A stretch of 63,994 nucleotides of DNA, filler included, from Dirinaria sp. TL-2023a (taxonomy: Eukaryota), in the NCBI GenBank assembly GCA_051941275.1. It is 3 parts of 3 records of this genome, joined end to end, with 100 filler letters (N's around TTAATTAATTAA, not from the genome) between each part and the next. Parts side by side here need not be neighbours in the genome. Positions count along the whole stretch, not along the records: positions 22,370 to 44,621 come from JAVEBF010000230.1; 2 more parts are not named here. One strand, 5' to 3'. The position numbers and the translations under genes are program-made. This document shows, one piece after another, positions 1-63,994 of this stretch. The notes beneath the pieces are model-generated. The model was not told the origin of the DNA. It made no database searches and saw only the letters and a program-made list of their open reading frames with translations. The number at the start of each line of letters is the position of its first letter. Position 1 is the stretch's first letter.

Positions 1-495
1 GACAGCCTCAACTACATTACCTTAACCACCTTAGCCCATATTTCTTTTCTTCTCATATTCAATTTTCATTTCCAGGCTCCCAGGCGGGGGCAAAATCCCG
101 GCGTTAAGGAAGAATATTTACGTACCTACCTAAGGTAATTGACTTTACAACCTTACGTTGACGCTCAGAGGCGGGTTGGCTTGCAAATGAGTGAGTGAGC
201 TGAGAAGGGAAGGGATTTGAAGGGAAAGGGAAAGGGAAAGGGAATACCTTATGTAAAGTAAAGCTAGGAACAGGATAGGAGGTTTACTGTGAATGAATGG
301 ATGGATGAATGAATCCCGTCTTCCAAAAAAAAAATTTTTTTACGATACTATAGATGGTTTGCCCAAGGGTGATAAATCCCTCCCTTTCGGCCTCAACACC
401 CAAATGCCACGCTATGCTACTATGCTATGCTATGCCTCTACGCTTGTGTGTACATAAATGAACTCATACAAACACCAAATACATAAGAACTCGCT

Positions 496-3429
496 CTACC
501 AAATCCTCTTAGCAACCATGCTATACCTCTCCACGCCACCGAACGCCGCTCCATCTTTCGCCTTCATCGAGTCCCGCTCCCGCTCCCTCAGCTTCCTCGC
601 CCCCTCCGGATCATCCATATAGATCCATCGTCTCTTATCCTCGTCCACCTCGACCACTCCCCACCCGCCGACCCTCTTCCCCTCGGCATTGATATCGACG
701 TCCCGCTCGCGTTCTTTCATGCTTTTGTACCGCCTGCGCGCGAACGAGAGGAGCAGCATCCCCAACAGCAGCTTGAAGGCGAGAAGTAGTAGGAAGACGA
801 TGAGGAAGAAGACGAGCATGGTTGCGAACGCGATCAGGTCGTCGGTGGTGAGATAGGTGCCGAGGTCGAAGTAGGGAGATGTGGTTGTAGGGGGGGACGA
901 GGTCCCGCCGCCGAATGTGGAGCGGCCGAGGGCGCGCCGGAAGATTTGGTCGATATGTTGCAGCGCGGCTGTGGTGGCGGGGGAAGAGGTTGCTTCTTCG
1001 ACCGAGAGGGATGTTGTGCTGCTGGCTATGGGCAGAGGCATGTGTGTTGCGAGAAACATGTGGTAGGTCTGCACGCTTGCTCTGATGAAGAGGCAGGATA
1101 AAGGGATGACGGGCAGGCCGAGACGACGGGTGAGGTTTTGGTCCGCGAAGGCATTGGAGTAGTAGTCTTTGGCCAAGACGTCGAGGAAGCGGCCATATAT
1201 GGCGGGTTTGGTCAGGTTGAACTTGGTGATGTAGGCATGCTTGATCCAGTCGACGAGCATCTCTGACCCAAGCACAAGCAGGAAGGGACCCATGACTTGC
1301 CCGGTCCAAGGTGGGAACAGGGTGAAGGCTTTGGGCAGTATGCCCGAGGAACGGACGGGAGCGTCATTGCTGCTAAGGCTCAAGCCGCCGGTCTCGATGA
1401 TGTTGCGCGCTGCGATGATTGTGAGCATGAGCCAAAGCTGGAACCGCTCGACTACGTCGGCGCACGTCAACTGAAAGAGATTTTCCTTCTCGAACTTTTT
1501 AAAGACCGTGGACTTGATTTCGACGAACTGGTTCGACATGAGTAAGGTCAAGAGGGCGTTGGAGTACGAGTTGACGGCCACGTTGAGAGTGATGACTTGG
1601 TAGAAAAGCGCTGTTGCATGGACGAGATTGTATAAGAGTGCTAATATGAACAACCAGAATGGTCGAAGGATCTTGCTGCGGCCATCCGGCTTGCGCTCGA
1701 GAGCCTCCTTGGAAAAAAGGCATTCGAGCACGTCTTGACCGATGGCAGAGAAGAGTCGGTCGCATACCTCGAGGACGTTGTAGATCACATAGAGCTTGAT
1801 CGCAGCTTGTCCGCGTATACCATGATACATCCTGCTGGCATCGAATCGCATGAGAATCACGCAGCTAATTAAAATTAGAAGGCCTTTCAAGATATCCGCT
1901 TTGTGGTCAGGCCCTAAAGCAGAAGGTGTCGATTTACTTCGCCGATGGTGTCTATATGACCTGCTGCCTCGACGTCTACGGTTTGGTTGATTTCGGACTT
2001 CAGAAGTTTGATCATCCTCTTTCTCTGATACCGCAGCAGGGCCCTCATATTGCAACGTGCCATTTTGTCGTGGCTGAGGTGCGTCCGAAGTCGCTCTGCT
2101 TGCCAGACTATTCTTTCTATGTCTTCGATGCCACATCCTTCCTGTCCCGGCATAAATGAAGCTCCCTACAAATCCAATCTCCCTCGAAGCATTCTTACCC
2201 CAAGAACGAGCCAAAATAGAAATTGCCTTCAAGAAACGCAACGGCAATATCGTGAAAGAGTAGAGCCAAGCATCAAGGCACGCTAAAGCACCGAACCACA
2301 GAACTTGCTCCAATTGAGGCGGTAACAAGAGAAAATTCTGCAGGCGCTCAATTTTGACACGGGATGACTCGTAAGGGAAGTCGCTCGTAATTGAACGATG
2401 TATATAGAGGGGTGAAGGGCCGTTTGATGAAAGTTCGAGCTGTAGGTATGTAGGCAGTGATAATGGCGGAGCGGGTATTGATGAAGGCATCGGAGAAGGC
2501 ATGTTGCCTTCTAAACCTATTGCTTTTGGGGCGATGGTGTTTTTGTCGAGAGGAAGCGGGGTAGGAGTGGAGCGAAGATTCTGGGATGAACCCGTTGATG
2601 GTCCACGAGCGGAATCATTGAGCTTTGAGAGCCGCCTTCGGTTGAGAGCTGGCGTGGAGTAAGTGTGTGATGGCAGTGGTGGTCTTGAGGTGCCTTGTTT
2701 ATCTCGTGATGCCACAGAACCGTTGAGCTCCTTGTCGCCGTCATCAGAAGCCAATGAATCTTCCCGCTTCCAGTGATATGGTTCAAATTTTCCTTCATTG
2801 TGCTTCGAATCACCCGAAGCCAGTGTAGAGGCTGCATTGGTGTTCTTTCCTAGTGATCCATCCGGTCCATCCGCTTTTGTTGTAACCCGTTCGGTAGGAA
2901 GTGCGTAGGACGTATGTAGAGGTACTGATTGAGGCGATGTCGCTAGCTCATATATTTTGGCCGATGAGAGCTTACGGACTCTCCTCTTCTCAGGCTCCGA
3001 GGCTGAGCTTTCTGGCGAGCGAAATTGAGATTCTGATGCTCTTCTGTTGACGTGCTTGATATCTATTGAGCTTGGAACAGTTCGACCCGCCGTGCCTGAA
3101 TGCTGCTGGACCGAGGACCCTCCCCCTCGTGTTCCCCTACCCAAGCCCAAGAACTGGTCGCCATGGCTTACACTACCGAGTTCCTGATCGTCGTCTGAGC
3201 TAGCTTCTGGATCTGAAGGCGATGGCGAGGGAAGCTGTGAATTTGGCGCCACTTCTAATCTTTCACTGTTGGATGTCTTCGTGCAAGATGGCTGGTAGGA
3301 GCCAGATTCTGTGAGGAATACGTGAGATGTGTTGCGATGCAGCTCATGCTCCGTATCAAAGCGAAATTGCTCGCTCTTGACATTGTTTTGAATGTGCTTG
3401 TCGCTACTACCACGCAGCGTACTACTCAT
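496..3429 (-). CDS. EMP65: DUF747 / TAPT1-EMP65 family ER membrane protein
   Basis: 977-aa intronless ORF with a long disordered N-terminus, then family-typical segments: ACLDAWLYSFTILPLR, YHGIRGQAAIKLYVIYNVLEVCDRL, TLNVAVNSYSNALLTLLMSNQFVEIKSTVFKKF, VDWIKHAYITKFN, RRLGLPVIPL. Confidence 0.9.
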   Translation of the reverse strand: MSSTLRGSSDKHIQNNVKSEQFRFDTEHELHRNTSHVFLTESGSYQPSCTKTSNSERLEVAPNSQLPSPSPSDPEASSDDDQELGSVSHGDQFLGLGRGTRGGGSSVQQHSGTAGRTVPSSIDIKHVNRRASESQFRSPESSASEPEKRRVRKLSSAKIYELATSPQSVPLHTSYALPTERVTTKADGPDGSLGKNTNAASTLASGDSKHNEGKFEPYHWKREDSLASDDGDKELNGSVASRDKQGTSRPPLPSHTYSTPALNRRRLSKLNDSARGPSTGSSQNLRSTPTPLPLDKNTIAPKAIGLEGNMPSPMPSSIPAPPLSLPTYLQLELSSNGPSPLYIHRSITSDFPYESSRVKIERLQNFLLLPPQLEQVLWFGALACLDAWLYSFTILPLRFLKAISILARSWGKNASREIGFVGSFIYAGTGRMWHRRHRKNSLASRATSDAPQPRQNGTLQYEGPAAVSEKEDDQTSEVRNQPNRRRRGSRSYRHHRRSKSTPSALGPDHKADILKGLLILISCVILMRFDASRMYHGIRGQAAIKLYVIYNVLEVCDRLFSAIGQDVLECLFSKEALERKPDGRSKILRPFWLFILALLYNLVHATALFYQVITLNVAVNSYSNALLTLLMSNQFVEIKSTVFKKFEKENLFQLTCADVVERFQLWLMLTIIAARNIIETGGLSLSSNDAPVRSSGILPKAFTLFPPWTGQVMGPFLLVLGSEMLVDWIKHAYITKFNLTKPAIYGRFLDVLAKDYYSNAFADQNLTRRLGLPVIPLSCLFIRASVQTYHMFLATHMPLPIASSTTSLSVEEATSSPATTAALQHIDQIFRRALGRSTFGGGTSSPPTTTSPYFDLGTYLTTDDLIAFATMLVFFLIVFLLLLAFKLLLGMLLLSFARRRYKSMKERERDVDINAEGKRVGGWGVVEVDEDKRRWIYMDDPEGARKLRERERDSMKAKDGAAFGGVERYSMVAKRIW

Positions 3430-3972
3430 CTTCGTCGGACGGTATGCGATACGTGAGCCACAGCAAAGCTCAGCCTAAACCGCATCATCTTGCAACTGTC
3501 ATGCACAACCCGATGATTCAAGCCATGACAGACTATTTGCATCTTAAAGCAGTTGAGGATGTGGGCAACTATGATTTTGAAAATTCCTTGCGAACACCAG
3601 CGTGAGATATCTAAGGTACAATGCTTAAACGGATGTCACGTGATTGGTCTGACAGGTAAATGACTAAAGTATTCTAATCACAAGTACACAGTGGCGAACA
3701 CAGAGTTAATTGCTTGAGTAATATAGCGTTTAGTGTGAAAGCTGCATCTCGTTTCATCTCCAACGAAATGGTAACAAAATGCTCATTTACTCTCACGGCC
3801 GATTTTCATATCGTCTCGACTGATCATACAAGGGAGCTCTGGAAGATCCTGTAAGTGGCCTTCTCCATTTTCATCCTCGCCATCTTGATCCATGAGTATA
3901 GGATGGTTCTTGTAAGATGCTCACGAGTTCGGTACGCAAAATAAGGATATCAACCATGGCAGACAGCAATGC

Positions 3973-5865
3973 TCAAACTTGGTCCATGACTCCTTTCTGA
4001 GAGGCCCATGCAGCACTCGTCGAAATCCTCCTATCTTGAATAGGCGCTGTTCCGGACCGTGGAGGCTGCAACGCTTCTGGACCGAAGTAATTGGGGGACG
4101 ATCGTGCTGAGTAAGGATTGGAGTATTGCTGCGGAGGTGCAGTCGTGCTTCGTGGTGGGTACGGACGGTTGTATGCGCTTGGGTGAGCGTGTGCAACAGG
4201 ATTGTAAGCGACATAGTCACAAGGTGATGGACTTGCAAGTGAACCGCCAAAGGTCTGTGGCTGCATTTCGTAGTCATCCCTTTCAGGGACGATCCTTGGT
4301 AAAGCCTTACGACCGCCAGCTTGCTGTTGGAATGACCTTGCCGTTGCGCTACTCGATGGTACTGGCATCATTCTTGCAGGGAAATCTGATCCCTCAAGGC
4401 TGATAGTGTGATGAGACTTTTGATTTGACGATACCGGCGTCACACCCGACCAGGCTGTATCGTTAGAACCGTGACTTATTTGAGAGCTCTGCGTCTGCAA
4501 TCGACCTAAGCCCGGCTTCACAGATGAATAGTTACTTTGAGAGGGCATTGCTGATGCAAGTCCTGGCGAGTAAGCCGGACGATCACTGTCGTATCCCATT
4601 TTGCCGGCAGTATCCATGAGTGGCGCATCTGAACAATATGAATTATTGGAGCTGGCTGAGGCTTGGGAAACCATCCTTGAAGGCGGAGTTGGTCGGTTGA
4701 GGCCTGGTAGTGCGCTGGGACGATTTATATCGTCATCATTGGATCGGCTTTCCGTCCCGAAAGACGTCTCAGACGAGTGCCAGGATGGCTTCGGTTCGTC
4801 GTCAATGTCGGGTATTGTTGGCTGACGTCTCAGATACTTGCCGTCGCTCTTAACTTCTCCCTTCATTCTGTTTTTGTTCTCACGTTCTATGGCCTTGTTT
4901 ATCTTTACGCCCACAATTTGGGAAAGTCGCTTGTCCACTTTTCTTCGGCAATATCGTGCAAGAGTCCCATCGAGACTTGGAATATGATGCCACAAGAAGA
5001 CAACGTAAAATAGGATTGCTAGGGCTAATCCCAGTGCCGAAAACAGCCAGATGATGAGCGTAAAGAGCATCCCGAACAGGATTGTCGCTTGCTCTCTGTT
5101 GCTCGCCGCTAAGATTCGAATGTTGATGAAAAATTGGCCCACAGGCAAGTTACTTCCGGTTGCAGCGTGCTGCCCAACTGGAACAAGTTTCGCTTGCATT
5201 ACCGTGTATAATGTTACTGCGTTGATGATCTGTCGGGGACCCTCAGCGAAAACGATACGCAGCCATGCTATTTGGCCGTGAGCAAGCTTCTTCAGCTGTA
5301 TCAATGGTCCTCATACCTTCGAACGAGAAATAGGTGAACAGCGCCACGTATTCAGCACCTTTGCGCCCCTTAGTCAGGGCAGCAAAGAGCAGAAATCGCC
5401 GCCAACCACGACCTTCTTTACCCATGCGAACTGATTGAACCCTCACAGCCAAGGGATCGAGGTAGCTTGCAGCGACGACGCCGCTGCGAATAACGCGGAC
5501 AGCCCTCATCCACCTGTAGACCAGGAGCACCCAGGATAGTATGATACAGCCAGCGAACACCCATCTTGCATAGGTGAATGGTATGACAGGTTTTACTTGA
5601 CCGGACCAACGGTCGAAGAACAGAAGATTCGCAGCGGTGAAAATGTCGACCGCATACACAGCAATCGATATGAGCAGGGAGATGTACAGGACGCCATAGG
5701 AGAGCGGCGCGACCCACGATGTAGCTTTGAAATCGGATAAAGTCTGTATCCAACAAAGTCAGTATGGTGGATTTTGTCTCTGCGACCGACGGTACGAACA
5801 ATATAACTCCATTTTTGCTCGGGCCTTCCTTCCTCCAACTTCTCACGTTCACCACAACAGCCCAT
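3973..5865 (-). CDS. KCH1: Kch1/Prm6-type fungal potassium transporter / vacuolar membrane protein (2 introns)
   Basis: Spliced model MGCCGEREK..EQKWSYI|TLSDFKATSW..VYAVDIFTAANLLFFDRWSG..EYVALFTYFSFE|AWLRIVFAEGPRQIINAVTLY..YCRRKVDKRL, followed by a Ser/Pro-rich tail. Confidence 0.8.
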
Positions 5866-7328
5866 GCCCCTATCTGTGAAGCGGGGCTGACTCTGGATAC
5901 GAGATGAATCGCGCACAAGGGCGACCGAGTGGAGCGGTAAATTGATCAAACGATGGTCGAAGCGGCACTGTGGAGTAAATATGAACTCCAGCCGTGTAGA
6001 AATTTGGTGTCCAGCACGATATAACCAATACCCTCATCCCCTCAATAAAGAGCAATGGGCGTTGTGATCCAATGTAATAGTAGCGACCGGAATTGGGGGG
6101 AAATAATGAAACTTAGTGAATGCGATTTGCGGTCATTGTTGAAGGGCGCATTGTCAACTAATAATCACTGGCCTATTGTTGGAAGGATATAACAATGTCA
6201 ATAGCATCAAGCGAGGATTTCAGACAGTAGTGAGAACATAGCAGGGAATACATTCAGAAAGGTCGTTGCGAGTGGGTAATGGATGTTTGGATCAGGCGAT
6301 CTTTGGCTCAAGCAAGGGAGGCGGTTGCCATGCAGTGGGTCTGGCCTGATCGATCTGATAACCGAGGAATAACTGTTGTGAAGGGCAAAGAGGGGTTGCC
6401 ATGGGTGGAGGAGGTGCATACGGTAATATTAATGATTCCATTCATAGATTGTATCAGGATTCTGTTACAACTGCTCAATGCATGGATCAGAGCCGTTTAC
6501 AGGATCAGGATTCGGTAGGATTTTAGACGCCCTGAGGCTCCCCTGACTCCTGAGGCTCGCCTGCACTCTGTAGGGATCCTTCCCGCCCGGGGCCGGGCCT
6601 TTCCTTGGTCTAAGGTATTATCTAATCGGCGCCTGCGCCCTAGTAGAAACCTCCACCACCTCACTAGCAGACGCAGAGAATGCCATCATTCCACGATCGC
6701 TAGCACAATCACAACTTGAGGAGTCGAAGATGCGGTCGTTGACCTAAATCCGCCCACTCACCATGTAGATGTCATCGAAGCCCTACTCCCACCTGCGTTG
6801 CACAGAATCACTTTTGGTATTTTGGTATTCGATATCAACATTCATACTGGAAAAAATTGGTCTTTGATAAAAGCATACTATACAGCTCGTCGAATGTAAC
6901 AAAAACAGTAATAGCTATTCTCTGGTTCTCGCACGTGATTGAGCTGCTTAGCACTTCCTCGCCCTCGACAAATAAATGATGCGGTCTAATCAAATCGAAA
7001 GAGTAGAAAGCACTGAAATACCAAACGCCAAGCCTGCAAATATGTCCCTGTAATTCCCCATGCAACGCTAAAAGTGGAAAGTAATAATCCCGTATCACAC
7101 ACATTCTTTCATAGCCATACCGAAAGAAAAAAAAAACACTAGTAGCTCCTGATGAGGCTCTCAAGCCGTGGGATAGCGGAGGCGAGATCCTTGAACCAGA
7201 GCTACTCCAAGCCAACAACGTCCTCCAGCTGTCTTCATGCAGGGTGAACGGTCAGGTATTCGAGGGAAGGAGACGATTGATTGGGGTAAAGGAATCCGGC
7301 GCGCCTGAATGGTAATAGGAAACTTGTG

Positions 7329-7460
7329 CGAGCTACGGACGTAGACCATTGCTGGCCAGTCGACGTAAGCTCCACCATGGCGTTTGCTGGGCGGTTTGCT
7401 GCCTCACTTCGAGCTAAGGACATACACCATTACTGGTCAGTCGACTTAAACTCTCCATGG
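7329..7460. repeat. Imperfect direct repeat, two copies of about 50 bp spaced 81 bp apart
   Basis: cgagctacggacgtagaccattgctggccagtcgacgtaagctccaccatgg versus cgagctaaggacatacaccattactggtcagtcgacttaaactctccatgg. Confidence 0.8.
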
Positions 7461-7482
7461 TACTCGCATTCCGCACACAGCT

Positions 7483-9183
7483 CTAATCGGCTTTCCCATC
7501 GCCTTCATTGGCCGCGTTGACTGCTCCTTTAGAAAACCGGAGCATCAATTTCTGGCACGGTATCATATTAGCCAACGAATTTACTTGCGCTATTGTGATC
7601 AGCTTACCGGCCTCGGGGATGGGTTCTCTTCGCCCGGATCCTGGCCTTTCCCCTCGTCCTCGTCACCATCATCCTCCTCATCCTCCTCCTCCTCCTCATC
7701 CTCGTCCCCTTCATCCTCGTCTTCCTCCGTTGTGGAGGAAAGTCCAGCATCATCCCAGTGATGCTTCCATTTCATGATTTCTTCGAAGCAGTCCGGGATT
7801 GACGTCTCCTCTGCGAAACCGAGTTCGATCGTCATGTACTTTTCTTTCATTTCGTACAGATTGTCCCTTTCCACCCGAAGGTTTTTGATTTGAATGGATA
7901 GGCGTTGAGCCTCCATTATTTTATCGACTAATGCTGCATGATTGCTTGCAGCCTCGTCGGTTTTCTCGCTCAGCGACTTGGTGAGTTGCCGCTCCCTCGT
8001 CCTGAGCTCCGAAAGCTCCTTGTCCTGCTGGGCCAGCCGGCCCTCAAGCTCGGAGAGGCGATTCATTGCTCCTTGATGATGGGGACAGACCGCGTGGAGG
8101 CATTGCAGCGACTGTGCGCAGATCGAGTGATCGCAACACACGTGGACCTGAGGCCCCTCGAGCTCCGAAATCCGCTTGATGAACGCCTCTCGGTAAAAGG
8201 GGCAGAGGTCGTGCCAGCATCGCCCGGATTGTAAGCACGCCGAATGGTCGCAGCAGGAGTGAGCTTGGGGTTGGGGTTGAGGTTCCGATTGGAATTGTAG
8301 GTTCACTGAAACTGGACCAAATGCTTTTCGAGTCTGCCTCTTGGCGACTCTACCTTTAGCTACTTTGCTTGCAACTCTCTCATCTTTGTCCACGGAGTTG
8401 GTCGAAAGCTTTCTCAGACCGGCGGCTTCCTCTTCCAAGGCTGCAATACGGTCTTTTTGAGCCGAATTTATCTTATGCGCCTTCTCAAGACGATACCGGA
8501 GGTCTGCCTTGTCTCGTAAATGTGCGCGCAAATCCTCGTTTTCTGTGCTGAGCAGTACGTTATTGGTGTCGAGCTTGTTTAGCTTTACCTTGGTCCAAAG
8601 GTGCTTTGATTTTTCGAGCTCCAAATCTCCCATTACATCCTGGACACGGTTGCTTTCTACAAGAAGGTCATCTTTGATCTTGCTGTAGATTTCGTCGTAA
8701 GCTTTCTTGGTCCGTTCGTGACTAGCCTTTTCGTCTGCAAGTTCTTGTCGAAGAAGCTCAAGTTTATCCTCGGATTGGCGTTGCAAGCGTTGGGCGAGCT
8801 CCATCCGCGCAAATGCATAGCCGGGATAAGCGAGCACGGACAAAATACCACCTACAGCAGTCGAAAGGTAGAACACGGGGTGCTAGGATCAATATTAGAG
8901 AATAGCTGGAAGCCGCTAGCGATTGACCTACTGTAGTGATGTGTACCATAGCGGCGACAAACAGGAGGCCCAAATTCGCCAGCAGTCGAACGAGAAAGTA
9001 GACGAAGTCTTGAAGCATGTCGAAAGCGATCTCAAAGGCGGGGATCCGATAGTGATGAGTTACGGCCCAGCATAGTGGCAAGCCGAAAACGAGGAGGGGA
9101 TTAAGCACTACGTTTGCGACGGACTCGTTGTATTGGCCGACGAAAAAGAAAACGAGGTAGACGAAAATCAGCCAGAGAACCAT
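7483..9183 (-). CDS. Orphan protein: N-terminal TM segments, long coiled coil, two Cys/His-rich repeats, acidic tract
   Basis: ORFs 8764-9183 and 7599-8876 join in frame via a 49-nt intron at 8931-8883 (GTAGGT..CTAAT..TAG; HITT|HPVFYLS). A second intron at 7607-7552 (GTAAGC..GCTAAT..CAG) adds the last exon KLMLRFSKGAVNAANEGDGKAD*. Confidence 0.65.
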
Positions 9184-9325
9184 CGTTGCGGTTGAGAGCA
9201 GAGGTTGTGTTGTGTAACTGAAAGCAAGCGGTTGGAAGGTGGACTGCCGTTGCTAAGGTCGCTGAATGGTGATGCGGTACCTGCAAGACCAACGGGACGA
9301 ATCGAACGAGCAAATGTGATAGTGG

Positions 9326-9640
9326 TCGAAGCGCTGTCGAGCGGGAAGTATGTTATCGTGCACTAGCACAGAAGCGATATGGTGATTCGAAACGCTCTCG
9401 AGCAGGAAGTAAGTTGTCGTGCACTGGCACAGAAGCGATGTGGTGACTCGGAGCGCTCTAGAGCAGGAAGTAAGTTGTCGTGCACTGGCACAGAAGCGAT
9501 GTGGTGATTCGAAACACACTCAAGCAGGAAATAAGTTGTCGTGCACTAGCACAGAAGCGATATGGTGATCCGAAACACTCTCGAGCAGGAAGTAAGTTGT
9601 CGTGCACTGGCACAAGAAGCGGTATGGTGACTCGGAACAC
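9326..9640. repeat. Minisatellite, about 5 copies of a 61-bp unit
   Basis: Unit approximately gtgcactggcacagaagcgatgtggtgattcgaaacgctctcgagcaggaagtaagttgtc. It shifts one base per 60-nt line, giving a period of 61. Confidence 0.95.
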
Positions 9641-10546
9641 AAAATGCTAGAGCTGTTGATGATACTGTCGTCTCTCAAAATCCAGTCTCAAGATTAGGAT
9701 AGACACAGCAGGAGCAGTAAAGGTAGGTTGTAAGTAAGTGAGCAGTGTGTCAAGGTTGATTGAAATCCAGGCACAGAAGATGGGTGGAGAAAGAAGAAAG
9801 AAGGAGGGAGGAAAGGTGTTGCGGAGGAAGAAGGTGGGAGATTAAATACTCCACACCTCGCCTCCGGGTAGGTAGCTGTGCAAATGAGAACAATACGAAT
9901 TGTGTTGACAATAGGGAGGTCACCAGGCATCCGTGGGCATTGTTAATAAGACACGGGACATGATATTGGGCCGCTATTGGCCGCTAGGCGAGTGGCGAAG
10001 TATGGAGTGGAGACAGTAAGGTAGGATAATACCTTGGGCATCCATGTCATATGGCCCGCTGTCGGCGCTAAGAACAGGGTGGAGTGCAGACAATGTGAAT
10101 GTGTTGACAATTAGGAGAGATTGGGCATGCACGTGCTTCAATTGATGTTAAAGTACATGTACATGGCCTACTAATGGGGGGAGCTGAACAATTGTTGCAG
10201 CAATGGAATGAAGCGTGCAGGGCATTGACAATAGGAAACATAGGCATCAATGAGTTTTGCAGACAGATGATTAATTAGTCCATTTCAACATTGTGATCGT
10301 GGAGGCCAAACACGCAGCATCACGATCAACGCCGTAGGTTTCTGAGCCTGTCCCAATTGCCCTGATTATTGGAGGTTCTTGAATCCAGGATCATATGAGA
10401 TTAGCTTCTTCATTTACCGAAAATTCTGCTATTATCCTAGAAAAAGTAATTGTGAGCAATTGAACCCATTTGAAGATTCTCGAAGATATTCTCAAAGATC
10501 TAACAGGCTGCTACGGCACCTCATTCCAGCTTCGGGAAAAGATCCA

Positions 10547-11790
10547 TTAGTACTCAATTGTGCTTTTGATAGCGTCATAGATACCTGGCCCTCAAAGATC
10601 AGTAAATACACTCATCTCAGCGCATGCCCTTCTACTCACGCGTGACGTCTGGGACGTTGTATTTCTCGAAGATGAGCCCCATGTGAGTGCACCAGCCTGC
10701 GACCCTTTGAACTGGGGCTTCGAGGGACAAGAACGCCCCTTCCTGTACAGCCGCTGCCACTTCGGCGCCAACGCCTGCATTGACCATGCTTTCATGAACG
10801 ACTACTGCACGACCGGTTTTTTTCACGCTCTCTAGGACCGTCTGCTTATCCCAGGGATACAGGGTCCGCAGGTCGATCAATTCGACACTAATATCAAGAT
10901 TCTTCTCAGCGGCTGCAATGGCTGCGGAGCATGTGTACAGCGGATGCCCATAGGAGATGATTGTGACATCTTTGCCCTTCTTCATCACTTCGGCCGTCGA
11001 GAGCGGTAACTCGTAGTATTCCGACGGTACTTGTTCTACAGCAGCACGGTAGAGGATCTTTGGCTCCATGAACACCACAGGGTCGTTGCAAGCAATAGCT
11101 GCCAGGAGGAGACCTTTCGCCTGGGATGGCGAACGAGGCATTACAACAGTCAGTCCAGGGATGTGGGTAAACAGCGACTCGGGTGATTGAGAGTGATATC
11201 TGGATTTCTAATGAGTCTTTGGATAGAAAGCGAGTAAACGAGGCTACTCACAGTGCCCCATGGCCTACGCTCCCAGTAGGCATTCTGACCACCAGTCCCC
11301 CCACATTACCACCGGTCGCTGCTTCTCTGTATCTGTACTTCGCTGCTTCGTTCACGAATTGATCGAAAGCTGGGTAAACATAGTCGGCGAATTGGATCTC
11401 AGCCACGGGTTTCATACCCTGCGCTGCACACCCAATTGCGAATCCCACGATTCCCTGCTCGCTCAGGGGCGTATTGAAGACCCTCTCTGAGCCAAATTCC
11501 GTAGCCAGATTCATACTACATCGAAACACCCCACCGAATGCCACATCTTCGCCGAAGACGAGCACACGCTCATCCGTGCGTAAGGCGTGGGTTAGCGCGC
11601 TATTGACCGCTTGGAAGAGGTTGAGGCGAGTCGAAGATGAGGTGCACGGCAGAGATGATGATTGCAGCGAGCGCTGCGTATGATGAAGGATGGGGGTTTT
11701 CGAATAGTCGATGGGGATGTTCAGGCGGGCTGAAGAGGCTTGGGTAGAGTAGAGTCGTCGTAGGCTTGAAGAAAGCGCCCGGGTACACAT
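10547..11790 (-). CDS. BCKDHB: Branched-chain 2-oxoacid dehydrogenase E1 beta subunit, mitochondrial (2 introns)
   Basis: [77 protein letters not shown]; last exon [12 protein letters not shown]; Arg/Ser-rich presequence. Confidence 0.93.
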
Positions 11791-12044
11791 TGTCACCGTC
11801 GCCACGGCTGCATCTTGGAGCAAGACCGGACATGCCGCAATGGTAGCTTTTCGATGGATGATTGCAAGCTATTATCTAGAGATGCTTGACGTTAGAATTC
11901 AGTATGAGGAACGGTTAGCGTCGGCAGAAACATGGGGCGGCTGACGGCGCCAAGCTCCGAGGCTCTCTCGGCTCCTCCAACTGCTCTTTGGAGAAATCAT
12001 CGAGTCTTATGCGTAACATGTACCTTATTTTGTTGTAGTTGAGA

Positions 12045-13564
12045 ATGGCTTCACTTTATCGTACTTGGCCTGCTCTCGCAAAGGCAGCACCAAGGCTATC
12101 GAAGCGCTTCTTTACATGTACTCATCGCCGGAACATACAGTCCCACATTCGTTTATCACCTCCAAAGGCATTGAAAGGGTCACGGTCTTACACGACGACA
12201 GTCGCGTCGGAGAATGGAAACCTTTCTTCTTCTTCTCTGTCGTCACTGGGCCGCAGTACCAGCTCTGAAACCAATGGATGGCGGTATCCAGACGTTAGTG
12301 ACAAAGTGGTGGCGTACTGGCTTCTTGGAAGCGCCGCCAGCGTCTTTGGGATCGTGGTTTTTGGTGGCTTGACAAGGCTTACAGAGTCTGGGTATGGCCG
12401 TCGTGATGCACCAGAGGAAGCTCCCTTGCTGACCTCTGCAGGCTAAGCATCACCGAATGGAAGCCTGTTACAGGCTCCCTGCCACCCAGCACTGCAGCAC
12501 AATGGGACACTGAGTTCACCAAATATCGAGCATCTCCTGAGTTCAAACTCCTCAATTCACAAATGACTCTCGATGAATTCAAGAAAATCTATTACATGGA
12601 GTGGACGCACCGAATTTGGGGTCGTGTCGTTGGAATCTCGTTCCTGTTGCCTGCAGTCTATTTCATAGGCCTGCGAAAGGTTTCGGCGCCGATGGCTATC
12701 AAGATCGTTGGCATAGCTGGGCTTATAGGCTTTCAAGGCGTGCTTGGTTGGTGGATGGTAAAGTCCGGCCTGAAAGATGATCTTTTCGCCCCAGGGAGCC
12801 ATCCACGAGTGAGCCAATACCGGCTCACCGCCCACCTGGGAACAGCGTTTTTATGCTACACAGCTATGCTATGGAATGGGCTTACGATACTCCGTACTCA
12901 CAAGCTACTTGAAGATGTAAAAACTGGCGACGCAATCATTCGAAAGTTGAAAGACAGCAGGTTACTGATCTTCAGGCGGTCAGTGGCCGCCCTAGTAGTC
13001 CTTGTGTTCTGTACTGCCATGTCTGGTGGCCTTGTGGCAGGCCTCGATGCTGGTTTGATATACAACGAATTTCCAAAAATGGGGCTTGGACTCACACCGC
13101 CAAAATCCGAGCTCTTTTCCGCTTTTTACTCTCACTCCCCAGACAAGAGCGATATATGGTGGCGGAATTTCCTTGAGAACCCGTCGCTCGTACAGCTTGA
13201 CCATCGAATCCTAGCCACCACAACATTCTCGGCGGTTACAGCCTTGTGGGCCTACACCAAGCTTTCGCCCACCCTAAGAAAGGTCCTACCAGTCGCTGCT
13301 CGGAAGGGTGTGCATGGCGTTGTTGGCTTTGTGTGTCTGCAAGCCACATTGGGAATTTGTACTCTGGTATACCTCGTTCCGCTGCCGCTCGCATCAGCGC
13401 ACCAAGCTGGTAGTCTGGCACTTTTTTCTTCCGTCATCATTCTGGGAAGCCGGACTTGGGTGCCCAGGCGAGCATCCCGGCTTGTGGCTCAGAGGCTTTC
13501 CAGTCGATGGTCAGCGCCCAAATCTAATTTAAAGCCTCTGCCAGCAATGGGGGGAAAGCACTGA
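12045..13564 (+). CDS. COX15: Heme A synthase (cytochrome c oxidase assembly protein), 1 intron
   Basis: VVFGGLTRLTESG|LSITEWKPVTG..EFKKIYYMEWTHRIWGR, GFQGVLGWWMVKSGL, RVSQYRLTAHLG, GLDAGLIYNEFPKMG, VQLDHR, ASAHQAG. Confidence 0.95.
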
Positions 13565-14883
13565 ATGGCCAGGGTATTGGCTTCGACGCGGATTTCTCCA
13601 CTTTGGTGTGTACTTTTAGGTCAGATGGGTATCAAGCATGGCAGTGTCCAGGGTCTGGTGGGTTATTCAGCACTCATGACCGCCTCATTGCGAACGCAGG
13701 AAGTAGCTGCCCAGAGCATCAGGACAGGAAATTGTACTATACTAGCTACTACTTGCCATTTCCTTGAAGCTAGCATCCACAAGGAGCTTTTCGCAGCAGC
13801 TTTCGAGCCTAATTTCCGTATATGAGATACTGTCGATAAGAATGGGAAACCAGGCATGACTGTGTAAGCACAAGACCCTACTCGTCGTATAATCATTTGG
13901 CTTTTACGGTGCAAGAGGCTGTGGGGATTACCCTTGGAAGTGATTCGACGTCCTTGCGCCTTTCAGATCGCCGATGGAGCATGGCTGCCTCGTCTGGCTC
14001 CGTAAGAATAATATATCGGCTACGACCCGTCACGTTGAGAAAGCCAGGGACCTTAGAAATTCAAGGGAAATCTTGAAATTGATGAGATCTTGTCGTAAAG
14101 TTTCGTTGAACAATGCAAACCCGGCATCGTAGTTTCATGTCCTGCAGCCCCTTATGCTAGCACGGTGTAGCCTCCTCCAGATTGACATAAAAGGGGGAGG
14201 GGCTGTCGTCAAAATAGAGTGTGCTTGGCACCTCTCGCTTACGGCGGTTCCCTTGCCTTCATTTTCCTGACTGGCAATGATAACAGCCTGCCATTGATCG
14301 CAAATTATTGCACAGGAAAAACAACTGCCATTGGTGGGCGATCACAGTTGACATGTCTCATTGCGCGCTTCCGTGCTCTGGGCCGCAATGCTCGGACGCA
14401 ACATTAGGGAATGGCCGGATGCTCAAAGAGCCACCGACCATGGATGAAGTAAAAGGAACGGCGGCTATAAAAGCTGCTGTTTTCATCATTGCAAACCAAA
14501 TGAAATGGTGATATCGTCTACATCTCAGTCTACCGCCTCGCAGTGGAACTCTGTAAGGTTTCCAATTGCACTTCGCACTAGTGTCCACCGCACGGCCGAG
14601 CGTGTGAGGAAATCCTTCACTTCGACTTCATTCCCAACCCCCTCTTCCCCTCTCACTTTCCTTCTGACTCACCTTGTCACCTTCCATATTGTTGATCCTG
14701 CTCCACCATCACTGTCTCACCTATCACCCTCCATCTCGTCGATCCTGCTCCACCATCACTGCTAGCCTTTCGTGGAAGCCACAGATTTCTTTCTATTTCT
14801 TTACTATCTGTAGAGTACCCGTCCGCTTCATTTAAAAAGCCTGGTGCTCGTTTCGGTATTTTTACTTCAACTCAATTGGCAGC

Positions 14884-17774
14884 ATGGCCCGTCGACACAT
14901 AAAGAAAGAGCCAGCCTCACACCACCAGCCTGAACATGTTCTCGAAGGCCAGCAACGTCACCCTGTAAGCTCTGGTGACACTATTGTAGATGACGATGTC
15001 ATCATGCACGAGAACCTCGACCAAGGTCACCCAATCACTCATGGATCAATAGTGGAGCGTCCAGCCGAGGGTAAGCCATCACTTTCATGGTCTCATGAGA
15101 CTTTTGTCGCTAAGCTTGGTCAGGGAGACCTGATATTGCTACTGCTACCGCCACTACTCCCCGGTCAAAATCACCAGAGACCGTCACTTCGCCGGGAGGG
15201 CTTGAGTCCCTCGGACGCGGAGTGAAGGAGCTCGTTCAAGCGGTGCAGAATTTACGTCACCTAGGGGTCGAGGACCTCGTGCTTCCATTACCCAAGATTG
15301 TAGTTGTTGGGGATCAGTCGACTGGGAAGAGCTCTCTTATCGAAGCCATAAGTGAGATCAAGGTACCACGACGAGCAGGCATCTGCACGAGATGCCCGCT
15401 TGAGATCAATCTAAGCGAGAGTACGAGGCTGGATGAGCAGTGGACCTGTAAAGTGTCACTGTATAAGAAATATACATACGAAGGGTCCCAGGGACGTTCA
15501 TCTTCTGGCAGAAGTGCGAATGCGATAGCCAGGATTGAAGGGCCTACTAAGCTTCGGCCTTTGGGACCATGGACCCTGCAAGACCCAGAGGACACCGCAT
15601 TTGCTACAACATCGTCGAAGGAAGAGCTTGCCAACTTACTGGAGTGGGCGCAAATTGCAACGCTAAATCCAGGTTCACCATATGAGAATTACATGCCGGC
15701 TTCAACGAGCTTCAAAAATGATCAAACTAATCAGGTCAAATTTTCACCCAACGTTGTTCGCATCGACATTACGGGTCACTCGCTACCCAACTTGTCCTTC
15801 TATGATTTGCCGGGAGTAATAAATGTCTCGGATGTCGCCGAAGAGGGTTATTTAGTGAACTTGGTCAGGAATCTTGTCAAAGAGTACATTAAGGCTGACA
15901 ACTGCATCAATCTTTTGACTCTCCCTATGACAGATGACCCCGCTAATTCCAGCGCTTCAATGATCCTTCGAAAGGAGAAAGCCGAATCTCGGACTGTTGG
16001 GGTACTAACAAAACCGGATCGTGTTCAGGAAGTCGAATCTGTTGAGCAATGGGTCCAAATCTTGAACGGCGACCGCTTCCGTCTTGGCCACGGCTATTAT
16101 GTTGTGAAGAACAACCCAGACACCAGGGTTGATCATACGACAGCGCGCACACAAGAGCGCCAGTTCTTTGAAAACCATGCACCTTGGAACACCACGTTGA
16201 AGCAATACGAACAAAATTTCGGAACTATCCAGCTACAAGCCGCACTATCAGATGAACTGACTGCACAGATCCGCGCGAGCTTGCCACACTTCTCGCAACG
16301 AGTTCAGCTGAAAGCTGAAGACATTGAAGAAAGTCTCAAAGCTCTACCAGAAGCTCTTACCGGTAACCTCCCTCTAAAGATCCTTGAACGAATAATGCAT
16401 TTCGAGAGTGAACTTCATAAAGATTTTGACGGCGGTGTACCTGGGTACCCCTTTCTGATGGAGTGGCATAATGTCGCAGAGCAGTTTCGGAAGACCTTGA
16501 CCGACTCTCGACCACTGCTATCACAGCCAAGCTCAACACCTTCTCTTCACACGATTGAAGGACAAGGTACACCGACATCAACGCAAAAGACTATCTCGGA
16601 GCCAATTTCTATTGACTCTGATGATGATGCCCCAGTGTTACCAAGTACTCCCCCAGATCGGCCCAGCAAGAAACGTGTCAACGACACCACTCCCCAGAGC
16701 TCACTGAAGCGGGCTCGTATGAGCGAGGTGCCCATGTACACGAATGGCCTCCGCAAAATCAGTAAGCACGTCTTGTGTCACATGTGTTCACTCACTAATG
16801 AAATCAGCCTGTTCCAAGACATTCAGCTTGCCCGAAGTAGAACGAATTCTGAAAGAAGCTCATGTTGGCTTGCCGGGTCAAATTGACCCAAAGGCCACAA
16901 AGAGGATGATACATTCTAGCGTCAGCGTATGGGCAGAGCCGCTCGAGGAGTTTCTGGAGTCTTCGGTCAAGATGTGTCAGTCGCTTATATCGGATCGAGT
17001 AACTGCGGCGTTCTCGAGTTGGCAACAGACTCTTCTTCAGATTCGGACTCAAGAGATCTGTGCATCTTTTTTTGACCGAGTTACAGAACAGCTGCAAGCA
17101 ATCGTCGGCGATATTTACAAACGCGAACTTAGTAAACCCATGATGCTCAACAAGGAAGCGCTGAATATGGCCAATGAGAAAGCACTCGCCATGCTTGTTT
17201 CAAAGCGTCGGGATCATCGCGCATCGAAGTATCTAGACGAGCAAGAAACAGCAAATGGAAGAACACTCAATCGTCAGAACAAAGCAGAGAGATTGACCAA
17301 GGTTACAGATGCGCAGCTTGGCCCCGATCCATATGCTCAAGAAGTATTGGCTATGAGTGTAAGTTGAATTTGAATTTGAGAACCCACATAGGGTTTACTG
17401 ACACTCTCACAGATGGTTAAGGGCTATTACGAGTGTGCATATTCTAGGTTCGTCGACATTGTTTGTCAGACTATCTCATGCGAGCTTTTCGACATCTGCC
17501 GCAATCAGATTGCGGAGGAGATGAAGGAAAAGCTTGGTATTCGTAAGGAAGATGGTGAGCTATTCGGATGATACTTCAAGCTCAAGCTGCAAGGAAATAC
17601 TAAAATACTTTTTTAGCTCATGACAGTTGCGCACTTCTCCTGGCAATCAACCCAGATCAAGAACGGGCACGTCGGCAGTTGCTCAAAGAGAGAGCCACTC
17701 TTGAGAAGGCTCAAAAGCGATTGCAGAGCCTTGCTGAAAAGATGCCCAATGTTGCAGGAGAACAGGTTGTGTGA
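14884..17774 (+). CDS. Dynamin-superfamily GTPase, fungal Mx-like (multi-intron)
   Basis: G1 VVVGDQSTGKSSLIEAISEI, G2 CTRCP, G3 DLPG, G4 TKPD. A helical stalk and GED-like end (GYYECAYSRFVD..ERARRQLLKERATLEKAQ) were assembled through introns near 15071, 16762, 17359 and 17555. Confidence 0.88.
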
Positions 17775-18242
17775 GTTTGGCGTGGGAATTGTAGGGTTGA
17801 TACAGAATCTCTCTGTTCCGGCTGCGTTGATGCCTCGTGGGCGGAAGCCTCTATGTAAGGCTGCTGCTCAGACACGTAGACTGTTGTTCTGTACTTATCA
17901 ATGAATACATGGACAATTCTCAATCGCATTGGCTGTGCAAGATTAAGGTACCAAATGTTAGACATCGAGATTTTTGATGACACTGAGGATAGAATTGCCA
18001 GGAGGATTTGGCCCCTTAAATACACATAAACATGCCAAGACGCTCAAAAGAGCAAAGAAGAGGCAAGAATACTAGGTACTGTAGGCGCATTGAAACCCTA
18101 CCCTAAACCTAAGGTAGAATATCGACTACGGGAGCTGAAGACACAATTTGCTCGGTTGCTTTAAGATATTTAACATTGCAACGTGCCTTGGTCGAACACA
18201 GACTTCAATAGCCCGCATTATTTGTTCACATCACGCAAAATC

Positions 18243-20238
18243 ATGGCAGACGAGGCCTCAAGCCAGATGGCGAATCTTCACCTGGATTCTGTCACTGGAG
18301 AGAGGGTCAGGTTCGTTATCATGTGGTCATGGTAGCATATGAATGTAGCTAATGATCTGGTTTCAGTAAGAGTGAGCTGAAAAAGCGTAACAGGCAGCGC
18401 GAGCAGGATGAGAAAAGAGCTGCCAAAGCTGCCGCAGCTCCACCAAAAGTCCAGAAGAACACATCTGCCGAAGAGGAGGAGAAGAATCTTACACCCAATG
18501 TTCGTCCTTGCTTGCGGCTATCCCTTGGTCTCCCTATTGTACGCGCTAGAAACATCCCAGCATTAATTGAAATCATAGCAATATTACGAGATCCGATGCG
18601 CAAAAGTTCAGAAACTGCGCCAACACAAGAACCCTAATCCATATCCTCATAAATTTCAGGTGACTACAGACCTACGAGATTTTCTAAAGAAGTATGACAG
18701 TTTCAAGCCAGGCGAGCACCAAAAAGAGACGCAATGTCGCGTGGCAGGAAGAATATACACCAAACGTGCCTCGGGCTCAAAACTTGTATTCTACGACGTT
18801 CGGGCGGAAGGCGTCAAGGTACAGGTAATGTGCCAAGCTCAAGAGGCATCCGGTAGCGTGCCCTTTGAAGATCAGCATGAACATCTACGGAGAGGGGACA
18901 TCATAGGTATCATCGGTTATCCTGGGCGTACAGCACCGCGGAATAGACCGAACGAGGGCGAACTTTCGATATTCGCAACGGAGATAGTCTTGCTCACGCC
19001 CTGCTTGCACCAAATACCGTCGGAGCACTACGGTTTCAAGGATCAGGAGCAGAGATACCGGCAGCGCTACCTAGATCTCATCATGAATGATCATTCTCGT
19101 AACGTCTTCGTAACACGCTCCAAGATGATAAGCTACATCCGAAGATTCTTTGATGAAAAGGACTTCATAGAGGTCGAAACCCCAATGATGAATGCAATCG
19201 CTGGCGGTGCAACAGCCAAACCGTTCATTACACATCACAACGATCTCAATATGGATCTGTACATGCGCGTCGCCCCAGAGCTCTATCTCAAGATGCTTAT
19301 CGTTGGAGGTTTGGAGCGCGTCTACGAGCTTGGTAGACTGTTCAGGAACGAAGGCATTGACCTGACACACAATCCCGAATTTACCACTTGTGAGTTCTAC
19401 ATGGCGTACGCCGACGTTTACGATGTCATGGAACTTACCGAGGAGCTTGTTTCTGGACTCGTGAAATTTATCACAGGGGGATATAAGACTGTATACCACA
19501 CGCAAACGGGCGAAGAGTTTCATGTCAATTGGGAAAGGCCATGGAAGCGCGTTGAAATGGTACCCGCACTGGAGGAAGCATGCGGGGAGAAGTTCCCATC
19601 GGGCACCGAACTACACACCTCGGAAACGAACGAATTTCTCAAACGAGTACTCAAAAAGATGAATGTCGAGTGTACACCTCCGCAAACCAACGCTCGAATG
19701 ATTGACAAGCTCGTTGGGGAATTCATTGAGGAGACGTGCGTCAACCCAACCTTCATTACTGGCCATCCCCAAATGATGTCCCCACTGGCGAAGTATCACC
19801 GAGACAATCCTGGGTTGTGTGAGCGCTTCGAGGCCTTTGTTTGCAAAAAGGAGATTGTAAATGCCTATACCGAGCTGAACGATCCATTCGACCAGCGTTT
19901 GAGGTTTGAGGAGCAAGCCAGACAAAAGGATCAGGGAGACGACGAAGCCCAGATGGTGGATGAGAACTTTTGTACCAGCTTGGAGTATGGGCTGCCGCCA
20001 ACCGGCGGCTGGGGTATGGGCATTGATCGGCTGGTCATGTTCCTGACGGATCACTACAGCATCAAAGAAGTGCTAGCCTTCCCCTTCATGAAAGAAGAGA
20101 TTAACCAAGGGAAGGAAAAGAAGACTGCAGCCGAGGTTGTTGGGGTTCAGGCCCAGGCAGAGGAAGGCATCCGTGAGTCGACTGTCAATTCACCGTCGGG
20201 GAGAATCTTCGTCTCACAACTGTACAGCGCACAAGTAG
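18243..20238 (+). CDS. KRS1: Lysyl-tRNA synthetase, class II (3 introns)
   Basis: [85 protein letters not shown]; tiny last exon gives GIPHK*. Confidence 0.96.
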
Positions 20239-20908
20239 AAACGTCTTAGATGCGTAATGACTACCGCAATGACTCGGCTGCTCCTGGATCAACGCCAACA
20301 GACACCTGAAACACCTCGGACTTTTAAAAGGTCGTTCTCGCAAGGTCTGGGCGCATAGCAGCTCAGTGGAGAGATTCGAGGTGTTTGCTGTAATGCGCCT
20401 CACTTGAGCTGCCTCATGACTAATCTGAAACCATTTAAGTACAAAAAAGACGGGTTGTGAGCCACGGTTCCACGTAACCCGCTGTTCTGTGCAGTCAAAA
20501 GTTTCTTCGTCTCCTTGTTGATTACTAGCTTTGCAAAAACCCCATTTCCAGCGAACTACCTCACAACCGCCACGCTTCATCAGTCCGATCAATGTGAGTG
20601 TGACAATAGCATTGTATTCTAGAATCACTCCGAAACCCGCAATCCCCATAACATTAATCCCGCCAAACAAAGTCTATGTGTTGTTCACCTGGCTATGACA
20701 CATCTCCAGGTCTTTCATTGCAACTTTCACATTGCACCCTTGTCCGCCCACATATTTAAGGTCTCACTTGTTTGCTTGTCAATCGCGCTTTTGAAGATCC
20801 AACCCGCACCAAGGCTGAATCCTTGATCTAATAAATCAGCAAAGCAAACAAGACTGCATCATACTATACTCTCACAGTAGTCGAGACTTCTTTACCCAGG
20901 ACTCGACC

Positions 20909-22129
20909 ATGGCACCTCCAAATCTTGTGCATGACCAATTCCGCCAGGTTAAGATCCACACAGCAAAATGCGACTTTTGCGATCGCAACAACAAAGATAT
21001 TATCAGGCAATGCACAACCTGCGCTTTGAACTTCTGTACACCTTGCTGGCTCCAACGCGGCCAGGATGGCACTCACATAATGAACGATGGTGATCGTGGC
21101 TACGCAGCTACTGTGGCTCTAGGAGCAAAAGCACAGAGCAAGCTGAAGCTTAAGGCTGAAATGGTAGAGAAGAGTAAGAGCCCATCTCCATTACAAACGA
21201 GGCGACGGGTAAGAAGACGTCGGGTGGTTATTGAGGAGAGCGAGGACGAAGAGATGGGTGGAGTTGCAGAATCCTCGGAGCCAAGCATCGTCGACGTTGA
21301 CGAGGTGCAGGCCGGTCGCGAGCAGAGGCTGAGTGAGCGGCGTCGCGGCAAACTCCCTGAACCGCTCATCGAAGAGCCTGCCTCTCCCAGCACCGCAGGT
21401 CCCTCGAACCAAAACAGTGCTGCTGAGACAAACTTCTCTGATCGCGGCTTCGGTACGGATGGTGACACGGCCGAGGCTGCAGACAGCCTCTTGGCCCTTG
21501 CCGCCGGCAGTGACTCCCCAGTGAACGGCTCGGGACTGCATTTCCGTGATGCAAAATCTCTCGGTGACGCCCGGAGCACAGATATTAGCCGCAACAGCCG
21601 CACCCGCGACAAAACCTCTTCAGCTACAAGCACCAATAGAACCTACAGCCGCGCTAGCGGGCCCCATACCGTCGTCCATCATCAAGAAGCTCGACGGCCT
21701 TCTTCCCTCTTCATTCCCCGTCCGCGCGGCTCAGATATCCCAAACACGCCAGCGTTCACACCCGCGAATCCCACGTGGAGAAGCACACCGGCTCCTTCGT
21801 CCGCGGCCTTGCTGTCCAGCTTGTTTCCGGAGGCGTACGATTATGACGAACACGGCAATACTCTCCCGTGGCCTGCGACTGCTGCCACGGAGCCCATGTA
21901 CACTGGTGCTGGGAACCTGTTCAGCGACGACGCGGACGCGGCTTACAATGCTTATTTCCACACATCAGCCGGGGCAAATCCCGGAACGGCTGCTGAGAAT
22001 GTACGCGGTCAAGGCAGTGGATTTCTGCAGAATCGAGACTGGGTCGTCCCTGATGATGAGGACGATGATATGGAGGAAGGGGAAATCAAGGAAGGTGGTG
22101 GTGATGGAGGCCGTAGTAGTGCCCGCTAA
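20909..22129 (+). CDS. Hypothetical protein with N-terminal Cys-rich zinc-finger-like domain and disordered body
   Basis: 406-aa ORF; HTAKCDFCDRNNKDIIRQCTTCALNFCTPCW..H; basic RRRVRRRR (NLS-like); acidic C-terminus. Confidence 0.7.
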   Translation: MAPPNLVHDQFRQVKIHTAKCDFCDRNNKDIIRQCTTCALNFCTPCWLQRGQDGTHIMNDGDRGYAATVALGAKAQSKLKLKAEMVEKSKSPSPLQTRRRVRRRRVVIEESEDEEMGGVAESSEPSIVDVDEVQAGREQRLSERRRGKLPEPLIEEPASPSTAGPSNQNSAAETNFSDRGFGTDGDTAEAADSLLALAAGSDSPVNGSGLHFRDAKSLGDARSTDISRNSRTRDKTSSATSTNRTYSRASGPHTVVHHQEARRPSSLFIPRPRGSDIPNTPAFTPANPTWRSTPAPSSAALLSSLFPEAYDYDEHGNTLPWPATAATEPMYTGAGNLFSDDADAAYNAYFHTSAGANPGTAAENVRGQGSGFLQNRDWVVPDDEDDDMEEGEIKEGGGDGGRSSAR

Positions 22130-22269
22130 AAACACCCTCCTCGTCAGCACGGGAGGAAGGAGCAATGAAGTCAGAAGAGTTGAGGCCGGTTAGAAACACA
22201 ACATCGTTGGTGTGCACATACGTACGTATGGGTTCATCGACTCCATAAATAACACACACACCACTGGGG

Positions 22270-22369
22270 NNNNNNNNNNNNNNNNNNNNNNNNNNNNNNN
22301 NNNNNNNNNNNNNTTAATTAATTAANNNNNNNNNNNNNNNNNNNNNNNNNNNNNNNNNNNNNNNNNNNN
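22270..22369. other. Assembly gap / artificial contig linker
   Basis: 100-nt block of N with a central TTAATTAATTAA (stop codons in all six frames). Confidence 0.97.
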
Positions 22370-25300
22370 CCCCTTCCCAACGCCGGTCGCTCAGAGAGGG
22401 GAAACAGTAATCAGCATTGTAGCAGTTCTTATAGCCCTTACGCCCTCCTAACAAAGCGCATTGGCTACGTGCGTAACGTCGGCCGGGTTTCCGCCTATCA
22501 TATTAGCCGCGAGCGTGCCCTATACTACCACCTTACTAAGTACAAAGATATCCATACATACTGCACGCCTTGGGTGCCGATACACGCTGCTGGCTCCTAA
22601 TAAGAATTTCAATAGACACACTCGCTTGTACCATCTCAAAACGGCTGCCTCAATATGGCTTGACTCAGATTCCTCCTCACGCTTCCCTCAGGGGCACGAG
22701 ATCTTCAATTTCTCTTAGAAAGGACACTCAATAACCAATAAATCACCTACCACATCCTTCTTTTCATCACCATCGATTGAATAGAACGAACGAGCCACAT
22801 CTCCCGCAATCAATGTCGCCGCTGCGACGAACCTTGCCTCAGCACTCTGGTACTTACCAAACCATGAGAGACCTTCGTTGCTCACACAGTTTGGGTTGGG
22901 GGAGGGAGGCAGTTCTGAGCTTGCTACACTTCTATAACACGATAGAGGAAGAGTAGAGAACAGCAAATACCGACAGCTGCTATCGACTTAGCATAGACAA
23001 GCTCACTGTACGCAGAATAGTATCAGTTATTCGTAATACCTACAACTATCTCTCACCGAAAGCCGCGTGATGTCATTATATAACTACGAGTACTTAATCA
23101 TCGCTCGCAGTACGATGCCTGCTGAGGACATTCTTAGCCCGCATATATATACTTGTCGACGGCGCAGGACTGCGACTTTCCCGTCCCTTACAATCACGTT
23201 GCATGTCTATTTATCTCCAATACAAAGATCCTCAGTCTGTTTCCACAACAGACATATCTAGAATCGCTAGCACGAGACATCCTATCTCGAATTACTTGAA
23301 CGTAGTCAAATGGCGGAATTTCATGTTGGGAAAGCTTTATAAAACTGCTGAAAGCCCATATCGAATAGCCAACAACCGGCCCCTACCAACGCACCATTAA
23401 ACCTCCTTTCCAATCCCTGAAGATCCACATCGTCCTCCCACGCAACAAACTGTCAAGCCACTGTCTCAGCTAACATCATCCACAACTTCCCAAATCCCAG
23501 TAATGCGCCCCGAGCTTTTGGAAACTATATTACCACTACCACTACTCTTCACCTCCCTCAAAACCTCCCTCAAAGCATTCATCCACAGAAAATAGCAATC
23601 ATCCACCAATACTAAGACCCTGCATCGCTCGCCGCAAGCATGCAGACTAGACTACTGGGACGAAATGAGGCCTGTTACAAAGGCGCCAACAAAGGTCTCT
23701 CCCGATCCATTTTGTCAGGTCGGGCGCAATACCCCAACCCTCGCCCACCTTTTCTAGGGAGTGGACGAGGTAGATTCGAAGAGAGGTGCGGGGTCTTGTG
23801 GGGGTGTTTATTTCTTACCCGTGAGGTGAGGAAATTGCTGGGGGAGATCGTGCTTCGAGTACCCTTGGACATTTCCCTGCCAGAAAAGGAGTAGCGGAAA
23901 GGGTTTCCGACGAGTCAAGGGTGATTCAGAGTAAAAGCGCTCCATTGAAAGTCTGATAGATTTAGGATACAGCACAGCGCGTTGGGTTGATCATTTTTCG
24001 TTATGGAATTATTCTGGATAGATACTCAAGGGGAATATTAGAGATACCTTCTTCCCCATTCCACCACGCTTTCCCATCACTTCGCTCTCTCCTCGTTGGA
24101 TGTTTAGCTTCTATAATAGCCAGACGAGAAACATGACGAAAGAAGTTTCTATTCTAGTCACACGCAAGGTCTTCCGCTTACCGCATCAGCTTCACAGAAC
24201 CCCTTTGATAATGTTGCTTGACTGCTAAGGAAAGGATCTGGATGTCCGAGTCTGCATCCAAGCATAGGCATGCTTATACCACCCAGTGTGTGGGAAAAGC
24301 GGTTGAGGAGAATGATGCCATTGCCACCTTGTTTGTGTATAGATACAGCATGTCGGTGCCACCTCCGGGTACGCCAACAGGTATATAAATACTTGCATGC
24401 CAGTCAGCTCACGTAGGGACGGCAACACGTGGGGCTTCCCCAGTCCTTCAAATTATACACTACAAGGTAAGAGGATTGAATTGACCTTGTAGATGCTTTC
24501 CCCAGCGTCTCAAGTAGGCATATGGGCATAGATGCATAGAGCATCCCAGAATTCTGCAAAACTTCCTCAATGTTTCAATTGCGTGGTAACCTGTTTCCGA
24601 GATCGCATTGCGCAAGCACTCTGTCTACGCACCCACCCACTCTAGGTATCAGCCACGCAAGTAGAGGCAGTAGTTGGCGCTAAGGGGATAGCACTATGTC
24701 TTTACCCCGGCGCCGACGAGGCCCGAATCAAGGCTACAATTGCCCTTACCCTGGTGCGAAGAAGGAACGTTGTGCTCGACGACCGCTGACGTGTGGCCAA
24801 TGTCGGCTTGAAACTATAGATACCGAGTTCCTGTGGCTGTTCGAGAACGCTGAAGTCGGTACTGATTTGAGAGCATGGACTCTTCCTGTCGTCATTACAT
24901 AGTCGAGGCGTTCGGCTCGGGCCAAAAATTGCTTGGACAAGGACTCTGATCTCGTCACCAATCGACTGAGATGCCAGTGGACCATGGCCAGACAGTTTAG
25001 AGAGGTTCCGAGCTGACGATGGAATGCGTGAACACTGCGGAGATATACAGCTTTTTCTCCCCAATAATTGTGCAAAACCTTGTGAGCGCTCTTTACACGA
25101 GCTTGGAGTTACAGCCTTAAAATTCGTCCAAGCTTGAGGTAGCAATGATTTGGGCATAGATATCACGCGGCTCTTGTAGCAGACTATGCTTCCTTTTCTA
25201 GATGTAGAGAGGTTAGGTTGAAATTTTCCCACCCGTCAGCATTCGTCATGTAGGCTAGGAGATCCACATGTGAAAGATTTTTTTCGGGCGTTGTGAAAGC

Positions 25301-26029
25301 CTATACTGAATTTCCGTTGCATAAGAAACGGGATATGGCCACCCAAAGCCAGCGTTTGCGTAGAAGTTGTGACTCTTTTCCCCACCTCGCACCTGTGATT
25401 GCGCCGGATGATTCTAGCAACTCTTAAGCCTACTGAGCAGTCTCTGACGATAAGATCGTGCTTCTGAGCTCTATCCCTGCCCGGCAAGATAGCAATTCAT
25501 TCATTCGTAAGGGCATTGACATCCTCAATTATATGAGCTGGAGATTACCCTCGTCGCCAACGTTCTTCTTCTACCATGATTGCAATACTTTCGTTGTCGA
25601 CACGATCGTCATGTCTATTCATTATTCCATGAGCCTCAGTCACCTGTAAGATCGGTCCTTATAATAGCCCTTAAGGTTGCAGAATTGCCGATACCTATGG
25701 CGTGCCGTTAGAGATCATACAGCGAATTTTTTGGGACTTCGACTTAGTCACACGGATGATGTTACAGGCATTGGATACCATTTGTATATGGATCCGAGAG
25801 AATGCTCACTCCGTAGCTTAGACTTATGCAAACTAGCGGAAGCCTTATAGTCCTAAACTGTTGCGTCTTTGTATCGGCAAACAACTCTTGACATTTCCCA
25901 GAAATAGTATGGAAAGAACGATGAAATTAAGAAGGGGGAAGGGGTCATGGTATTCACATACAAGAAACATTTGGGCTCTCAACACTGCAAGGAACGCTTT
26001 CATGTAAGATTTGTACGACAGCTTGCAAT

Positions 26030-27573
26030 CTAACTAAATTTTCCTCCAGTGGGACTAAAATATTGATGTGTCTCAAATTCAGCACTTGGTGTTACTGCTC
26101 TTTGTTCCGTTAGTGCAAGAACCGATGGAACTGGGGGGTCGGTAGGTGACACAGGAACCGCCGCCAATTCCTGAGGCGGTCTACTTTTGGCGGCAGAGAT
26201 GTTCGTGGGTGGAGGTGTCTGGGTCTGCTGGGGCATTGCAGATGACCGCTGGCTTGGAAGTTCAACGCTCGGCGGCGGCGGTGATACCGGTAAGCGTATG
26301 CGATCCGGCGACGTCCATGCTCCAGATCGTTCGCTGACTGCGGTATGGGCACGTGAGTAACTGGAAGCTGGATAGTTCGACACCGGACTTCTTGGGCTCA
26401 TGACACCCGAGCTTGCCACTGCAGAGCTTGCTTCCGCCAATTTACGTTCGTGACCTCGCCGCCTTGAGCGCGAAATCAAGATTGCGAGCAGGAAAAGTGT
26501 AAGTGTACCTCCAAGTCCTGCTCCGACTGCGATTCCAACTTTTGCCCCTGTCGAGAGAGACCTGTCAGGTGGCTGGAGGTTATACTTCAAAGTGAAAAGG
26601 TGGGTCGAGATGATTTTGACTGGAGCTATGTTTTGCCGTCGGGAGAGCGGATGAGAACCATCTGTTAAAGCCGATGGCCTGACGAGACCGGAAGTGGTCG
26701 GGTTTATTTTATCTCGTTGATCGATGTTGAGTGTCGTGGATACGTCTAGATTTAGAGGGGTCGTTGTATAGCAGGGTGTTTGACCTGCAAGGTCAGAACT
26801 GTAAACTGACCAACCACTGGGCGAACTCGTTAGCTTTTATTCCGTGCTTGCGATTTCTCCATAGCAGCTTACGATGGGCAGCACGCTCCGCCAGTCGTAG
26901 TGTAATCAGCTGGGCAGACACTGAGTGGACCACCCACACGGGGGTTAAAAGGACAGCATTTTGGTTGTTCGTTTGAGCATCCGAGCCTTGGGTATTCGAG
27001 AAGACCTCCGTTGTCTAAAGTAGCAATGACTGGGTGCGGCAAGGAGCAACTACCGGTAAGGAGTGAATGGCCGTTGAAGCTAGCGACGGCAGCGGTAGTA
27101 GGAACAGTAACTGCTTGCTGTATACCAGCTTCCTGCACGGTCGCCGCAGCAGCATTCAAGGATCTTGTTGTTGAAGAATTTCCACAGCCGAGGAAGTTTA
27201 GCACTTGGACATTGACGCCGGCGCAAAGTGCTTTGTTGAAAGCTTGGGCAACTGCAGGTAATTAGGAGCGGCATTCTAGAATATCGACCTCGAGGCCACA
27301 TACCTAGCTGGTCAGCAGGACCACAGGTTTTCGAAAGGCAGCATGCAAGAACATCAATGTACTGCACATTACTACATAGACATCCGATGTCTACATTCGA
27401 GCAAGATCCTTGGGCCGACGATGAGCTCTCGAGACAGGACTCCTGAAGGAAATTAGCGTTGTGTATACTCAGGGTGGCCAAACGCATCATACCGCGCATG
27501 CAGGAAGGTTGAAACTCTGCCCTCGCACTCTGTACAGGATATTTGTCACCAGCAGAAAGACCGCCAGCCGCAT
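26030..27573 (-). CDS. CFEM-domain type I membrane protein (signal peptide, CFEM, second Cys-rich domain, TM, Pro/Ser tail; 3 introns)
   Basis: MRLAVFLLVTNILYRVRGQSFNLPACA|ESCLESSSSAQGSCSNVDIGCLCSNVQYIDVLACCLSKTCGPADQL|VAQAFNKALCAGV; GCSNEQPKCCPF..CPADY..GACCPS|GW..PCY; LSTGAKVGIAVGAGLGGTLTLFLLAILI-SRSRRR. Confidence 0.85.
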
Positions 27574-30206
27574 CTTTACAGCTTGTGAGTGAGTGCTCAG
27601 GAGGAAGAATATAGTTGTAGAATCGACGAGTGCTATGCAAGGAGATGTTCCAGACTACAGCCAGGAATGCAATTACCGCATTCGTCAAGCGAGAGGAGCT
27701 TCATAGCCGAATGCGGAGGAGCTACTAATCAGTCATAGCTGTCGCCTCTCTCGATTGCATAATTCGTCTTCTGGTGGCTTCCAGAAGCTATGCATTACCT
27801 ATCCTCGTATTCTTATGCCCTTGCTCTTGTTGTCGAAATGGCTGCATAGTCTCATTTCAGCTTTCACTGAGTACTCTTTCTTGCTTATCCAACCTACTTA
27901 CTCTTTTCTTTGTTAAATTGCTCACAAGACCCTGGAAACCTCTTCATTGATCCAGCTCTCGCCCCTAGCTCATATGGGTGTTCTAGCAATTCCCGTGGTC
28001 CACAATGACCCTTGGAGCGTCGCTGGCCATTGTCCAAGAAAATTTTGTCCAATTCATCACCAGAACGGAACTACTCTCGCCTCTGATCTGGCCACCAAAT
28101 CAGCAATGAACTTCATGTGAAAACCATAAGATGTACTATCTTCTGCTGAACTATGATGTTGTCCATACTGCTGGTATTTTAATAACATACTATAAAACCA
28201 CACCATGCCGTCAACGACAAGAGACTCAGACGGCCAGAGGACTTTCTATGCGCATTCAGCTCCTCACTCTCTCTCACCTCCTCACTCTCTCTATGGGCAT
28301 ATCCTGTTAAAGGAACAGATCCTCATTCACTCCTCTTTTCTTCTATCATGCTTATGCATATACTGTTCAACAGACATAGAATCTGTGGACAATGATATGA
28401 CGCCGTTTCATTCAATCATAATAGGGGAAGGAAAGGGTGAGTGTCCGACACCATTGACGGCATTTTTGGAGATCCATAACAACAGCAGCAAATTTAAGAA
28501 GCACTGGTTAATGCTCATCATATATGATACTGAGAGATTTGGAAACAGGCTCTGCACCCACGGTCTATGTTAAGAACGCGGGATGTAGGAAGTACTGAAC
28601 ATCACGCGTAAGCTTACCTGCCTAGCTCCAGAGCACATGTCGGAAATTGTGTTGTTTTTGGTTCGATGCTTTAATGTCCAGCTCACAAGATCTTCATATA
28701 GATTGATGCAATCTCATACAACTGCGTGACTGATACATTCGATCAGCTGAGGTTGCGAATTAGCAAACTGTACACACACATATTAGGAGAATTCAATGTG
28801 CTCGGGTTCGTAGAAATCTGATCAAGTGCCGTAGTCGTCGGCGCGAGATTCCAATTTGTAATGAAACTCCAGACGACATTCTTGCGTTAGGCTGTTGATA
28901 ACGAGTTTATACCATGAGACGCCAACGTCAGCAGCGATATCTAGACTGATGTCTAAAGTAGTGAGTACAGTGGTAAGTTGGAGCCTTGCATCTGTACAGG
29001 TAGTCTCGTTCTGCGTAGAATTAAAGCTCCCAAATAGTCGTACCCTTTTATCAAGAAACGGGATAAGAGCCGAGAATGCCGAAGAAAAAACAGCAAATCA
29101 CAACGCAAAAATCAACGTCTGTCTGAATCGATGAGCTGTTGTTAGATATCGCAGACGAGACTTGACTTATTCATACGAAGTATCCACGATAGAGTAGATA
29201 TCTTCACTCATGACCCGAAAGTTCACGTCGCCAAGTTAATTTCCTGCAAGAGCGCTGTATACCCATTTTTTTTTGAAACCGGACAAGATGAAAAAGAATG
29301 AGCAAGAGATACACACCGCATGCCAAACGATATACCAGCATCGAAAAACAGTAGCATAAAAGTTTTTCCCACGAACATATCGTGATAAAGATGACGACAA
29401 AGATGCTTATTCACGACAGTAAACAGTCGCAGATTGAAGATCTTTAATTCTTTCTGAAAGCGTCGACAGGCGAATCAAGCTGCTCTGAAATTTTCTTCGG
29501 CTCACATGGAGATCACATCCGCTGCAATTTCCGTTTGGAAGAAGGCAACGCATTCCCTTTGATAATGTCGACGTCATACATGTCTTGTTATCGAGTAACA
29601 ATTGGATATCAAGCGTCGAAAAATCATCAGTGCGAGCAAAGATATACTGCGTAGGATATATCACATCTTTCGATCTCAATGAGCACTGTCAGATCGAGCC
29701 GCCAGATGGCCAGGAAGAATAACAAACGATGGGAACTTCCTCACAATGTAAGGTACCTAGGTATGATATGTACAGGCCCTGAATCAGCCCTAGACGAGTC
29801 AAGAAAAAAAAAAATGAGTTGACTTGGGAGTTCTTTTTTTGGTCTTACATGAAAGGTAAGCATGTCGATTGAATGAAAACCTCGCTGCGTCGTATCTCTA
29901 TTGGATCTCTCACAAGCCATGTAATGTGTACAACGTTCGTGGGTTGCGATGCAGAAAATCAATATCGAGCTGCATCCAAAAGTTGAAGAGTGAAGCCTCC
30001 AGATCTTCTCGGCCTATTCGCATCGACTTGATCAGACAGTCACAGCGAACAGGCGAAGAGTACTGCAGTCTATCTATTTCTCTATAGCCCTATTTGCGAC
30101 ACTACTTAAGAACGTTTCCGCCTGCTTGCCCTTTTTATGCATCCTGATACTGGCTGTGGCGTAGCCTGACCCAGCATTGTTCTCCCGTGGCGTCTTCCTG
30201 ATACAG

Positions 30207-31660
30207 TCACCCTCTCCATCCCTTATCCACCTCCGCAAAAGCATCATACCCCATCAACCAATCCCTGAAGCCCGGCTCAGTGAAATGGTACGGATAGTCA
30301 TCATCTCCGAGCGTGGCGAGCCACTCATCTCGCTCCTGCTGCTCCTTGCCGTCAGGAAATTTGCGTGCCACCCCCTGGTTCAAACTCCCCTCGACGACTT
30401 TCGTGACCCTTGGTTTGCGTAGGTCCTCGTACGCCTGCAGCAGCTTTGGGATCTGGGCGCGGGCTGTTATCTTGTCGAAGAGGGCTCCGAGTACCGCGCC
30501 GTCTTCGACTGCCATGGCCGCGCCTTGGGCCCTTGCGATTCCGTTACAGACGATTCATACCAGCCACAATCAAGATAAAACAAAATGGAGAATCACTTAC
30601 AGATAAGGTAGGCTTGCGTGCGCGGCGTCCCCAAGGAGTACGAACTTCCCACCCTTGTGTCCCCAGTTCCCCATTTCGCGGCTGGTCAGCATACGCCACT
30701 TCTGCGTCTGCTGCACCACACCCAACAGCGCCTGCAGTCTCGGGTCCCACCCTTTCAACAGTTCTTTCATCTCCTCAGGCGTCGCCTTGCTAACATCGAC
30801 ATCTTCCGGTATGGTATCTGGGGCCACAAGCACGATGTTGTACAGCCCGTCCTCTTGCAGTAGATAGCCAACGACAAAGATATCCGGCCCGATCCAAAGA
30901 TCGTTCGACATGTGCTCGATAAGCTCGTGTAGGATTTCGTACCTACGCATATCGCTCACTTTGACTGTAAGCCTGTATGCTAGATCCCCCGTGCGACGTG
31001 GAGGATCTTTCCTCCCTAGCAAAAGCTCCCGGCACACACTGTTCAGCCCATCAGCGCCCACAATCACGTCGCTCTGGATCCTCTCCCCATCTGTCGACGC
31101 GGCATTCGCTTTCAAAATTACAGTTCCGGATTCAAATTCTATCGCCTCCACAGCACAACCTAGTCTAATCGTGACACCTAGCCTGGTTGCCTCTTCCGCG
31201 AGAACGGCGTGGAAGTCTGCGCGGTGGATGTAGTATATATCGGTCCCATATTTATCTGCAATCCTATCAGATGAGGTACTGAGGATACGACCATCTTCCC
31301 AGCGGCGGACCCGGAGCTCGTAAGAATGGACACTCTGGGGTTCGATTGCAGGGAGCAGAGACCAGTGTTGAAGGATACGAGCGGCGTTAGGGGGTATTTG
31401 GATTCCTGCGCCGACCTGGATTGGGTGACGAAGGTTGTAAGAATGTTCAATGTGGTAGAATGAGGCAACAGGGCAATGAGTGATAGAATATTGAGACGAA
31501 TCTAACTTGGATAAGGGTAAGAGGTCCTTACATGGTGGAATTCAGACGATTGCTCGAGCATTGTAACGTTGTGCCCTGCACGTCTGATGCCAACAGCTGC
31601 CGTCAAGCCTCCGAGGCCGGCACCGACGATAGTGAATTGGAGAATTGGCTTTTGAGCCAT
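30207..31660 (-). CDS. FAD-dependent monooxygenase (salicylate hydroxylase-like, group A), 2 introns
   Basis: IVGAGLGGLTAA (Rossmann), VGAGIQIPPNA, IHRADFH, VIVGADGLNS (DG motif), LLGDAAHASLPYL|AQGAAMAVEDG (GD motif), YEDLRKPR. Confidence 0.9.
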
Positions 31661-32391
31661 TCGATTGAGAGTAAGGAGAAAAGCTGGGGAGAGACTAAGG
31701 TGAATGAGACTCGAACGAAGCAAACCGTGATACGCTGGTGCTTTAAGTACTTGATTTGAACCAGCGCAGAGTATTTTTTGTGAAAATCAGCTGGGGATGC
31801 GTAGATCCGTTCGAGAAGGCTCGATGGATACAGCTCCTTCCCTACCTACATAATGACTTACCATAACGTTGATCACAGAGTTTCGCGAAGTTCATCGGCC
31901 ACCGAGGCAGGACCCTGCAAGATGATGGCACGCCGCATCCATGCAGCAACATCCTCCACCATGGTATAGGTAAGGTAAGACAATCTAGACTTGCCTCTCC
32001 ATTCGCCAGAGACAGCACAGATTCACTGAACGACCGTCCATGCGTTCGAGTATGTAACTGCGAGGCTGCGTAATGATTTAACAGAATGTTGCGACGGTAG
32101 GTTGGGCGTCTCAGATATAAATCACAATGCTTGAATCAGAAAGTTCTAAAGGCACAATCAATCATATGCACAAGACAGCCTTGTCAATGAGTTGGACAAT
32201 TAAGCATGTACCTGCATTAACCGTCCTCTGGCGCCCCGCTGTGTCGAATAAAAATAACCATTGAGCGCACACCGTCCCAGTGGAGACGCGTTGTAAAACC
32301 TTGATAGATCATCGAACATATCACGTTTAAGTCATTGCGCCCTCAGCCCTCCTGTACTTTCTAAAACAATCGCGCTTAAGCGCAGTCGAGA

Positions 32392-34328
32392 CTAAAAGGT
32401 TTCTCCTACTCCACTCAACTTCCTCACCAGCTTTCGCTCTGGCGGGCCCATGTCTCTGTCGTCTCTTCCTTTTGTGCTTGTACCGAAGCTTATTCTTCGA
32501 TCAGGTCCTAAGCCACTCATCCGCCTCTGTATGCTACTCACAGAGAACGCCGGTATACTAGAATTCTGTTCTCCTTTTCTACTCGCTGGTGTTGGTGTAG
32601 TAGCTTCGCTACTCTCTTCTTCGCCATTGTGAAGATGGTATGAGCCATGATTGCTTAGGCGGGTGACGCTTGCTGAATGACTGTGTGCACCATGCATCGG
32701 TGCGTACGAGCCTCCTATGGAAGAGCTTGGCCTGCGTGATTCCGACATCATGCTTGTCGAATAGTGACCGAGCGGTGTTCGGCTGCCGGTCATCGATTGC
32801 CGACTTGCAGGCCGGCTGCTGCTGTTGGAAGCTGCGGCAGCACTCGGGAGATGGCTAATGGAGGTCCGCGAGGTGATGCTGTGCCGTGAGCTAGGTCGGC
32901 TTCGAACAGTGTTTATGTCGCGGTTTGGTGAAGGCTGAGGTATGCCGAAAGAAAGCCGGCTTTGCAGCCGACTCTGTGAGCGTTGCGGCTGTTCTGCTGG
33001 CTGTTGCAAAGCTGACGAGGCGTTACTACCGCCGGTACGCTTCTTGTTACTGCGCATCGTGATGGTGGGAGGAATGTAGGCTTGGCCAAGGGCGGAATTG
33101 CTTCGAGGCGAAGCCTTGGGAGGGGTCGCAGTAGGAGCTGGAAGTTTTGACCTTGCGGAATTGACTCGCTGCTCAAGCTTTTGCATCTTCCCAATCAAGC
33201 CGCGGATTTGATGGAGCGAACCAGTGGTGGGAAGACCTGGACGCGGAGGGCCTGGCTCCACCTGAGGGCGATTTTGTCGGTAGATGGTTGATCGTCGAGA
33301 TGCGCTGGTGGGTATATGATTGCTTTTAGAGATGGATAAACGAGATCCAGGAGGGCGAGCAGAAATGTTCGAAGGCCGCGGCGTAATATTCGAGTCCGCC
33401 ATCGTAGGCCGCGTATTTGATGTCGTTTTGTCGTCTAATGCTGGAGCTGTAGGTACAGATTGCTCAGAGATAGGCGGCGAAGGTGGTGTGGGTGTTTCGG
33501 ATACGGTGGAAGAGGCCGACTTTGTAGGCGGCGTCGCGATGGTAGGAGACGAAGTCGAGGTAGTCTCTGAATGCTGCGATACTTGAGATGAAGGTCGATC
33601 CAGACTTGAAGAAGCTTGTGCAGGCTTTCTTGAGCGTTGCCTTTCTGCGGCCGCCTCTACATTGCGAAGTTTATCTTGCCGAACTTCTGCCTCCACTTTG
33701 AGATCACTGAGTTCGTCCCGCAAACGTTGTGTCTCTATCCGTAGCGCTTCTCTTTCTTGTTCCCCGCCCTTGATCTCCTCCTCCATCATGACCCCTCGCT
33801 CGATTGCTACATTGTATCTGGACTCTAGATCCTCGAGTGACGACGTAGTGTTCCTGGCCTGCCTCTCAAAGTCATCACTGACCACCTCAATGTCTCGAAG
33901 CTTGAGTGTGATCGTTCTATTAGTATCGCGAAGGGAAGTAATCTCTTTCTGGAGGGCATTTTGTGCGGCGTTGGCTTCGGATTTTGACTGTTTGTACTTC
34001 GTCTAGATGTAGAAATGTTAACCTTTTGGCTCACTGCCTTGAGCCAAAATTGCGCAGAAGAGTATGTACGCGGGGGAGGGGCATCGTATACCTTCCACTC
34101 TTCAACTTCATATCCTAGGCTTTCCACCTTCTCTTGCAGCTGGCGTTCTCTCTTTTCGGACGCTTCGATATCTCTCTCCAGCTCCGCCTCCAGCTCCCTG
34201 CTCGAGGCCTGGAAATCGGCAAGTTCTGCTTCGAGCTGCTCGTATTGCGCCTTGTAATATGATAGCGAATTTTCGCCCTCGGACAATGTATTGGTGGAGG
34301 ATGAAGGCGACTCATCTTGGGGGTCCAT
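32392..34328 (-). CDS. nudE: Nuclear distribution protein NudE/RO11 (1 intron)
   Basis: [93 protein letters not shown]. Confidence 0.93.
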
Positions 34329-35011
34329 ATTGAGGGTGCTGTCTTGGGATACCTGCTAGCCAGACAAGGGGAGTACAGTAGTAGATGATGTTCACTGGGC
34401 GTGCTGCTGGGTCATTGGGCCTTGATGCATCGAACTGTGATCGTGCAGTCGTAGAGGTTTCCTCCGGACCATGGGCGACCTACTAGAGGTAGAGTGCCAC
34501 AATTTAGGACTTTTGGCTATCTTCACTGTTCTGTCGCGCTCTCGTCCCGATGCCCGAGAGAAGAAAGAGGGTTTGAGGTCGAGAAGTCAAGGTACCTGAA
34601 TCTTCCCCTTACCTAACTTTCTCGACCGGTCGCAATATTTGTTGATGCCCCAGACTCCCACTGTCCGAGTGAACAACGGGGACAACATACGCTAGCCTCT
34701 TCGGTCTAGCGCCATCTGCCCTCTTTAGCGGGCATCACCCCGTCCCTGCCAGTCCACTTCACCCATGAGACTCCATCAAGCAAAGGAACCGCTCTCTACT
34801 CCCTCTGTGTGTTTCGAGACAACTTGTGCGATTGGGATTGCTGATTCGTCATGCGCGGTAGCCTACCGTCAGCAATGCGACACCTGCGCGACTATTATTG
34901 AGCATCTCGAGCAACCAGAGCTTGCGTCAAACCATGACCAACAGATCTCAAACTACACCCCAGATCTAGGACTACACCCTTGACCACTACCTCAGCCTTA
35001 TTTCGAGAATC

Positions 35012-36206
35012 ATGATGGCAGCTTCCTCCGTCTACAACGGGCCTATCAGTGTTATCCCTAACAATCCTGGCTCATCCGAACCCCCAGCTCAAGATGGTCC
35101 CTCTACGGAATTCCCTGCAGAACCTCCTCGGGTTGGTATGTCTTTCGACTCAATGCCATCCGCGAAGAAATACATCACCGAGTGGTGCGCTAGAGAACGG
35201 ATACCATATAGTGTTTGGAAAGCGGACAGACGATGCTGGGTCTTAACGTGCAAGGACAAGAACAATTGCATGTTCAGGCTGCGAGTCAAGAATATCGATC
35301 GACCGACCATCAGTATTCTCGAAGCCCACACTTGCTCGTCCCTGTCCTTCCGACGAACAGCACAAACTGGAGGACCCATAAAAGCGACCCCGTACAATTG
35401 GCCACATGATGCATCATTGAACTCGGGCACTACGGCTTTGGTGTTGATAGATATGCAGCGCGACTGTGCGTATTGATTCCAGGTCTATCTAGCAAACTGA
35501 GATGCTAATGAAGGCTCGAAGATAGTCTGCGCGCCAGGTGGCTTCACTGAACGTCAGGGCGATGACGTATCGCAATTACGAAAAATAATACCAGGGCTTC
35601 AACGATTACTGTACGCTTTCAGAGGCGCAGGGTTTCCAGTCTATCATACAAGAGAGGGTATGCGGCATCTATAGGCTTGTAAGCTACCACTGAACAGAGC
35701 CAGGTCATCGTCCCGATTTGTCTACTCTTGGCAGCCGCGAAGCTTTTCGTTCGCAAAACAACACTTCAGGCCTTGGAATAGGTTATCCCGGGCCTTTGGG
35801 CAGATTTATGATACGAGGCGAGGAAGGACACGACATCATACCCGAGCTGTATCCCGTACCTGGCGAACCTATCGTAGACAAGCCTGGCCGGAGTGCGTTC
35901 GCGCATACTGATTTCGCACTGCTGCTAAAGAACAAGGGCATTCAGAATCTTGTCGTGGCTGGCTTTTCAACAGATACTAGCGTCAACAGCACAATCAGAG
36001 AAGCAACAGATCGAGGGTTCGACTGTCTGCTTGTTGAGGACGGGAGCGTAGCTAAGGATGCAAGACTGCATAAAGCAGCCTGTGAGAGCATCGCTTTAGG
36101 AGGAGGAACATTTGGCGCGACTGGAAAGCTGCATCATGTAGCTGGACAGCTGGAATTCATGGCACACGATCGGCGGAACGGTGTTGAGAGCGGCATAGTT
36201 GGATAA
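35012..36206 (+). CDS. Fusion: MuDR/Mutator-type DNA-binding domain plus biuret-hydrolase-like isochorismatase domain with Ser in place of the catalytic Cys (about 362 aa, 2 introns)
   Basis: Exons 35012-35465, 35526-35657, 35704-36206. N-terminal PRVGMSFDS..AKKYITEW..YSVWKADRRCWVLTCKDKNNCMFRLRV..ISILEAHTC, then ATPYNWPHD..TALVLIDMQRDF..HTREGHRPDLS..IVDKPGRSAF..AGFSTDTSVNSTIREATDRGF. Confidence 0.85.
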
Positions 36207-36519
36207 GATACGAAAACATCACGAAGGCAAGATAGGCAGAAGCTCGATTAGGAATTCTTGAGTGAACAGGGCTCGATTACCAGCAGGGCGTCGGAGGATA
36301 GTATTGCTTTCCCGGACGGACTTTTCTTGTTCAACGATACCCTATCCGTTGGCAGACAAAATCGATCGACGTATTTCATGCAACGGGCGCTAATGGCTCA
36401 TGGAAGTAACGAAGTCGAATCCACAAGGGTTCAGAGACCTGGCTTGCAAGTTACTGGCGTTTGTCGATTGTCGCGACCAAAAGCACTAGTTCACGTGATT
36501 AAGTCTGAGGGAAGGAGTC

Positions 36520-36625
36520 AGTGGAGATAAGGCCGCCTCGGGCGAGATGCTAGCGGTATCTCATCCATTGACCAATCTTTTATGCAGGTGGAGATAAAGC
36601 CTCGGTCCAATATGTCATAGATAAA
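36520..36625 (+). promoter_or_regulatory. Three clustered AGATAA (GATA/AreA-type) sites upstream of the permease
   Basis: AGATAA at 36525, 36592 and 36619, 150-250 bp before the ATG at 36774. Confidence 0.5.
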
Positions 36626-36773
36626 GAGTTTGACCCCAAGACGTGCCGCTCCTCCTTCAGCATAACGGTGAAAAGGAGCAATGGAGAAATGCAAAACACA
36701 ACTTACCTGCAAGCTGTGATTGACATCTACCATAGCTCCTGTGTTAATTAGCTTCTCATAAGTCAGGTACACT

Positions 36774-38481
36774 ATGGCTACCAAGGACGAGGTCTTCGAT
36801 TCTGAGCTCAAAGAAGATGCCGTGCTCGAAAGCTTGGGCTACAAGCAGGAGCTCAAGCGATCCTTTGGCCTATTGGGCATGCTAGGCTTCAGCTTCAGCA
36901 TCGTAACAAGTTGGAGCGCCCTCGGAGGAGTCTTGATTGTTGGCGTTCTATCTGGAGGGCCGCCCGTCATGATATGGTCCTGGATTGGTATCAGCATATT
37001 CTCCCTTGCTGTCGCGTACTCCATGGCGGAAATTTGCTCGTGTTATCCTTTGGCCGGTGGACAATACTCATGGGTTGCGATACTCGCACCTCCAAGTGTC
37101 GCAAGAGGCCTAAGTTGGATTACAGGGTGGTTCATGATCGTCGGTATGGGCTATCTTGGGTCTCCTGACCGTTGAATGCTAAATCATATTCCATTCTGCC
37201 AGGAATTCTTGCCATGGGTGCGACGAATAACTTCATTGGAGCCAACTTCATCCTGGGGCAGGCTAACCTATCTTTTCCTGCGTACACTATTGAGCGCTGG
37301 CACACTGTCCTTGTGGCGTATTTGATCGCTTTCATCAGTACAGCCATCAATATCTACGGACCGCATCTATTGGACAAAATTTCTCGTGCTGCGATTTCCT
37401 GGAACATTCTCTCTTTCGTTGTCATCATTATAGTCCTGTTGGCTTGTAATGATCACAAACAATCCGCACATTTCGTATTCAAAGATTTCCAGAATTTTAC
37501 TGGCTTTGGCACGGCGTATGCCGCCATCCTTGGACTTTTGCAAAGCTCCTTCGGCATGTGTTGCTACGATGCCCCCGCCCATATGTGTGAAGACATGAAG
37601 AAACCGTCAACACAGGCGCCAAAGGCGATTGTCTGGTCGGTGTACATTGGTGCCGTGACTGGCTTCATTTTCCTTATTACTGCTACTTTCTGTATTGGCG
37701 ATATCGCGGCTACAGCAGAATCGTCAACAGGTGTCCCTCTCATCGAGATTTTCTACAACTCCACAGGTTCTGTTGCGGGGACCTGTGTTTTGTCCTCGAT
37801 GATAGTCGTTATAGACATTATCTGCGCCAACGCTCTACTCGCAGAAGGATCGAGAAGCCTGTATGCCTTTGCGCGCGACCACGGTCTGCCGTTTTCTGGG
37901 CTCTTTGCGAAGGTGGACCCGAAGCGACAAGTGCCAGTCTTTGCCATACTTCTGACTTGTCTTGTTCAAATTGCCTTGAACTCCATCTACTTTGGGACAT
38001 TGACAGGCTTCGACACCGTCATTTCAATTGCTACTGAAGGCTTCTGTATGCAGTTCAGTCCATACTTTGATTTATTTCCGGACTAACGTGGTTGTCAGAT
38101 CTTTCTTACGCAATGCTTTTGCTGGTCCGAATCATGGCATACTTCTCCGGACGAATGCGTGTGATCCCAGGCCCGTACACGCTAGGGCGCTATAGCGTCT
38201 GGCTTAACATTCTAGGCCTTTTGTTTTTGGTTTTCACCTCCATCACCTTTAACTTCCCCACAGTCAACCCAGTCGATCGAGAGAACATGAATTACACCAG
38301 TGCTGCCATTGGTGTGATCGCGTTGATAAGTATCGTGACCTGGGTAACCACAGGCAGAAAGCATTATTCTGGGCCGCAAGTTGCAGCCATAGATGCAGCT
38401 CCGGGCCAGCCGCAGGCCATGCACGGTCAGGAGCACTGGCATCTAAGTGATGATTATCATGATGGCCAGTCGAAGCAGTAG
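36774..38481 (+). CDS. APC superfamily amino acid/choline/GABA-type (ACT family) permease, 2 introns
   Basis: LESLGYKQELKRSFG, GGPPVMIWSW, SMAEICSCYPLAGGQYSWV, YDAPAHMCED, SRSLYAFARDHGLPFS, ENMNYTS. Confidence 0.9.
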
Positions 38482-40101
38482 CCGCAAAGCTACCTTGAAA
38501 AGCTTACACTAGTACTTTGGCGCAATAAACCGCGCTTGCTTTTCGCTGGAGTGGTCCAATCAACAAGCTACAATCTAGCCAATTGTTGGAAACCATTGGA
38601 TCATTCCCACTGCTATCGTGGCCCCAGAAGTGATCCAGCCGGCGCTCATTTGGCGCAGCGAGGGCAGAATATCCAAGCCTGACTGCTGATCTACATCCGT
38701 ACCTTGTTCAAATTGGGTCGATACTTGCGCAGCATCAAATATATATATAGCACGCTTTATACTGACTAATCTTTGCCCATGCCTCAATGGTCTGGGAAAT
38801 AAAATCAAGCCAAATCACACTCGTTCCACAGGGTACAGATCTGCAGGGGCTTACAGCTGCTGAAAGTCTTCCTGCACACCGTAGTCGTTCAACAAGAAGT
38901 CGAAACTTCACAACTAAGTGCTCACCTTCGCGTCAATGAACACTTTGCATTACATTAGTCTTTACATCTATCTGTTTAGGAATATACATCTCGAACGTGT
39001 GTGCGAATTCTCGATCCCGATTGCTGTTAGCACGCATCATCATTTTCAGCTTTATGTCAAGCCTCGCACGTATTCAAACAATCCACATCTCCATAGGTAG
39101 TATTCCAATCCAGTTGCCAATTTTCTCAAAATAGTGCTCCAGCTATTGCACGTCTTGATAGTCTGCCTAGGTTTGCAAACATGAAGTATTAATTCCGTCT
39201 CGACTACTATCTCGTAGTTCGTGCTGTGCTAGGCAATCTATCTTCTCTGTAGTGACAGGAGTCGGTTCCACGATCACGGGTGCTATGCGATTGAATGTAC
39301 CAGTATCGCATACCGCCTATCTGCTTACTAATTACCTTACGAAGAATCGATTCCAAAGTCGATTCTACTCAAGTACGAGTAAAGTATGAATGAGCTCTTC
39401 GTACGGGAACTAAATTTTGATTCCATCTTAGGAATTGAGTTTGCGCTTCCATTTCCTTAATTTTGGAAAACGATCCCACGATTCCCACCACAGTGTTAAC
39501 TTTTTCCCACTAGCTCTTCCATCCTTCTATGGAGATCATTTGCACCGCATGTCATCATTTTTCCGGACCATTAAGTATTAAATGAGCTTTATAATTGACA
39601 AAAACTTTTCTATATCTTGAGAACCGATATTTATTCATGGATGTTAGTCACTGTTGAAGTCATGTTTATTGAATTTCCACCGTTGGTGTTGGCGTCCGCC
39701 ATTGCCACTTGCAAGTCGTTCAAATTTGTAGGTAAAAACGGACCACTTCGAAGATGCGTACGAGGCATATCTTTGGGCGCCCTCGATGGCGGTATGGAGA
39801 AGTTCGGTCCATGATTGCACTCGTGAACGCTAAACTGTGATGGTAAATTCTACGAGGTAAAGTACCTTATCTCAAGCTTCGGTGCTAGAGTGCTGCTAAC
39901 GCAATTCAACAGTAGCCGAAAGCCTACTCGAGTCAACGCCCAGAATGCTGCATGAGCTAGACGTCGTACTGAGAATGTCGAGTCCCATCTCTCAGGTATA
40001 TTTAAGCTATCCAAGGCCTCTATTGATGTATTGTGAAATCCTAATCTCCTCTGATCTTCCTCCAACATAGATAGCCTTGACTCAATTTCTAAAATAGGGT
40101 A

Positions 40102-43100
40102 ATGATGATGGAGCAGCAACTCAAGCTCATTTGGTCTCAAGTATTAGATCGCCCGCCGTCCGACGTACATGATGATTCCAACTTCTTCAAGTCTGGGGGC
40201 GATTCGGTGATGGTAATCAAATTGGTTGGATTGGCAAATGAATCGAACATCAAGCTGGATGCGCAAACCGTATTCGAGAATCCTGTCTTTCGCGAGCTCG
40301 TGAAGAGGTGTCGAACATTTTCGGACGTCAAGCCTGAAGCTACCAGCCTCCAAAAGAGCATCAGCTTGATGAAATCATCCAAAATTCTCAATACAGGCCT
40401 TGTTCAATGTTGTGTGCCCCCAAACATGGTTGAGGATATAATACCTTGTTCACCATCACAGCAGGGTATGATGGAAGCCTCTCATGAATACGGCGCTTGG
40501 CTTGTGATCGGTGCTGTTGAGCTGCGAAAGGAAAACGAAGAGCGAGTTCGGGAAGCCTTCGAGGTCTTGCGGCAAAAGAACCCGATCTTCAGGACTAGAA
40601 TTATACAGCACGGAGTTGATCTATATCAGGTGATTCTCAAGGATAAGATCGAATGGCATGAGGAGCATACGGACCTGAGATCCTACATCTCCAGGGATTT
40701 GGCTCGTCGCATCTGTTACGGGGATGCATTGTGCAGGTATGCCATCGTTCGCGATGGGGCCAAATCATTTCTCGTGTTGACGCAGGTATGTATGCGTGTA
40801 AAAACCCCTCTAAGGTTAAAATCGTGTCCTTTTCCCTCTCTGATAAGCATTGTGTTTAGTCGCACGCCGCCCAGGATCGATGGACGCAGATGCTCTTCCA
40901 TCATGATCTCAGAGAATACGTTCGCGATCCGGCCGCTTTCCTCCAAAAACCAGACCGACCACCGTACAGCAAGTTCATCTCCTACATTTCTCCACTGGAA
41001 GCCGAAGGCGTGGCCTTCTGGCGCACAAAACTCCGAGGTCTTCGTCGTTATGATCTTTTTTTCAAGCCCGCGTCCCAGCCTATGCTCTTCCAGAGCAGGT
41101 CGACAATGAAGAAGGTCATAAGATACAACAAACCTCTAAACACGTCCATCACGTATTCAACCATCGTACATGTCGCGTGGGCATTGATGGTTGCCAATTT
41201 TGCACAGCACGATGACATCTTCTATTGCTCATCCCGAAGTTGTCGCCAGATGGCCATGCCAGGCGTTGAATCCGTCATGGGGCCTCTGTTGGCTGGAGTC
41301 CCTGTCCGGATACACCTGCACGGAAAGCAGTGCCTGTCGGAACTGCTACTCGAAACCCAAAATGACGATGTAAAGGCAGCGCGCTATGAGACTTTTGGTT
41401 TACAAGCAATGCTCGAACATTTCAAGCACAAAAAATTTCCACAGTGTGCCATTATACCTGAGTCTTTCCCTCGACACTCGTTCAATGAGGCTGTGTATCC
41501 CGGTGAGGCCGATGCAGAGAAGGACTGGCTAGGAAGTCCATACAGAGGCTTGAATGGCCAATACGGAATGTTTGTGGTGATGACCCTTGACGGCGATCTT
41601 CTGGACGTAGCCTCGTGTTGGGACCCTAGCTATATCGACTTTAAGCCAGTAGAGTTGTTGCTTGACCAATTTGGGGAGATGCTTGGCCGCGTCTTGAGCA
41701 GCTGTGAGTAGCGAAAAAAGGCGAACAAAGACCGTGCTTACAAGGCAAGTAGTGTCACGGAAAGAAGCCAGGATCGATGAATTCTGCCCCCATCTGAAAT
41801 TGTCCTCTTCGGCCAACATTCGAAGTTTCGAAGACGGAGATGCCAAAACGACACCTAGATCTTCTAATCCACCGCGATTCCCAGAGGAGATGGCTGGGAG
41901 AGGCACTTTGTCTAATGTTTTCGCCTCGAAAGTGCGCGGTTCCCAGGCAGTTATAATACCAACGCAACCCAATAGATCATTCACTTACGAACAATTGCAC
42001 GAACACGTTGCAAGCTTCCAGCAGGACTTGAGAGGTGAGTCAGAGCTCATCTTCCGCTACGACGGACCGTTCAAACAAACCAAAAAAAAAGAAAGGAAAA
42101 AAAAAAAAAAAAATTGGCAACTGCATACAATTTCATATCACATAGACAAAGAAAACATGCTGATGAGTCGCAGCACTGGGGATATCAAAGGGTTCCGTCG
42201 TCTCGTTAGCACTACGAAATTCGTATGAATTTGTTGTTGCGTTCCTCGCGACAACATGGCAACGAGCAGTCGCTGCGCCGCTGAACCCCGACTACAAGCA
42301 GCAAGAGTTCGAGTTCTACTTCCAAGATGCAGCTACTTCCCTGGTGTTGGTTCCTAGGGAATCTCTTCAACAAGACAGTGCTGCAGTAAGAGCGGGTAAA
42401 GAGCGTGGCGCGACCATTGCTGAGTGTTTCTGGGACGGTCAAAAAGTTGTCCTTGATGTGCAGCAGGAAAAACCGTCTTTCGCACTAGAAGAAAATGGGA
42501 TTGCCGTGAATGCGGAGAAAAACGATGTTGCGCTATTGCTGCACACAAGTGGCACCACAGGCAAACCTAAAGCAGTATGATACAGAATAGCGCCGCTACA
42601 CTAGCGGTACCAGATGCTGAAAAATAAACAGGTACCTCTAACTCACGGAAACTTGACCAGATCCATGGGTGAGTGCTTCTCTGTTTCCGTTGCTTGCGAG
42701 CCCTTTGATCTGATAAAATATAGAAAATATTTGTGCCACCTACGCTCTCGGGCCTGCAGATCGTACAATGCTGATCATGCCGCTGTTCCATGTCCACGGC
42801 CTGCTCGCCTCATTTTTAGCACCTCTTTGCTCCGGCGGCGCAATCATACTGCCAACCCGCCTCGATCCTTTGTTCTGGCAGCACATCGTCAAACATAACG
42901 CGACCTGGTACACCGCCACACCGACAATGCATCGGCTGATTCTCCAGTTCCCACCTCCGGATGCACTTCCGGAGATCCGCTTCATCCGTTCGTGTTCGTC
43001 CCAACTACCTCCGTCCCTGTTCAACGCACTTGAAAAAAAGTTCAGAGCACCGGTATTGGAGTCCTACGCAATGACCGAGGCGAGTCATTTAGTCACCTCG

Positions 43101-43787
43101 AACCTGCTTCCCCCTGGAAAAAGGCTGGCAGGGTGCGTCGGCCGTGCAGCGCCGGGTGTAGAACTCAGGATCCTTGACGACAACGACAACCCCGTACCGC
43201 AAGGCACCGAAGGCGAGGTGTGTATCCGGGGGGAGAACGTGATGAAGGGGTACCTCGACAACCCGTCCGCCAACGCGTCTTCGTTCACTAGACAGACGAA
43301 CTACTTCCGCACCGGCGATCAGGGCAAGTTGGACCACGACGGCTATCTAACGCTCACCGGTCGCATCAAGGAGCTGATCAACAAGGGTGGTGAAAAAATC
43401 TCGCCGGTCGAGCTGGATAATACCATCGGTCAACATGAATCGGTCGAGGAGGTCGTGACGTTCGCCATCGACGATGAGATGTACGGGCAGGATGTAGGTT
43501 GCGCAATCAAGACGAAGAAAGGCGACGCTCGATTGGGAAAGCTGGAATTGAAGGACTGGCTCAGGGAGAGAATTGCAGCGCATAAAATACCGAAAGAGGT
43601 GAGTGAGAAGGAAACTTTGCGCTTTGAACCTTTGATGATGAAAATGGTTCCCTCCCTTCTTTTCTTTTGCTAACGTGATCGCTAGATATGGTTCGTAGAC
43701 GCGATTCCGAAGACGGCGACAGGCAAAGTCCAGCGCAAGGTCGTTGCAGAAGCGATGGTGAAATCAACCATCAATTCTCGGCTTTAG
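40102..43787 (+). CDS. NRPS-like protein with T-C-(oxalate-CoA-ligase-like A) order and C-terminal PTS1 SRL (about 1074 aa if spliced as one gene)
   Basis: Exons 40102-40785, 40860-41703, 41753-42034, 42174-42574, 42632-42668, 42724-43598, 43686-43787 give one open frame. T: NFFKSGGDSV. C: EDIIPCSPSQQGM, IFRTRI, SHAAQDRW, GPLLAGVPVR. Ligase: APLNPDYK..EFEFY, HTSGTTGKPK, PLFHVHG, RFIRSCSS, YAMTEASH, FRTGD, PKTATGKVQR..SRL*. Confidence 0.78.
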
Positions 43788-43941
43788 ACTGTGTTTCCAA
43801 AAAAGAAAAAGAAAAAAAAAAAAGCTACCTGTTGAATTAATAAGCCCCCAGAATTGAAAAAATCTGCGCGAGAAATCTTATTTTAGCCATCAATTAAAAC
43901 TACCTTTGAATTCGAAGAGCTACTGAGGATTATCACTGACG

Positions 43942-44621
43942 ATGGGGCCCGCGATTCACACTGACCGTCGCGGTGAGATGGACGCGATCGGCGCGACGTC
44001 GACAAGTGAACGAGACATCATCGAGGCGTCTTCGCAGAGAAGGATATCAGAATCGGACGAAATATTGAATGAGATAAATAAGATTGTGAGGCTTTATGAG
44101 TCTAAGGGAATCAATGTCAGCGAAATGATGTCGATGACTGAACTGCACAATCTGTTCGACATGATTCGCGCAAAGACGCGTTAGAGCGAAGTCGCAACTA
44201 TCTCGATCACACAAAATGATAGCGGCGCGATGATTGCGCGACTTGAGAAGATGATCAGCAGACTTGAAAAAGCTGTACAAAAGAAGAAACACGTGCAGAA
44301 AAAGAGCAATTGAGCGAAGATAACGATCATGAGCACCGCGAGCGCACAGAGAACAACACGCGTCAACGTTACTGCTACATCGTCGAAGCGTCAGCTGAGC
44401 AGAAAACTGAAAATTGTGATCTGAATCAAAGAAGACGCGGAAGCGAAAAGAGTACAGAAAATGAGTGCAGCAGAGATGATCGCACTGACACAAGAGCTCA
44501 ACAGCGTCAACACGCTGTCGACGCGCAAGAGTATACTGAGAATTCGAAGATTCAAGAGCATGATAGTTTTTCGCGTCGACTCGAAGACTGTCAGAAAAAC
44601 GCTGAAATCGAGCGATCATTG
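43942..44621 (+). mobile_element. Hypermutated transposon relic, probably a LINE ORF1 (gag-like) fragment, cut off by the gap
   Basis: One reading frame runs from 43942 to the gap, broken only by isolated TAG/TGA codons (compatible with mutated TGG). It has a coiled coil (MIARLEKMISRLEKAV) and strong GG/CC depletion. Confidence 0.55.
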
Positions 44622-44721
44622 NNNNNNNNNNNNNNNNNNNNNNNNNNNNNNNNNNNNNNNNNNNNTTAATTAATTAANNNNNNNNNNNNNNNNNNNNNNN
44701 NNNNNNNNNNNNNNNNNNNNN
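44622..44721. other. Assembly gap / artificial contig linker
   Basis: Same 100-nt N + TTAATTAATTAA block as at 22270. Confidence 0.97.
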
Positions 44722-45446
44722 TTTTTTTTTTTTTTTTTTTTTTTTTTTTTTCTGGGACATTGGATAGGTAGCATGATACCCCGAACGGAGCATAGGTTTT
44801 CTACATTCAGTTGATGATCTTGACACTCTCGCGAACGTTCCATCTCATGCGCAGATAACCTGTTGTTATCGAATCCTAAGCCTCTAAATTTGCCTCCCGA
44901 GTGAAAAAAAGCGCAGGCAGTGGTTTGAGGCAACAAAATTTCAAGACTACAGTACAGTACTACTGATAAAATTGCTACTCTTTATGACAGCAGATTAGAT
45001 CTATCGGCAGCGGCTCTCCATTCTTCATTATTGACTCCCGTAATCCCATTTCCTCTAGATCTCAGGCGCTGGGCCATATCTAGAAGGGTTGGGATCTCGC
45101 TATGCTTAATCTCGTCCCTCAAAGGGGCCGACTCATCAACCCTCGAATTGTGTCAATGGGACGGTTTTTTCCAGGTACAAATTTCAGAGAAAGTTTTTTG
45201 TCAATGGTCAAAAGGTATCTTACAAGGTGATTGATGTAGAAGAGGCAGGCGGAACATGAAAATGAGGAATTATTCTAGCTATTATTATTTCGAGACAGCG
45301 AATGAGCAGTTGCAGTAACTGCTAGAGCGATGTAGCCCTGGAACGCTAGTTCTGGGATCCAGCTGAGACAGTAAGGTACATGGAAAGGGACAGAATTGGG
45401 AGGACCTGCTTAACGGCATCATGCTCCATCCCGCAAGCCTAGTATT

Positions 45447-47525
45447 TTAATGGTGCTCATGATGATGGTGCGTCCAGCGTCTCTTCGGGCCTCGCTCACG
45501 CTCACTCGGAGCCTGAGCAGGTGGCGCGCCCCAAAGCCCGCCATTGTTCGGTGGACCTTCGTTCTCTCCCTCCGTCGCTAGCTTCGGCGCTGGTTTTGCA
45601 GTCGGCTCTGTCGTATTTATGTCCCTGGTCGTAAGTGATTCACGTAATGGTGACTCTTTATGCACCGGTTTTGGCTCCGCTGCAGGTTGTGAAGCGGCAG
45701 TTGCAGGCTTGCTCCACAGACCAGAGGACGGAGCGGGGACGGGTTTACTCCACAGGCCATTGGATCGAGGTGTGGCGGCGCTCGCGCTGCGTTGAAGTGC
45801 GGATGCACCGTTAAAGCCTTCGGACTCGGGTGTAAAGCCTCCATCTACTGAACTGAAAGATGAGCTGGTAGAAGCGAGTGAGGCAGATCGGTACCGCTCT
45901 GGTATATGAGACGACGATATGCTAGTGGATCGCCGACTTGGAGTTGTGGATCCGCCTCTGAGGTGTTCAGTGGAGGCCATGATTTTAACTTCGTAGTCTT
46001 CCGATATTCCGACGTAAATGGAGGACCTTCGCCGCCGTGAGGTAGGTGAGTTTGGCTCTGGAGAGCGAGGTTTCATGCTATTCATATTCGGTCTGCGGAC
46101 TGCCATGGTTAAAGAAGCCATGCCTGCATCTAACAATACCGGCTGGTTCGTCAAGGCGCCGATAAGAGCGTTACACCCAGCAGAATGAGTTACCAGCACC
46201 AAGACAGTGTCAATATCTTCATCAGTCTCGTTATCGAGCGATGAAAAATCGGCTTGGCCTTCATCAATAGCAACCGATGACCTTGTATTGGCCTGCTGAT
46301 ACCACAAGATCATCTGTTGCAAGCCGCGCCGGAAGCGCCTGTGCATCGAGATCCACTCCTCACCAAACTGGCCTCCATCCGGCCACTGCTGGGGTGGGCG
46401 CACGCTGTCCCATTTGTAGTCAATGTCCAAGCAAGCCTCTTTTGCATGGGATACATATCCTAATGGAATAGGAGCTGAGGGAGAAATAGCGTAAGATGGA
46501 ATAGGTGATACGTAGCCATCAGCACTACTAGCGCTTTCCAGATCCTTTAGAGGACCTTGAAATGATCGATGAGCTAGACTTCCAGCGCTGCTATGGCTGC
46601 TTGATCTATTAAGCCGCGGCAGGCTGCGATTCAAGCCCGACATCCGTGTCAAAGGTCCCTCGCTATCATTCTGAGTAGACGTAATCGCGTCTATCGAGCC
46701 TCCTCCCCACCCTCCTGGGAAATTTCCAGAAGCAGCCTTCTTTGGACTGTTCGCCTGGTTTCCGTGAGGCTTTTCCTTTAGCAGGTTTGCTTTCGCTCCC
46801 GCTATCATCATAACTGAATCTGGAGGATGGGTTATGTCCTCAAAATAGCCCGGGGAAAGCCACTCTCCTAGGAAAGCATCTATGCGCATACAGGGCTTTG
46901 GGTACTCTTTCGGGTTTCCCTCGATACTTGGCGAGTATTGATCTTCGAACTCTTCTGGCTCCGAAATCGCTGACAGCACAGGGGAGTTCAAGTGGTCCAT
47001 GGCCCTAATATGTGGAGAGCCCGAGTGCATGGCATGTGGAGCATGGGTGGGGTTAGACTTCCCATTCGCGTTGCCAGCAGCCCTTAAGGACGCTTGTGTC
47101 TCGACAAGGCCAGCGCTCAGTGCAACTGAGGTCTGCAGACAGCGTAAGAAGGGAGAACTGTGTATGATAACACGGTGCTTCCGGTGTTCTAGGCTCTGCA
47201 CTCCATGCCCGCCATGGCCATCTGAATTCCGGCCGTATCCATCCAAAGGGTTGATGGTTGAGTGTTTTAAGGCTGCAGGTGGTAATTCCGCTGCTACTTC
47301 CCTACTGTGTATGATGTTGGCGATACGGGCGCCAAGAGCATGAGATTGCCTCCATCCACCGTAAGTCAACGGAGGATCGTAAGGCGTAGGTGAAGTAAGA
47401 TGCCATTGCTTGTCTGCCGCGTCTAAACGTGCACCGTGCCTGGTACCAAGTCAGCACAGGTTTAAGCTCTTGGTCTTTGGGAGCACAAACCTCGCAACAA
47501 TAATTACCGCTGGAGGCTTCCCCAT
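45447..47525 (-). CDS. Histidine phosphatase (phosphoglycerate mutase-like) family protein, 1 intron
   Basis: MGKPPAVIIVA|RHGARLDAADKQWHLTSPTPYDPPLT, HSSPFLRCLQT, DAFLGEW, VLVLVTHSAGCNALIG. Confidence 0.88.
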
Positions 47526-48756
47526 CGTATCTTGGAGGAATAAGTAACCTCGGGCGCAAGAGGATCACCTGGCAGGGTTTTCAGATGTGCAAGATTAGGG
47601 AATGAAGACTGGCTTGTTGAGATGCAATTCTCCGAGACTGCTCCAACTTCCTCGTAAGGTTGAGGAGGTTTTAATGCAAGTGGGTTGCTATCATCCGCGA
47701 TGCTCGACCAGGATCCGCTTCAACACGGCAATCGAAGTAGCAGCCTCAGGCGTAGAGGCCATGGCTCCGTTAACCTGGTACACTGTGATGCCAGGCATGG
47801 GCTGCAAGTAGCTGGGGTTGTTTCAGGTGTAAGGTACAGTGGTACTTGGAAGGCTGGATGCTTGCTTGACCTTGTACCCAAGAATGTCGAGTCCGCAGTA
47901 GTCGCTCTTTCCAGTCACGAAAGTCCTCAGGGAAATGGTCTGTCTACGGTACTTATGGCTGTTCTGTGTGCGCGGAGCCGCCCCCGCAAAAATGGCGCAA
48001 TGAAATGAAGTTGCGCCTAAGGTAGCCTAATGTACCTATGAGTACCTAGGGTACCGTGGGTATGTACCCGGTAAGGTACCCTAGGAGCTTAAGGTACCTA
48101 ATGTGCGCCTGCCTCGCCCGTACAGTCCCCGGAACTTTGGATTTGCCTGGCCGTGCTCAGCCATCACGTTTTCCCCTCTTGGACTTGTTCCCTGCATCAA
48201 CCGCTGAACGGTACATGCCCGACTCTTGTTTCTGTCTTTCCATTCCATCCAAATTGAACCTCGGGGAAGCATTGGTGACCCACATGAAAGTTGATATAAA
48301 GTCGCCCAACATCGCGCTAGCAGCCCTACTATCTCATGCTTTTGCAGGGTGCTAATTTCAATTTCAATAACGAACTCGTTGCAACCATATGACGGAGGGC
48401 CAATTACCAACGAAGAGCCATTATTGATTCGGCAAACCCTTGAAGCTATCGCAGCCAATCCAAGGGTATCGAAATAGCGATCATGATCATGCATCAAGGT
48501 GCCGACAGGCACAGCCAAGCCAGATCGGCATTGATTCTTGCCAAAGCGGAGGATATGGCTGACCCTGACGCTACGGCAGCAACAGCAGGTACCTATCATT
48601 ACCTTGAAAACATAGGTGACAAGAACGTGGAAGTCGAATATGGTCGAAGCCTATAAGATCTTATGCTATAATACATTCTCGTAGCCCTGTTCTAGTAGGC
48701 TTCAATGCCTTCATTAAGCATTACATTCCCTGCACTTCAATAATGAAGTCATAACG

Positions 48757-50565
48757 CTAAGCACTCGCACTCGCATCTGTCTTTGGCTTCAGATTTTTCC
48801 AAGGCGCGAACAATGAAACAATAAAACAGATCCCAGCCAGTGCAATAACGACTGCGTATGTCACGCGAAGACCGTGCATATAAGCAATCAGCACGGAGCC
48901 AATCTGGTTAGCGGGAAAGACCTTGCGGAGCTCCGTTGCTCCGGTGGCGATAACAAGAGCCGGATCAATATCAGGTGCCACTTCTTTGATTCTATCGATA
49001 AGCTGGTTGGTGAACGCAGCTTGTCCACCTGTCACAAAGATTGCTCCGCCCAGAGTCTGGAAGAATAAAGCCATGGATGAGGCTACCGAGATGTCAGCCA
49101 TGTCGACGGACGCTTGTGCAACAGCAATCGGTGTGTTCGTCCCAAGACCAATACCGATGCCGGATATCACTTGATATCCGATCCACTTGTTTGCTCCAGA
49201 GCCAATGTCGAGCGTATAGAGCAGGCCTGCACCAACGACACTCAGTACAGCTCCAAGAATTAGGAATGGGACGTATTGGCCTGTTGCTGTGATGAGGCCA
49301 CCAGAGACAACCGCGAAAATACTGGTCCCAAGCACTAGCGGTAGGTTGCGAACCCCAGACTGTGATGCAGAGACATTATCCACAGATTGAAAGTATATCG
49401 GAAGGTAGTAGAGGAGGACGAAGAAGCCGCCACAAAAGAAGAAGGTGTAGATGAACGCGACTTGGAGTTGGCGTTTCTTAAGTAGCCGAGGGATCAGTAA
49501 CGCGTATTCGCCAGCAAAATATTCGTTCACCCCAAAAGCGATCGTAATCAGAACAAAACCGACTATTGTACCAATCACGTCCGCAGAGTCCCAGGCCTTG
49601 GTCACCCCACCCCATTGGAGGGCAAGACAGATGCAAACCACAGCAGCCATGATTGTGCTTGTCCCAACAGGATCCATGTGGAGGAGCTTCTCCTTCCAAG
49701 TCGCCGGGGCCGGTTTTGCAGAAGGAGGCACTGTGAAGGTGAGGAGAATGATACCAGCTGCGAGCCCACCAACGGGAAGGTTAACATAGAAGCACCACCT
49801 CCAAGAGACATTTTCCGTAAACGCACCCCCGATCAACGGTCCGATCACAGAGGCGATTCCGTAAGTTCCACCAAGGATACCTATGAAAGCTGGCCGTCTT
49901 GACGGGGGTGCAACGAAGGCCATCAGAGTGTAAGCCCCAGAAGCTATTCCTGCGCCCCCGACTCCAGCGATTGCACGGCCCACAATCAAAGTCACTGACG
50001 ATTGTGAAACGCCGCAAATCAGGGAACCGAGCTCGAAGATAAAAATCATTACCAGGAAGGCCCACTTGACAGGGAAATATTTGTAAGCTTTGCCAGCGGT
50101 GCTCTGAAAGCTACATCATATGTATCAGCAGCGGACTGCTTTCAATGAAGAGATCCAAACTCACCTAGCCAGAGTAAGGAAAAATGCGGTACCGTACCAT
50201 CCAACATCGTTCAGAGAGTGGAATTCGTCGGTAATTCGGGGAATTGCCGTTGCAATAATGGTCATGTCAAGAGACACTAAGAAAATCGACAGGGCCAGGG
50301 CAAGAAGGATGAAGAAGAGCCTGCCAGCTTTCGGGTATTCTGCTTCAGATGCGGTCGATGCCACGTCGTTGAGGTTCCCATCAAGGCTCTTTTGCTTCTC
50401 ATCACTGATAATATCATCATTGCTGGCTACGGCCTCAGAGTGTATACCTTGATGCCTGCTGAAGGAAGGGTCATTCGAGCCATTTGTTGAAGATGCTGCG
50501 GTCATGCTTAAATCATGGTTCGGTTGCTGATCAATAATAGGACCTGAGAAATCATTCGGTGCCAT
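48757..50565 (-). CDS. MFS DHA2 (14-TM) efflux transporter, AflT/GliA-like, 1 intron
   Basis: [89 protein letters not shown]. Confidence 0.93.
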
Positions 50566-50783
50566 CAGGAATTGTGCTACAAGTGCTTGTAGAGGATAGA
50601 GAGGCCGTGGTAAAGAGAATTTTGACTTTGAATTCCTGCCCGCCAATCAATTTTGAGAGTTACACTAGTGGATCGAAAGAAGCTTTAGCAAAATGGACGG
50701 CGAGGGAGGAGAGGTCATTGCTCAGTATGGAGAACAATGACTACAGACTACCTAAGGTATGATGCCTCACAAGGCTGTGATCG

Positions 50784-51170
50784 TCGGACGAGTTTCGGAC
50801 GAGTTTCGGACAAAGCTCTAACTTGGTGAAGTTCTGAACACCACACTGACTGGCGAGCGAGTTTTCCGCAATCATTAAAGCGGCAATCATGGAAGTATTT
50901 TAGTGCTTATTCCCATATCGCTGCGCACGAAGTACCTCCTTTATACTCGGCATTGCGACACTCGAACTAACTTCGGACGAAGCTCCCGGGGAATCCGGAC
51001 CAATTTCGATTAGGTCTGAGTCATGCTTATTGCTTTGGAAGCTTGGAAATGCTATATCAGCGGACCGCTCTGCATCGACCCTACAATTGGGGTAGTGCCT
51101 TACGATGATCAAACGAAGCTCAGACGCAGTTCGGAGACTTTCGGACGGAGCTCAATAATGGTTCGGACTA
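50784..51170. promoter_or_regulatory. Repeated TCGGAC(RRAGCTC) motifs upstream of the MFS gene; candidate Zn2Cys6 sites
   Basis: tcggacgagtt twice then tcggacaaagctc (50784-50818); ttcggacgaagctc (50972); ttcggacggagctc (51140); ttcggact (51162). Confidence 0.55.
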
Positions 51171-52884
51171 AATTAGAGGAGCGCTAGCGGCTCCTGCCGA
51201 TTACGCAACGTCCCGTTGACGCCAATCCGTGCTGATTCAGAGTACGTTATCGAGCTTATCTACTTCCAGTTCCGACATATTTTAGTGCTTACCCACTTGC
51301 AGCAACAACTTACCTTACCGTAGGTGCACACGAGATATTTTGGACGCAACTTGGTTGTATATTGTACTAGGGTGGAGCTCGAAGCATGCGGTAAGCAATA
51401 AGTGACGCCTTCTCTCCCGCAGCGGCACTGCATTTCCGACGCCCACTCGTGGACTCAGCTTGACACCTATGCCGAACCACCAAAGTCAACCCCGCGGGGA
51501 TCCGATGATCCTCCATCATCCCACGTAATTAGTACGGCGCGACCAAACCCCTTTTCCTGACCTACTTTTCACTATCATCCTTGCCCGCCTCTCAAGCCAC
51601 TCAATTGCTGCCGATACCGCGATCGAGCTTAAGATGGACACCTATGGTGGTCAGATCCGTCTCCGACAAACCAGGTAGGCCCAAAAGCCGAATGATCCAC
51701 TGTCTTGCATGAATCTTCATCCTTCCAAATTTCCAGTCGATGCATTTCCAGTCTTGGTCTATTTCTCCCTTATCAGGATCCCTTCAATTCGTAATCATTC
51801 GCAATATGACATTTACGTCGCAAAGACCTTGACTCCACGAATCCTAACATATCGCATATTTTCCTTTTGGTAGTAAGTCTACGGAACCTGATGGCCTATC
51901 CGATCGAGCAATATTACTAGTCTATATCATGTCTACCTTAGCCTTCGGCAAATGAACCCTGTCTCCACCCAGAATTTTCCGATCCCCGGTTTCGGCTTAT
52001 CGAACTCCATGTCAGTGCGTCCCCATGCGACTCCAGTAAGTAGTTCCATGACATGAAGAAGTGGTTGGGTCCACAAATGATCCGTAATTATTCATGGGTG
52101 ATGTACGTATACATGATGTGGTTCTGGCAGACGCTAATCAGTTCACTTACTTAGTGAGGTCAGCTGCATTGGAAGACTGTCGAGCAGACCGTTCCGGAGG
52201 ACCTTCATCCTGTTCTGCTCCGGACGTCTATTACCCCAGTCCTATCTAAGGTGACCGTAGGCACTAGTCTCTCTAATTGAGCTCTTGTTGAACAAATCAA
52301 TCTGCTCCGATGTCCGAGAGCGCAACTGTCCTCGGGCTTCACAAGGCGTGCTGGAAATTGCCGAGACAGAATCTGTCCGTCCGGTTTTCGTCCGAATCGC
52401 GCTTGGCAGGACTTGTGGTGCTGACTTCCGAACCGGCGCGGTGGATTGTGGGCCTGCTCATCTCAAAATCCTTCGAATGCCTGGTTACTGTGAACTGCTC
52501 CTGCGCATTTTAGGACTTATCGAGCGTCCCCCCTTGGTGTGAGCAATTGGCGAGATAGTCTGGCGTGGAGACTCTCATTTGGATCCAGCATAATCTAGAA
52601 GACAGGAAAACCCGGGTGTGAATTAGCTCCGCATGAAGAAAAAGAGCCTTGGGTTTCTATCGAATTATTTGACATGCTTTGCGAAGATAACCATAATATT
52701 GCCATAAATTTCACGCCATATCAATCAATAATGAAACATGCTACACTCAGTTCAACCATCCATCTGAAAAGACGCACCGATAGAATAACATCAATAAAAA
52801 ACAACGCAACGACACTGAAATACCACCGCTCTTAAGTTTTTAGTCCTGGTCGAATGAAGATGTTTCCCAAGTTCACCCCCAACC

Positions 52885-54434
52885 CTATGCCACGACTGTT
52901 GTCGCCCCAGCTTGAAGTGGAAGTGTGACAATCCGAGACTTTCTGACTTCGTTGTTGTTCCCATCCCAGTATCTTTCTGCACGGTAACTGTAGTGATTGA
53001 TATATTGTCAGCTCTGAGGATGGCAAAGAAGATTCACGAGGACCGACCTCCAGTTGAGATTAGCAAGCGCGACGTTCTGAACAGAATTGATGTACAGTTG
53101 CACGTGGCTGTCAATCTCCTCACCCCACGTTGGGAGCTGAGTAAGAGTAAGATACCACTCTCGATAACGGCCCTTCAACAGCTCGCCGGCACTGTCGAAG
53201 GATTCTTGGAGGCTCTTGCCTTCTTGATGGTAGACCGAGACGATGTTGTGGCTTTCTCCAAGGGCCTGCAATTGGGAAAGGAATCAGCGCTTATTCCATG
53301 GAACAATCAACCACGCAATAGCATCGAACCTTCTCTTTGGCGTAAGATACAATATCGTTTTGTCTGGCTTATCAGCAGATGTTCCATGCTGTGGGCTACG
53401 TTGGAACCTCACATCAACACGATGTCTGTAGCGATTGTCTCAATTCTCTGGATACTTGGGTGTTTAATCGCTTCATCTGGCAATGAAAGTCCATAGGCAT
53501 ACCTATGTGCTGTCAGAGAGAATCGCTGGCAAGTCAAAAGACCTTCACTTACTCGATCAACGCATAAATTGGGGTTGTAGCGATGGACTCCCGTCGCAAA
53601 GCCAACAGCGCATCAATTGTTGAAGATAAACCGGTAGATGCTTGCATCTGCACCTGCTGCATGATTGCCTCGCAATAGGCCGTCATGGATGCAGCAAATC
53701 GGCTGCGGACAACTTTAATTGTTGGTTAGACCAGTGACTCAGGGGTCCAATTGATTAATTACCTTCAGAGGAAGACTGCAATATGTATCAGCGTTGTACA
53801 AGGGGAAGCACATGAGTTCAGACTGACGTGAGATAGGCGCGACCAGATTGATTTGAACGCGATCAAAAGCGGATGCTCTGGCTCAAATTGTCCATCCCTC
53901 ATGATCGAGCCAAGCATCTCGATCAATTTTCGCGCCTCTTCGGGGTTCGTTTTGAGATAGCCGTTATCGAAGGCTACTCAAGGTATTAGCTAAATGTTTG
54001 TTTCCCCCCGAAACCCGAGTCTGAGAATGAGGAGAATCACCGTCATCAAAAGGAAATACCTAAGCTCCATTAGCTTGTGTGGTGTGCTTGCTCCCAACGG
54101 CTGCGAAGACCTACCCAATTTCCCCAGTCGCACAGCGTGCGAAGTGTCTCTGCACTTGCATCTGGCAATACAACGGCACAGAAATATGAAAAGTCTGTTC
54201 GATGTATGAAACGTGACATGCGAGCGTCAAATCCGCCGTGGCTACTCAAGTTAGACTACTAGCACATGGATACCGTCCTGCGACCTACTTTAAGAGCCAT
54301 TGCTCCGACTCTCGCCTGATCTTTTCATAATGGGGATTCACGCGGGGATTCTGAGCCAAAAAGAAAAGAAACATTTCTGGAAGAGTAACCTGTACAGCAT
54401 CGGCCTGCTCCGGTGCATGGTCTATCGATCCCAT
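52885..54434 (-). CDS. Class I terpene synthase, probably a sesquiterpene cyclase; 10 exons, about 351 aa
   Basis: Exons 54434-54289, 54241-54115, 54059-54041, 53973-53828, 53775-53763, 53712-53553, 53502-53413, 53363-53330, 53265-53048, 52987-52885 are phase-consistent. Motifs: DWGNWVFPFDDAFD (DDxxD), LRRES, QNDIVSYAKE (NSE), HNIV, NWSYRAERY. Confidence 0.93.
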
Positions 54435-56493
54435 AATGATGGTTTGTCCTTCGTGTGACAATAGCCTCTTCAGCGATGGACTCTGATGGAGAAACGGAGT
54501 CTTGGTAGGCGGTAGCTTTTCACGTCTCCAGCGCTTATGTTTGTAAAGGCCCGATATTCATATGAAAATATTAGGTGTTCTTTGCTTCTCGCTATCAAGA
54601 TAGATCGCCACCCTGGTTGCATGGTTCATGGATTGTTTCTACAGCTCCATTTTAGTCTCTCACGGATGCGTTGATGGCCGCACAGCTAGTGCTGATTAGA
54701 ACGGGGGCCGAGTGCCTAACGAACTAATCAATCACTCAATCAATCAATTACCAAGCCATTCAATCCTCTGTCAGCCGTTGCACATCCGGCCCCTCCTGTT
54801 CAATATGTGAGTAAGACCCTTGGCATGTAGTCGGATACGGGAGCACTGACTTCTAGATCAGCGGTTCGAAGGGTTTCTCAAACGGGGTTTGCTTGTAGGT
54901 CAGGCTAAACATATCCGCAAGAGTTACGGCAGTGCGTCGCTTAGTTTGTCTGCTGGCGGGCATGGCAGGCCGAGTCGCATCACTCGTGGCTGCTCCCAGA
55001 AGCGGTGAGAAGATCGTGAATCCCTGGCCGAGCGGCACCCCCGTCTTTGGCCTTTACCAAACCCCCACACTTAATGCACTCATGATCCTTGGGCGAACTT
55101 CGTTTTAGAATTCTAGTGTTCAACTGCAGCGAACGTGATGACGACGACTCCAATTAGCGTCCTATAATCACATCCCTTTTTTGCCATAATGTTCGGCGCA
55201 ATGTGCAGTCTTCTCTCTCTCAAAGTAGCTCATCCCGCCCAGGGAGCTCACGAATATTTTTAGCTCTACATCGCGGCAGAGAAGTGACTGCTCATAGCGA
55301 AGTGGCTTCTCTGTGCATGGGAGGCCCTTGTTCGAATCTAGAGCTTCGGGAAGATGGAGCACTTGTGCAAGGAAGCGCATTAGTTTTGGGCAAGCATCAG
55401 GGTGTGTATCAATATCAGAGAAGCTAAATCAGCCAACTCGGACTACCTACATATCTATTGTTGACATCGGATGACGCTGCCTTAGTCGAATCCTTGGAGC
55501 TACTTGTGGACTAGATCTGGCCCTTACGTGGCCATTGCAAGTATCATGCCGATAGTAGCCACGCTGTGCCGCAGCGTCCTATCTTAGCGGCTAATTGACG
55601 GTGCATCAGGTACTTACCTTCAGGATGGCTTTGCCTCGCGATGAACAAAATAAGGCGCCCAGGAGGGCTAAGATACCTATCTGCTTTCCCTTTCCTTGTT
55701 TGGCCCGTGACCGCATAGGTAGCTAGTCCTAACTAGGACCGACTCCGAGTGCCCTGCCCTCTGAAATGATCCCACTATGAATTGGTCAAACTCGCGGCAA
55801 GGACTATAGTGATGGCTGTTTTCGTCGTCGGTGTAAGACCACATAATCACAACAGAAATAAATCGTTGCTCATAATCATTGAGTCATCCACTAGCCTGCA
55901 CAGACATTCCATTTCTACCTGCGGTGAATAAGTCATCTTACAGTAATCGTCTAGATCTACGTCATGTGAAGCTTCCGCGCTTACCTTACCATACTGTAGG
56001 TGTGTGGTTGAGCCGCACCATGGGGCGGCAAATCCTGAGGTACAGGCTGCTGAGTAGGGGGTCGGGCCTGCAGCAGCGCTTGCTGGATTCGGTATCTACT
56101 ACCTTAGCGGTTCTGACGGCGGGTGGAAGAAAGAACCGGGGAACGGGAACGAGGATAAGCACAAGCTCGATCACGATCTAGCGTAAAAATGATCTTCAGT
56201 CAGAACTCTACCTTATATCTTACCAACAGAATCACTGTACTACCAACCTCATTTGCTGTCGATCACAGGCTGTGAAACTTGAATATCCTGCAATGGTACC
56301 TCGTATTCTGCAAGCCGCAAGAAATGAAAGCAATCCAAAGCACCTCTTAATTATCCCATCCCGCAACCACTAAAAAGCCAATCAACAAGATCCGAGACCA
56401 TCGTACCAAAGATCCCAATCATGTGTTGTCGAATTGAACAAAAAATCTTAGTCTACATTGGGGAATGTCCAAGGCCAAGAAAAAGGAGCAGCT

Positions 56494-58263
56494 TTACTCC
56501 TTGATGACGTTGGTGACTTTGACTCGTACTGAAAATTCGCCATCCTTTGGTTGCCCAATGCCTAGCTCGCGATAGATGCGGATATTCTCTTCCGTAGTTT
56601 CGTATAGCTCCATGTCGAATCGACGAACAAAAGAAGCTATGGTCATATACAATTCCGCGAGAGCCAAACTGGGGGGACGAGCGAAGTCAGCGGACCGCAC
56701 TTTCACACCATGACAACGGTGCATGTTCGTTAGATATTGTGAACACAGAGAAGACTCACTTCATACCCAGGCAAATTCTGCTTCCTCTAGTAAACGAAAC
56801 GAGGTATTTGTTCAGATTCTGCCCTCGCTCAGTAGCTTGCATCCATCGCTCAGGCTTGAAAGTCTCTGGACTAGGAAACACTCCTGGGTCCATGAGCACG
56901 AAATAGCCGGACATACTGACGGGTGACTGCATTACACGAAAGTGGTCAGTCCATCTGCAGCCAGAATGTTCAACGATGGAATAGCTACATACCCCTGGCG
57001 GGATTACAAGGTCCTTGTATGTTAGTGACTCTGTGGGTGCGACCCGTGTGGACCGAAAAATTGGGCCATATGAAAGTCGTATCGCTTCGTTCACAACACC
57101 ATTCTACGCAAAGTAAGTTTTGTCTCTCGCAGTCCTTTTGGCTCACTGGTCCAATACGAAGGTAGATGACATACTAGGTAAGGAAGTTGCTCAAGCTGTG
57201 GCCAAGATACCTCTGTAGTAGGAGTGGGCATCAAAGGTCGCAGCTCTTCGCGGAGCTTTAGTAAGAGACGCTTGTTCTGATAAAGATGGAAGGCCGCCAA
57301 TGTCAATGTCCTTGCTGTGGTTTCAGTACCTGCGACGACCACAATCAATCCCTCGTCTTCCAGGCGGCGAGGAGACCTCTCTGCGGGTGGCACGCTGGGG
57401 TCACTCAAGGCGTCAAATATCGTTTTTCTCGAAGCTTTGGCAGTACTCTTCTCAGCAGTGGATTGTTGCGCTACTAAATCTTGCATGTCTAGCACTGCTG
57501 TAGCCCCTGGCCTGATTTTGCCTAGAAGCCACCGGGGCATGGCCCTCAACATGGTGCCTAGAAAAGGAAAGAATCTGTTGACGTGAACAAAAGTAGAGAT
57601 CTCGTTCAGGGCCTGCCGGATGTCATTTTTGAAATTCTCATCGTCCAAAAACCCGGAGCTGACACCCCAGGAATACTGTGATATTAAATCGGCTGTCAAG
57701 GCAGCAAATGCATCGTCCAATTGGACCACAGATTTATCTGTATGAGCCTTCTCAAATCGCTGCATGAGTTTTGACTCTTTCTCATGCATCATGGGCGAAA
57801 GCTCTACTACGGACTTCTTGGAGAAAAAGTTGTTTAATAAACCTCGACGAAACCGATGAAGATCATGGCCGATTGTGGCGATCATGGAATATGGGAACCC
57901 AAAGATACCAACGAATTTGGGGTCCTTTTCCCGCTTTCTGGAAGCCGGAGCGTATACTTCGTCATAAAAGTGTGGATCTTTGATATGGAGTTCGCGAGGA
58001 TTGATGCGCACAACCGGACCTGTGCGTAAGTGAGCATGATTTGACTACACTATTCGCCGAAATATCTCACCGTATTCTTGGTGCATCTTCTCAATTTCCC
58101 AGATGTACATTCCATGACGGATGACATCGTGATAGAACTCATAGCCATGCGTTATAGCTGCCAGCTTGGGACCTGGGACATGGCGAAGAGGGTGGAGATA
58201 GAGACGATAGAAAGCCCTACCAAGAAAGTACGCACAACCGAGGCCAACTAACAGGAGCCACAT
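56494..58263 (-). CDS. Cytochrome P450 (trichodiene oxygenase/CYP58-like), 4 introns
   Basis: HPLRHVPGPKLAA, YG|PVVRINPRELH, I-helix VAGTETT, EAIR, FKPERW, heme motif FTRGSRICLGM|NLALAELY. Confidence 0.93.
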
Positions 58264-59372
58264 TTCACAATTCTGATGACAGAAATAAGTAGCAACAAGC
58301 TGTTTGTATAATATTAAGATTGAAGACGCAAGGTAGACAAAGCAGCTGACCCGATCAACTCTCCTCGAACCTGTGAATGTTCTGGAAGAAGAGGAAATCT
58401 GTTCGATCATTGCCTTCTACTCTGAGCTATCTTCTCTAGCCGGTATCAAGAACCCAGAGAGAGACACTCGGGCTCTGAGCAGCCGCGGCTTTAAAGCATT
58501 TGTGTACCGCAAGGGCGTCTATGCTCGTCCAATAGCGCGGGATCCGGCCACATATATCAGCTTCTAGTTTGGTTGTATAACACCCTGGTGGCGGCGCTTC
58601 GGCGAAAAGCAAGCGCCCACTTTAGTGAAGAGGTAAACAGGGGGTGTGGTGTAACGCATCCCACTGCTACCGCAACCTTGTAGCCCGTAGTCGCAGTATG
58701 CAACGATTTCTTACGGAATGCCGAACCGAAGTTGCAAGATAACGACTACATAGGAATGATCTGCAGGAGTGAGGCCTGCATGCACAAGGCATTGATACTG
58801 GATCTTGGGAATGACCCATGTATCGGCGGACTTTGATCGACATTGGCTGCAAATTTCTAGACCACCATACTACTGAGAGACAAGCAATGACTGGCGTGAT
58901 TTGTTCCGGATGCAGCGGAAGCAAACTGACCGCTCCACTGTTGACACTTGAGTCCACTATTCCAAATCGGGCAGGTTTGGATGAATGGAATGATGAGAAG
59001 TGTGAAGCACAGCTTGTGTTACTCCTCAATTCTAGAGCTCGCTATGCAGATCAATGACCCTAGGCGTCTTATCCGGTCAACCCGTGAAGAAAGTCAAAAG
59101 TCGGAAGGTTTGCATACTCACTTTCGGACTAAGATTAGACCTAGCAAACGCTGACGATTGAGACTCGGAAAGTGCTTACAGAGCTCCTAACTAAGATCTT
59201 ACACACATATTCAGAATGGATGCTCTAGGTTCAAAGCTGCTTACAGAGGTCAGAACTAAATACTGCTCACCCATTGTAGGCCAAAGTCATATTGGAAGCT
59301 CAAAGATCGTAACTGTTTCCTCTGTACCACATATTGTGCTCCTCTTACACTTCAGTCCTATCCAAAGTACAG

Positions 59373-61169
59373 ATGGAGTCTACCGCCGTGCTGATCTACT
59401 GCCTTTTGGCATTTGTCCTTTATCGCTTGTCAAGAGCAATTTACAACCTCTACTTCCATCCATTGCACAAATTTCCGGGGCCTAAAATTGCAGCTGCAAC
59501 GTCTCTGTATGAATTTTACTTTTCCATCGTCCGCGATGGAGAATTCATGTGGGAATTGGAAAGAATGCACAATAAGTACGGTAGGGGAAAATCAAACTGA
59601 ACTTCACGTCCTAGGCACCACGCGGTCTGACATACTCAAGGCCCTATTGTGCGTATAAATCCTGAAGAGCTTCATATCAGCGATGCTTCCTTCTACAATG
59701 AGATATACGCTGGCAATCCCAAGAAGGTGGATGGCCATTTGCCATTCACACGATCCACCGGTGTCTCCAAATCTATGTTTGCCGCAGTTGATCACAATCT
59801 GCATCAATTCCGTCGCAACATTCTAGCCAACTTCTTCTCCAAGCGGTCCATCACCAACATCCAGCCTCTCATCCAGGGCCACATTGAACGGCTTCTTGCG
59901 AAGCTGAAAGAAGCTTCTCACGATGGCACAGTGGTAAACCTAACCACACTTATGGCCGCTTTTACAGCCGATGTGATCTCCCATTATTCCTATGGTGTCT
60001 CTTTGGGCTGCCTTGATGGCAAATCCGAGAACATCTTGACCGATGCAACACAGGCAGTGCTCTCTTTTGGGCACTGGCTCAGGTTTATCCCTATCAGGTT
60101 TTCGAACATGAAGAAGCTCCATCCCAGATTTGTCGAGAGGACTTTTCCCAAGGCGGCAACCGTTCTGAAGACGCACAGGAGAATCAGCTCACTTGCACTC
60201 GAAGTACTTAACGCTGAAACCCCCAAAAATTCTAAAGAAACCATGTTCACGGCGCTGGCTGATCCTGAACTACCCGCTGAAGAGAGAACCCTTGCCCGCC
60301 TCGAGGACGAGGGATTCGTTGTCCTCGCAGCTGGCACAGAGACTACCGCTTATTCTCTAAGTGTAACATTGTTTCACTTGCTAAACAACCCCGACATCCT
60401 ATCTAAACTATACGATGAAGTCAAGACAGTTATGCCCGAACCATCAACCCGTCCACCATTGCCGGTGCTAGAGAATCTGCCTCTACTAGTAAGCGCTTCC
60501 AATCTCCCCTGCTTATGCTTATGTACATTTTCCTAACTGGTCGCGACCTACAGAAAGGGGCCGTCAATGAAGGTCTTCGGCTATCAATGGGCACATTTAC
60601 TCGACACCCTCGCGTAGCACCTGATCGAGTCCTGCAATACAAGGACTGGGTCATCCCTGCAGGGGCAAGTTTCGACCACCAGCACATCATGTTGGCGTGT
60701 TTGTATTCTGACAAAATGGCACAGACACCCTGCAGCACAGCCACGTACTTCGTGCATACAGACCCGAATGTTTTCCCGAATCCCAAATCCTTTGATCCAT
60801 GGCGCTGGATCCGTGCCGCGGAGCAAGGGCAGCATTTGGAGAGCAATCTCGCCCTGTTTTCGAAAGGAAGCAGGTCGTGTCTTGGAATAAAGTATTGTTC
60901 CCCCCTCCTCCCTTTCCATCATCTCCTTTACTACACTTGTTCCTCCTTTCCGTAACTATAGATATATGGTGCTAAGATCCTTGATTGCGGTACACAGCAT
61001 GGCCTACGCGGAAATGTACATGGTAATCGCGCAATTGACCCGCCGCGTCAAGATGGATCTGTACAACACCACCATTGACTGCGTCGATCCATACCGCGAC
61101 CACCTGATTGTGGTTCCGAAGAACACGGACGGCGTGAGGGCTACTGTTCTGGCTGTCGATGCCTCGTGA
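59373..61169 (+). CDS. Cytochrome P450 (paralogue of the upstream one), 4 introns including one GC-AG
   Basis: [54 protein letters not shown]|..MAYAEMY. Confidence 0.93.
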
Positions 61170-62316
61170 GGTTAATGAGGCGAACCTATAGCTAGACAGC
61201 AGATGCTTCGTTCGTGCTCTTCATGAGGGAGGGTTCACGTTAGCACGCGGGAGGCGTAGCGTGGACTACTTTGTCACGAGAAAACAATTCATATATTATA
61301 TTTTAAGAGCAACTACCTATCTAACCAACCAACATTCTTCTTTTCCTTCATTGAGTCCCACTGCCCGCCCGAACACACAATCTTGACTTTACTACCACCA
61401 ACCCCGGCCCCTCTTCAAATAATATTCACTCCCACCCATCTACCTTCCCTCCAACCCCTTTCATACTCCTATAAATTCTCCAATCTCCAACACCTTCTGC
61501 CTTCTCAAGAGGCGAGCACATTCACGATGCACCACTCCCTTCGATCATAACTCCATAAAACACAGATGTCCATGAATAAGCTCCTCCTCAACCCGAGCTC
61601 AATCTTCTGAGAAACATACGAAAATTTTTATCAAAACGCGCAGTACTGGACAGGAGAGATCGAAATGAGTTGTCAAGCGTTTTTCTGCTTCGTTACACTG
61701 CGTTAGTCGAATCGATGTCCTCCCCCAGAGACCCCACACTCTGTGCTCTAGCTGATTGAACCAGCTTTCTTTACTTCTCTTGCACCTCAATGTCTCAGAA
61801 TTAGATCTTTCAAATTCGGTTCTCCTTTTTAACCTCTTTATTAATTATACGACGTGGTCGATTTGATAGTGACGCTCTGATGATGGCGATCCAATCCATT
61901 ATCATCTCGTGAAAACTTTTTTGACTCAAAATTCGCACTTTCGGAAAGTAATAAATTTGAAAGTTACAATTCTGAAACATCAAGATGTCGAACCAGAGAC
62001 ACAAGTAGATGAAAATTGGTCCTATGGAGAAGTGGTGTACTAAGGTAAGCTCGTAAGGTGGGTAGCAAACGCGCCAAGGAATTCATGACTGATTAAGCCT
62101 AGCGCCTTTCCATGGGCATACCTCATATCGCCAATATCGACTTAGGAAACGATCACGCACCTCACTTGACCAGTCAGAAACGATAGAATGGCGGACGTCA
62201 TCGGGAGGGTCCAAGATTCTGTTCTCGTTACTTGCTTGCTCTTCCGCTTCTCTCCTTTCTCTTTGCTCTCAAGCTTTTGAGATGTTTACTGGAGAGCCAC
62301 CACCGGATTCAGGACG

Positions 62317-62470
62317 CCTGGACATCTTCGAGGGTGACCAATATACCCGTCAGAGCGTGCGCGTTAGGCTCCTGGCCATCTGCGAAGGTGACCAATATAC
62401 CCGTCAGAACGTGCGCGTTAGGCTCCTGGGCATCTCCGAAGGCGACCAATATACCTGTCAGAACATTGCG
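62317..62470. repeat. Tandem repeat, about 3 copies of a 54-bp unit
   Basis: g(t/c)gaccaatatacc at 62334, 62388 and 62442. Confidence 0.92.
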
Positions 62471-62839
62471 TGGAAGGCTTCTTGACCAGGTAGGTTGCCG
62501 GTTGAAAAACGCTAGATGCAGCCACAATGGGCCGAATCTCTCTGTTCTCGTTCTCTGCTTTCCTCCTCCTTCCTCTTCTCAGCTTCTTCTTTAGCTGAAA
62601 CCTTGTAAGCTTTCGAGATCTTCACTGCAAATCCCGATTTCTATCTTCAAGCTATCAGATCCGCCTTCTACCTCTCACCAAAGCTACATCATGGACTGTT
62701 GCTTTTGGGAGCAGAGTCTCTCAAATGATGTTGCGTCATGATTTAGTTGATAGCAAACCCTACGCGGTTAGACTTGCCTTTTCATTAATCATGATGGAGA
62801 AAGCCAACAATACTAGCTGCTAACATGTTGCGCAAACAG

Positions 62840-63165
62840 TGCAGAACGCCACCGCCAGCATCAGTATCACCAGCAACCACCGGGCCCCTCCAATATGATT
62901 GCACGTAAATGCTATCTATGTAATGAGAAAGGCCACGTCAAGAAAGATTGTCCTCCCCTACGGGTCTCCACTAGCCGTTGCGCGAACAGCAGTAACACAC
63001 TACCACGATCACCACCAATACCATTCTCACCGCTATTATCACAAGCACATTCTCTACCTCCTCTACTCCAATGGCATGTAGATGCTGGGCATGCAATGAG
63101 AAAGGCGACATCGGAGCCGATTGCACCTCCTTCCGCGCTTTTCGCCGAGTCGTTCAGCAGTTCGT
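62840..63165 (+). pseudogene. CCHC zinc-knuckle fragments (degenerate gene or gag-like relic)
   Basis: KCYLCNEKGHVKKDCP in one frame and a second, degenerate RCWACNEKGDIGADC in another frame. Confidence 0.5.
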
Positions 63166-63994
63166 AAGTTTTTTGTGTATTCTTGTTACAATCATGCCTG
63201 CAACTAACTCTCAGCGTCGAGAGAAGCGCTCCTTCATAGAGAAGATCTCATATGATACATGCATCCAGTGCGCTTTCTGCTCGCTCACGCTTCCTCTATC
63301 TCACACTGAGGGGATGCTCTTTGACTGACTATGCTCTGTACTGATCTGAGCTAATATGTCCTTTTTCGACGCCGTCGTAGGAGTCGGGGCCAGAAACGGC
63401 GAAGGAGCGGCGGTGGCCCAGCGAGATCCAAAAGGCTCAAGAGCGCCGCGGCGGCCGCCTCCATGCTAGACGTGGGAACTCCAGGGGCTACGGGGGACAG
63501 TTGAAGGTAACTGGGAGCGAAACCACTAGAGCCCCGGCGCTGAGACCGTCAAGGGCGCTGAGACCGTCGAGGGCACCAAGAGAGGGGTGGAAGAGGCGGA
63601 AAAGGATGAGGAGCAGAAGGGAGGAAAGGAAGAGCGAGACCGGGAGGAGAAGCCGGGAAGAAGGCAGAACCGAACAACAGGGCGGAGTAGAATATATAGC
63701 ATTCACTCGAAGTACTATAGCCTTCCTTTGCATTCAAGATCAGAATATCGACAACCATCAAGCAAAGTAGTACTCAAATCCTTCTACCATCTACACCTGC
63801 ATCCCTCTCTCTTGTATAATAGCTCTATCAGGTAATGTCGACGGCCGCAAGTCAATTCATAGAATGGAGGATGGACGCTGCAAGCATCATAGGCGATGCA
63901 GGTTCTGAAATGGGGCCTTGCTCGCAGAGCTGCTGCTAGCTAAGTGTCTGCAGCTGACACAGAGTCGTCTTGAGAAGGGACCAAGGCAGTATTC

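What the first reader, a model, noticed from the sequence alone, without database searches (positions are those of the whole stretch)
35012..36206. Mutator-transposase DNA-binding domain fused to a Cys-to-Ser biuret-hydrolase-like domain: candidate ligand-sensing regulator
Seen: 35123-35335 encodes VGMSFDS..AKKYI..YSVWKADRR..LTC-x5-CMFRLRV..HTC, in the same exon and frame as the hydrolase start, with no Met between the domains. There is no DDE domain and no visible terminal inverted repeats. The hydrolase keeps Asp (IDMQRD) and Lys (DKPG), but the nucleophile motif is GFSTDTSV (AGC at 35979-35981) where family members typically read GxTTDVCV. Established: this C-x-C..H-x-C pattern is the MuDR/WRKY-GCM1-type domain; Mutator-derived transcription factors exist (FAR1/FHY3, Aft1/Rcs1); isochorismatase-fold hydrolases such as BiuH use an Asp-Lys-Cys triad. 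Inference: a domesticated transposase DBD plus a dead or altered enzyme pocket could act as a one-component sensor for biuret/guanylurea-like nitrogen compounds, an unusual design in fungi.
Basis: partly seen in the sequence, partly recalled or inferred. Interest (0 to 1): 0.87.

Follow-up and report, generated by a model that had tools for sequence, protein, structure and literature searches.

The report
Transposon zinc finger on dead hydrolase
A lichen fungus expresses a conserved gene that joins a DNA-binding zinc finger taken from a Mutator transposon to a biuret-hydrolase-like enzyme domain that has lost its catalytic cysteine, so it is probably a gene regulator built from an ex-enzyme, a design whose sister form in moulds was predicted in 2006 but never tested.

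Summary
One exon (35012-35465) encodes both a C-x5-C...H-x-C zinc finger and the start of an isochorismatase-fold domain, and the nucleophile codon is AGC (Ser) at 35979-35981. Spliced RNA contigs from a lichen metatranscriptome carry both domains on one mRNA.

- **N-domain:** a divergent HxC-type MULE/WRKY-GCM1 DNA-binding domain. Pfam DBD_Tnp_Mut scores 19 bits, below the 25-bit cut-off, but its relatives pass it, and the best fold match is yeast Aft2 bound to DNA.
- **C-domain:** BiuH-like (E 9e-67 to PDB 6AZN) but dead. Across lichen-fungus orthologues the nucleophile is S, A or G. Seven of the nine columns that diverge from 94 Cys-bearing fungal relatives are named BiuH pocket or tunnel residues.
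- **Selection:** both domains are constrained (dN 0.04 and 0.09, with synonymous sites saturated).

The architecture is not new. Babu et al. 2006 described WRKY-GCM1 plus isochorismatase fusions and proposed a sensor role. Those proteins (Eurotiomycetes) carry the other, FAR1-type finger and mostly keep the Cys.

In my sample the Cys is lost only in finger-fused proteins: 15 of 51 fused against 0 of 64 unfused.

Verdict: a new variant of a known but untested kind. A biuret ligand is not supported.

The parts
34707..34730 (+). Conserved upstream block TAGCGCCATCTGCCCTCTTTAGCG (two TAGCG words); candidate cis-element, function unknown
   Evidence: It aligns with L001/L003 although synonymous sites are saturated. 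The pattern is unique in the window, with 0 of 100 shuffles matching.
34953..34979 (+). Two copies of CTACACCC, 19 nt start to start, 33-59 nt before the ATG, at the 5' end of the RNA contig. The core ACACCC equals the PuCACCC Aft-type site. Candidate (auto)regulatory element.
   Evidence: Only 3 matches occur in 64 kb, two of them here. All four orthologous loci have exactly two matches each, at the same place and with the same 19-nt spacing. PuCACCC/CACCC as the Aft-type site comes from passages of PMC3633901.
35012..35465 (+). Exon 1. Holds the Pro/Ser-rich N-tail (aa 1-39), the zinc-finger DBD (aa 40-116), a linker, and the first 29 residues of the hydrolase domain including Asp147. It ends in the first base of a split Phe codon.
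   Evidence: Open frame. The splice joint 35465/35526 is seen in RNA contigs of 2 of 3 RNA runs.
35129..35359 (+). HxC-type MULE/WRKY-GCM1 zinc-finger DNA-binding domain. Ligands are C80, C86, H106 and C108; the conserved strand reads YSVWKADRRCW.
   Evidence: Pfam DBD_Tnp_Mut E 9e-4. Relatives pass the Pfam cut-off. AF2 model pLDDT 83, one helix plus four strands. The top fold match is 4lmg, Aft2-DNA, in both Foldseek and VIA. dN is 0.043-0.049.
35466..35525 (+). Intron 1 (60 nt, GT..AG)
   Evidence: Skipped in RNA contigs of runs X1 and X3. The same position is used in L001-L004.
35526..35657 (+). Exon 2 (hydrolase domain, aa 152-196)
   Evidence: RNA contigs. BiuH model match.
35658..35703 (+). 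Intron 2 (46 nt, GT..AG)
   Evidence: Skipped in RNA contigs of X1, X2 and X3.
35704..36206 (+). Exon 3. Holds the rest of the BiuH-like domain: Lys255 35880-35882, Arg258, Ser288 (AGC 35979-35981) at the nucleophile position, and Gly328 (36099-36101) at the BiuH Gln215 position. A C-tail and stop TAA 36204-36206 follow.
   Evidence: The spliced CDS is 1089 nt and 362 aa, and differs from P0005 at 3 of 361 positions.
36207..36537 (+). 3' UTR, at least this far
   Evidence: RNA contig record 1 of X1 runs from 34952 to 36537.
36521..36630 (+). Three GATAA sites before the permease gene, two of them inside a repeated GTGGAGATAA(G/A)GCC. They resemble GATA-factor (nitrogen-control) sites; that reading is recalled knowledge.
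   Evidence: L001 has two GATAAG sites at the equivalent place.
36774..38086 (+). Downstream neighbour, an amino-acid/APC-family permease (AA_permease_2). The gene runs on beyond 38086. It is context, not shown to be part of the system.
   Evidence: Pfam. The order NUDE(-)/fusion(+)/permease(+) is the same in L001-L003.

Best explanation
The gene (35012-36206, 3 exons, 362 aa) encodes a domesticated Mutator-transposase DNA-binding finger (HxC-type WRKY-GCM1 fold). A flexible linker of about 10 residues joins it to a BiuH-like isochorismatase-fold domain that no longer hydrolyses anything.

I read the protein as a sequence-specific DNA-binding regulator of a lichen-forming fungus (Caliciales). 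The ex-enzyme domain dimerises, so at least two fingers are presented to DNA. Its remodelled, enlarged pocket probably binds a small amide- or ureide-type nitrogen compound without turning it over, coupling metabolite level to transcription in one polypeptide.

**Shown here**
- The fusion, its expression and its splicing.
- Conservation of both domains.
- The zinc ligands.
- Loss of the nucleophile.
- Divergence focused on the active site.

**Inferred**
- DNA binding, from fold and homology.
- Dimerisation, from BiuH and a structure prediction.
- Ligand binding, the ligand's identity and the target genes.

The conserved CTACACCC pair in front of its own gene is the only candidate target.
For: **Fusion and expression**
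- A single exon holds both domains.
- A spliced 1485-nt RNA contig covers 34952-36537 with both introns removed.

**DNA-binding domain**
- C-x5-C-x19-H-x-C is invariant in 6 of 6 orthologues.
- C, C and F are invariant, and H and C at least 90% conserved, in a 23-row alignment with distant relatives.
- 16 of 22 non-spurious phmmer relatives pass the Pfam cut-off for DBD_Tnp_Mut, and one also carries a MULE domain.
- The AF2 model has pLDDT 83.2 and pTM 0.71.
- The best solved match in two independent searches is Aft2 bound to DNA. Foldseek gives E 8.8e-3, probability 1.0 and TM 0.55.
- VIA gives Z 7.0, rmsd 2.7 A over 71 residues, with the next row at 5.3.

**Dead enzyme**
- The nucleophile column reads S, S, A, S, G, S in six full-length orthologues.
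- It reads G in L001-L004 and S in four exon-3-only gene models.
- In BiuH the Cys175Ser variant is inactive yet binds substrate (PMC5806882, abstract and passages).

**Active-site-focused change**
- 58 of the 74 columns at least 95% conserved in 94 Cys-bearing fungal homologues are unchanged in all six lichen proteins.
- Nine columns are at least 90% conserved there but changed here: BiuH positions 47, 118, 170, 171, 174, 175, 184, 215 and 218.
- Seven of these are named pocket or tunnel residues in the BiuH paper.
- Positions 171, 175 and 215 hold only small residues (S/A/G). This suggests the cavity is kept open rather than lost.

**Constraint**
- dN against L001/L003 is 0.043-0.049 for the DBD and 0.09 for the hydrolase domain, against 0.26-0.27 for the N-tail.
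- 218 of 259 synonymous sites differ.
- L001 against L003 gives dN/dS 0.10.

**Catalysis is dispensable only when a finger is attached**
- On a 120-row tree the nucleophile is non-Cys in 6 of 6 HxC-fused and 9 of 45 FAR1-fused proteins.
- It is non-Cys in 0 of 64 unfused/other and 0 of 5 algal proteins.
- At least 5 changes are needed on the tree, all on fused branches.
- Fused branches sum to 11.8 of 31.4 units of summed branch length.
- My arithmetic for all five falling there by chance is 0.376^5, about 0.008.

**Dimer**
- Complex prediction of two copies of aa 122-345 scored 0.68, with the best of 3 controls at 0.00.
- That mark was reached by 20 of 30 proteins solved as pairs of one chain and 1 of 23 solved as single chains.
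- On eukaryotes it was reached by 17 of 29 and 0 of 30.
- The runs agree in at least 98% of contacts, and the partner's pLDDT is at least 94.
- A like complex (BiuH) is solved, so the pass may be from memory.
- The interface includes 256-258 and 326-332. These stretches include the equivalents of BiuH Lys145, Gln215 and Val218.

**Candidate site**
- The CTACACCC pair with conserved 19-nt spacing.
Against: - No DNA-binding, localisation or ligand data exist.
- The window's own finger scores below the Pfam cut-off (19.3 against 25 bits).
- The fold scores are middling. The tool's own note says Z under 8 may mean only a common arrangement.
- I saw no obvious basic nuclear localisation signal by eye.
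- The pocket is not more conserved than the rest of the domain. My tally from the table is that 5 of the 12 tabulated active-site positions are invariant in the six orthologues. That compares with 113 of 215 columns overall, so a conserved ligand site is not demonstrated.
- The adjacent permease promoter has no RCACCC in the window, so no link to the neighbour is shown.
- The association between fusion and Cys loss rests on two or three fused clades, so it is phylogenetically clustered. It comes from the best 120 of 7995 hits plus 11 added rows.
- 12 fragmentary or mis-spliced rows were dropped before the tree. Four of them (P0076, P0078, P0080, P0082) are Cys-less models that start at exon 3. 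Their N-termini are unknown.
Confidence: 0.45

Rival explanations
1. Scaffold-only regulator. The finger binds DNA, but the dead hydrolase domain serves only as a dimer/tetramer platform (and perhaps a partner-binding surface). No small molecule is sensed.
For: - The predicted dimer scored 0.68, with the best of 3 controls at 0.00.
- That mark was reached by 20 of 30 proteins solved as pairs of one chain and 1 of 23 solved as single chains; on eukaryotes by 17 of 29 and 0 of 30.
- The runs agree in at least 98% of contacts and the partner's pLDDT is at least 94. The pass may be from memory of BiuH.
- BiuH is described as a dimer whose neighbouring subunit supplies Gln215 to the active site (passages).
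- Nucleophile-side pocket residues vary among orthologues: S/A/G at 171, 175 and 215, and F/I/V/M at 170.
- The pocket is no better conserved than the domain average.
- One Cys-less FAR1-fused protein, P0160, has also lost Asp36 (N) and Lys142 (H).
Against: - Asp146, Phe151, Lys254, Arg257 and Asp285 (P0005 numbering) stay invariant in all six lichen orthologues and in L001-L004.
- The changed positions hold only small residues, never bulky or charged ones. This looks like selection for an open cavity rather than free drift.
- 36 of 45 FAR1-fused relatives keep a complete triad, which suggests the pocket matters in this architecture.
Confidence: 0.3
2. The protein is still an enzyme, or a chromatin- or nucleic-acid-tethered enzyme. 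The domain would use Ser or another residue, or act on a different substrate. The finger would target it to nucleic acid or have a non-DNA role.
For: - Asp and Lys of the triad are kept.
- In BiuH Cys175Ser the Ser hydroxyl sits under 3 A from the substrate carbon, 'poised to attack' (passage).
- Most FAR1-fused relatives keep Cys and could be bifunctional.
Against: - The position is Ala in P0008 and Gly in P0010 and L001-L004, so no nucleophile is conserved in the clade.
- BiuH Cys175Ser is inactive (abstract).
- The Thr171 equivalent also varies. In BiuH, Thr171 contacts biuret through its side chain and contributes a main-chain NH to the oxyanion hole.
Confidence: 0.08
3. Decaying transposon relic or gene-model artefact with no function.
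For: - The finger derives from a MULE transposase.
- The enzyme has lost its nucleophile.
- The NCBI gene model P0004 is mis-spliced at 317 aa, skipping exon 2.
Against: - Both domains lie in one exon.
- Spliced transcripts exist.
- There are no stops or frameshifts in the window, in the full-length orthologues, or in the three exon pieces translated from L001-L004.
- dN is low while synonymous sites are saturated.
- The same three-gene neighbourhood is seen in L001-L003, not a repeat family. There are no TIRs and no other copy in the window.
Confidence: 0.02

Closest known systems
WRKY-GCM1 plus isochorismatase fusion proteins of filamentous fungi (Babu, Iyer, Balaji, Aravind 2006, NAR 34:6505, PMC1702500). 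Seen here as about 390-aa proteins of Aspergillus, Penicillium, Talaromyces, Coccidioides, Trichophyton and others.
   Same: - N-terminal MULE-derived WRKY-GCM1 finger plus a C-terminal BiuH-like isochorismatase domain.
- The hydrolase domains are close relatives. Identity is 56-70% for the FAR1-fused rows, and both fused groups fall in one clade with SH-aLRT 89.
- The same sensor hypothesis was proposed in the paper (section 15 read).
- Some members have also lost the Cys: 9 of 45.
   Different: - Their finger is the insert-containing, HxH, FAR1-type family (Pfam FAR1, E about 1e-5).
- The window's finger is the short-spacer HxC family (DBD_Tnp_Mut). The two N-domains show no BLASTP similarity (E 7.7).
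- This implies either an independent fusion or a finger swap; the tree leaves it unresolved.
- 36 of 45 of theirs keep the full Asp-Lys-Cys triad. All lichen-clade members lack the Cys and also changed the 171/215 pocket positions.
Biuret hydrolase BiuH of Rhizobium leguminosarum (PDB 6AZO; C175S variants 6AZN/6AZQ; PMC5806882) and TrtA/BiuH of Herbaspirillum (6XJ4, 6XJM)
   Same: - Same fold and subfamily: E 9e-67, aligned over residues 122-335.
- Asp36, Phe41 and Lys142 equivalents are kept.
- The dimer interface is predicted to be the same kind.
- The natural protein mimics the engineered inactive C175S variant that was used to trap substrate.
   Different: - No Cys nucleophile.
- Lys145 is Arg, Thr171 is S/A/G, Gln215 is G/S, Tyr47 is F/L and Val218 is T/A/L.
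- It scores 245 bits against the 370-bit equivalog cut-off.
- It carries an N-terminal DNA-binding domain.
- The fungal Cys-bearing relatives also differ from BiuH, with Arg/Lys at 145 and Glu at 215, so the family's substrate is unknown.
MULE-derived transcription factors Aft1/Aft2/Rcs1 (yeast) and FAR1/FHY3 (plants)
   Same: - A transposase DNA-binding finger kept as a host regulator without the transposase.
- Aft2-DNA (4LMG) is the best structural match.
- The conserved upstream ACACCC pair equals the PuCACCC Aft-type site.
   Different: - They belong to a different finger subfamily (insert-containing).
- No Pfam AFT or FAR1 hit was found for the window's protein at E up to 1.
- Those factors sense through other domains or partners, not through a fused ex-enzyme. 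The FAR1/FHY3 details are recalled, not checked here.
Catalytically inactive enzyme paralogues used as metabolite sensors in fungal gene control, such as Gal3 (galactokinase-like) and NmrA (dehydrogenase-like). Recalled from general knowledge, not checked here.
   Same: An enzyme fold is retained for binding, not turnover, and feeds into transcription.
   Different: Those act on a separate transcription factor. Here the sensor candidate and the DNA-binding domain are one polypeptide, like a bacterial one-component system.

Membership tests
Pfam DBD_Tnp_Mut (PF03108) / HxC family of WRKY-GCM1 fingers | Profile score at or above the curated cut-off (25 bits) | tested here: not met
   - The window's N-domain scores 18.4-19.3 bits, E 9e-4 to 1.7e-3. 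P0005 scores 16.5.
- A more divergent member of the same fused family, P0016, scores 32.6 bits.
- 16 of 22 non-spurious phmmer relatives pass the cut-off.
Pfam DBD_Tnp_Mut (PF03108) / HxC family of WRKY-GCM1 fingers | [quoted passage not shown] | tested here: met
   C80-x5-C86-x19-H106-x-C108. It is invariant in 6 of 6 orthologues and conserved in the 23-row alignment.
Pfam DBD_Tnp_Mut (PF03108) / HxC family of WRKY-GCM1 fingers | WRKY-GCM1 fold: four-stranded sheet, with an N-terminal helix in the MULE versions | tested here: met
   - The AF2 model has helix 18-32 plus four strands, pLDDT 83.
- The top hit is Aft2-DNA 4lmg in Foldseek (probability 1.0, E 8.8e-3) and in VIA (Z 7.0 against 5.3 for the next row).
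- WRKY and FLYWCH domains appear lower in the Foldseek list.
- The scores are moderate.
Active MULE/Mutator transposon | MULE (DDE) transposase domain | tested here: not met
   No MULE/PF10551 hit in the protein. The finger is followed by a hydrolase domain instead.
Active MULE/Mutator transposon | Long terminal inverted repeats and multiple copies | tested here: not met
   - No flanking inverted repeats in 32000-39500; the best pairs are 14-28 nt at 70-88% complementarity.
- Single copy in the window.
- Syntenic position in L001-L003.
- The whole genome is not held.
Isochorismatase superfamily (PF00857) | Profile score at or above the cut-off (27 bits) | tested here: met
   134.2 bits for P0005. 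95.6 bits for exon 3 alone.
Isochorismatase-family cysteine hydrolases | Asp-Lys-Cys catalytic triad | tested here: not met
   Asp147 and Lys255 are present, but the Cys position is Ser288 (AGC 35979-35981). It is S/A/G in orthologues.
Biuret amidohydrolase BiuH (NCBIfam NF050097, equivalog) | Score at or above 370 bits | tested here: not met
   245.3 bits for P0005. Cys-bearing fungal relatives also fall short, at 283-292 bits.
Biuret amidohydrolase BiuH (NCBIfam NF050097, equivalog) | Biuret-contacting side chains Asp36, Lys145, Thr171, Cys175 and Gln215 (PMC5806882 passages) | tested here: not met
   D kept; K145 is R; T171 is S (A/G in orthologues); C175 is S (A/G); Q215 is G (S).
WRKY-GCM1 plus isochorismatase fusion of Babu et al. 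2006 | Architecture: finger N-terminal to an isochorismatase domain in one protein | tested here: met
WRKY-GCM1 plus isochorismatase fusion of Babu et al. 2006 | Finger of the insert-containing (FAR1/Aft-type, HxH) family | tested here: not met
   - The window has the HxC type.
- It shows no similarity to the P0046 N-domain (BLASTP E 7.7).
- No FAR1 or AFT Pfam hit at E up to 1.
- The paper places its fusion in the insert-containing family (section 15). Its Figure 3 itself could not be seen.
Sequence-specific transcription factor | Binds DNA, is nuclear and changes transcription | not testable with these tools
   There is only fold or homology evidence and a conserved candidate site.

The most novel reading that the evidence does not exclude
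Lichen-forming Caliciales carry a lineage-specific, transposon-derived one-component regulator.

- **Origin:** a second, independent capture of a Mutator finger (HxC type) by the same BiuH-like hydrolase gene that captured a FAR1-type finger in Eurotiomycetes.
- **Consequence:** once a finger is attached, the hydrolase is repeatedly released from catalysis, with at least 5 separate nucleophile losses and none seen in unfused relatives. It becomes a ligand-binding pseudoenzyme.
- **What the family would show:** the enzyme-to-sensor transition at several stages. Bifunctional Cys-bearing proteins occur in most moulds and dead sensors in Onygenales, Monascus and lichens.
- **Lichen protein:** it would bind PuCACCC-like sites, including a pair before its own gene, in response to a nitrogen-rich amide or ureide.
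Probability: 0.3. Interest if true: 0.75.

Novelty: new variant of a known kind. Interest (0 to 1): 0.55.

Why it matters
Eukaryotic one-polypeptide "metabolite sensor plus DNA-binding domain" regulators built from enzymes are rare. None of the finger-isochorismatase proteins has been tested: four literature searches found only the 2006 prediction.

This locus adds three things:
- A second finger type on the same enzyme family, meaning either convergence or a domain swap.
- A clade in which the enzyme is unambiguously dead yet strongly constrained.
- A pattern across 120 relatives in which the nucleophile is lost only where a finger is attached. That is comparative evidence that the fused proteins work through binding, not catalysis.

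It gives a concrete, cheap experimental entry: a recombinant 77-aa finger, a candidate CTACACCC site, and a ligand panel on a natural "C175S-like" trap. The questions it opens are how transposon domestication and pseudoenzyme evolution create new regulators, and how lichen fungi control nitrogen-compound use.

If the protein proves to be a plain scaffold or does not bind DNA, it remains a well-documented pseudoenzyme fusion of modest interest.

Tried and rejected
- **Whole genome.** It is not held, so a Cys-bearing paralogue in the same genome could not be sought. None lies in the 64-kb window. No other Dirinaria or Heterodermia protein is among the best 120 of 7995 hits.
- **dN/dS against L001/L003.** It could not be computed because synonymous sites are saturated. 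Only dN per domain and the close pair L001/L003 are given.
- **Link to the neighbouring permease.**
  - Synteny is shown only in a close relative of about 82% amino-acid identity.
  - The hint from P0142 is weak. That Chaetothyriales gene model joins a permease to an unfused hydrolase, but the permeases are only 34% identical.
  - No RCACCC lies in the window's permease promoter.
  - One RNA contig runs from the fusion gene into the permease, but a contig across two genes shows no single transcript.
- **A third finger type.** The N-terminus of P0111 looks by eye like C-x2-C...H-x4-C. Pfam gave no zinc-finger family for it, only a chance-level Ntox16 hit at E 0.024, so no claim is made.
- **SprB-repeat hits.** P0017, P0022, P0026 and P0037 in the phmmer search are treated as spurious matches to Cys-rich repeats.
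- **Foldseek E-values.** All are above 1e-3. The fold assignment rests on rank, probability and agreement with VIA.
- **Earlier findings of this scan.** Three look-ups returned nothing.
- **Independent fusion versus finger swap.** The tree is a polytomy of the lichen clade, the FAR1 clade and three short unfused models, P0043, P0056 and P0124. The question is left open. Those three begin with a '(K/A)GQI.A.PY' stretch like the FAR1-fused linker and may be truncated models.
Full report
**1. Observation**

- The frame from the ATG at 35012 is open to 35465. It reads a Pro/Ser-rich tail, then VGMSFDSMPSAKKYITEWCARERIPYSVWKADRRCWVLTCKDKNNCMFRLRVKNIDRPTISILEAHTCSS. After a short linker it reads IKATPYNWPHDASLNSGTTALVLIDMQRD, the start of an isochorismatase-type domain.
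- The four putative zinc ligands are C80, C86, H106 and C108 (35249-35251, 35267-35269, 35327-35329, 35333-35335).
- The nucleophile position is AGC at 35979-35981.
- In the HMMER alignment to the solved biuret hydrolase it falls exactly on Cys175 of BiuH.

**2. Gene model and expression**

- Contigs from RNA libraries of one lichen metatranscriptome sample (X1-X3, 90-99% alike) lie on the locus with two clean GT..AG joints. These remove 35466-35525 (60 nt; seen in X1 and X3) and 35658-35703 (46 nt; seen in X1, X2 and X3).
- One 1485-nt contig spans 34952-36537, so finger and hydrolase sit on one spliced mRNA.
- The model is exon 1 35012-35465, exon 2 35526-35657 and exon 3 35704-36206. It gives 362 aa and differs at 3 of 361 positions from P0005, the protein predicted from that RNA contig.
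- The NCBI model of the identical gene (P0004, Dirinaria sp. TL-2023a, 317 aa) skips exon 2.
- The organism is thus a lichen-forming fungus of Caliciales.

**3. The N-terminal domain**

- Pfam gives only a sub-threshold DBD_Tnp_Mut match: 19.3 bits, E 9e-4, cut-off 25.
- A phmmer search of the 77-residue domain against 1.84 billion representatives gave 27 hits at E up to 1e-3.
  - Four are bacterial SprB-repeat proteins, which I treat as spurious.
  - One is P0011.
  - Of the other 22, 19 list DBD_Tnp_Mut at E up to 0.01 and 16 pass its cut-off.
  - One of them (P0031) also carries a MULE transposase domain.
- In a 23-row alignment the two Cys and a Phe are invariant, and the His and last Cys are at least 90% conserved.
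- AlphaFold2 on that alignment gives a confident model: pLDDT 83.2, pTM 0.71, one helix followed by four strands, with a disordered linker after it.
- Two independent structure searches put yeast Aft2 bound to DNA (4LMG) first.
  - Foldseek: E 8.8e-3, probability 1.0, TM 0.55.
  - VIA-align over 48,161 chains: Z 7.0, rmsd 2.7 A over 71 residues, next row 5.3.
  - Plant WRKY and FLYWCH domains appear further down the Foldseek list.
- These scores are moderate. Together with the ligand pattern (short C-x5-C spacer, HxC) they place the domain in the HxC family of MULE-derived WRKY-GCM1 fingers, as defined by Babu et al. 2006 (passage).
- There is no transposase domain, no terminal inverted repeat and no second copy in the window.

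**4. The C-terminal domain**

- It is a full isochorismatase fold (PF00857, 134 bits). Its closest solved relatives are BiuH of Rhizobium leguminosarum (6AZN/6AZO, E 9e-67 to 5e-66, residues 122-335), BiuH of Herbaspirillum and the triuret hydrolase chains.
- It does not reach the NCBIfam BiuH equivalog cut-off (245 against 370 bits). Neither do Cys-bearing fungal relatives at 283-292 bits. The family is BiuH-like, with substrate unknown.
- The table maps the residues the BiuH paper names (abstract and passages) onto the window's protein.

| BiuH residue | Window protein |
|---|---|
| Asp36 | Asp147 |
| Phe41 | Phe152 |
| Lys142 | Lys255 |
| Tyr47 | Phe |
| Lys145 | Arg |
| Thr171 | Ser |
| Val174 | Thr |
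| Cys175 | Ser |
| Gln215 | Gly |

- In BiuH the Cys175Ser variant is inactive and was used to trap biuret. Lys145Arg is effectively inactive, and Gln215Ala raises KM more than 25-fold.

**5. Orthologues and the fate of the active site**

- Eight protein clusters carry the same finger fused to the same domain. Two are named: Dirinaria and Heterodermia, both Caliciales.
- Four metagenome loci carry an orthologue of about 82% identity, with the same three exons.
- The nucleophile column varies.
  - S, S, A, S, G, S in the six full-length proteins.
  - G in L001-L004.
  - S in four gene models that start only at exon 3.
- A catalytic Ser would not be replaceable by Ala or Gly, so the enzyme is dead in this clade.
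- I compared the six proteins with 94 Cys-bearing fungal homologues over 215 columns.
  - 58 of the 74 columns that are at least 95% conserved in the Cys group are unchanged in all six.
  - Only nine columns are at least 90% conserved there and replaced here: BiuH positions 47, 118, 170, 171, 174, 175, 184, 215 and 218.
  - Seven of the nine are named substrate-pocket or tunnel residues in the BiuH paper.
- The divergence is therefore aimed at the active site. At positions 171, 175 and 215 it runs only to small residues.

**6. Selection**

Against L001/L003, 218 of 259 synonymous sites differ, so dS is saturated and no ratio can be computed. Per-domain dN is shown below.

| Region | dN |
|---|---|
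| N-tail | 0.26-0.27 |
| Finger | 0.043-0.049 |
| Hydrolase domain | 0.09 |
| C-tail | 0.17 |

The close pair L001/L003 gives dN/dS 0.10 on few changes. Both domains are under purifying selection, the finger most strongly.

**7. The wider family**

- A search with the hydrolase part returned 7995 hits, of which the best 120 were listed.
- Many are proteins of about 390 aa from Eurotiomycetes with an N-terminal FAR1-type finger: a long insert between the Cys, HxH, and Pfam FAR1 at E about 1e-5.
- A search with that finger found 74 clusters, nearly all fused to the hydrolase, and one MULE transposase.
- This is the architecture that Babu et al. 2006 reported. [quoted passage not shown]
- The window's finger belongs to the other (HxC) family and shows no similarity to the FAR1-type finger (BLASTP E 7.7).
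- On a hydrolase-domain tree, several groups form one clade (SH-aLRT 89) whose internal order is unresolved. The tree has 109 rows, LG+G4, quick search, and 12 fragmentary rows were dropped.
  - The lichen clade, with support 100 and a long stem of 0.39.
  - The FAR1-fused clade, with support 87.
  - Three short unfused models.
- So the lichen fusion is either a second, independent capture of a Mutator finger or a finger swap.

**8. Nucleophile loss tracks fusion**

- On a 120-row tree the nucleophile column is C 105, A 6, S 5, G 4.
- The table gives the non-Cys counts by group.

| Group | Non-Cys rows |
|---|---|
| HxC-fused | 6 of 6 |
| FAR1-fused (Coccidioides, Ophidiomyces, Trichophyton x2, Myotisia, Monascus and three unnamed) | 9 of 45 |
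| Unfused or other | 0 of 64 |
| Algal | 0 of 5 |

- The tree needs at least 5 changes, all on fused branches. Those branches hold 11.8 of 31.4 units of summed branch length.
- By my arithmetic the chance of that is about 0.008.
- The caveats are real. The fused proteins form two or three clades, and the sample is the best-scoring fraction of the family. Some 'unfused' models may be truncated.

**9. Context**

- Upstream on the minus strand lies a NUDE homologue. Downstream on the plus strand lies an APC-family amino-acid permease. The order is the same in L001-L003.
- Before the fusion gene, two CTACACCC words 19 nt apart lie 33-59 nt ahead of the ATG.
  - The window has only three such words in 64 kb.
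  - Each orthologous locus has exactly two, at the same place and spacing, amid otherwise poorly alignable sequence.
  - Their core, ACACCC, equals the PuCACCC/CACCC site of Aft-type factors (passages of PMC3633901).
- This is a lead for autoregulation, not evidence. The finger subfamily differs from Aft's, and the words may lie in the 5' UTR.
- The permease promoter has three GATAA sites but no RCACCC.

**10. Mechanism**

Most likely (0.45), the protein is a DNA-binding regulator whose ex-enzyme domain dimerises and binds, without hydrolysing, a small nitrogen-rich amide or ureide.

- Dimerisation has two supports. In BiuH the neighbouring subunit reaches into the pocket. The homodimer prediction also supports it.
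  - Score 0.68 against a best control of 0.00.
  - The mark was reached by 20 of 30 solved one-chain pairs and 1 of 23 single chains; on eukaryotes by 17 of 29 and 0 of 30.
  - Runs agree in at least 98% of contacts, with pLDDT at least 94.
  - The pass may be from memory, since BiuH complexes are solved.
- The main rival (0.30) is that the domain is only an oligomerisation scaffold. The pocket is not better conserved than the rest of the domain, so I cannot separate the two readings.
- A residual enzyme (0.08) and a functionless relic (0.02) are unlikely.
- Biuret itself is an unlikely ligand, since four of its five side-chain contacts are changed.

**11. Novelty**

- The kind, a transposon finger fused to an isochorismatase and read as a candidate sensor-regulator, has been in print since 2006.
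- Four full-text searches found no experimental follow-up. Subscription journals are not covered by that library.
- New here:
  - the HxC-type version;
  - its restriction, so far, to lichen fungi;
  - the clade-wide dead nucleophile with active-site-focused remodelling under purifying selection;
  - the pattern that the nucleophile is lost only in finger-fused lineages.
- I rate it a new variant of a known kind, with interest 0.55.

Noticed in passing
P0030 (595 aa; not in the window): Another enzyme fused to the same HxC-type Mutator finger: DBD_Tnp_Mut (37 bits) plus Ala_racemase_N plus D-ser_dehydrat. It is a D-serine-dehydratase-like enzyme. This suggests that the pairing of a MULE finger with a metabolic enzyme is a recurring fungal theme.
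   Followed up: partly
P0111 (363 aa, Dothideomycetes sp. NU457): A Cys-bearing member of the same hydrolase family with a different N-terminal extension. By eye it reads C-x2-C...H-x4-C and is rich in Lys/Arg, so it may be a third kind of zinc finger. Pfam found no zinc-finger family for it.
   Followed up: partly
P0038-P0041, P0044 (451-473 aa green-algal proteins, including Botryococcus and Micractinium): Tandem duplication of two complete BiuH-type domains in one protein: 678 bits on the BiuH model in 2 stretches. They have the bacterial-type Lys145 and Gln215 residues and Cys. These are the only eukaryotic rows seen that look like true biuret hydrolases.
   Followed up: partly
window 36521-36534, 36588-36601 and 36620: A repeated GTGGAGATAA(G/A)GCC and a third GATAA lie in the promoter of the APC permease gene. 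L001 has CGAGATAAGAG and CAGATAAGAG at the equivalent place. They look like GATA-factor sites of nitrogen control; that reading is recalled knowledge.
   Followed up: partly
window 35143-36900, RNA run X3 record 8: A 3628-nt RNA contig runs without a break from the fusion gene, through the 570-nt spacer, into the permease gene. This may be read-through, overlapping UTRs or an assembly join. A contig cannot tell which.
   Followed up: no
window 40093-43673 (+): Pieces of an NRPS-like gene (PP-binding, Condensation, AMP-binding, AMP-binding_C) lie about 2 kb beyond the last checked part of the permease (38086). A CFEM-domain ORF (27080-27700, -) and an FAD monooxygenase-like ORF (30597-31541, -) lie upstream.
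   Followed up: no
P0004 (NCBI model of this gene) and P0006, P0012-P0016, P0076-P0082: Public gene models of this family are often wrong. P0004 skips exon 2, P0006 and P0012-P0016 read into intron 1, and four models start at exon 3. This hides the fusion from domain-architecture surveys.
   Followed up: yes
window, whole: The window holds 176 N. I did not locate them. None lies in 34400-36800.
   Followed up: no

Follow-up and report, generated by a model that had tools for sequence, protein, structure and literature searches.

The region between positions 40102 and 43787 (plus strand) of the 64-kb window, i.e. the whole stretch of DNA that was analysed and along whose full length all coordinates are counted, raises two questions: does it hold one gene or two, and what could a product made of such domains do? 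Judged from its sequence, the region is most likely a single seven-exon gene of 1074 codons, which encodes a 1074-residue protein. The encoded order is a carrier domain (T), an NRPS condensation domain (C), a linker of about 50 residues and a ligase of the Pcs60/AAE3 type (A) with SRL at its end. All the features named in a sequence-only reading of this DNA (a TATA-like element, FFKSGGDSV, the junction between C domain and ligase, PLFHVHG, RFIRSCSS, YAMTEASH, APLNPDYKQQEFEFY and the final NSRL before the stop) were found where it had placed them.

The same reading had not recognised the architecture among characterised enzymes. It does have precedents: the split pair Fum14 and Fum10 is known, and annotations from several Dothideomycetes include fused, uncharacterised T-C-A proteins. 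At least eight such fungal proteins share the architecture: the full set PP-binding, Condensation, AMP-binding and AMP-binding_C is present in four complete ones, 1004-1068 aa long, and four more were also found. The fused relatives are those of Oleoguttula mirabilis (LTR36_007438, P0153), Pseudocercospora fuligena (P0154), Zasmidium cellare (PRZ48_000035, P0156), Cercospora beticola (P0175) and Cercospora kikuchii (CKM354_001119200, P0230), together with P0158, an nr entry labelled Quercus suber, and P0165. Like the window protein, they have the T-C-linker-ligase order, the Pfam set, the linker motif, xHxxxDR and the oxalate pocket, with identities to it of 30-35% in the C domain and 63-69% in the ligase exon; unlike it, they lack the internal methionine encoded at 41890, the 15-residue insert around it and a PTS1-like ending. 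The best explanation is a small, uncharacterised family of filamentous ascomycetes, of which the window protein is the most divergent known member.

At the 5' end of the gene, a putative TATA-like element, TATATTTAA (39997-40005, +), stands in the sequence some 100 nt before the start codon. Exon 1 (40102-40785) begins with ATG ATG ATG at 40102 and contains the start codon, the carrier domain and the N-terminal piece of the condensation domain. The carrier was recognised by Pfam PP-binding at residues 5-69 (nt 40114-40308; 49.4 bits, cut-off 20.8) and is the only T domain that Pfam finds in the protein. Its motif FFKSGGDSV occupies residues 28-36, with the carrier serine, Ser35, encoded at 40204-40206. 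GGDSV is invariant in 11/11 family rows, and the window N-terminus lines up with those of 10 family members. Intron 1 (40786-40859; 74 nt, GTATGT..CTGAT..TAG) lies immediately 5' of the catalytic C-domain motif. Across the splice, the product matches the relatives gap-free (LVLTQ|SHAAQDRW against IVWTK|THAVYDRW in the family alignment), and the homologous locus L002 shows an ORF break at the same position.

Exon 2 (40860-41703) runs from the SHAAQDR motif (40860-40880) to the end of the condensation domain. In this exon Pfam Condensation passed its cut-off of 30.6 bits marginally (32.1 bits); the N-terminal piece in exon 1 stayed under it (21.0 bits), and the homologous ORF in L001 reached 72 bits. 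An exhaustive search returned 5481 matches at E<=0.001, made up of NRPS C domains and family fragments; 1535 matches, mostly NRPS, reached E<=1e-10. In xHxxxDR, all 11 family rows have the His, Asp and Arg. Set against HHxxxDG, SHAAQDR retains the second His and the Asp, as do all 11 rows, and differs at the first His and the Gly; according to PMC10212144, an SHxxxDxx(T/S) pattern marks an atypical fungal condensation subtype. The AlphaFold2 model of P0153, with which the window protein aligns end to end, is confident over the T and C domains and shows the linker as disordered. Between its residues 93 and 530 the means of 10-residue blocks were mostly 75-93, with a dip to 57-68 near 290-330, and its fold was collinear with NRPS C-A and cross-module structures (Foldseek E ~1e-40). 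From these sequence features, the T and C domains look working.

Whether the ligase belongs to the same protein depends on the stretch that follows. The C-domain frame stops at a TAG (41709-41711), and removal of 49 nt, from GTGAGT at 41704 to the TAG ending at 41752, links the C-domain and ligase frames. This predicted phase-1 intron 2 (41704-41752, GTGAGT..CTTAC..TAG), which holds the in-frame stop, has a consensus GTGAGT donor 5 nt ahead of it and a second in-frame acceptor, an AAG ending at 41749, 3 nt upstream of 41752; both acceptors preserve the frame. Exon 3 (41753-42034) then encodes the linker, a 15-residue insert specific to the window protein, with an internal ATG (41890-41892), and the ligase N-terminus.

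The same stretch could also be read as the border between two genes, namely a 511-residue T-C protein ending at the TAG and a separate oxalate-CoA ligase paralogue starting at the internal ATG, the two being either a split pair acting in trans like Fum14/Fum10 or merely unrelated neighbours. We regard this arrangement as distinctly improbable. The stop is indeed in frame, and the internal Met sits at the start position of stand-alone ligases, in a context (MAGRGTLSNVF) which resembles their N-terminus (MSGTTLSNSF in P0183). FUM10 and FUM14 moreover travel together, and separate, adjoining homologues of them are described in four Trichoderma species (PMC12821873). A weak branch site, which had been raised in favour of two genes, was confirmed in that the sole candidate in the 49 nt is CTTAC, which differs from CTRAY; as an objection to splicing it has lost weight, since intron 4 of the same gene also lacks CTRAY.

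However, the stop and the ATG lie only 178 nt apart, a space that would need to accommodate the terminator of one gene as well as the promoter and 5' UTR of the next. No stop interrupts the 63 codons 5' of the internal Met, which was so in only 752 of 20000 shuffles of that stretch, and they contain no ATG, so that they are translatable only via the splice. They also bear IDEFCPHL (41773-41796), which is the linker motif of the family ([IV]x[DE]hCPH[LIV] in the family alignment) at an equal distance from the C-domain end, and the BLASTP match to P0158 begins at linker residue 4, 5' of the internal Met. The relatives argue in the same direction. In L003 and L001 this junction is occupied by a phase-1 intron of 67 nt; L002 is a single open frame across it (9998-11023); and P0157 is one 754-residue ORF from the T-domain Met through the ligase P-loop, with the junction uninterrupted. 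Comparison with relatives thus supports the proposal that the 49-nt intron would yield a single T-C-A protein.

Besides this intron, five others, absent from the sequence-only reading, were required. Intron 3 (42035-42173; 139 nt, GTGAGT..CTGAT..CAG) includes an A-rich tract, and the ligase alignment is gap-free across it. Exon 4 (42174-42574) encodes the N-terminal subdomain of the ligase, with APLNPDYKQQEFEFY and the P-loop TSGTTGKPKAV. Intron 4 (42575-42631; 57 nt, GTATGA..CAG) must be real because KPKAV and PLTHGNL, which are contiguous in all relatives, need joining. It is followed by exon 5 (42632-42668, VPLTHGNLTRSM), intron 5 (42669-42723; 55 nt, GTGAGT..CTGAT..TAG) and exon 6 (42724-43598), which holds the ligase core with PLFHVHG, RFIRSCSS, YAMTEASH and seven of the eight oxalate-pocket residues. 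After intron 6 (43599-43685; 87 nt, GTGAGT..CTAAC..TAG), exon 7 (43686-43787) encodes PKTATGKVQRK, including the catalytic Lys that is the eighth pocket residue, then SRL (43776-43784) and the stop codon (43785-43787). With these introns removed, alignment of the ligase to 94 stand-alone relatives showed no gap in any of 184 invariant columns.

The ligase had been assigned to the Pcs60/AAE3 oxalate group rather than to the amino-acid A domains, and both the structure matches and the substrate pocket uphold this. Pfam AMP-binding gave 80.8 bits (exon 4) and 144.5 bits, and AMP-binding_C 28.3 bits (cut-off 24.5). The closest solved relatives are three oxalate-CoA ligases (PDB 8aff, 2e-99; 6qjz, 1.4e-83; 5ie0, 4.1e-80). 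The next enzyme type is a feruloyl-CoA synthetase (1.4e-34), and the A domain of gramicidin synthase reached only 1e-27, against 2e-99 for Pcs60. In AtAAE3, the oxalate pocket is described as V215, H216, C288, S289, A313, M314, H319 and K500, of which S289 and H319 are reported to be peculiar to oxalate ligases (PMC8905533). The window ligase keeps 8/8 of these residues, the numbering having been verified on the 5ie0 alignment, as do the 7 other complete fused proteins and 94/94 stand-alone ligases.

Within this group, the window ligase sides with the fused proteins. Among the 120 matches listed for the 291-residue ligase exon, the best five are fused proteins (66-69% identity) and the best stand-alone protein reaches 65%; fungal stand-alone orthologues lie at 60-65%. 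Phylogeny placed the window ligase in a clade of 11 fused ligases, which forms one side of a branch with support 100 in both FastTree (105 rows) and IQ-TREE (50 rows), and at 15 of the 21 columns that tell fused and stand-alone ligases apart it agrees with the fused ones. This clustering with fused rather than ordinary ligases is a further point against two genes. Its own branch is the longest in the tree (0.89, median 0.1; IQ-TREE, 50 rows), so that long-branch effects on its placement are possible. The family ligase is best explained as a fast-evolving offshoot of the peroxisomal oxalate-CoA ligase.

Such a long terminal branch might also be expected of a decaying copy, that is, a once-fused gene broken at 41704-41752 by a stop-bearing insertion and becoming a pseudogene. 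Changes in 27 of the 184 stand-alone-invariant columns point the same way, all of them being substitutions with zero gaps. Nevertheless, no further stop or frameshift occurs across 1074 codons, the catalytic motifs of T, C and ligase are all intact, and the interrupting stretch has canonical GT..AG ends at most one codon from the same-phase intron of a relative. Decay is therefore very improbable, and we retain the spliced fusion.

The C-terminus sets this copy apart. The protein ends in NSRL, and the match to the PTS1 consensus that had been claimed for its last three residues held. Among stand-alone matches, 92/111 end in AKL, SKL or PKL, a parallel which also speaks for a separate ligase gene; a PTS1-like tripeptide ends 0/7 of the other complete fused family members. 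The SRL is not a family trait of the fused proteins. Its presence suggests that this copy may work in peroxisomes and, taken together with the Met kept at 41890, suggests that it stayed near the ancestral stand-alone ligase. Because both the stand-alone-like Met and the PTS1-like ending are kept, a separately expressed ligase is possible.

As to function, we lean towards one spliced T-C-A gene acting as a one-protein oxalyl transferase, whose mechanism we infer throughout. The ligase would adenylate oxalate. The oxalyl group would then pass to the phosphopantetheine arm of a T domain, either in the same protein or in a partner subunit, instead of or besides CoA. From its donor position, the T domain would hand the oxalyl thioester to the C domain, which would move the oxalyl to the hydroxyl or amine of a free acceptor to give an oxalyl ester or amide. 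The logic would be the same as that of Fum10 and Fum14 on fumonisins, here within a single polypeptide.

Alternatively, the protein may be fused as proposed, with a ligase that continues to produce free oxalyl-CoA in the way of Pcs60 during oxalate breakdown, and a T-C part that does something else. The C domain could then use oxalyl-CoA as a donor in the manner of BAHD enzymes, or another enzyme could load the T domain, and the fusion would merely hold the activities together. This is consistent with the 157 of 184 columns invariant in stand-alone CoA ligases that the window ligase keeps, the whole pocket included, and with the linker of about 50 residues, whose length varies and which the P0153 model predicts as disordered, unlike the tight C-A platform of NRPSs. 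Yet the retention, in 11/11 rows, of a carrier with an invariant serine in the donor position would be puzzling for a domain that is never loaded. Derived changes common to the fused ligases also argue against it: two lysines of the C-terminal subdomain, near-invariant in stand-alone ligases, are lost in fused ligases (alignment columns 454 and 474), that of column 474 also in the window. Read from sequence, these losses would fit a changed thiol acceptor. We thus hold a free-CoA role to be unlikely and keep the oxalyl transferase as our working model.

A scan of 75 ORFs of the window (65 of at least 120 aa and 10 further ones) revealed no PKS, no aminotransferase and no other gene of FUM type; genes with many short exons could have escaped it. 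No oxalate-forming lyase occurs among the neighbours of the window gene, and the MFS gene of the window is not an orthologue of the transporter that adjoins the relatives' genes. A lead comes from a single relative, L002, where the gene has as neighbours an MFS transporter and a member of the oxaloacetate acetylhydrolase / dimethylmalate lyase family.

A broader reading joins these observations and is tentative. The T-C-A family could be a self-contained oxalyl transferase making so-far-unknown fungal esters or amides, and the window copy, with its ligase start Met and PTS1, a living intermediate in which a primary-metabolism CoA ligase is seen becoming an NRPS-like adenylation domain. A single locus might then supply the fused enzyme as well as a free ligase of the peroxisome, and in at least one lineage the gene would have an exporter and an oxalate-forming lyase as neighbours. 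Among fungal acids oxalate is a major one, with parts in metal chelation, pH control and attack on plants; we know of no fungal natural product in which it serves as a building block. If the proposal is true, a conserved oxalate-loading carrier-condensation enzyme would point to an overlooked class of oxalylated metabolites, and NRPS engineers would gain a three-domain acyl transferase of compact size that handles a two-carbon diacid. It would also illustrate clearly how a CoA ligase of housekeeping metabolism can be recruited as an A domain. Crop pathogens (Cercospora, Pseudocercospora) account for several members of the family.

Among known systems, the stand-alone Pcs60/AAE3 enzymes (8aff, 5ie0, 6qjz) share with the window protein the ligase core, an identical oxalate pocket and a PTS1-like C-terminus. 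They are proteins of about 515 residues, whereas the window ligase is favoured, from sequence comparison, as part of a 1074-residue fusion behind T and C; it also belongs to a separate, faster-evolving clade with 21 diagnostic columns, whose other members have lost the PTS1. Structures of canonical NRPS modules (C-A-T) and of cross-module T-C-A slices (dimodular LgrA, PvdL PCP2-E2-C3-A3) are collinear with the fold of P0153, and T before C is the normal NRPS donor position. In contrast to an NRPS module, the window protein has an A domain of CoA-ligase type, no T after A, and a long C-A linker, predicted as disordered in the P0153 model.

The route to beta-ODAP in grass pea resembles the proposal in that an AAE3-type ligase activates oxalate and an enzyme of CAT-like fold, a BAHD acyltransferase, transfers it to an amine. 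There, two free enzymes work with diffusible oxalyl-CoA and no carrier domain, whereas the window protein would combine the activities with a carrier. The ligase of this route is described as an oxalyl-CoA synthetase (PMC8905533).

The closest studied system, likened here by description, is the split pair of fumonisin ester formation, Fum14 (T-C) and Fum10 (a Pcs60-like ligase). Fum14 is reported as an ester-forming T-C bidomain (PMC10212144), and with Fum10 it forms tricarballylate esters on fumonisins, a small polycarboxylic acid thus being moved to a free acceptor (PMC10212144, PMC12821873). Fum10 is taken as a Pcs60-type partner from the annotation of A. niger fum10 as 'Peroxisomal-coenzyme A synthetase' (PMC5016791), the window ligase from its structure matches. 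Described in this way, both systems combine the same three activities, with the carrier N-terminal to the condensation domain. The Fum genes belong to a PKS-based cluster, unlike the window gene in the ORFs scanned, and the pocket of the window ligase is of the oxalate type (8/8), with no hint of a tricarboxylate as in the Fum system. Finally, Fum14 and Fum10 are separate polypeptides, whereas in the window protein and its relatives the domains are fused in the order T-C-A.

The T-C-A gene, which encodes a carrier domain (T), an NRPS condensation domain (C), a linker and a Pcs60/AAE3-type ligase (A), was rebuilt by hand and by script. The window is eukaryotic in character: its genes are fungal, and its introns, of the GT..AG type, are short. 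When six introns on the + strand (40786-40859, 41704-41752, 42035-42173, 42575-42631, 42669-42723 and 43599-43685) are taken out of 40102-43787 (+), a frame of 1074 codons without interruption is obtained, with MMMEQQ at its start and NSRL* at its end. In the Pfam analysis, PP-binding was found at residues 5-69 with 49.4 bits. The Condensation family was split in two, the piece in exon 1 (21.0 bits) lying below the cut-off and that in exon 2 (32.1 bits) just above the cut-off of 30.6. The ligase part gave AMP-binding at 80.8 and 144.5 bits and AMP-binding_C at 28.3 bits. The motifs quoted in the sequence-only reading were all located in the window, and so were its TATA-like element, the internal ATG (41890) and the stop (41709-41711), which confirms the observation. 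A long A-rich tract is present at 42084-42115, within intron 3 of the ligase part.

Whether 40102-43787 contains one gene or two was answered by comparison with relatives. In the homologous protein P0157, one ORF of 754 residues runs from the Met of the T domain through to the P-loop of the ligase, and in the metagenome locus L002 bases 9998-11023 form a single open frame that leaves the C domain, crosses the linker and enters the ligase. Two further metagenome loci, L003 and L001, were counted as one taxon because they are identical over the stretch shown; both carry a 67-nt phase-1 intron, GTAAGT..CTGAT..TAG, at the C-ligase junction. Owing to these three cases, the joining of the C domain to the ligase is independent of any intron prediction. 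Furthermore, the 67-nt intron and the 49-nt intron of the window (41704-41752) have the same phase, and their positions lie within one codon of each other.

Within the window, no stop interrupts the 63 codons that separate intron 2 from the internal Met, a property found in just 752 of 20000 shuffles; these codons also contain no ATG. Upstream of this Met, the DNA encodes IDEFCPHL, which corresponds to the only conserved linker motif of the family, [IV]x[DE]hCPH[LIV], and which the alignment places equally far past the C-domain end. Upon BLASTP comparison of exon 3 with P0158, an nr entry labelled Quercus suber, the match likewise begins in this motif, 5' of the internal Met. The sequence-only reading had joined the two parts through the 49-nt intron and had been concerned by its weak branch-site candidate, CTTAC. 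This concern carries less weight than feared, since intron 4 splits the invariant KPKAV/PLTHG, must be real, and is also devoid of CTRAY. The joining itself is backed by the junctions of the relatives, the open 63 codons and the linker motif. On these sequence grounds, a fused T-C-A mRNA is very probably real and a major product.

GTGAGT is the sole consensus donor close to the stop. Two acceptors stand in tandem at 41746-41752, an AAG whose last base is 41749 and a TAG whose last base is 41752. As either keeps the frame, products that differ by a single residue (SSLVSRK and SSLSRK) could arise. If intron 2 were retained, a T-C protein of 511 residues would result.

A word-index search among longer proteins, with the C-domain exon as query, returned just one unrelated NRPS, and the T-C-A family surfaced solely in an exhaustive search, in which 5481 matches were obtained at E<=0.001. 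Among the 150 matches listed, 145 were multi-module NRPSs of at least 2288 residues and 5 were short proteins. Identity to the C-domain exon of the window was 73% for P0013 and 51% for P0071, whose ORF breaks 3 residues past the point where the window's intron starts. It was 34-35% for P0110, P0123 and P0126, in which the C domain continues into the linker and a Pcs60-like ligase within one predicted protein. A second search gave 10 relatives, nine of them with AMP-binding plus Condensation. Four complete ones, of 1004-1068 residues, contain all four Pfam families and are labelled Oleoguttula mirabilis, Pseudocercospora fuligena, Zasmidium cellare and Quercus suber (one nr entry). The last is probably a fungal protein, because it groups with the Oleoguttula protein in the tree. 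Four further relatives, of 1038-1083 residues and including those of Cercospora beticola and C. kikuchii, came from a third search.

As for the domain-architecture search that had been proposed, the order PP-binding, Condensation, AMP-binding is present in at least eight annotated fungal proteins. The remark that this architecture was not recognised holds for the literature searched, most subscription journals being outside its reach: neither a characterised T-C-A enzyme nor an oxalyl-loading NRPS was found there. It does not hold for public data, where such proteins already stand as hypothetical proteins; the unfamiliarity of the architecture therefore reflects missing study, not missing data.

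When the window protein was aligned with ten members of the family, the GGDSV motif of the T domain proved invariant. A T domain ahead of a C domain occupies the donor position in NRPS logic. The C3 motif of the C domain follows xHxxxDR, all 11 rows having the His, the Asp and the Arg, and reads SHAAQDRWT in the window. According to PMC10212144, SHxxxDxx(T/S) is the usual pattern in an atypical subtype of fungal C domains. For the relative P0153 (Oleoguttula mirabilis), AlphaFold2 modelling from 15 sequences gave a mean pLDDT of 65.5. The T domain was modelled with confidence, and block means in the C domain (residues 93-530) are mostly 75-93, falling to 57-68 near residues 290-330. A disordered linker (534-564) follows, and a large part of the ligase half is modelled poorly, with block means below 50 at about 714-782 and mostly below 50 from about 834 on. 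By Foldseek, this model is collinear with the NRPS C-A and cross-module structures SrfA-C, LgrA and PvdL PCP2-E2-C3-A3 (E ~1e-40), and its ligase part shows 39-42% identity on Pcs60.

When the largest ligase exon of the window was compared with solved structures, the best matches were 8aff (2e-99), an oxalate-CoA ligase titled Pcs60p in the fold-search listing, 6qjz (1.4e-83), the oxalate-CoA ligase of grass pea, and 5ie0 (4.1e-80), which is Arabidopsis AAE3 (PMC8905533). The next enzyme type followed at 1.4e-34 and an NRPS A domain at 1e-27. In PMC8905533, eight residues are listed as shaping the oxalate pocket of AtAAE3, and Ser289 and His319 are described as specific to oxalate ligases. With the numbering verified on the 5ie0 alignment, all eight residues were found in the window, in seven other complete fused T-C-A proteins and in 94 of 94 stand-alone fungal ligases. 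P0110 and P0152 end before the last pocket residue, and the ORF of P0160 runs into an intron.

The best 5 of the 120 matches listed for the ligase exon were fused proteins (66-69% identity), the top stand-alone ligase having 65%. For the trees, 94 of the 111 stand-alone rows were kept; the 17 left out had a length outside 505-560 residues or an ending other than AKL, SKL, PKL or AKI, and for this reason are probably cut predictions. The 11 fused ligases, that of the window among them, are set apart from the stand-alone ones by a branch of support 100, both in FastTree (105 rows) and in IQ-TREE under LG+C20 (50 rows, the 11 fused and 39 randomly picked stand-alone ligases), the trees being unrooted. 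Among the fused ligases of the unrooted tree, that of the window is the first to branch and the one with the greatest branch length (0.89). Of the 21 columns by which fused and stand-alone ligases can be told apart, it has 15 in common with the fused ones, and 157 of the 184 columns invariant in stand-alone ligases are unchanged in it. The phylogeny suggested in the sequence-only reading thus places the ligase inside the fused clade. Because of this placement and the shared columns, the window ligase is, judged by its sequence, not the ordinary PCS60 of this fungus but a member of a fused, faster-evolving offshoot, which may be an old paralogue or a fast-evolving orthologue and which keeps the oxalate pocket.

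Concerning targeting, AKL, SKL or PKL is the C-terminal tripeptide of 92 of the 111 stand-alone ligases. A PTS1-like tripeptide ends none of the seven complete fused relatives, and the window protein ends in SRL. The internal Met (41890) lies within a 15-residue insert, SSNPPRFPEEMAGRG (41845-41892), which is missing from all ten aligned family members, and the context of this Met, MAGRGTLSNVF, is similar to the genuine starts of stand-alone ligases, for example MSGTTLSNSF in P0183. The window copy thus retains two marks of a free peroxisomal enzyme, the internal Met and SRL, which fit its basal place in the fused clade. This leaves room for a second putative product of the locus, a free ligase made from the internal start.

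The upstream genes of the window are mostly housekeeping. Directly upstream of the T-C-A gene are an isochorismatase-family gene (35694-36203, +) and an amino-acid permease gene (36762-38478, +); it is speculation that the permease could provide an amine acceptor for the enzyme. Downstream, a 667-codon ORF (45450-47450, -) has no Pfam family at cut-off or at E<=0.01, its only match being a faint one to His_Phos_1 (E 0.018). It is followed by an MFS gene (given as 48760-50115 and as 48760-50646, -) and, about 13 kb downstream, by two divergent cytochrome P450 genes (56759-58044, -, and 59631-60952, +). Neither the P450 genes nor the MFS gene could be linked to the T-C-A gene. An identical pattern of 44 N, 12 bases and 44 N occurs at 22270-22369 and 44622-44721, the second about 830 nt past the stop of the gene. 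A FUM-like cluster was dropped, as neither a PKS nor an aminotransferase was found in the window.

In L002, a divergent MFS gene adjoins the T-C-A gene and a lyase lies about 3 kb beyond (the two genes together occupy L002:5411-6184 and L002:7588-8268, both on the - strand). The lyase matches the 2,3-dimethylmalate lyase of A. niger (3e-98) and the oxaloacetate acetylhydrolase of Cryphonectria (5e-97). It carries IFSFA, the motif of the acetylhydrolase, versus IFPFA in dimethylmalate lyase; we take its Ser to be the serine in question for acetylhydrolase. The L002 region may be a small oxalate-based gene cluster, and an oxalate-forming enzyme beside the T-C-A gene, in this one relative only, would fit the oxalate reading. 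Neither L001 nor the window has a counterpart of this lyase. An MFS gene beside the T-C-A gene is common to L001 and L002 (72% identity). The MFS gene of the window was ruled out as a conserved neighbour, not being an orthologue of these (31% identity over 74 residues).

The T-C-A protein has its domains in this order, with intact catalytic residues and an oxalate-type pocket. In the mechanism that we propose, the ligase would adenylate oxalate, the oxalyl group would be loaded onto the pantetheine arm of the T domain at the N-terminus, and its transfer to a free acceptor, at a hydroxyl or an amine, would fall to the C domain. Chief among the rival functions is a ligase that still releases oxalyl-CoA. 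Lysines at alignment columns 454 and 474 are near-invariant in the 94 stand-alone ligases and are alanine in most fused ones. In the C-terminal subdomain of the window ligase (43470-43598), the Lys of column 454 is kept and only that of column 474 is gone. The loss of these lysines may relate to CoA binding and may point, against the release of oxalyl-CoA, to a changed thiol acceptor.

The closest studied system is the split pair of fumonisin biosynthesis, Fum14 (T-C) and Fum10 (ligase). The primary paper on ester formation by Fum14 is said to be that of Zaleta-Rivera in 2006. Fum14 is described as a T-C bidomain protein whose C domain makes the tricarballylic esters of fumonisins (PMC10212144, PMC12821873), and fum10 of A. 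niger appears with the annotation 'Peroxisomal-coenzyme A synthetase' (PMC5016791). Homologues of FUM10 and FUM14 are reported as adjacent in four Trichoderma species, in one shared tree, in PMC12821873. In contrast to this pair, the T-C-A family carries the parts on a single polypeptide; by analogy, it would be the Fum10/Fum14 device combined in one protein and adapted to a diacid of two carbons.
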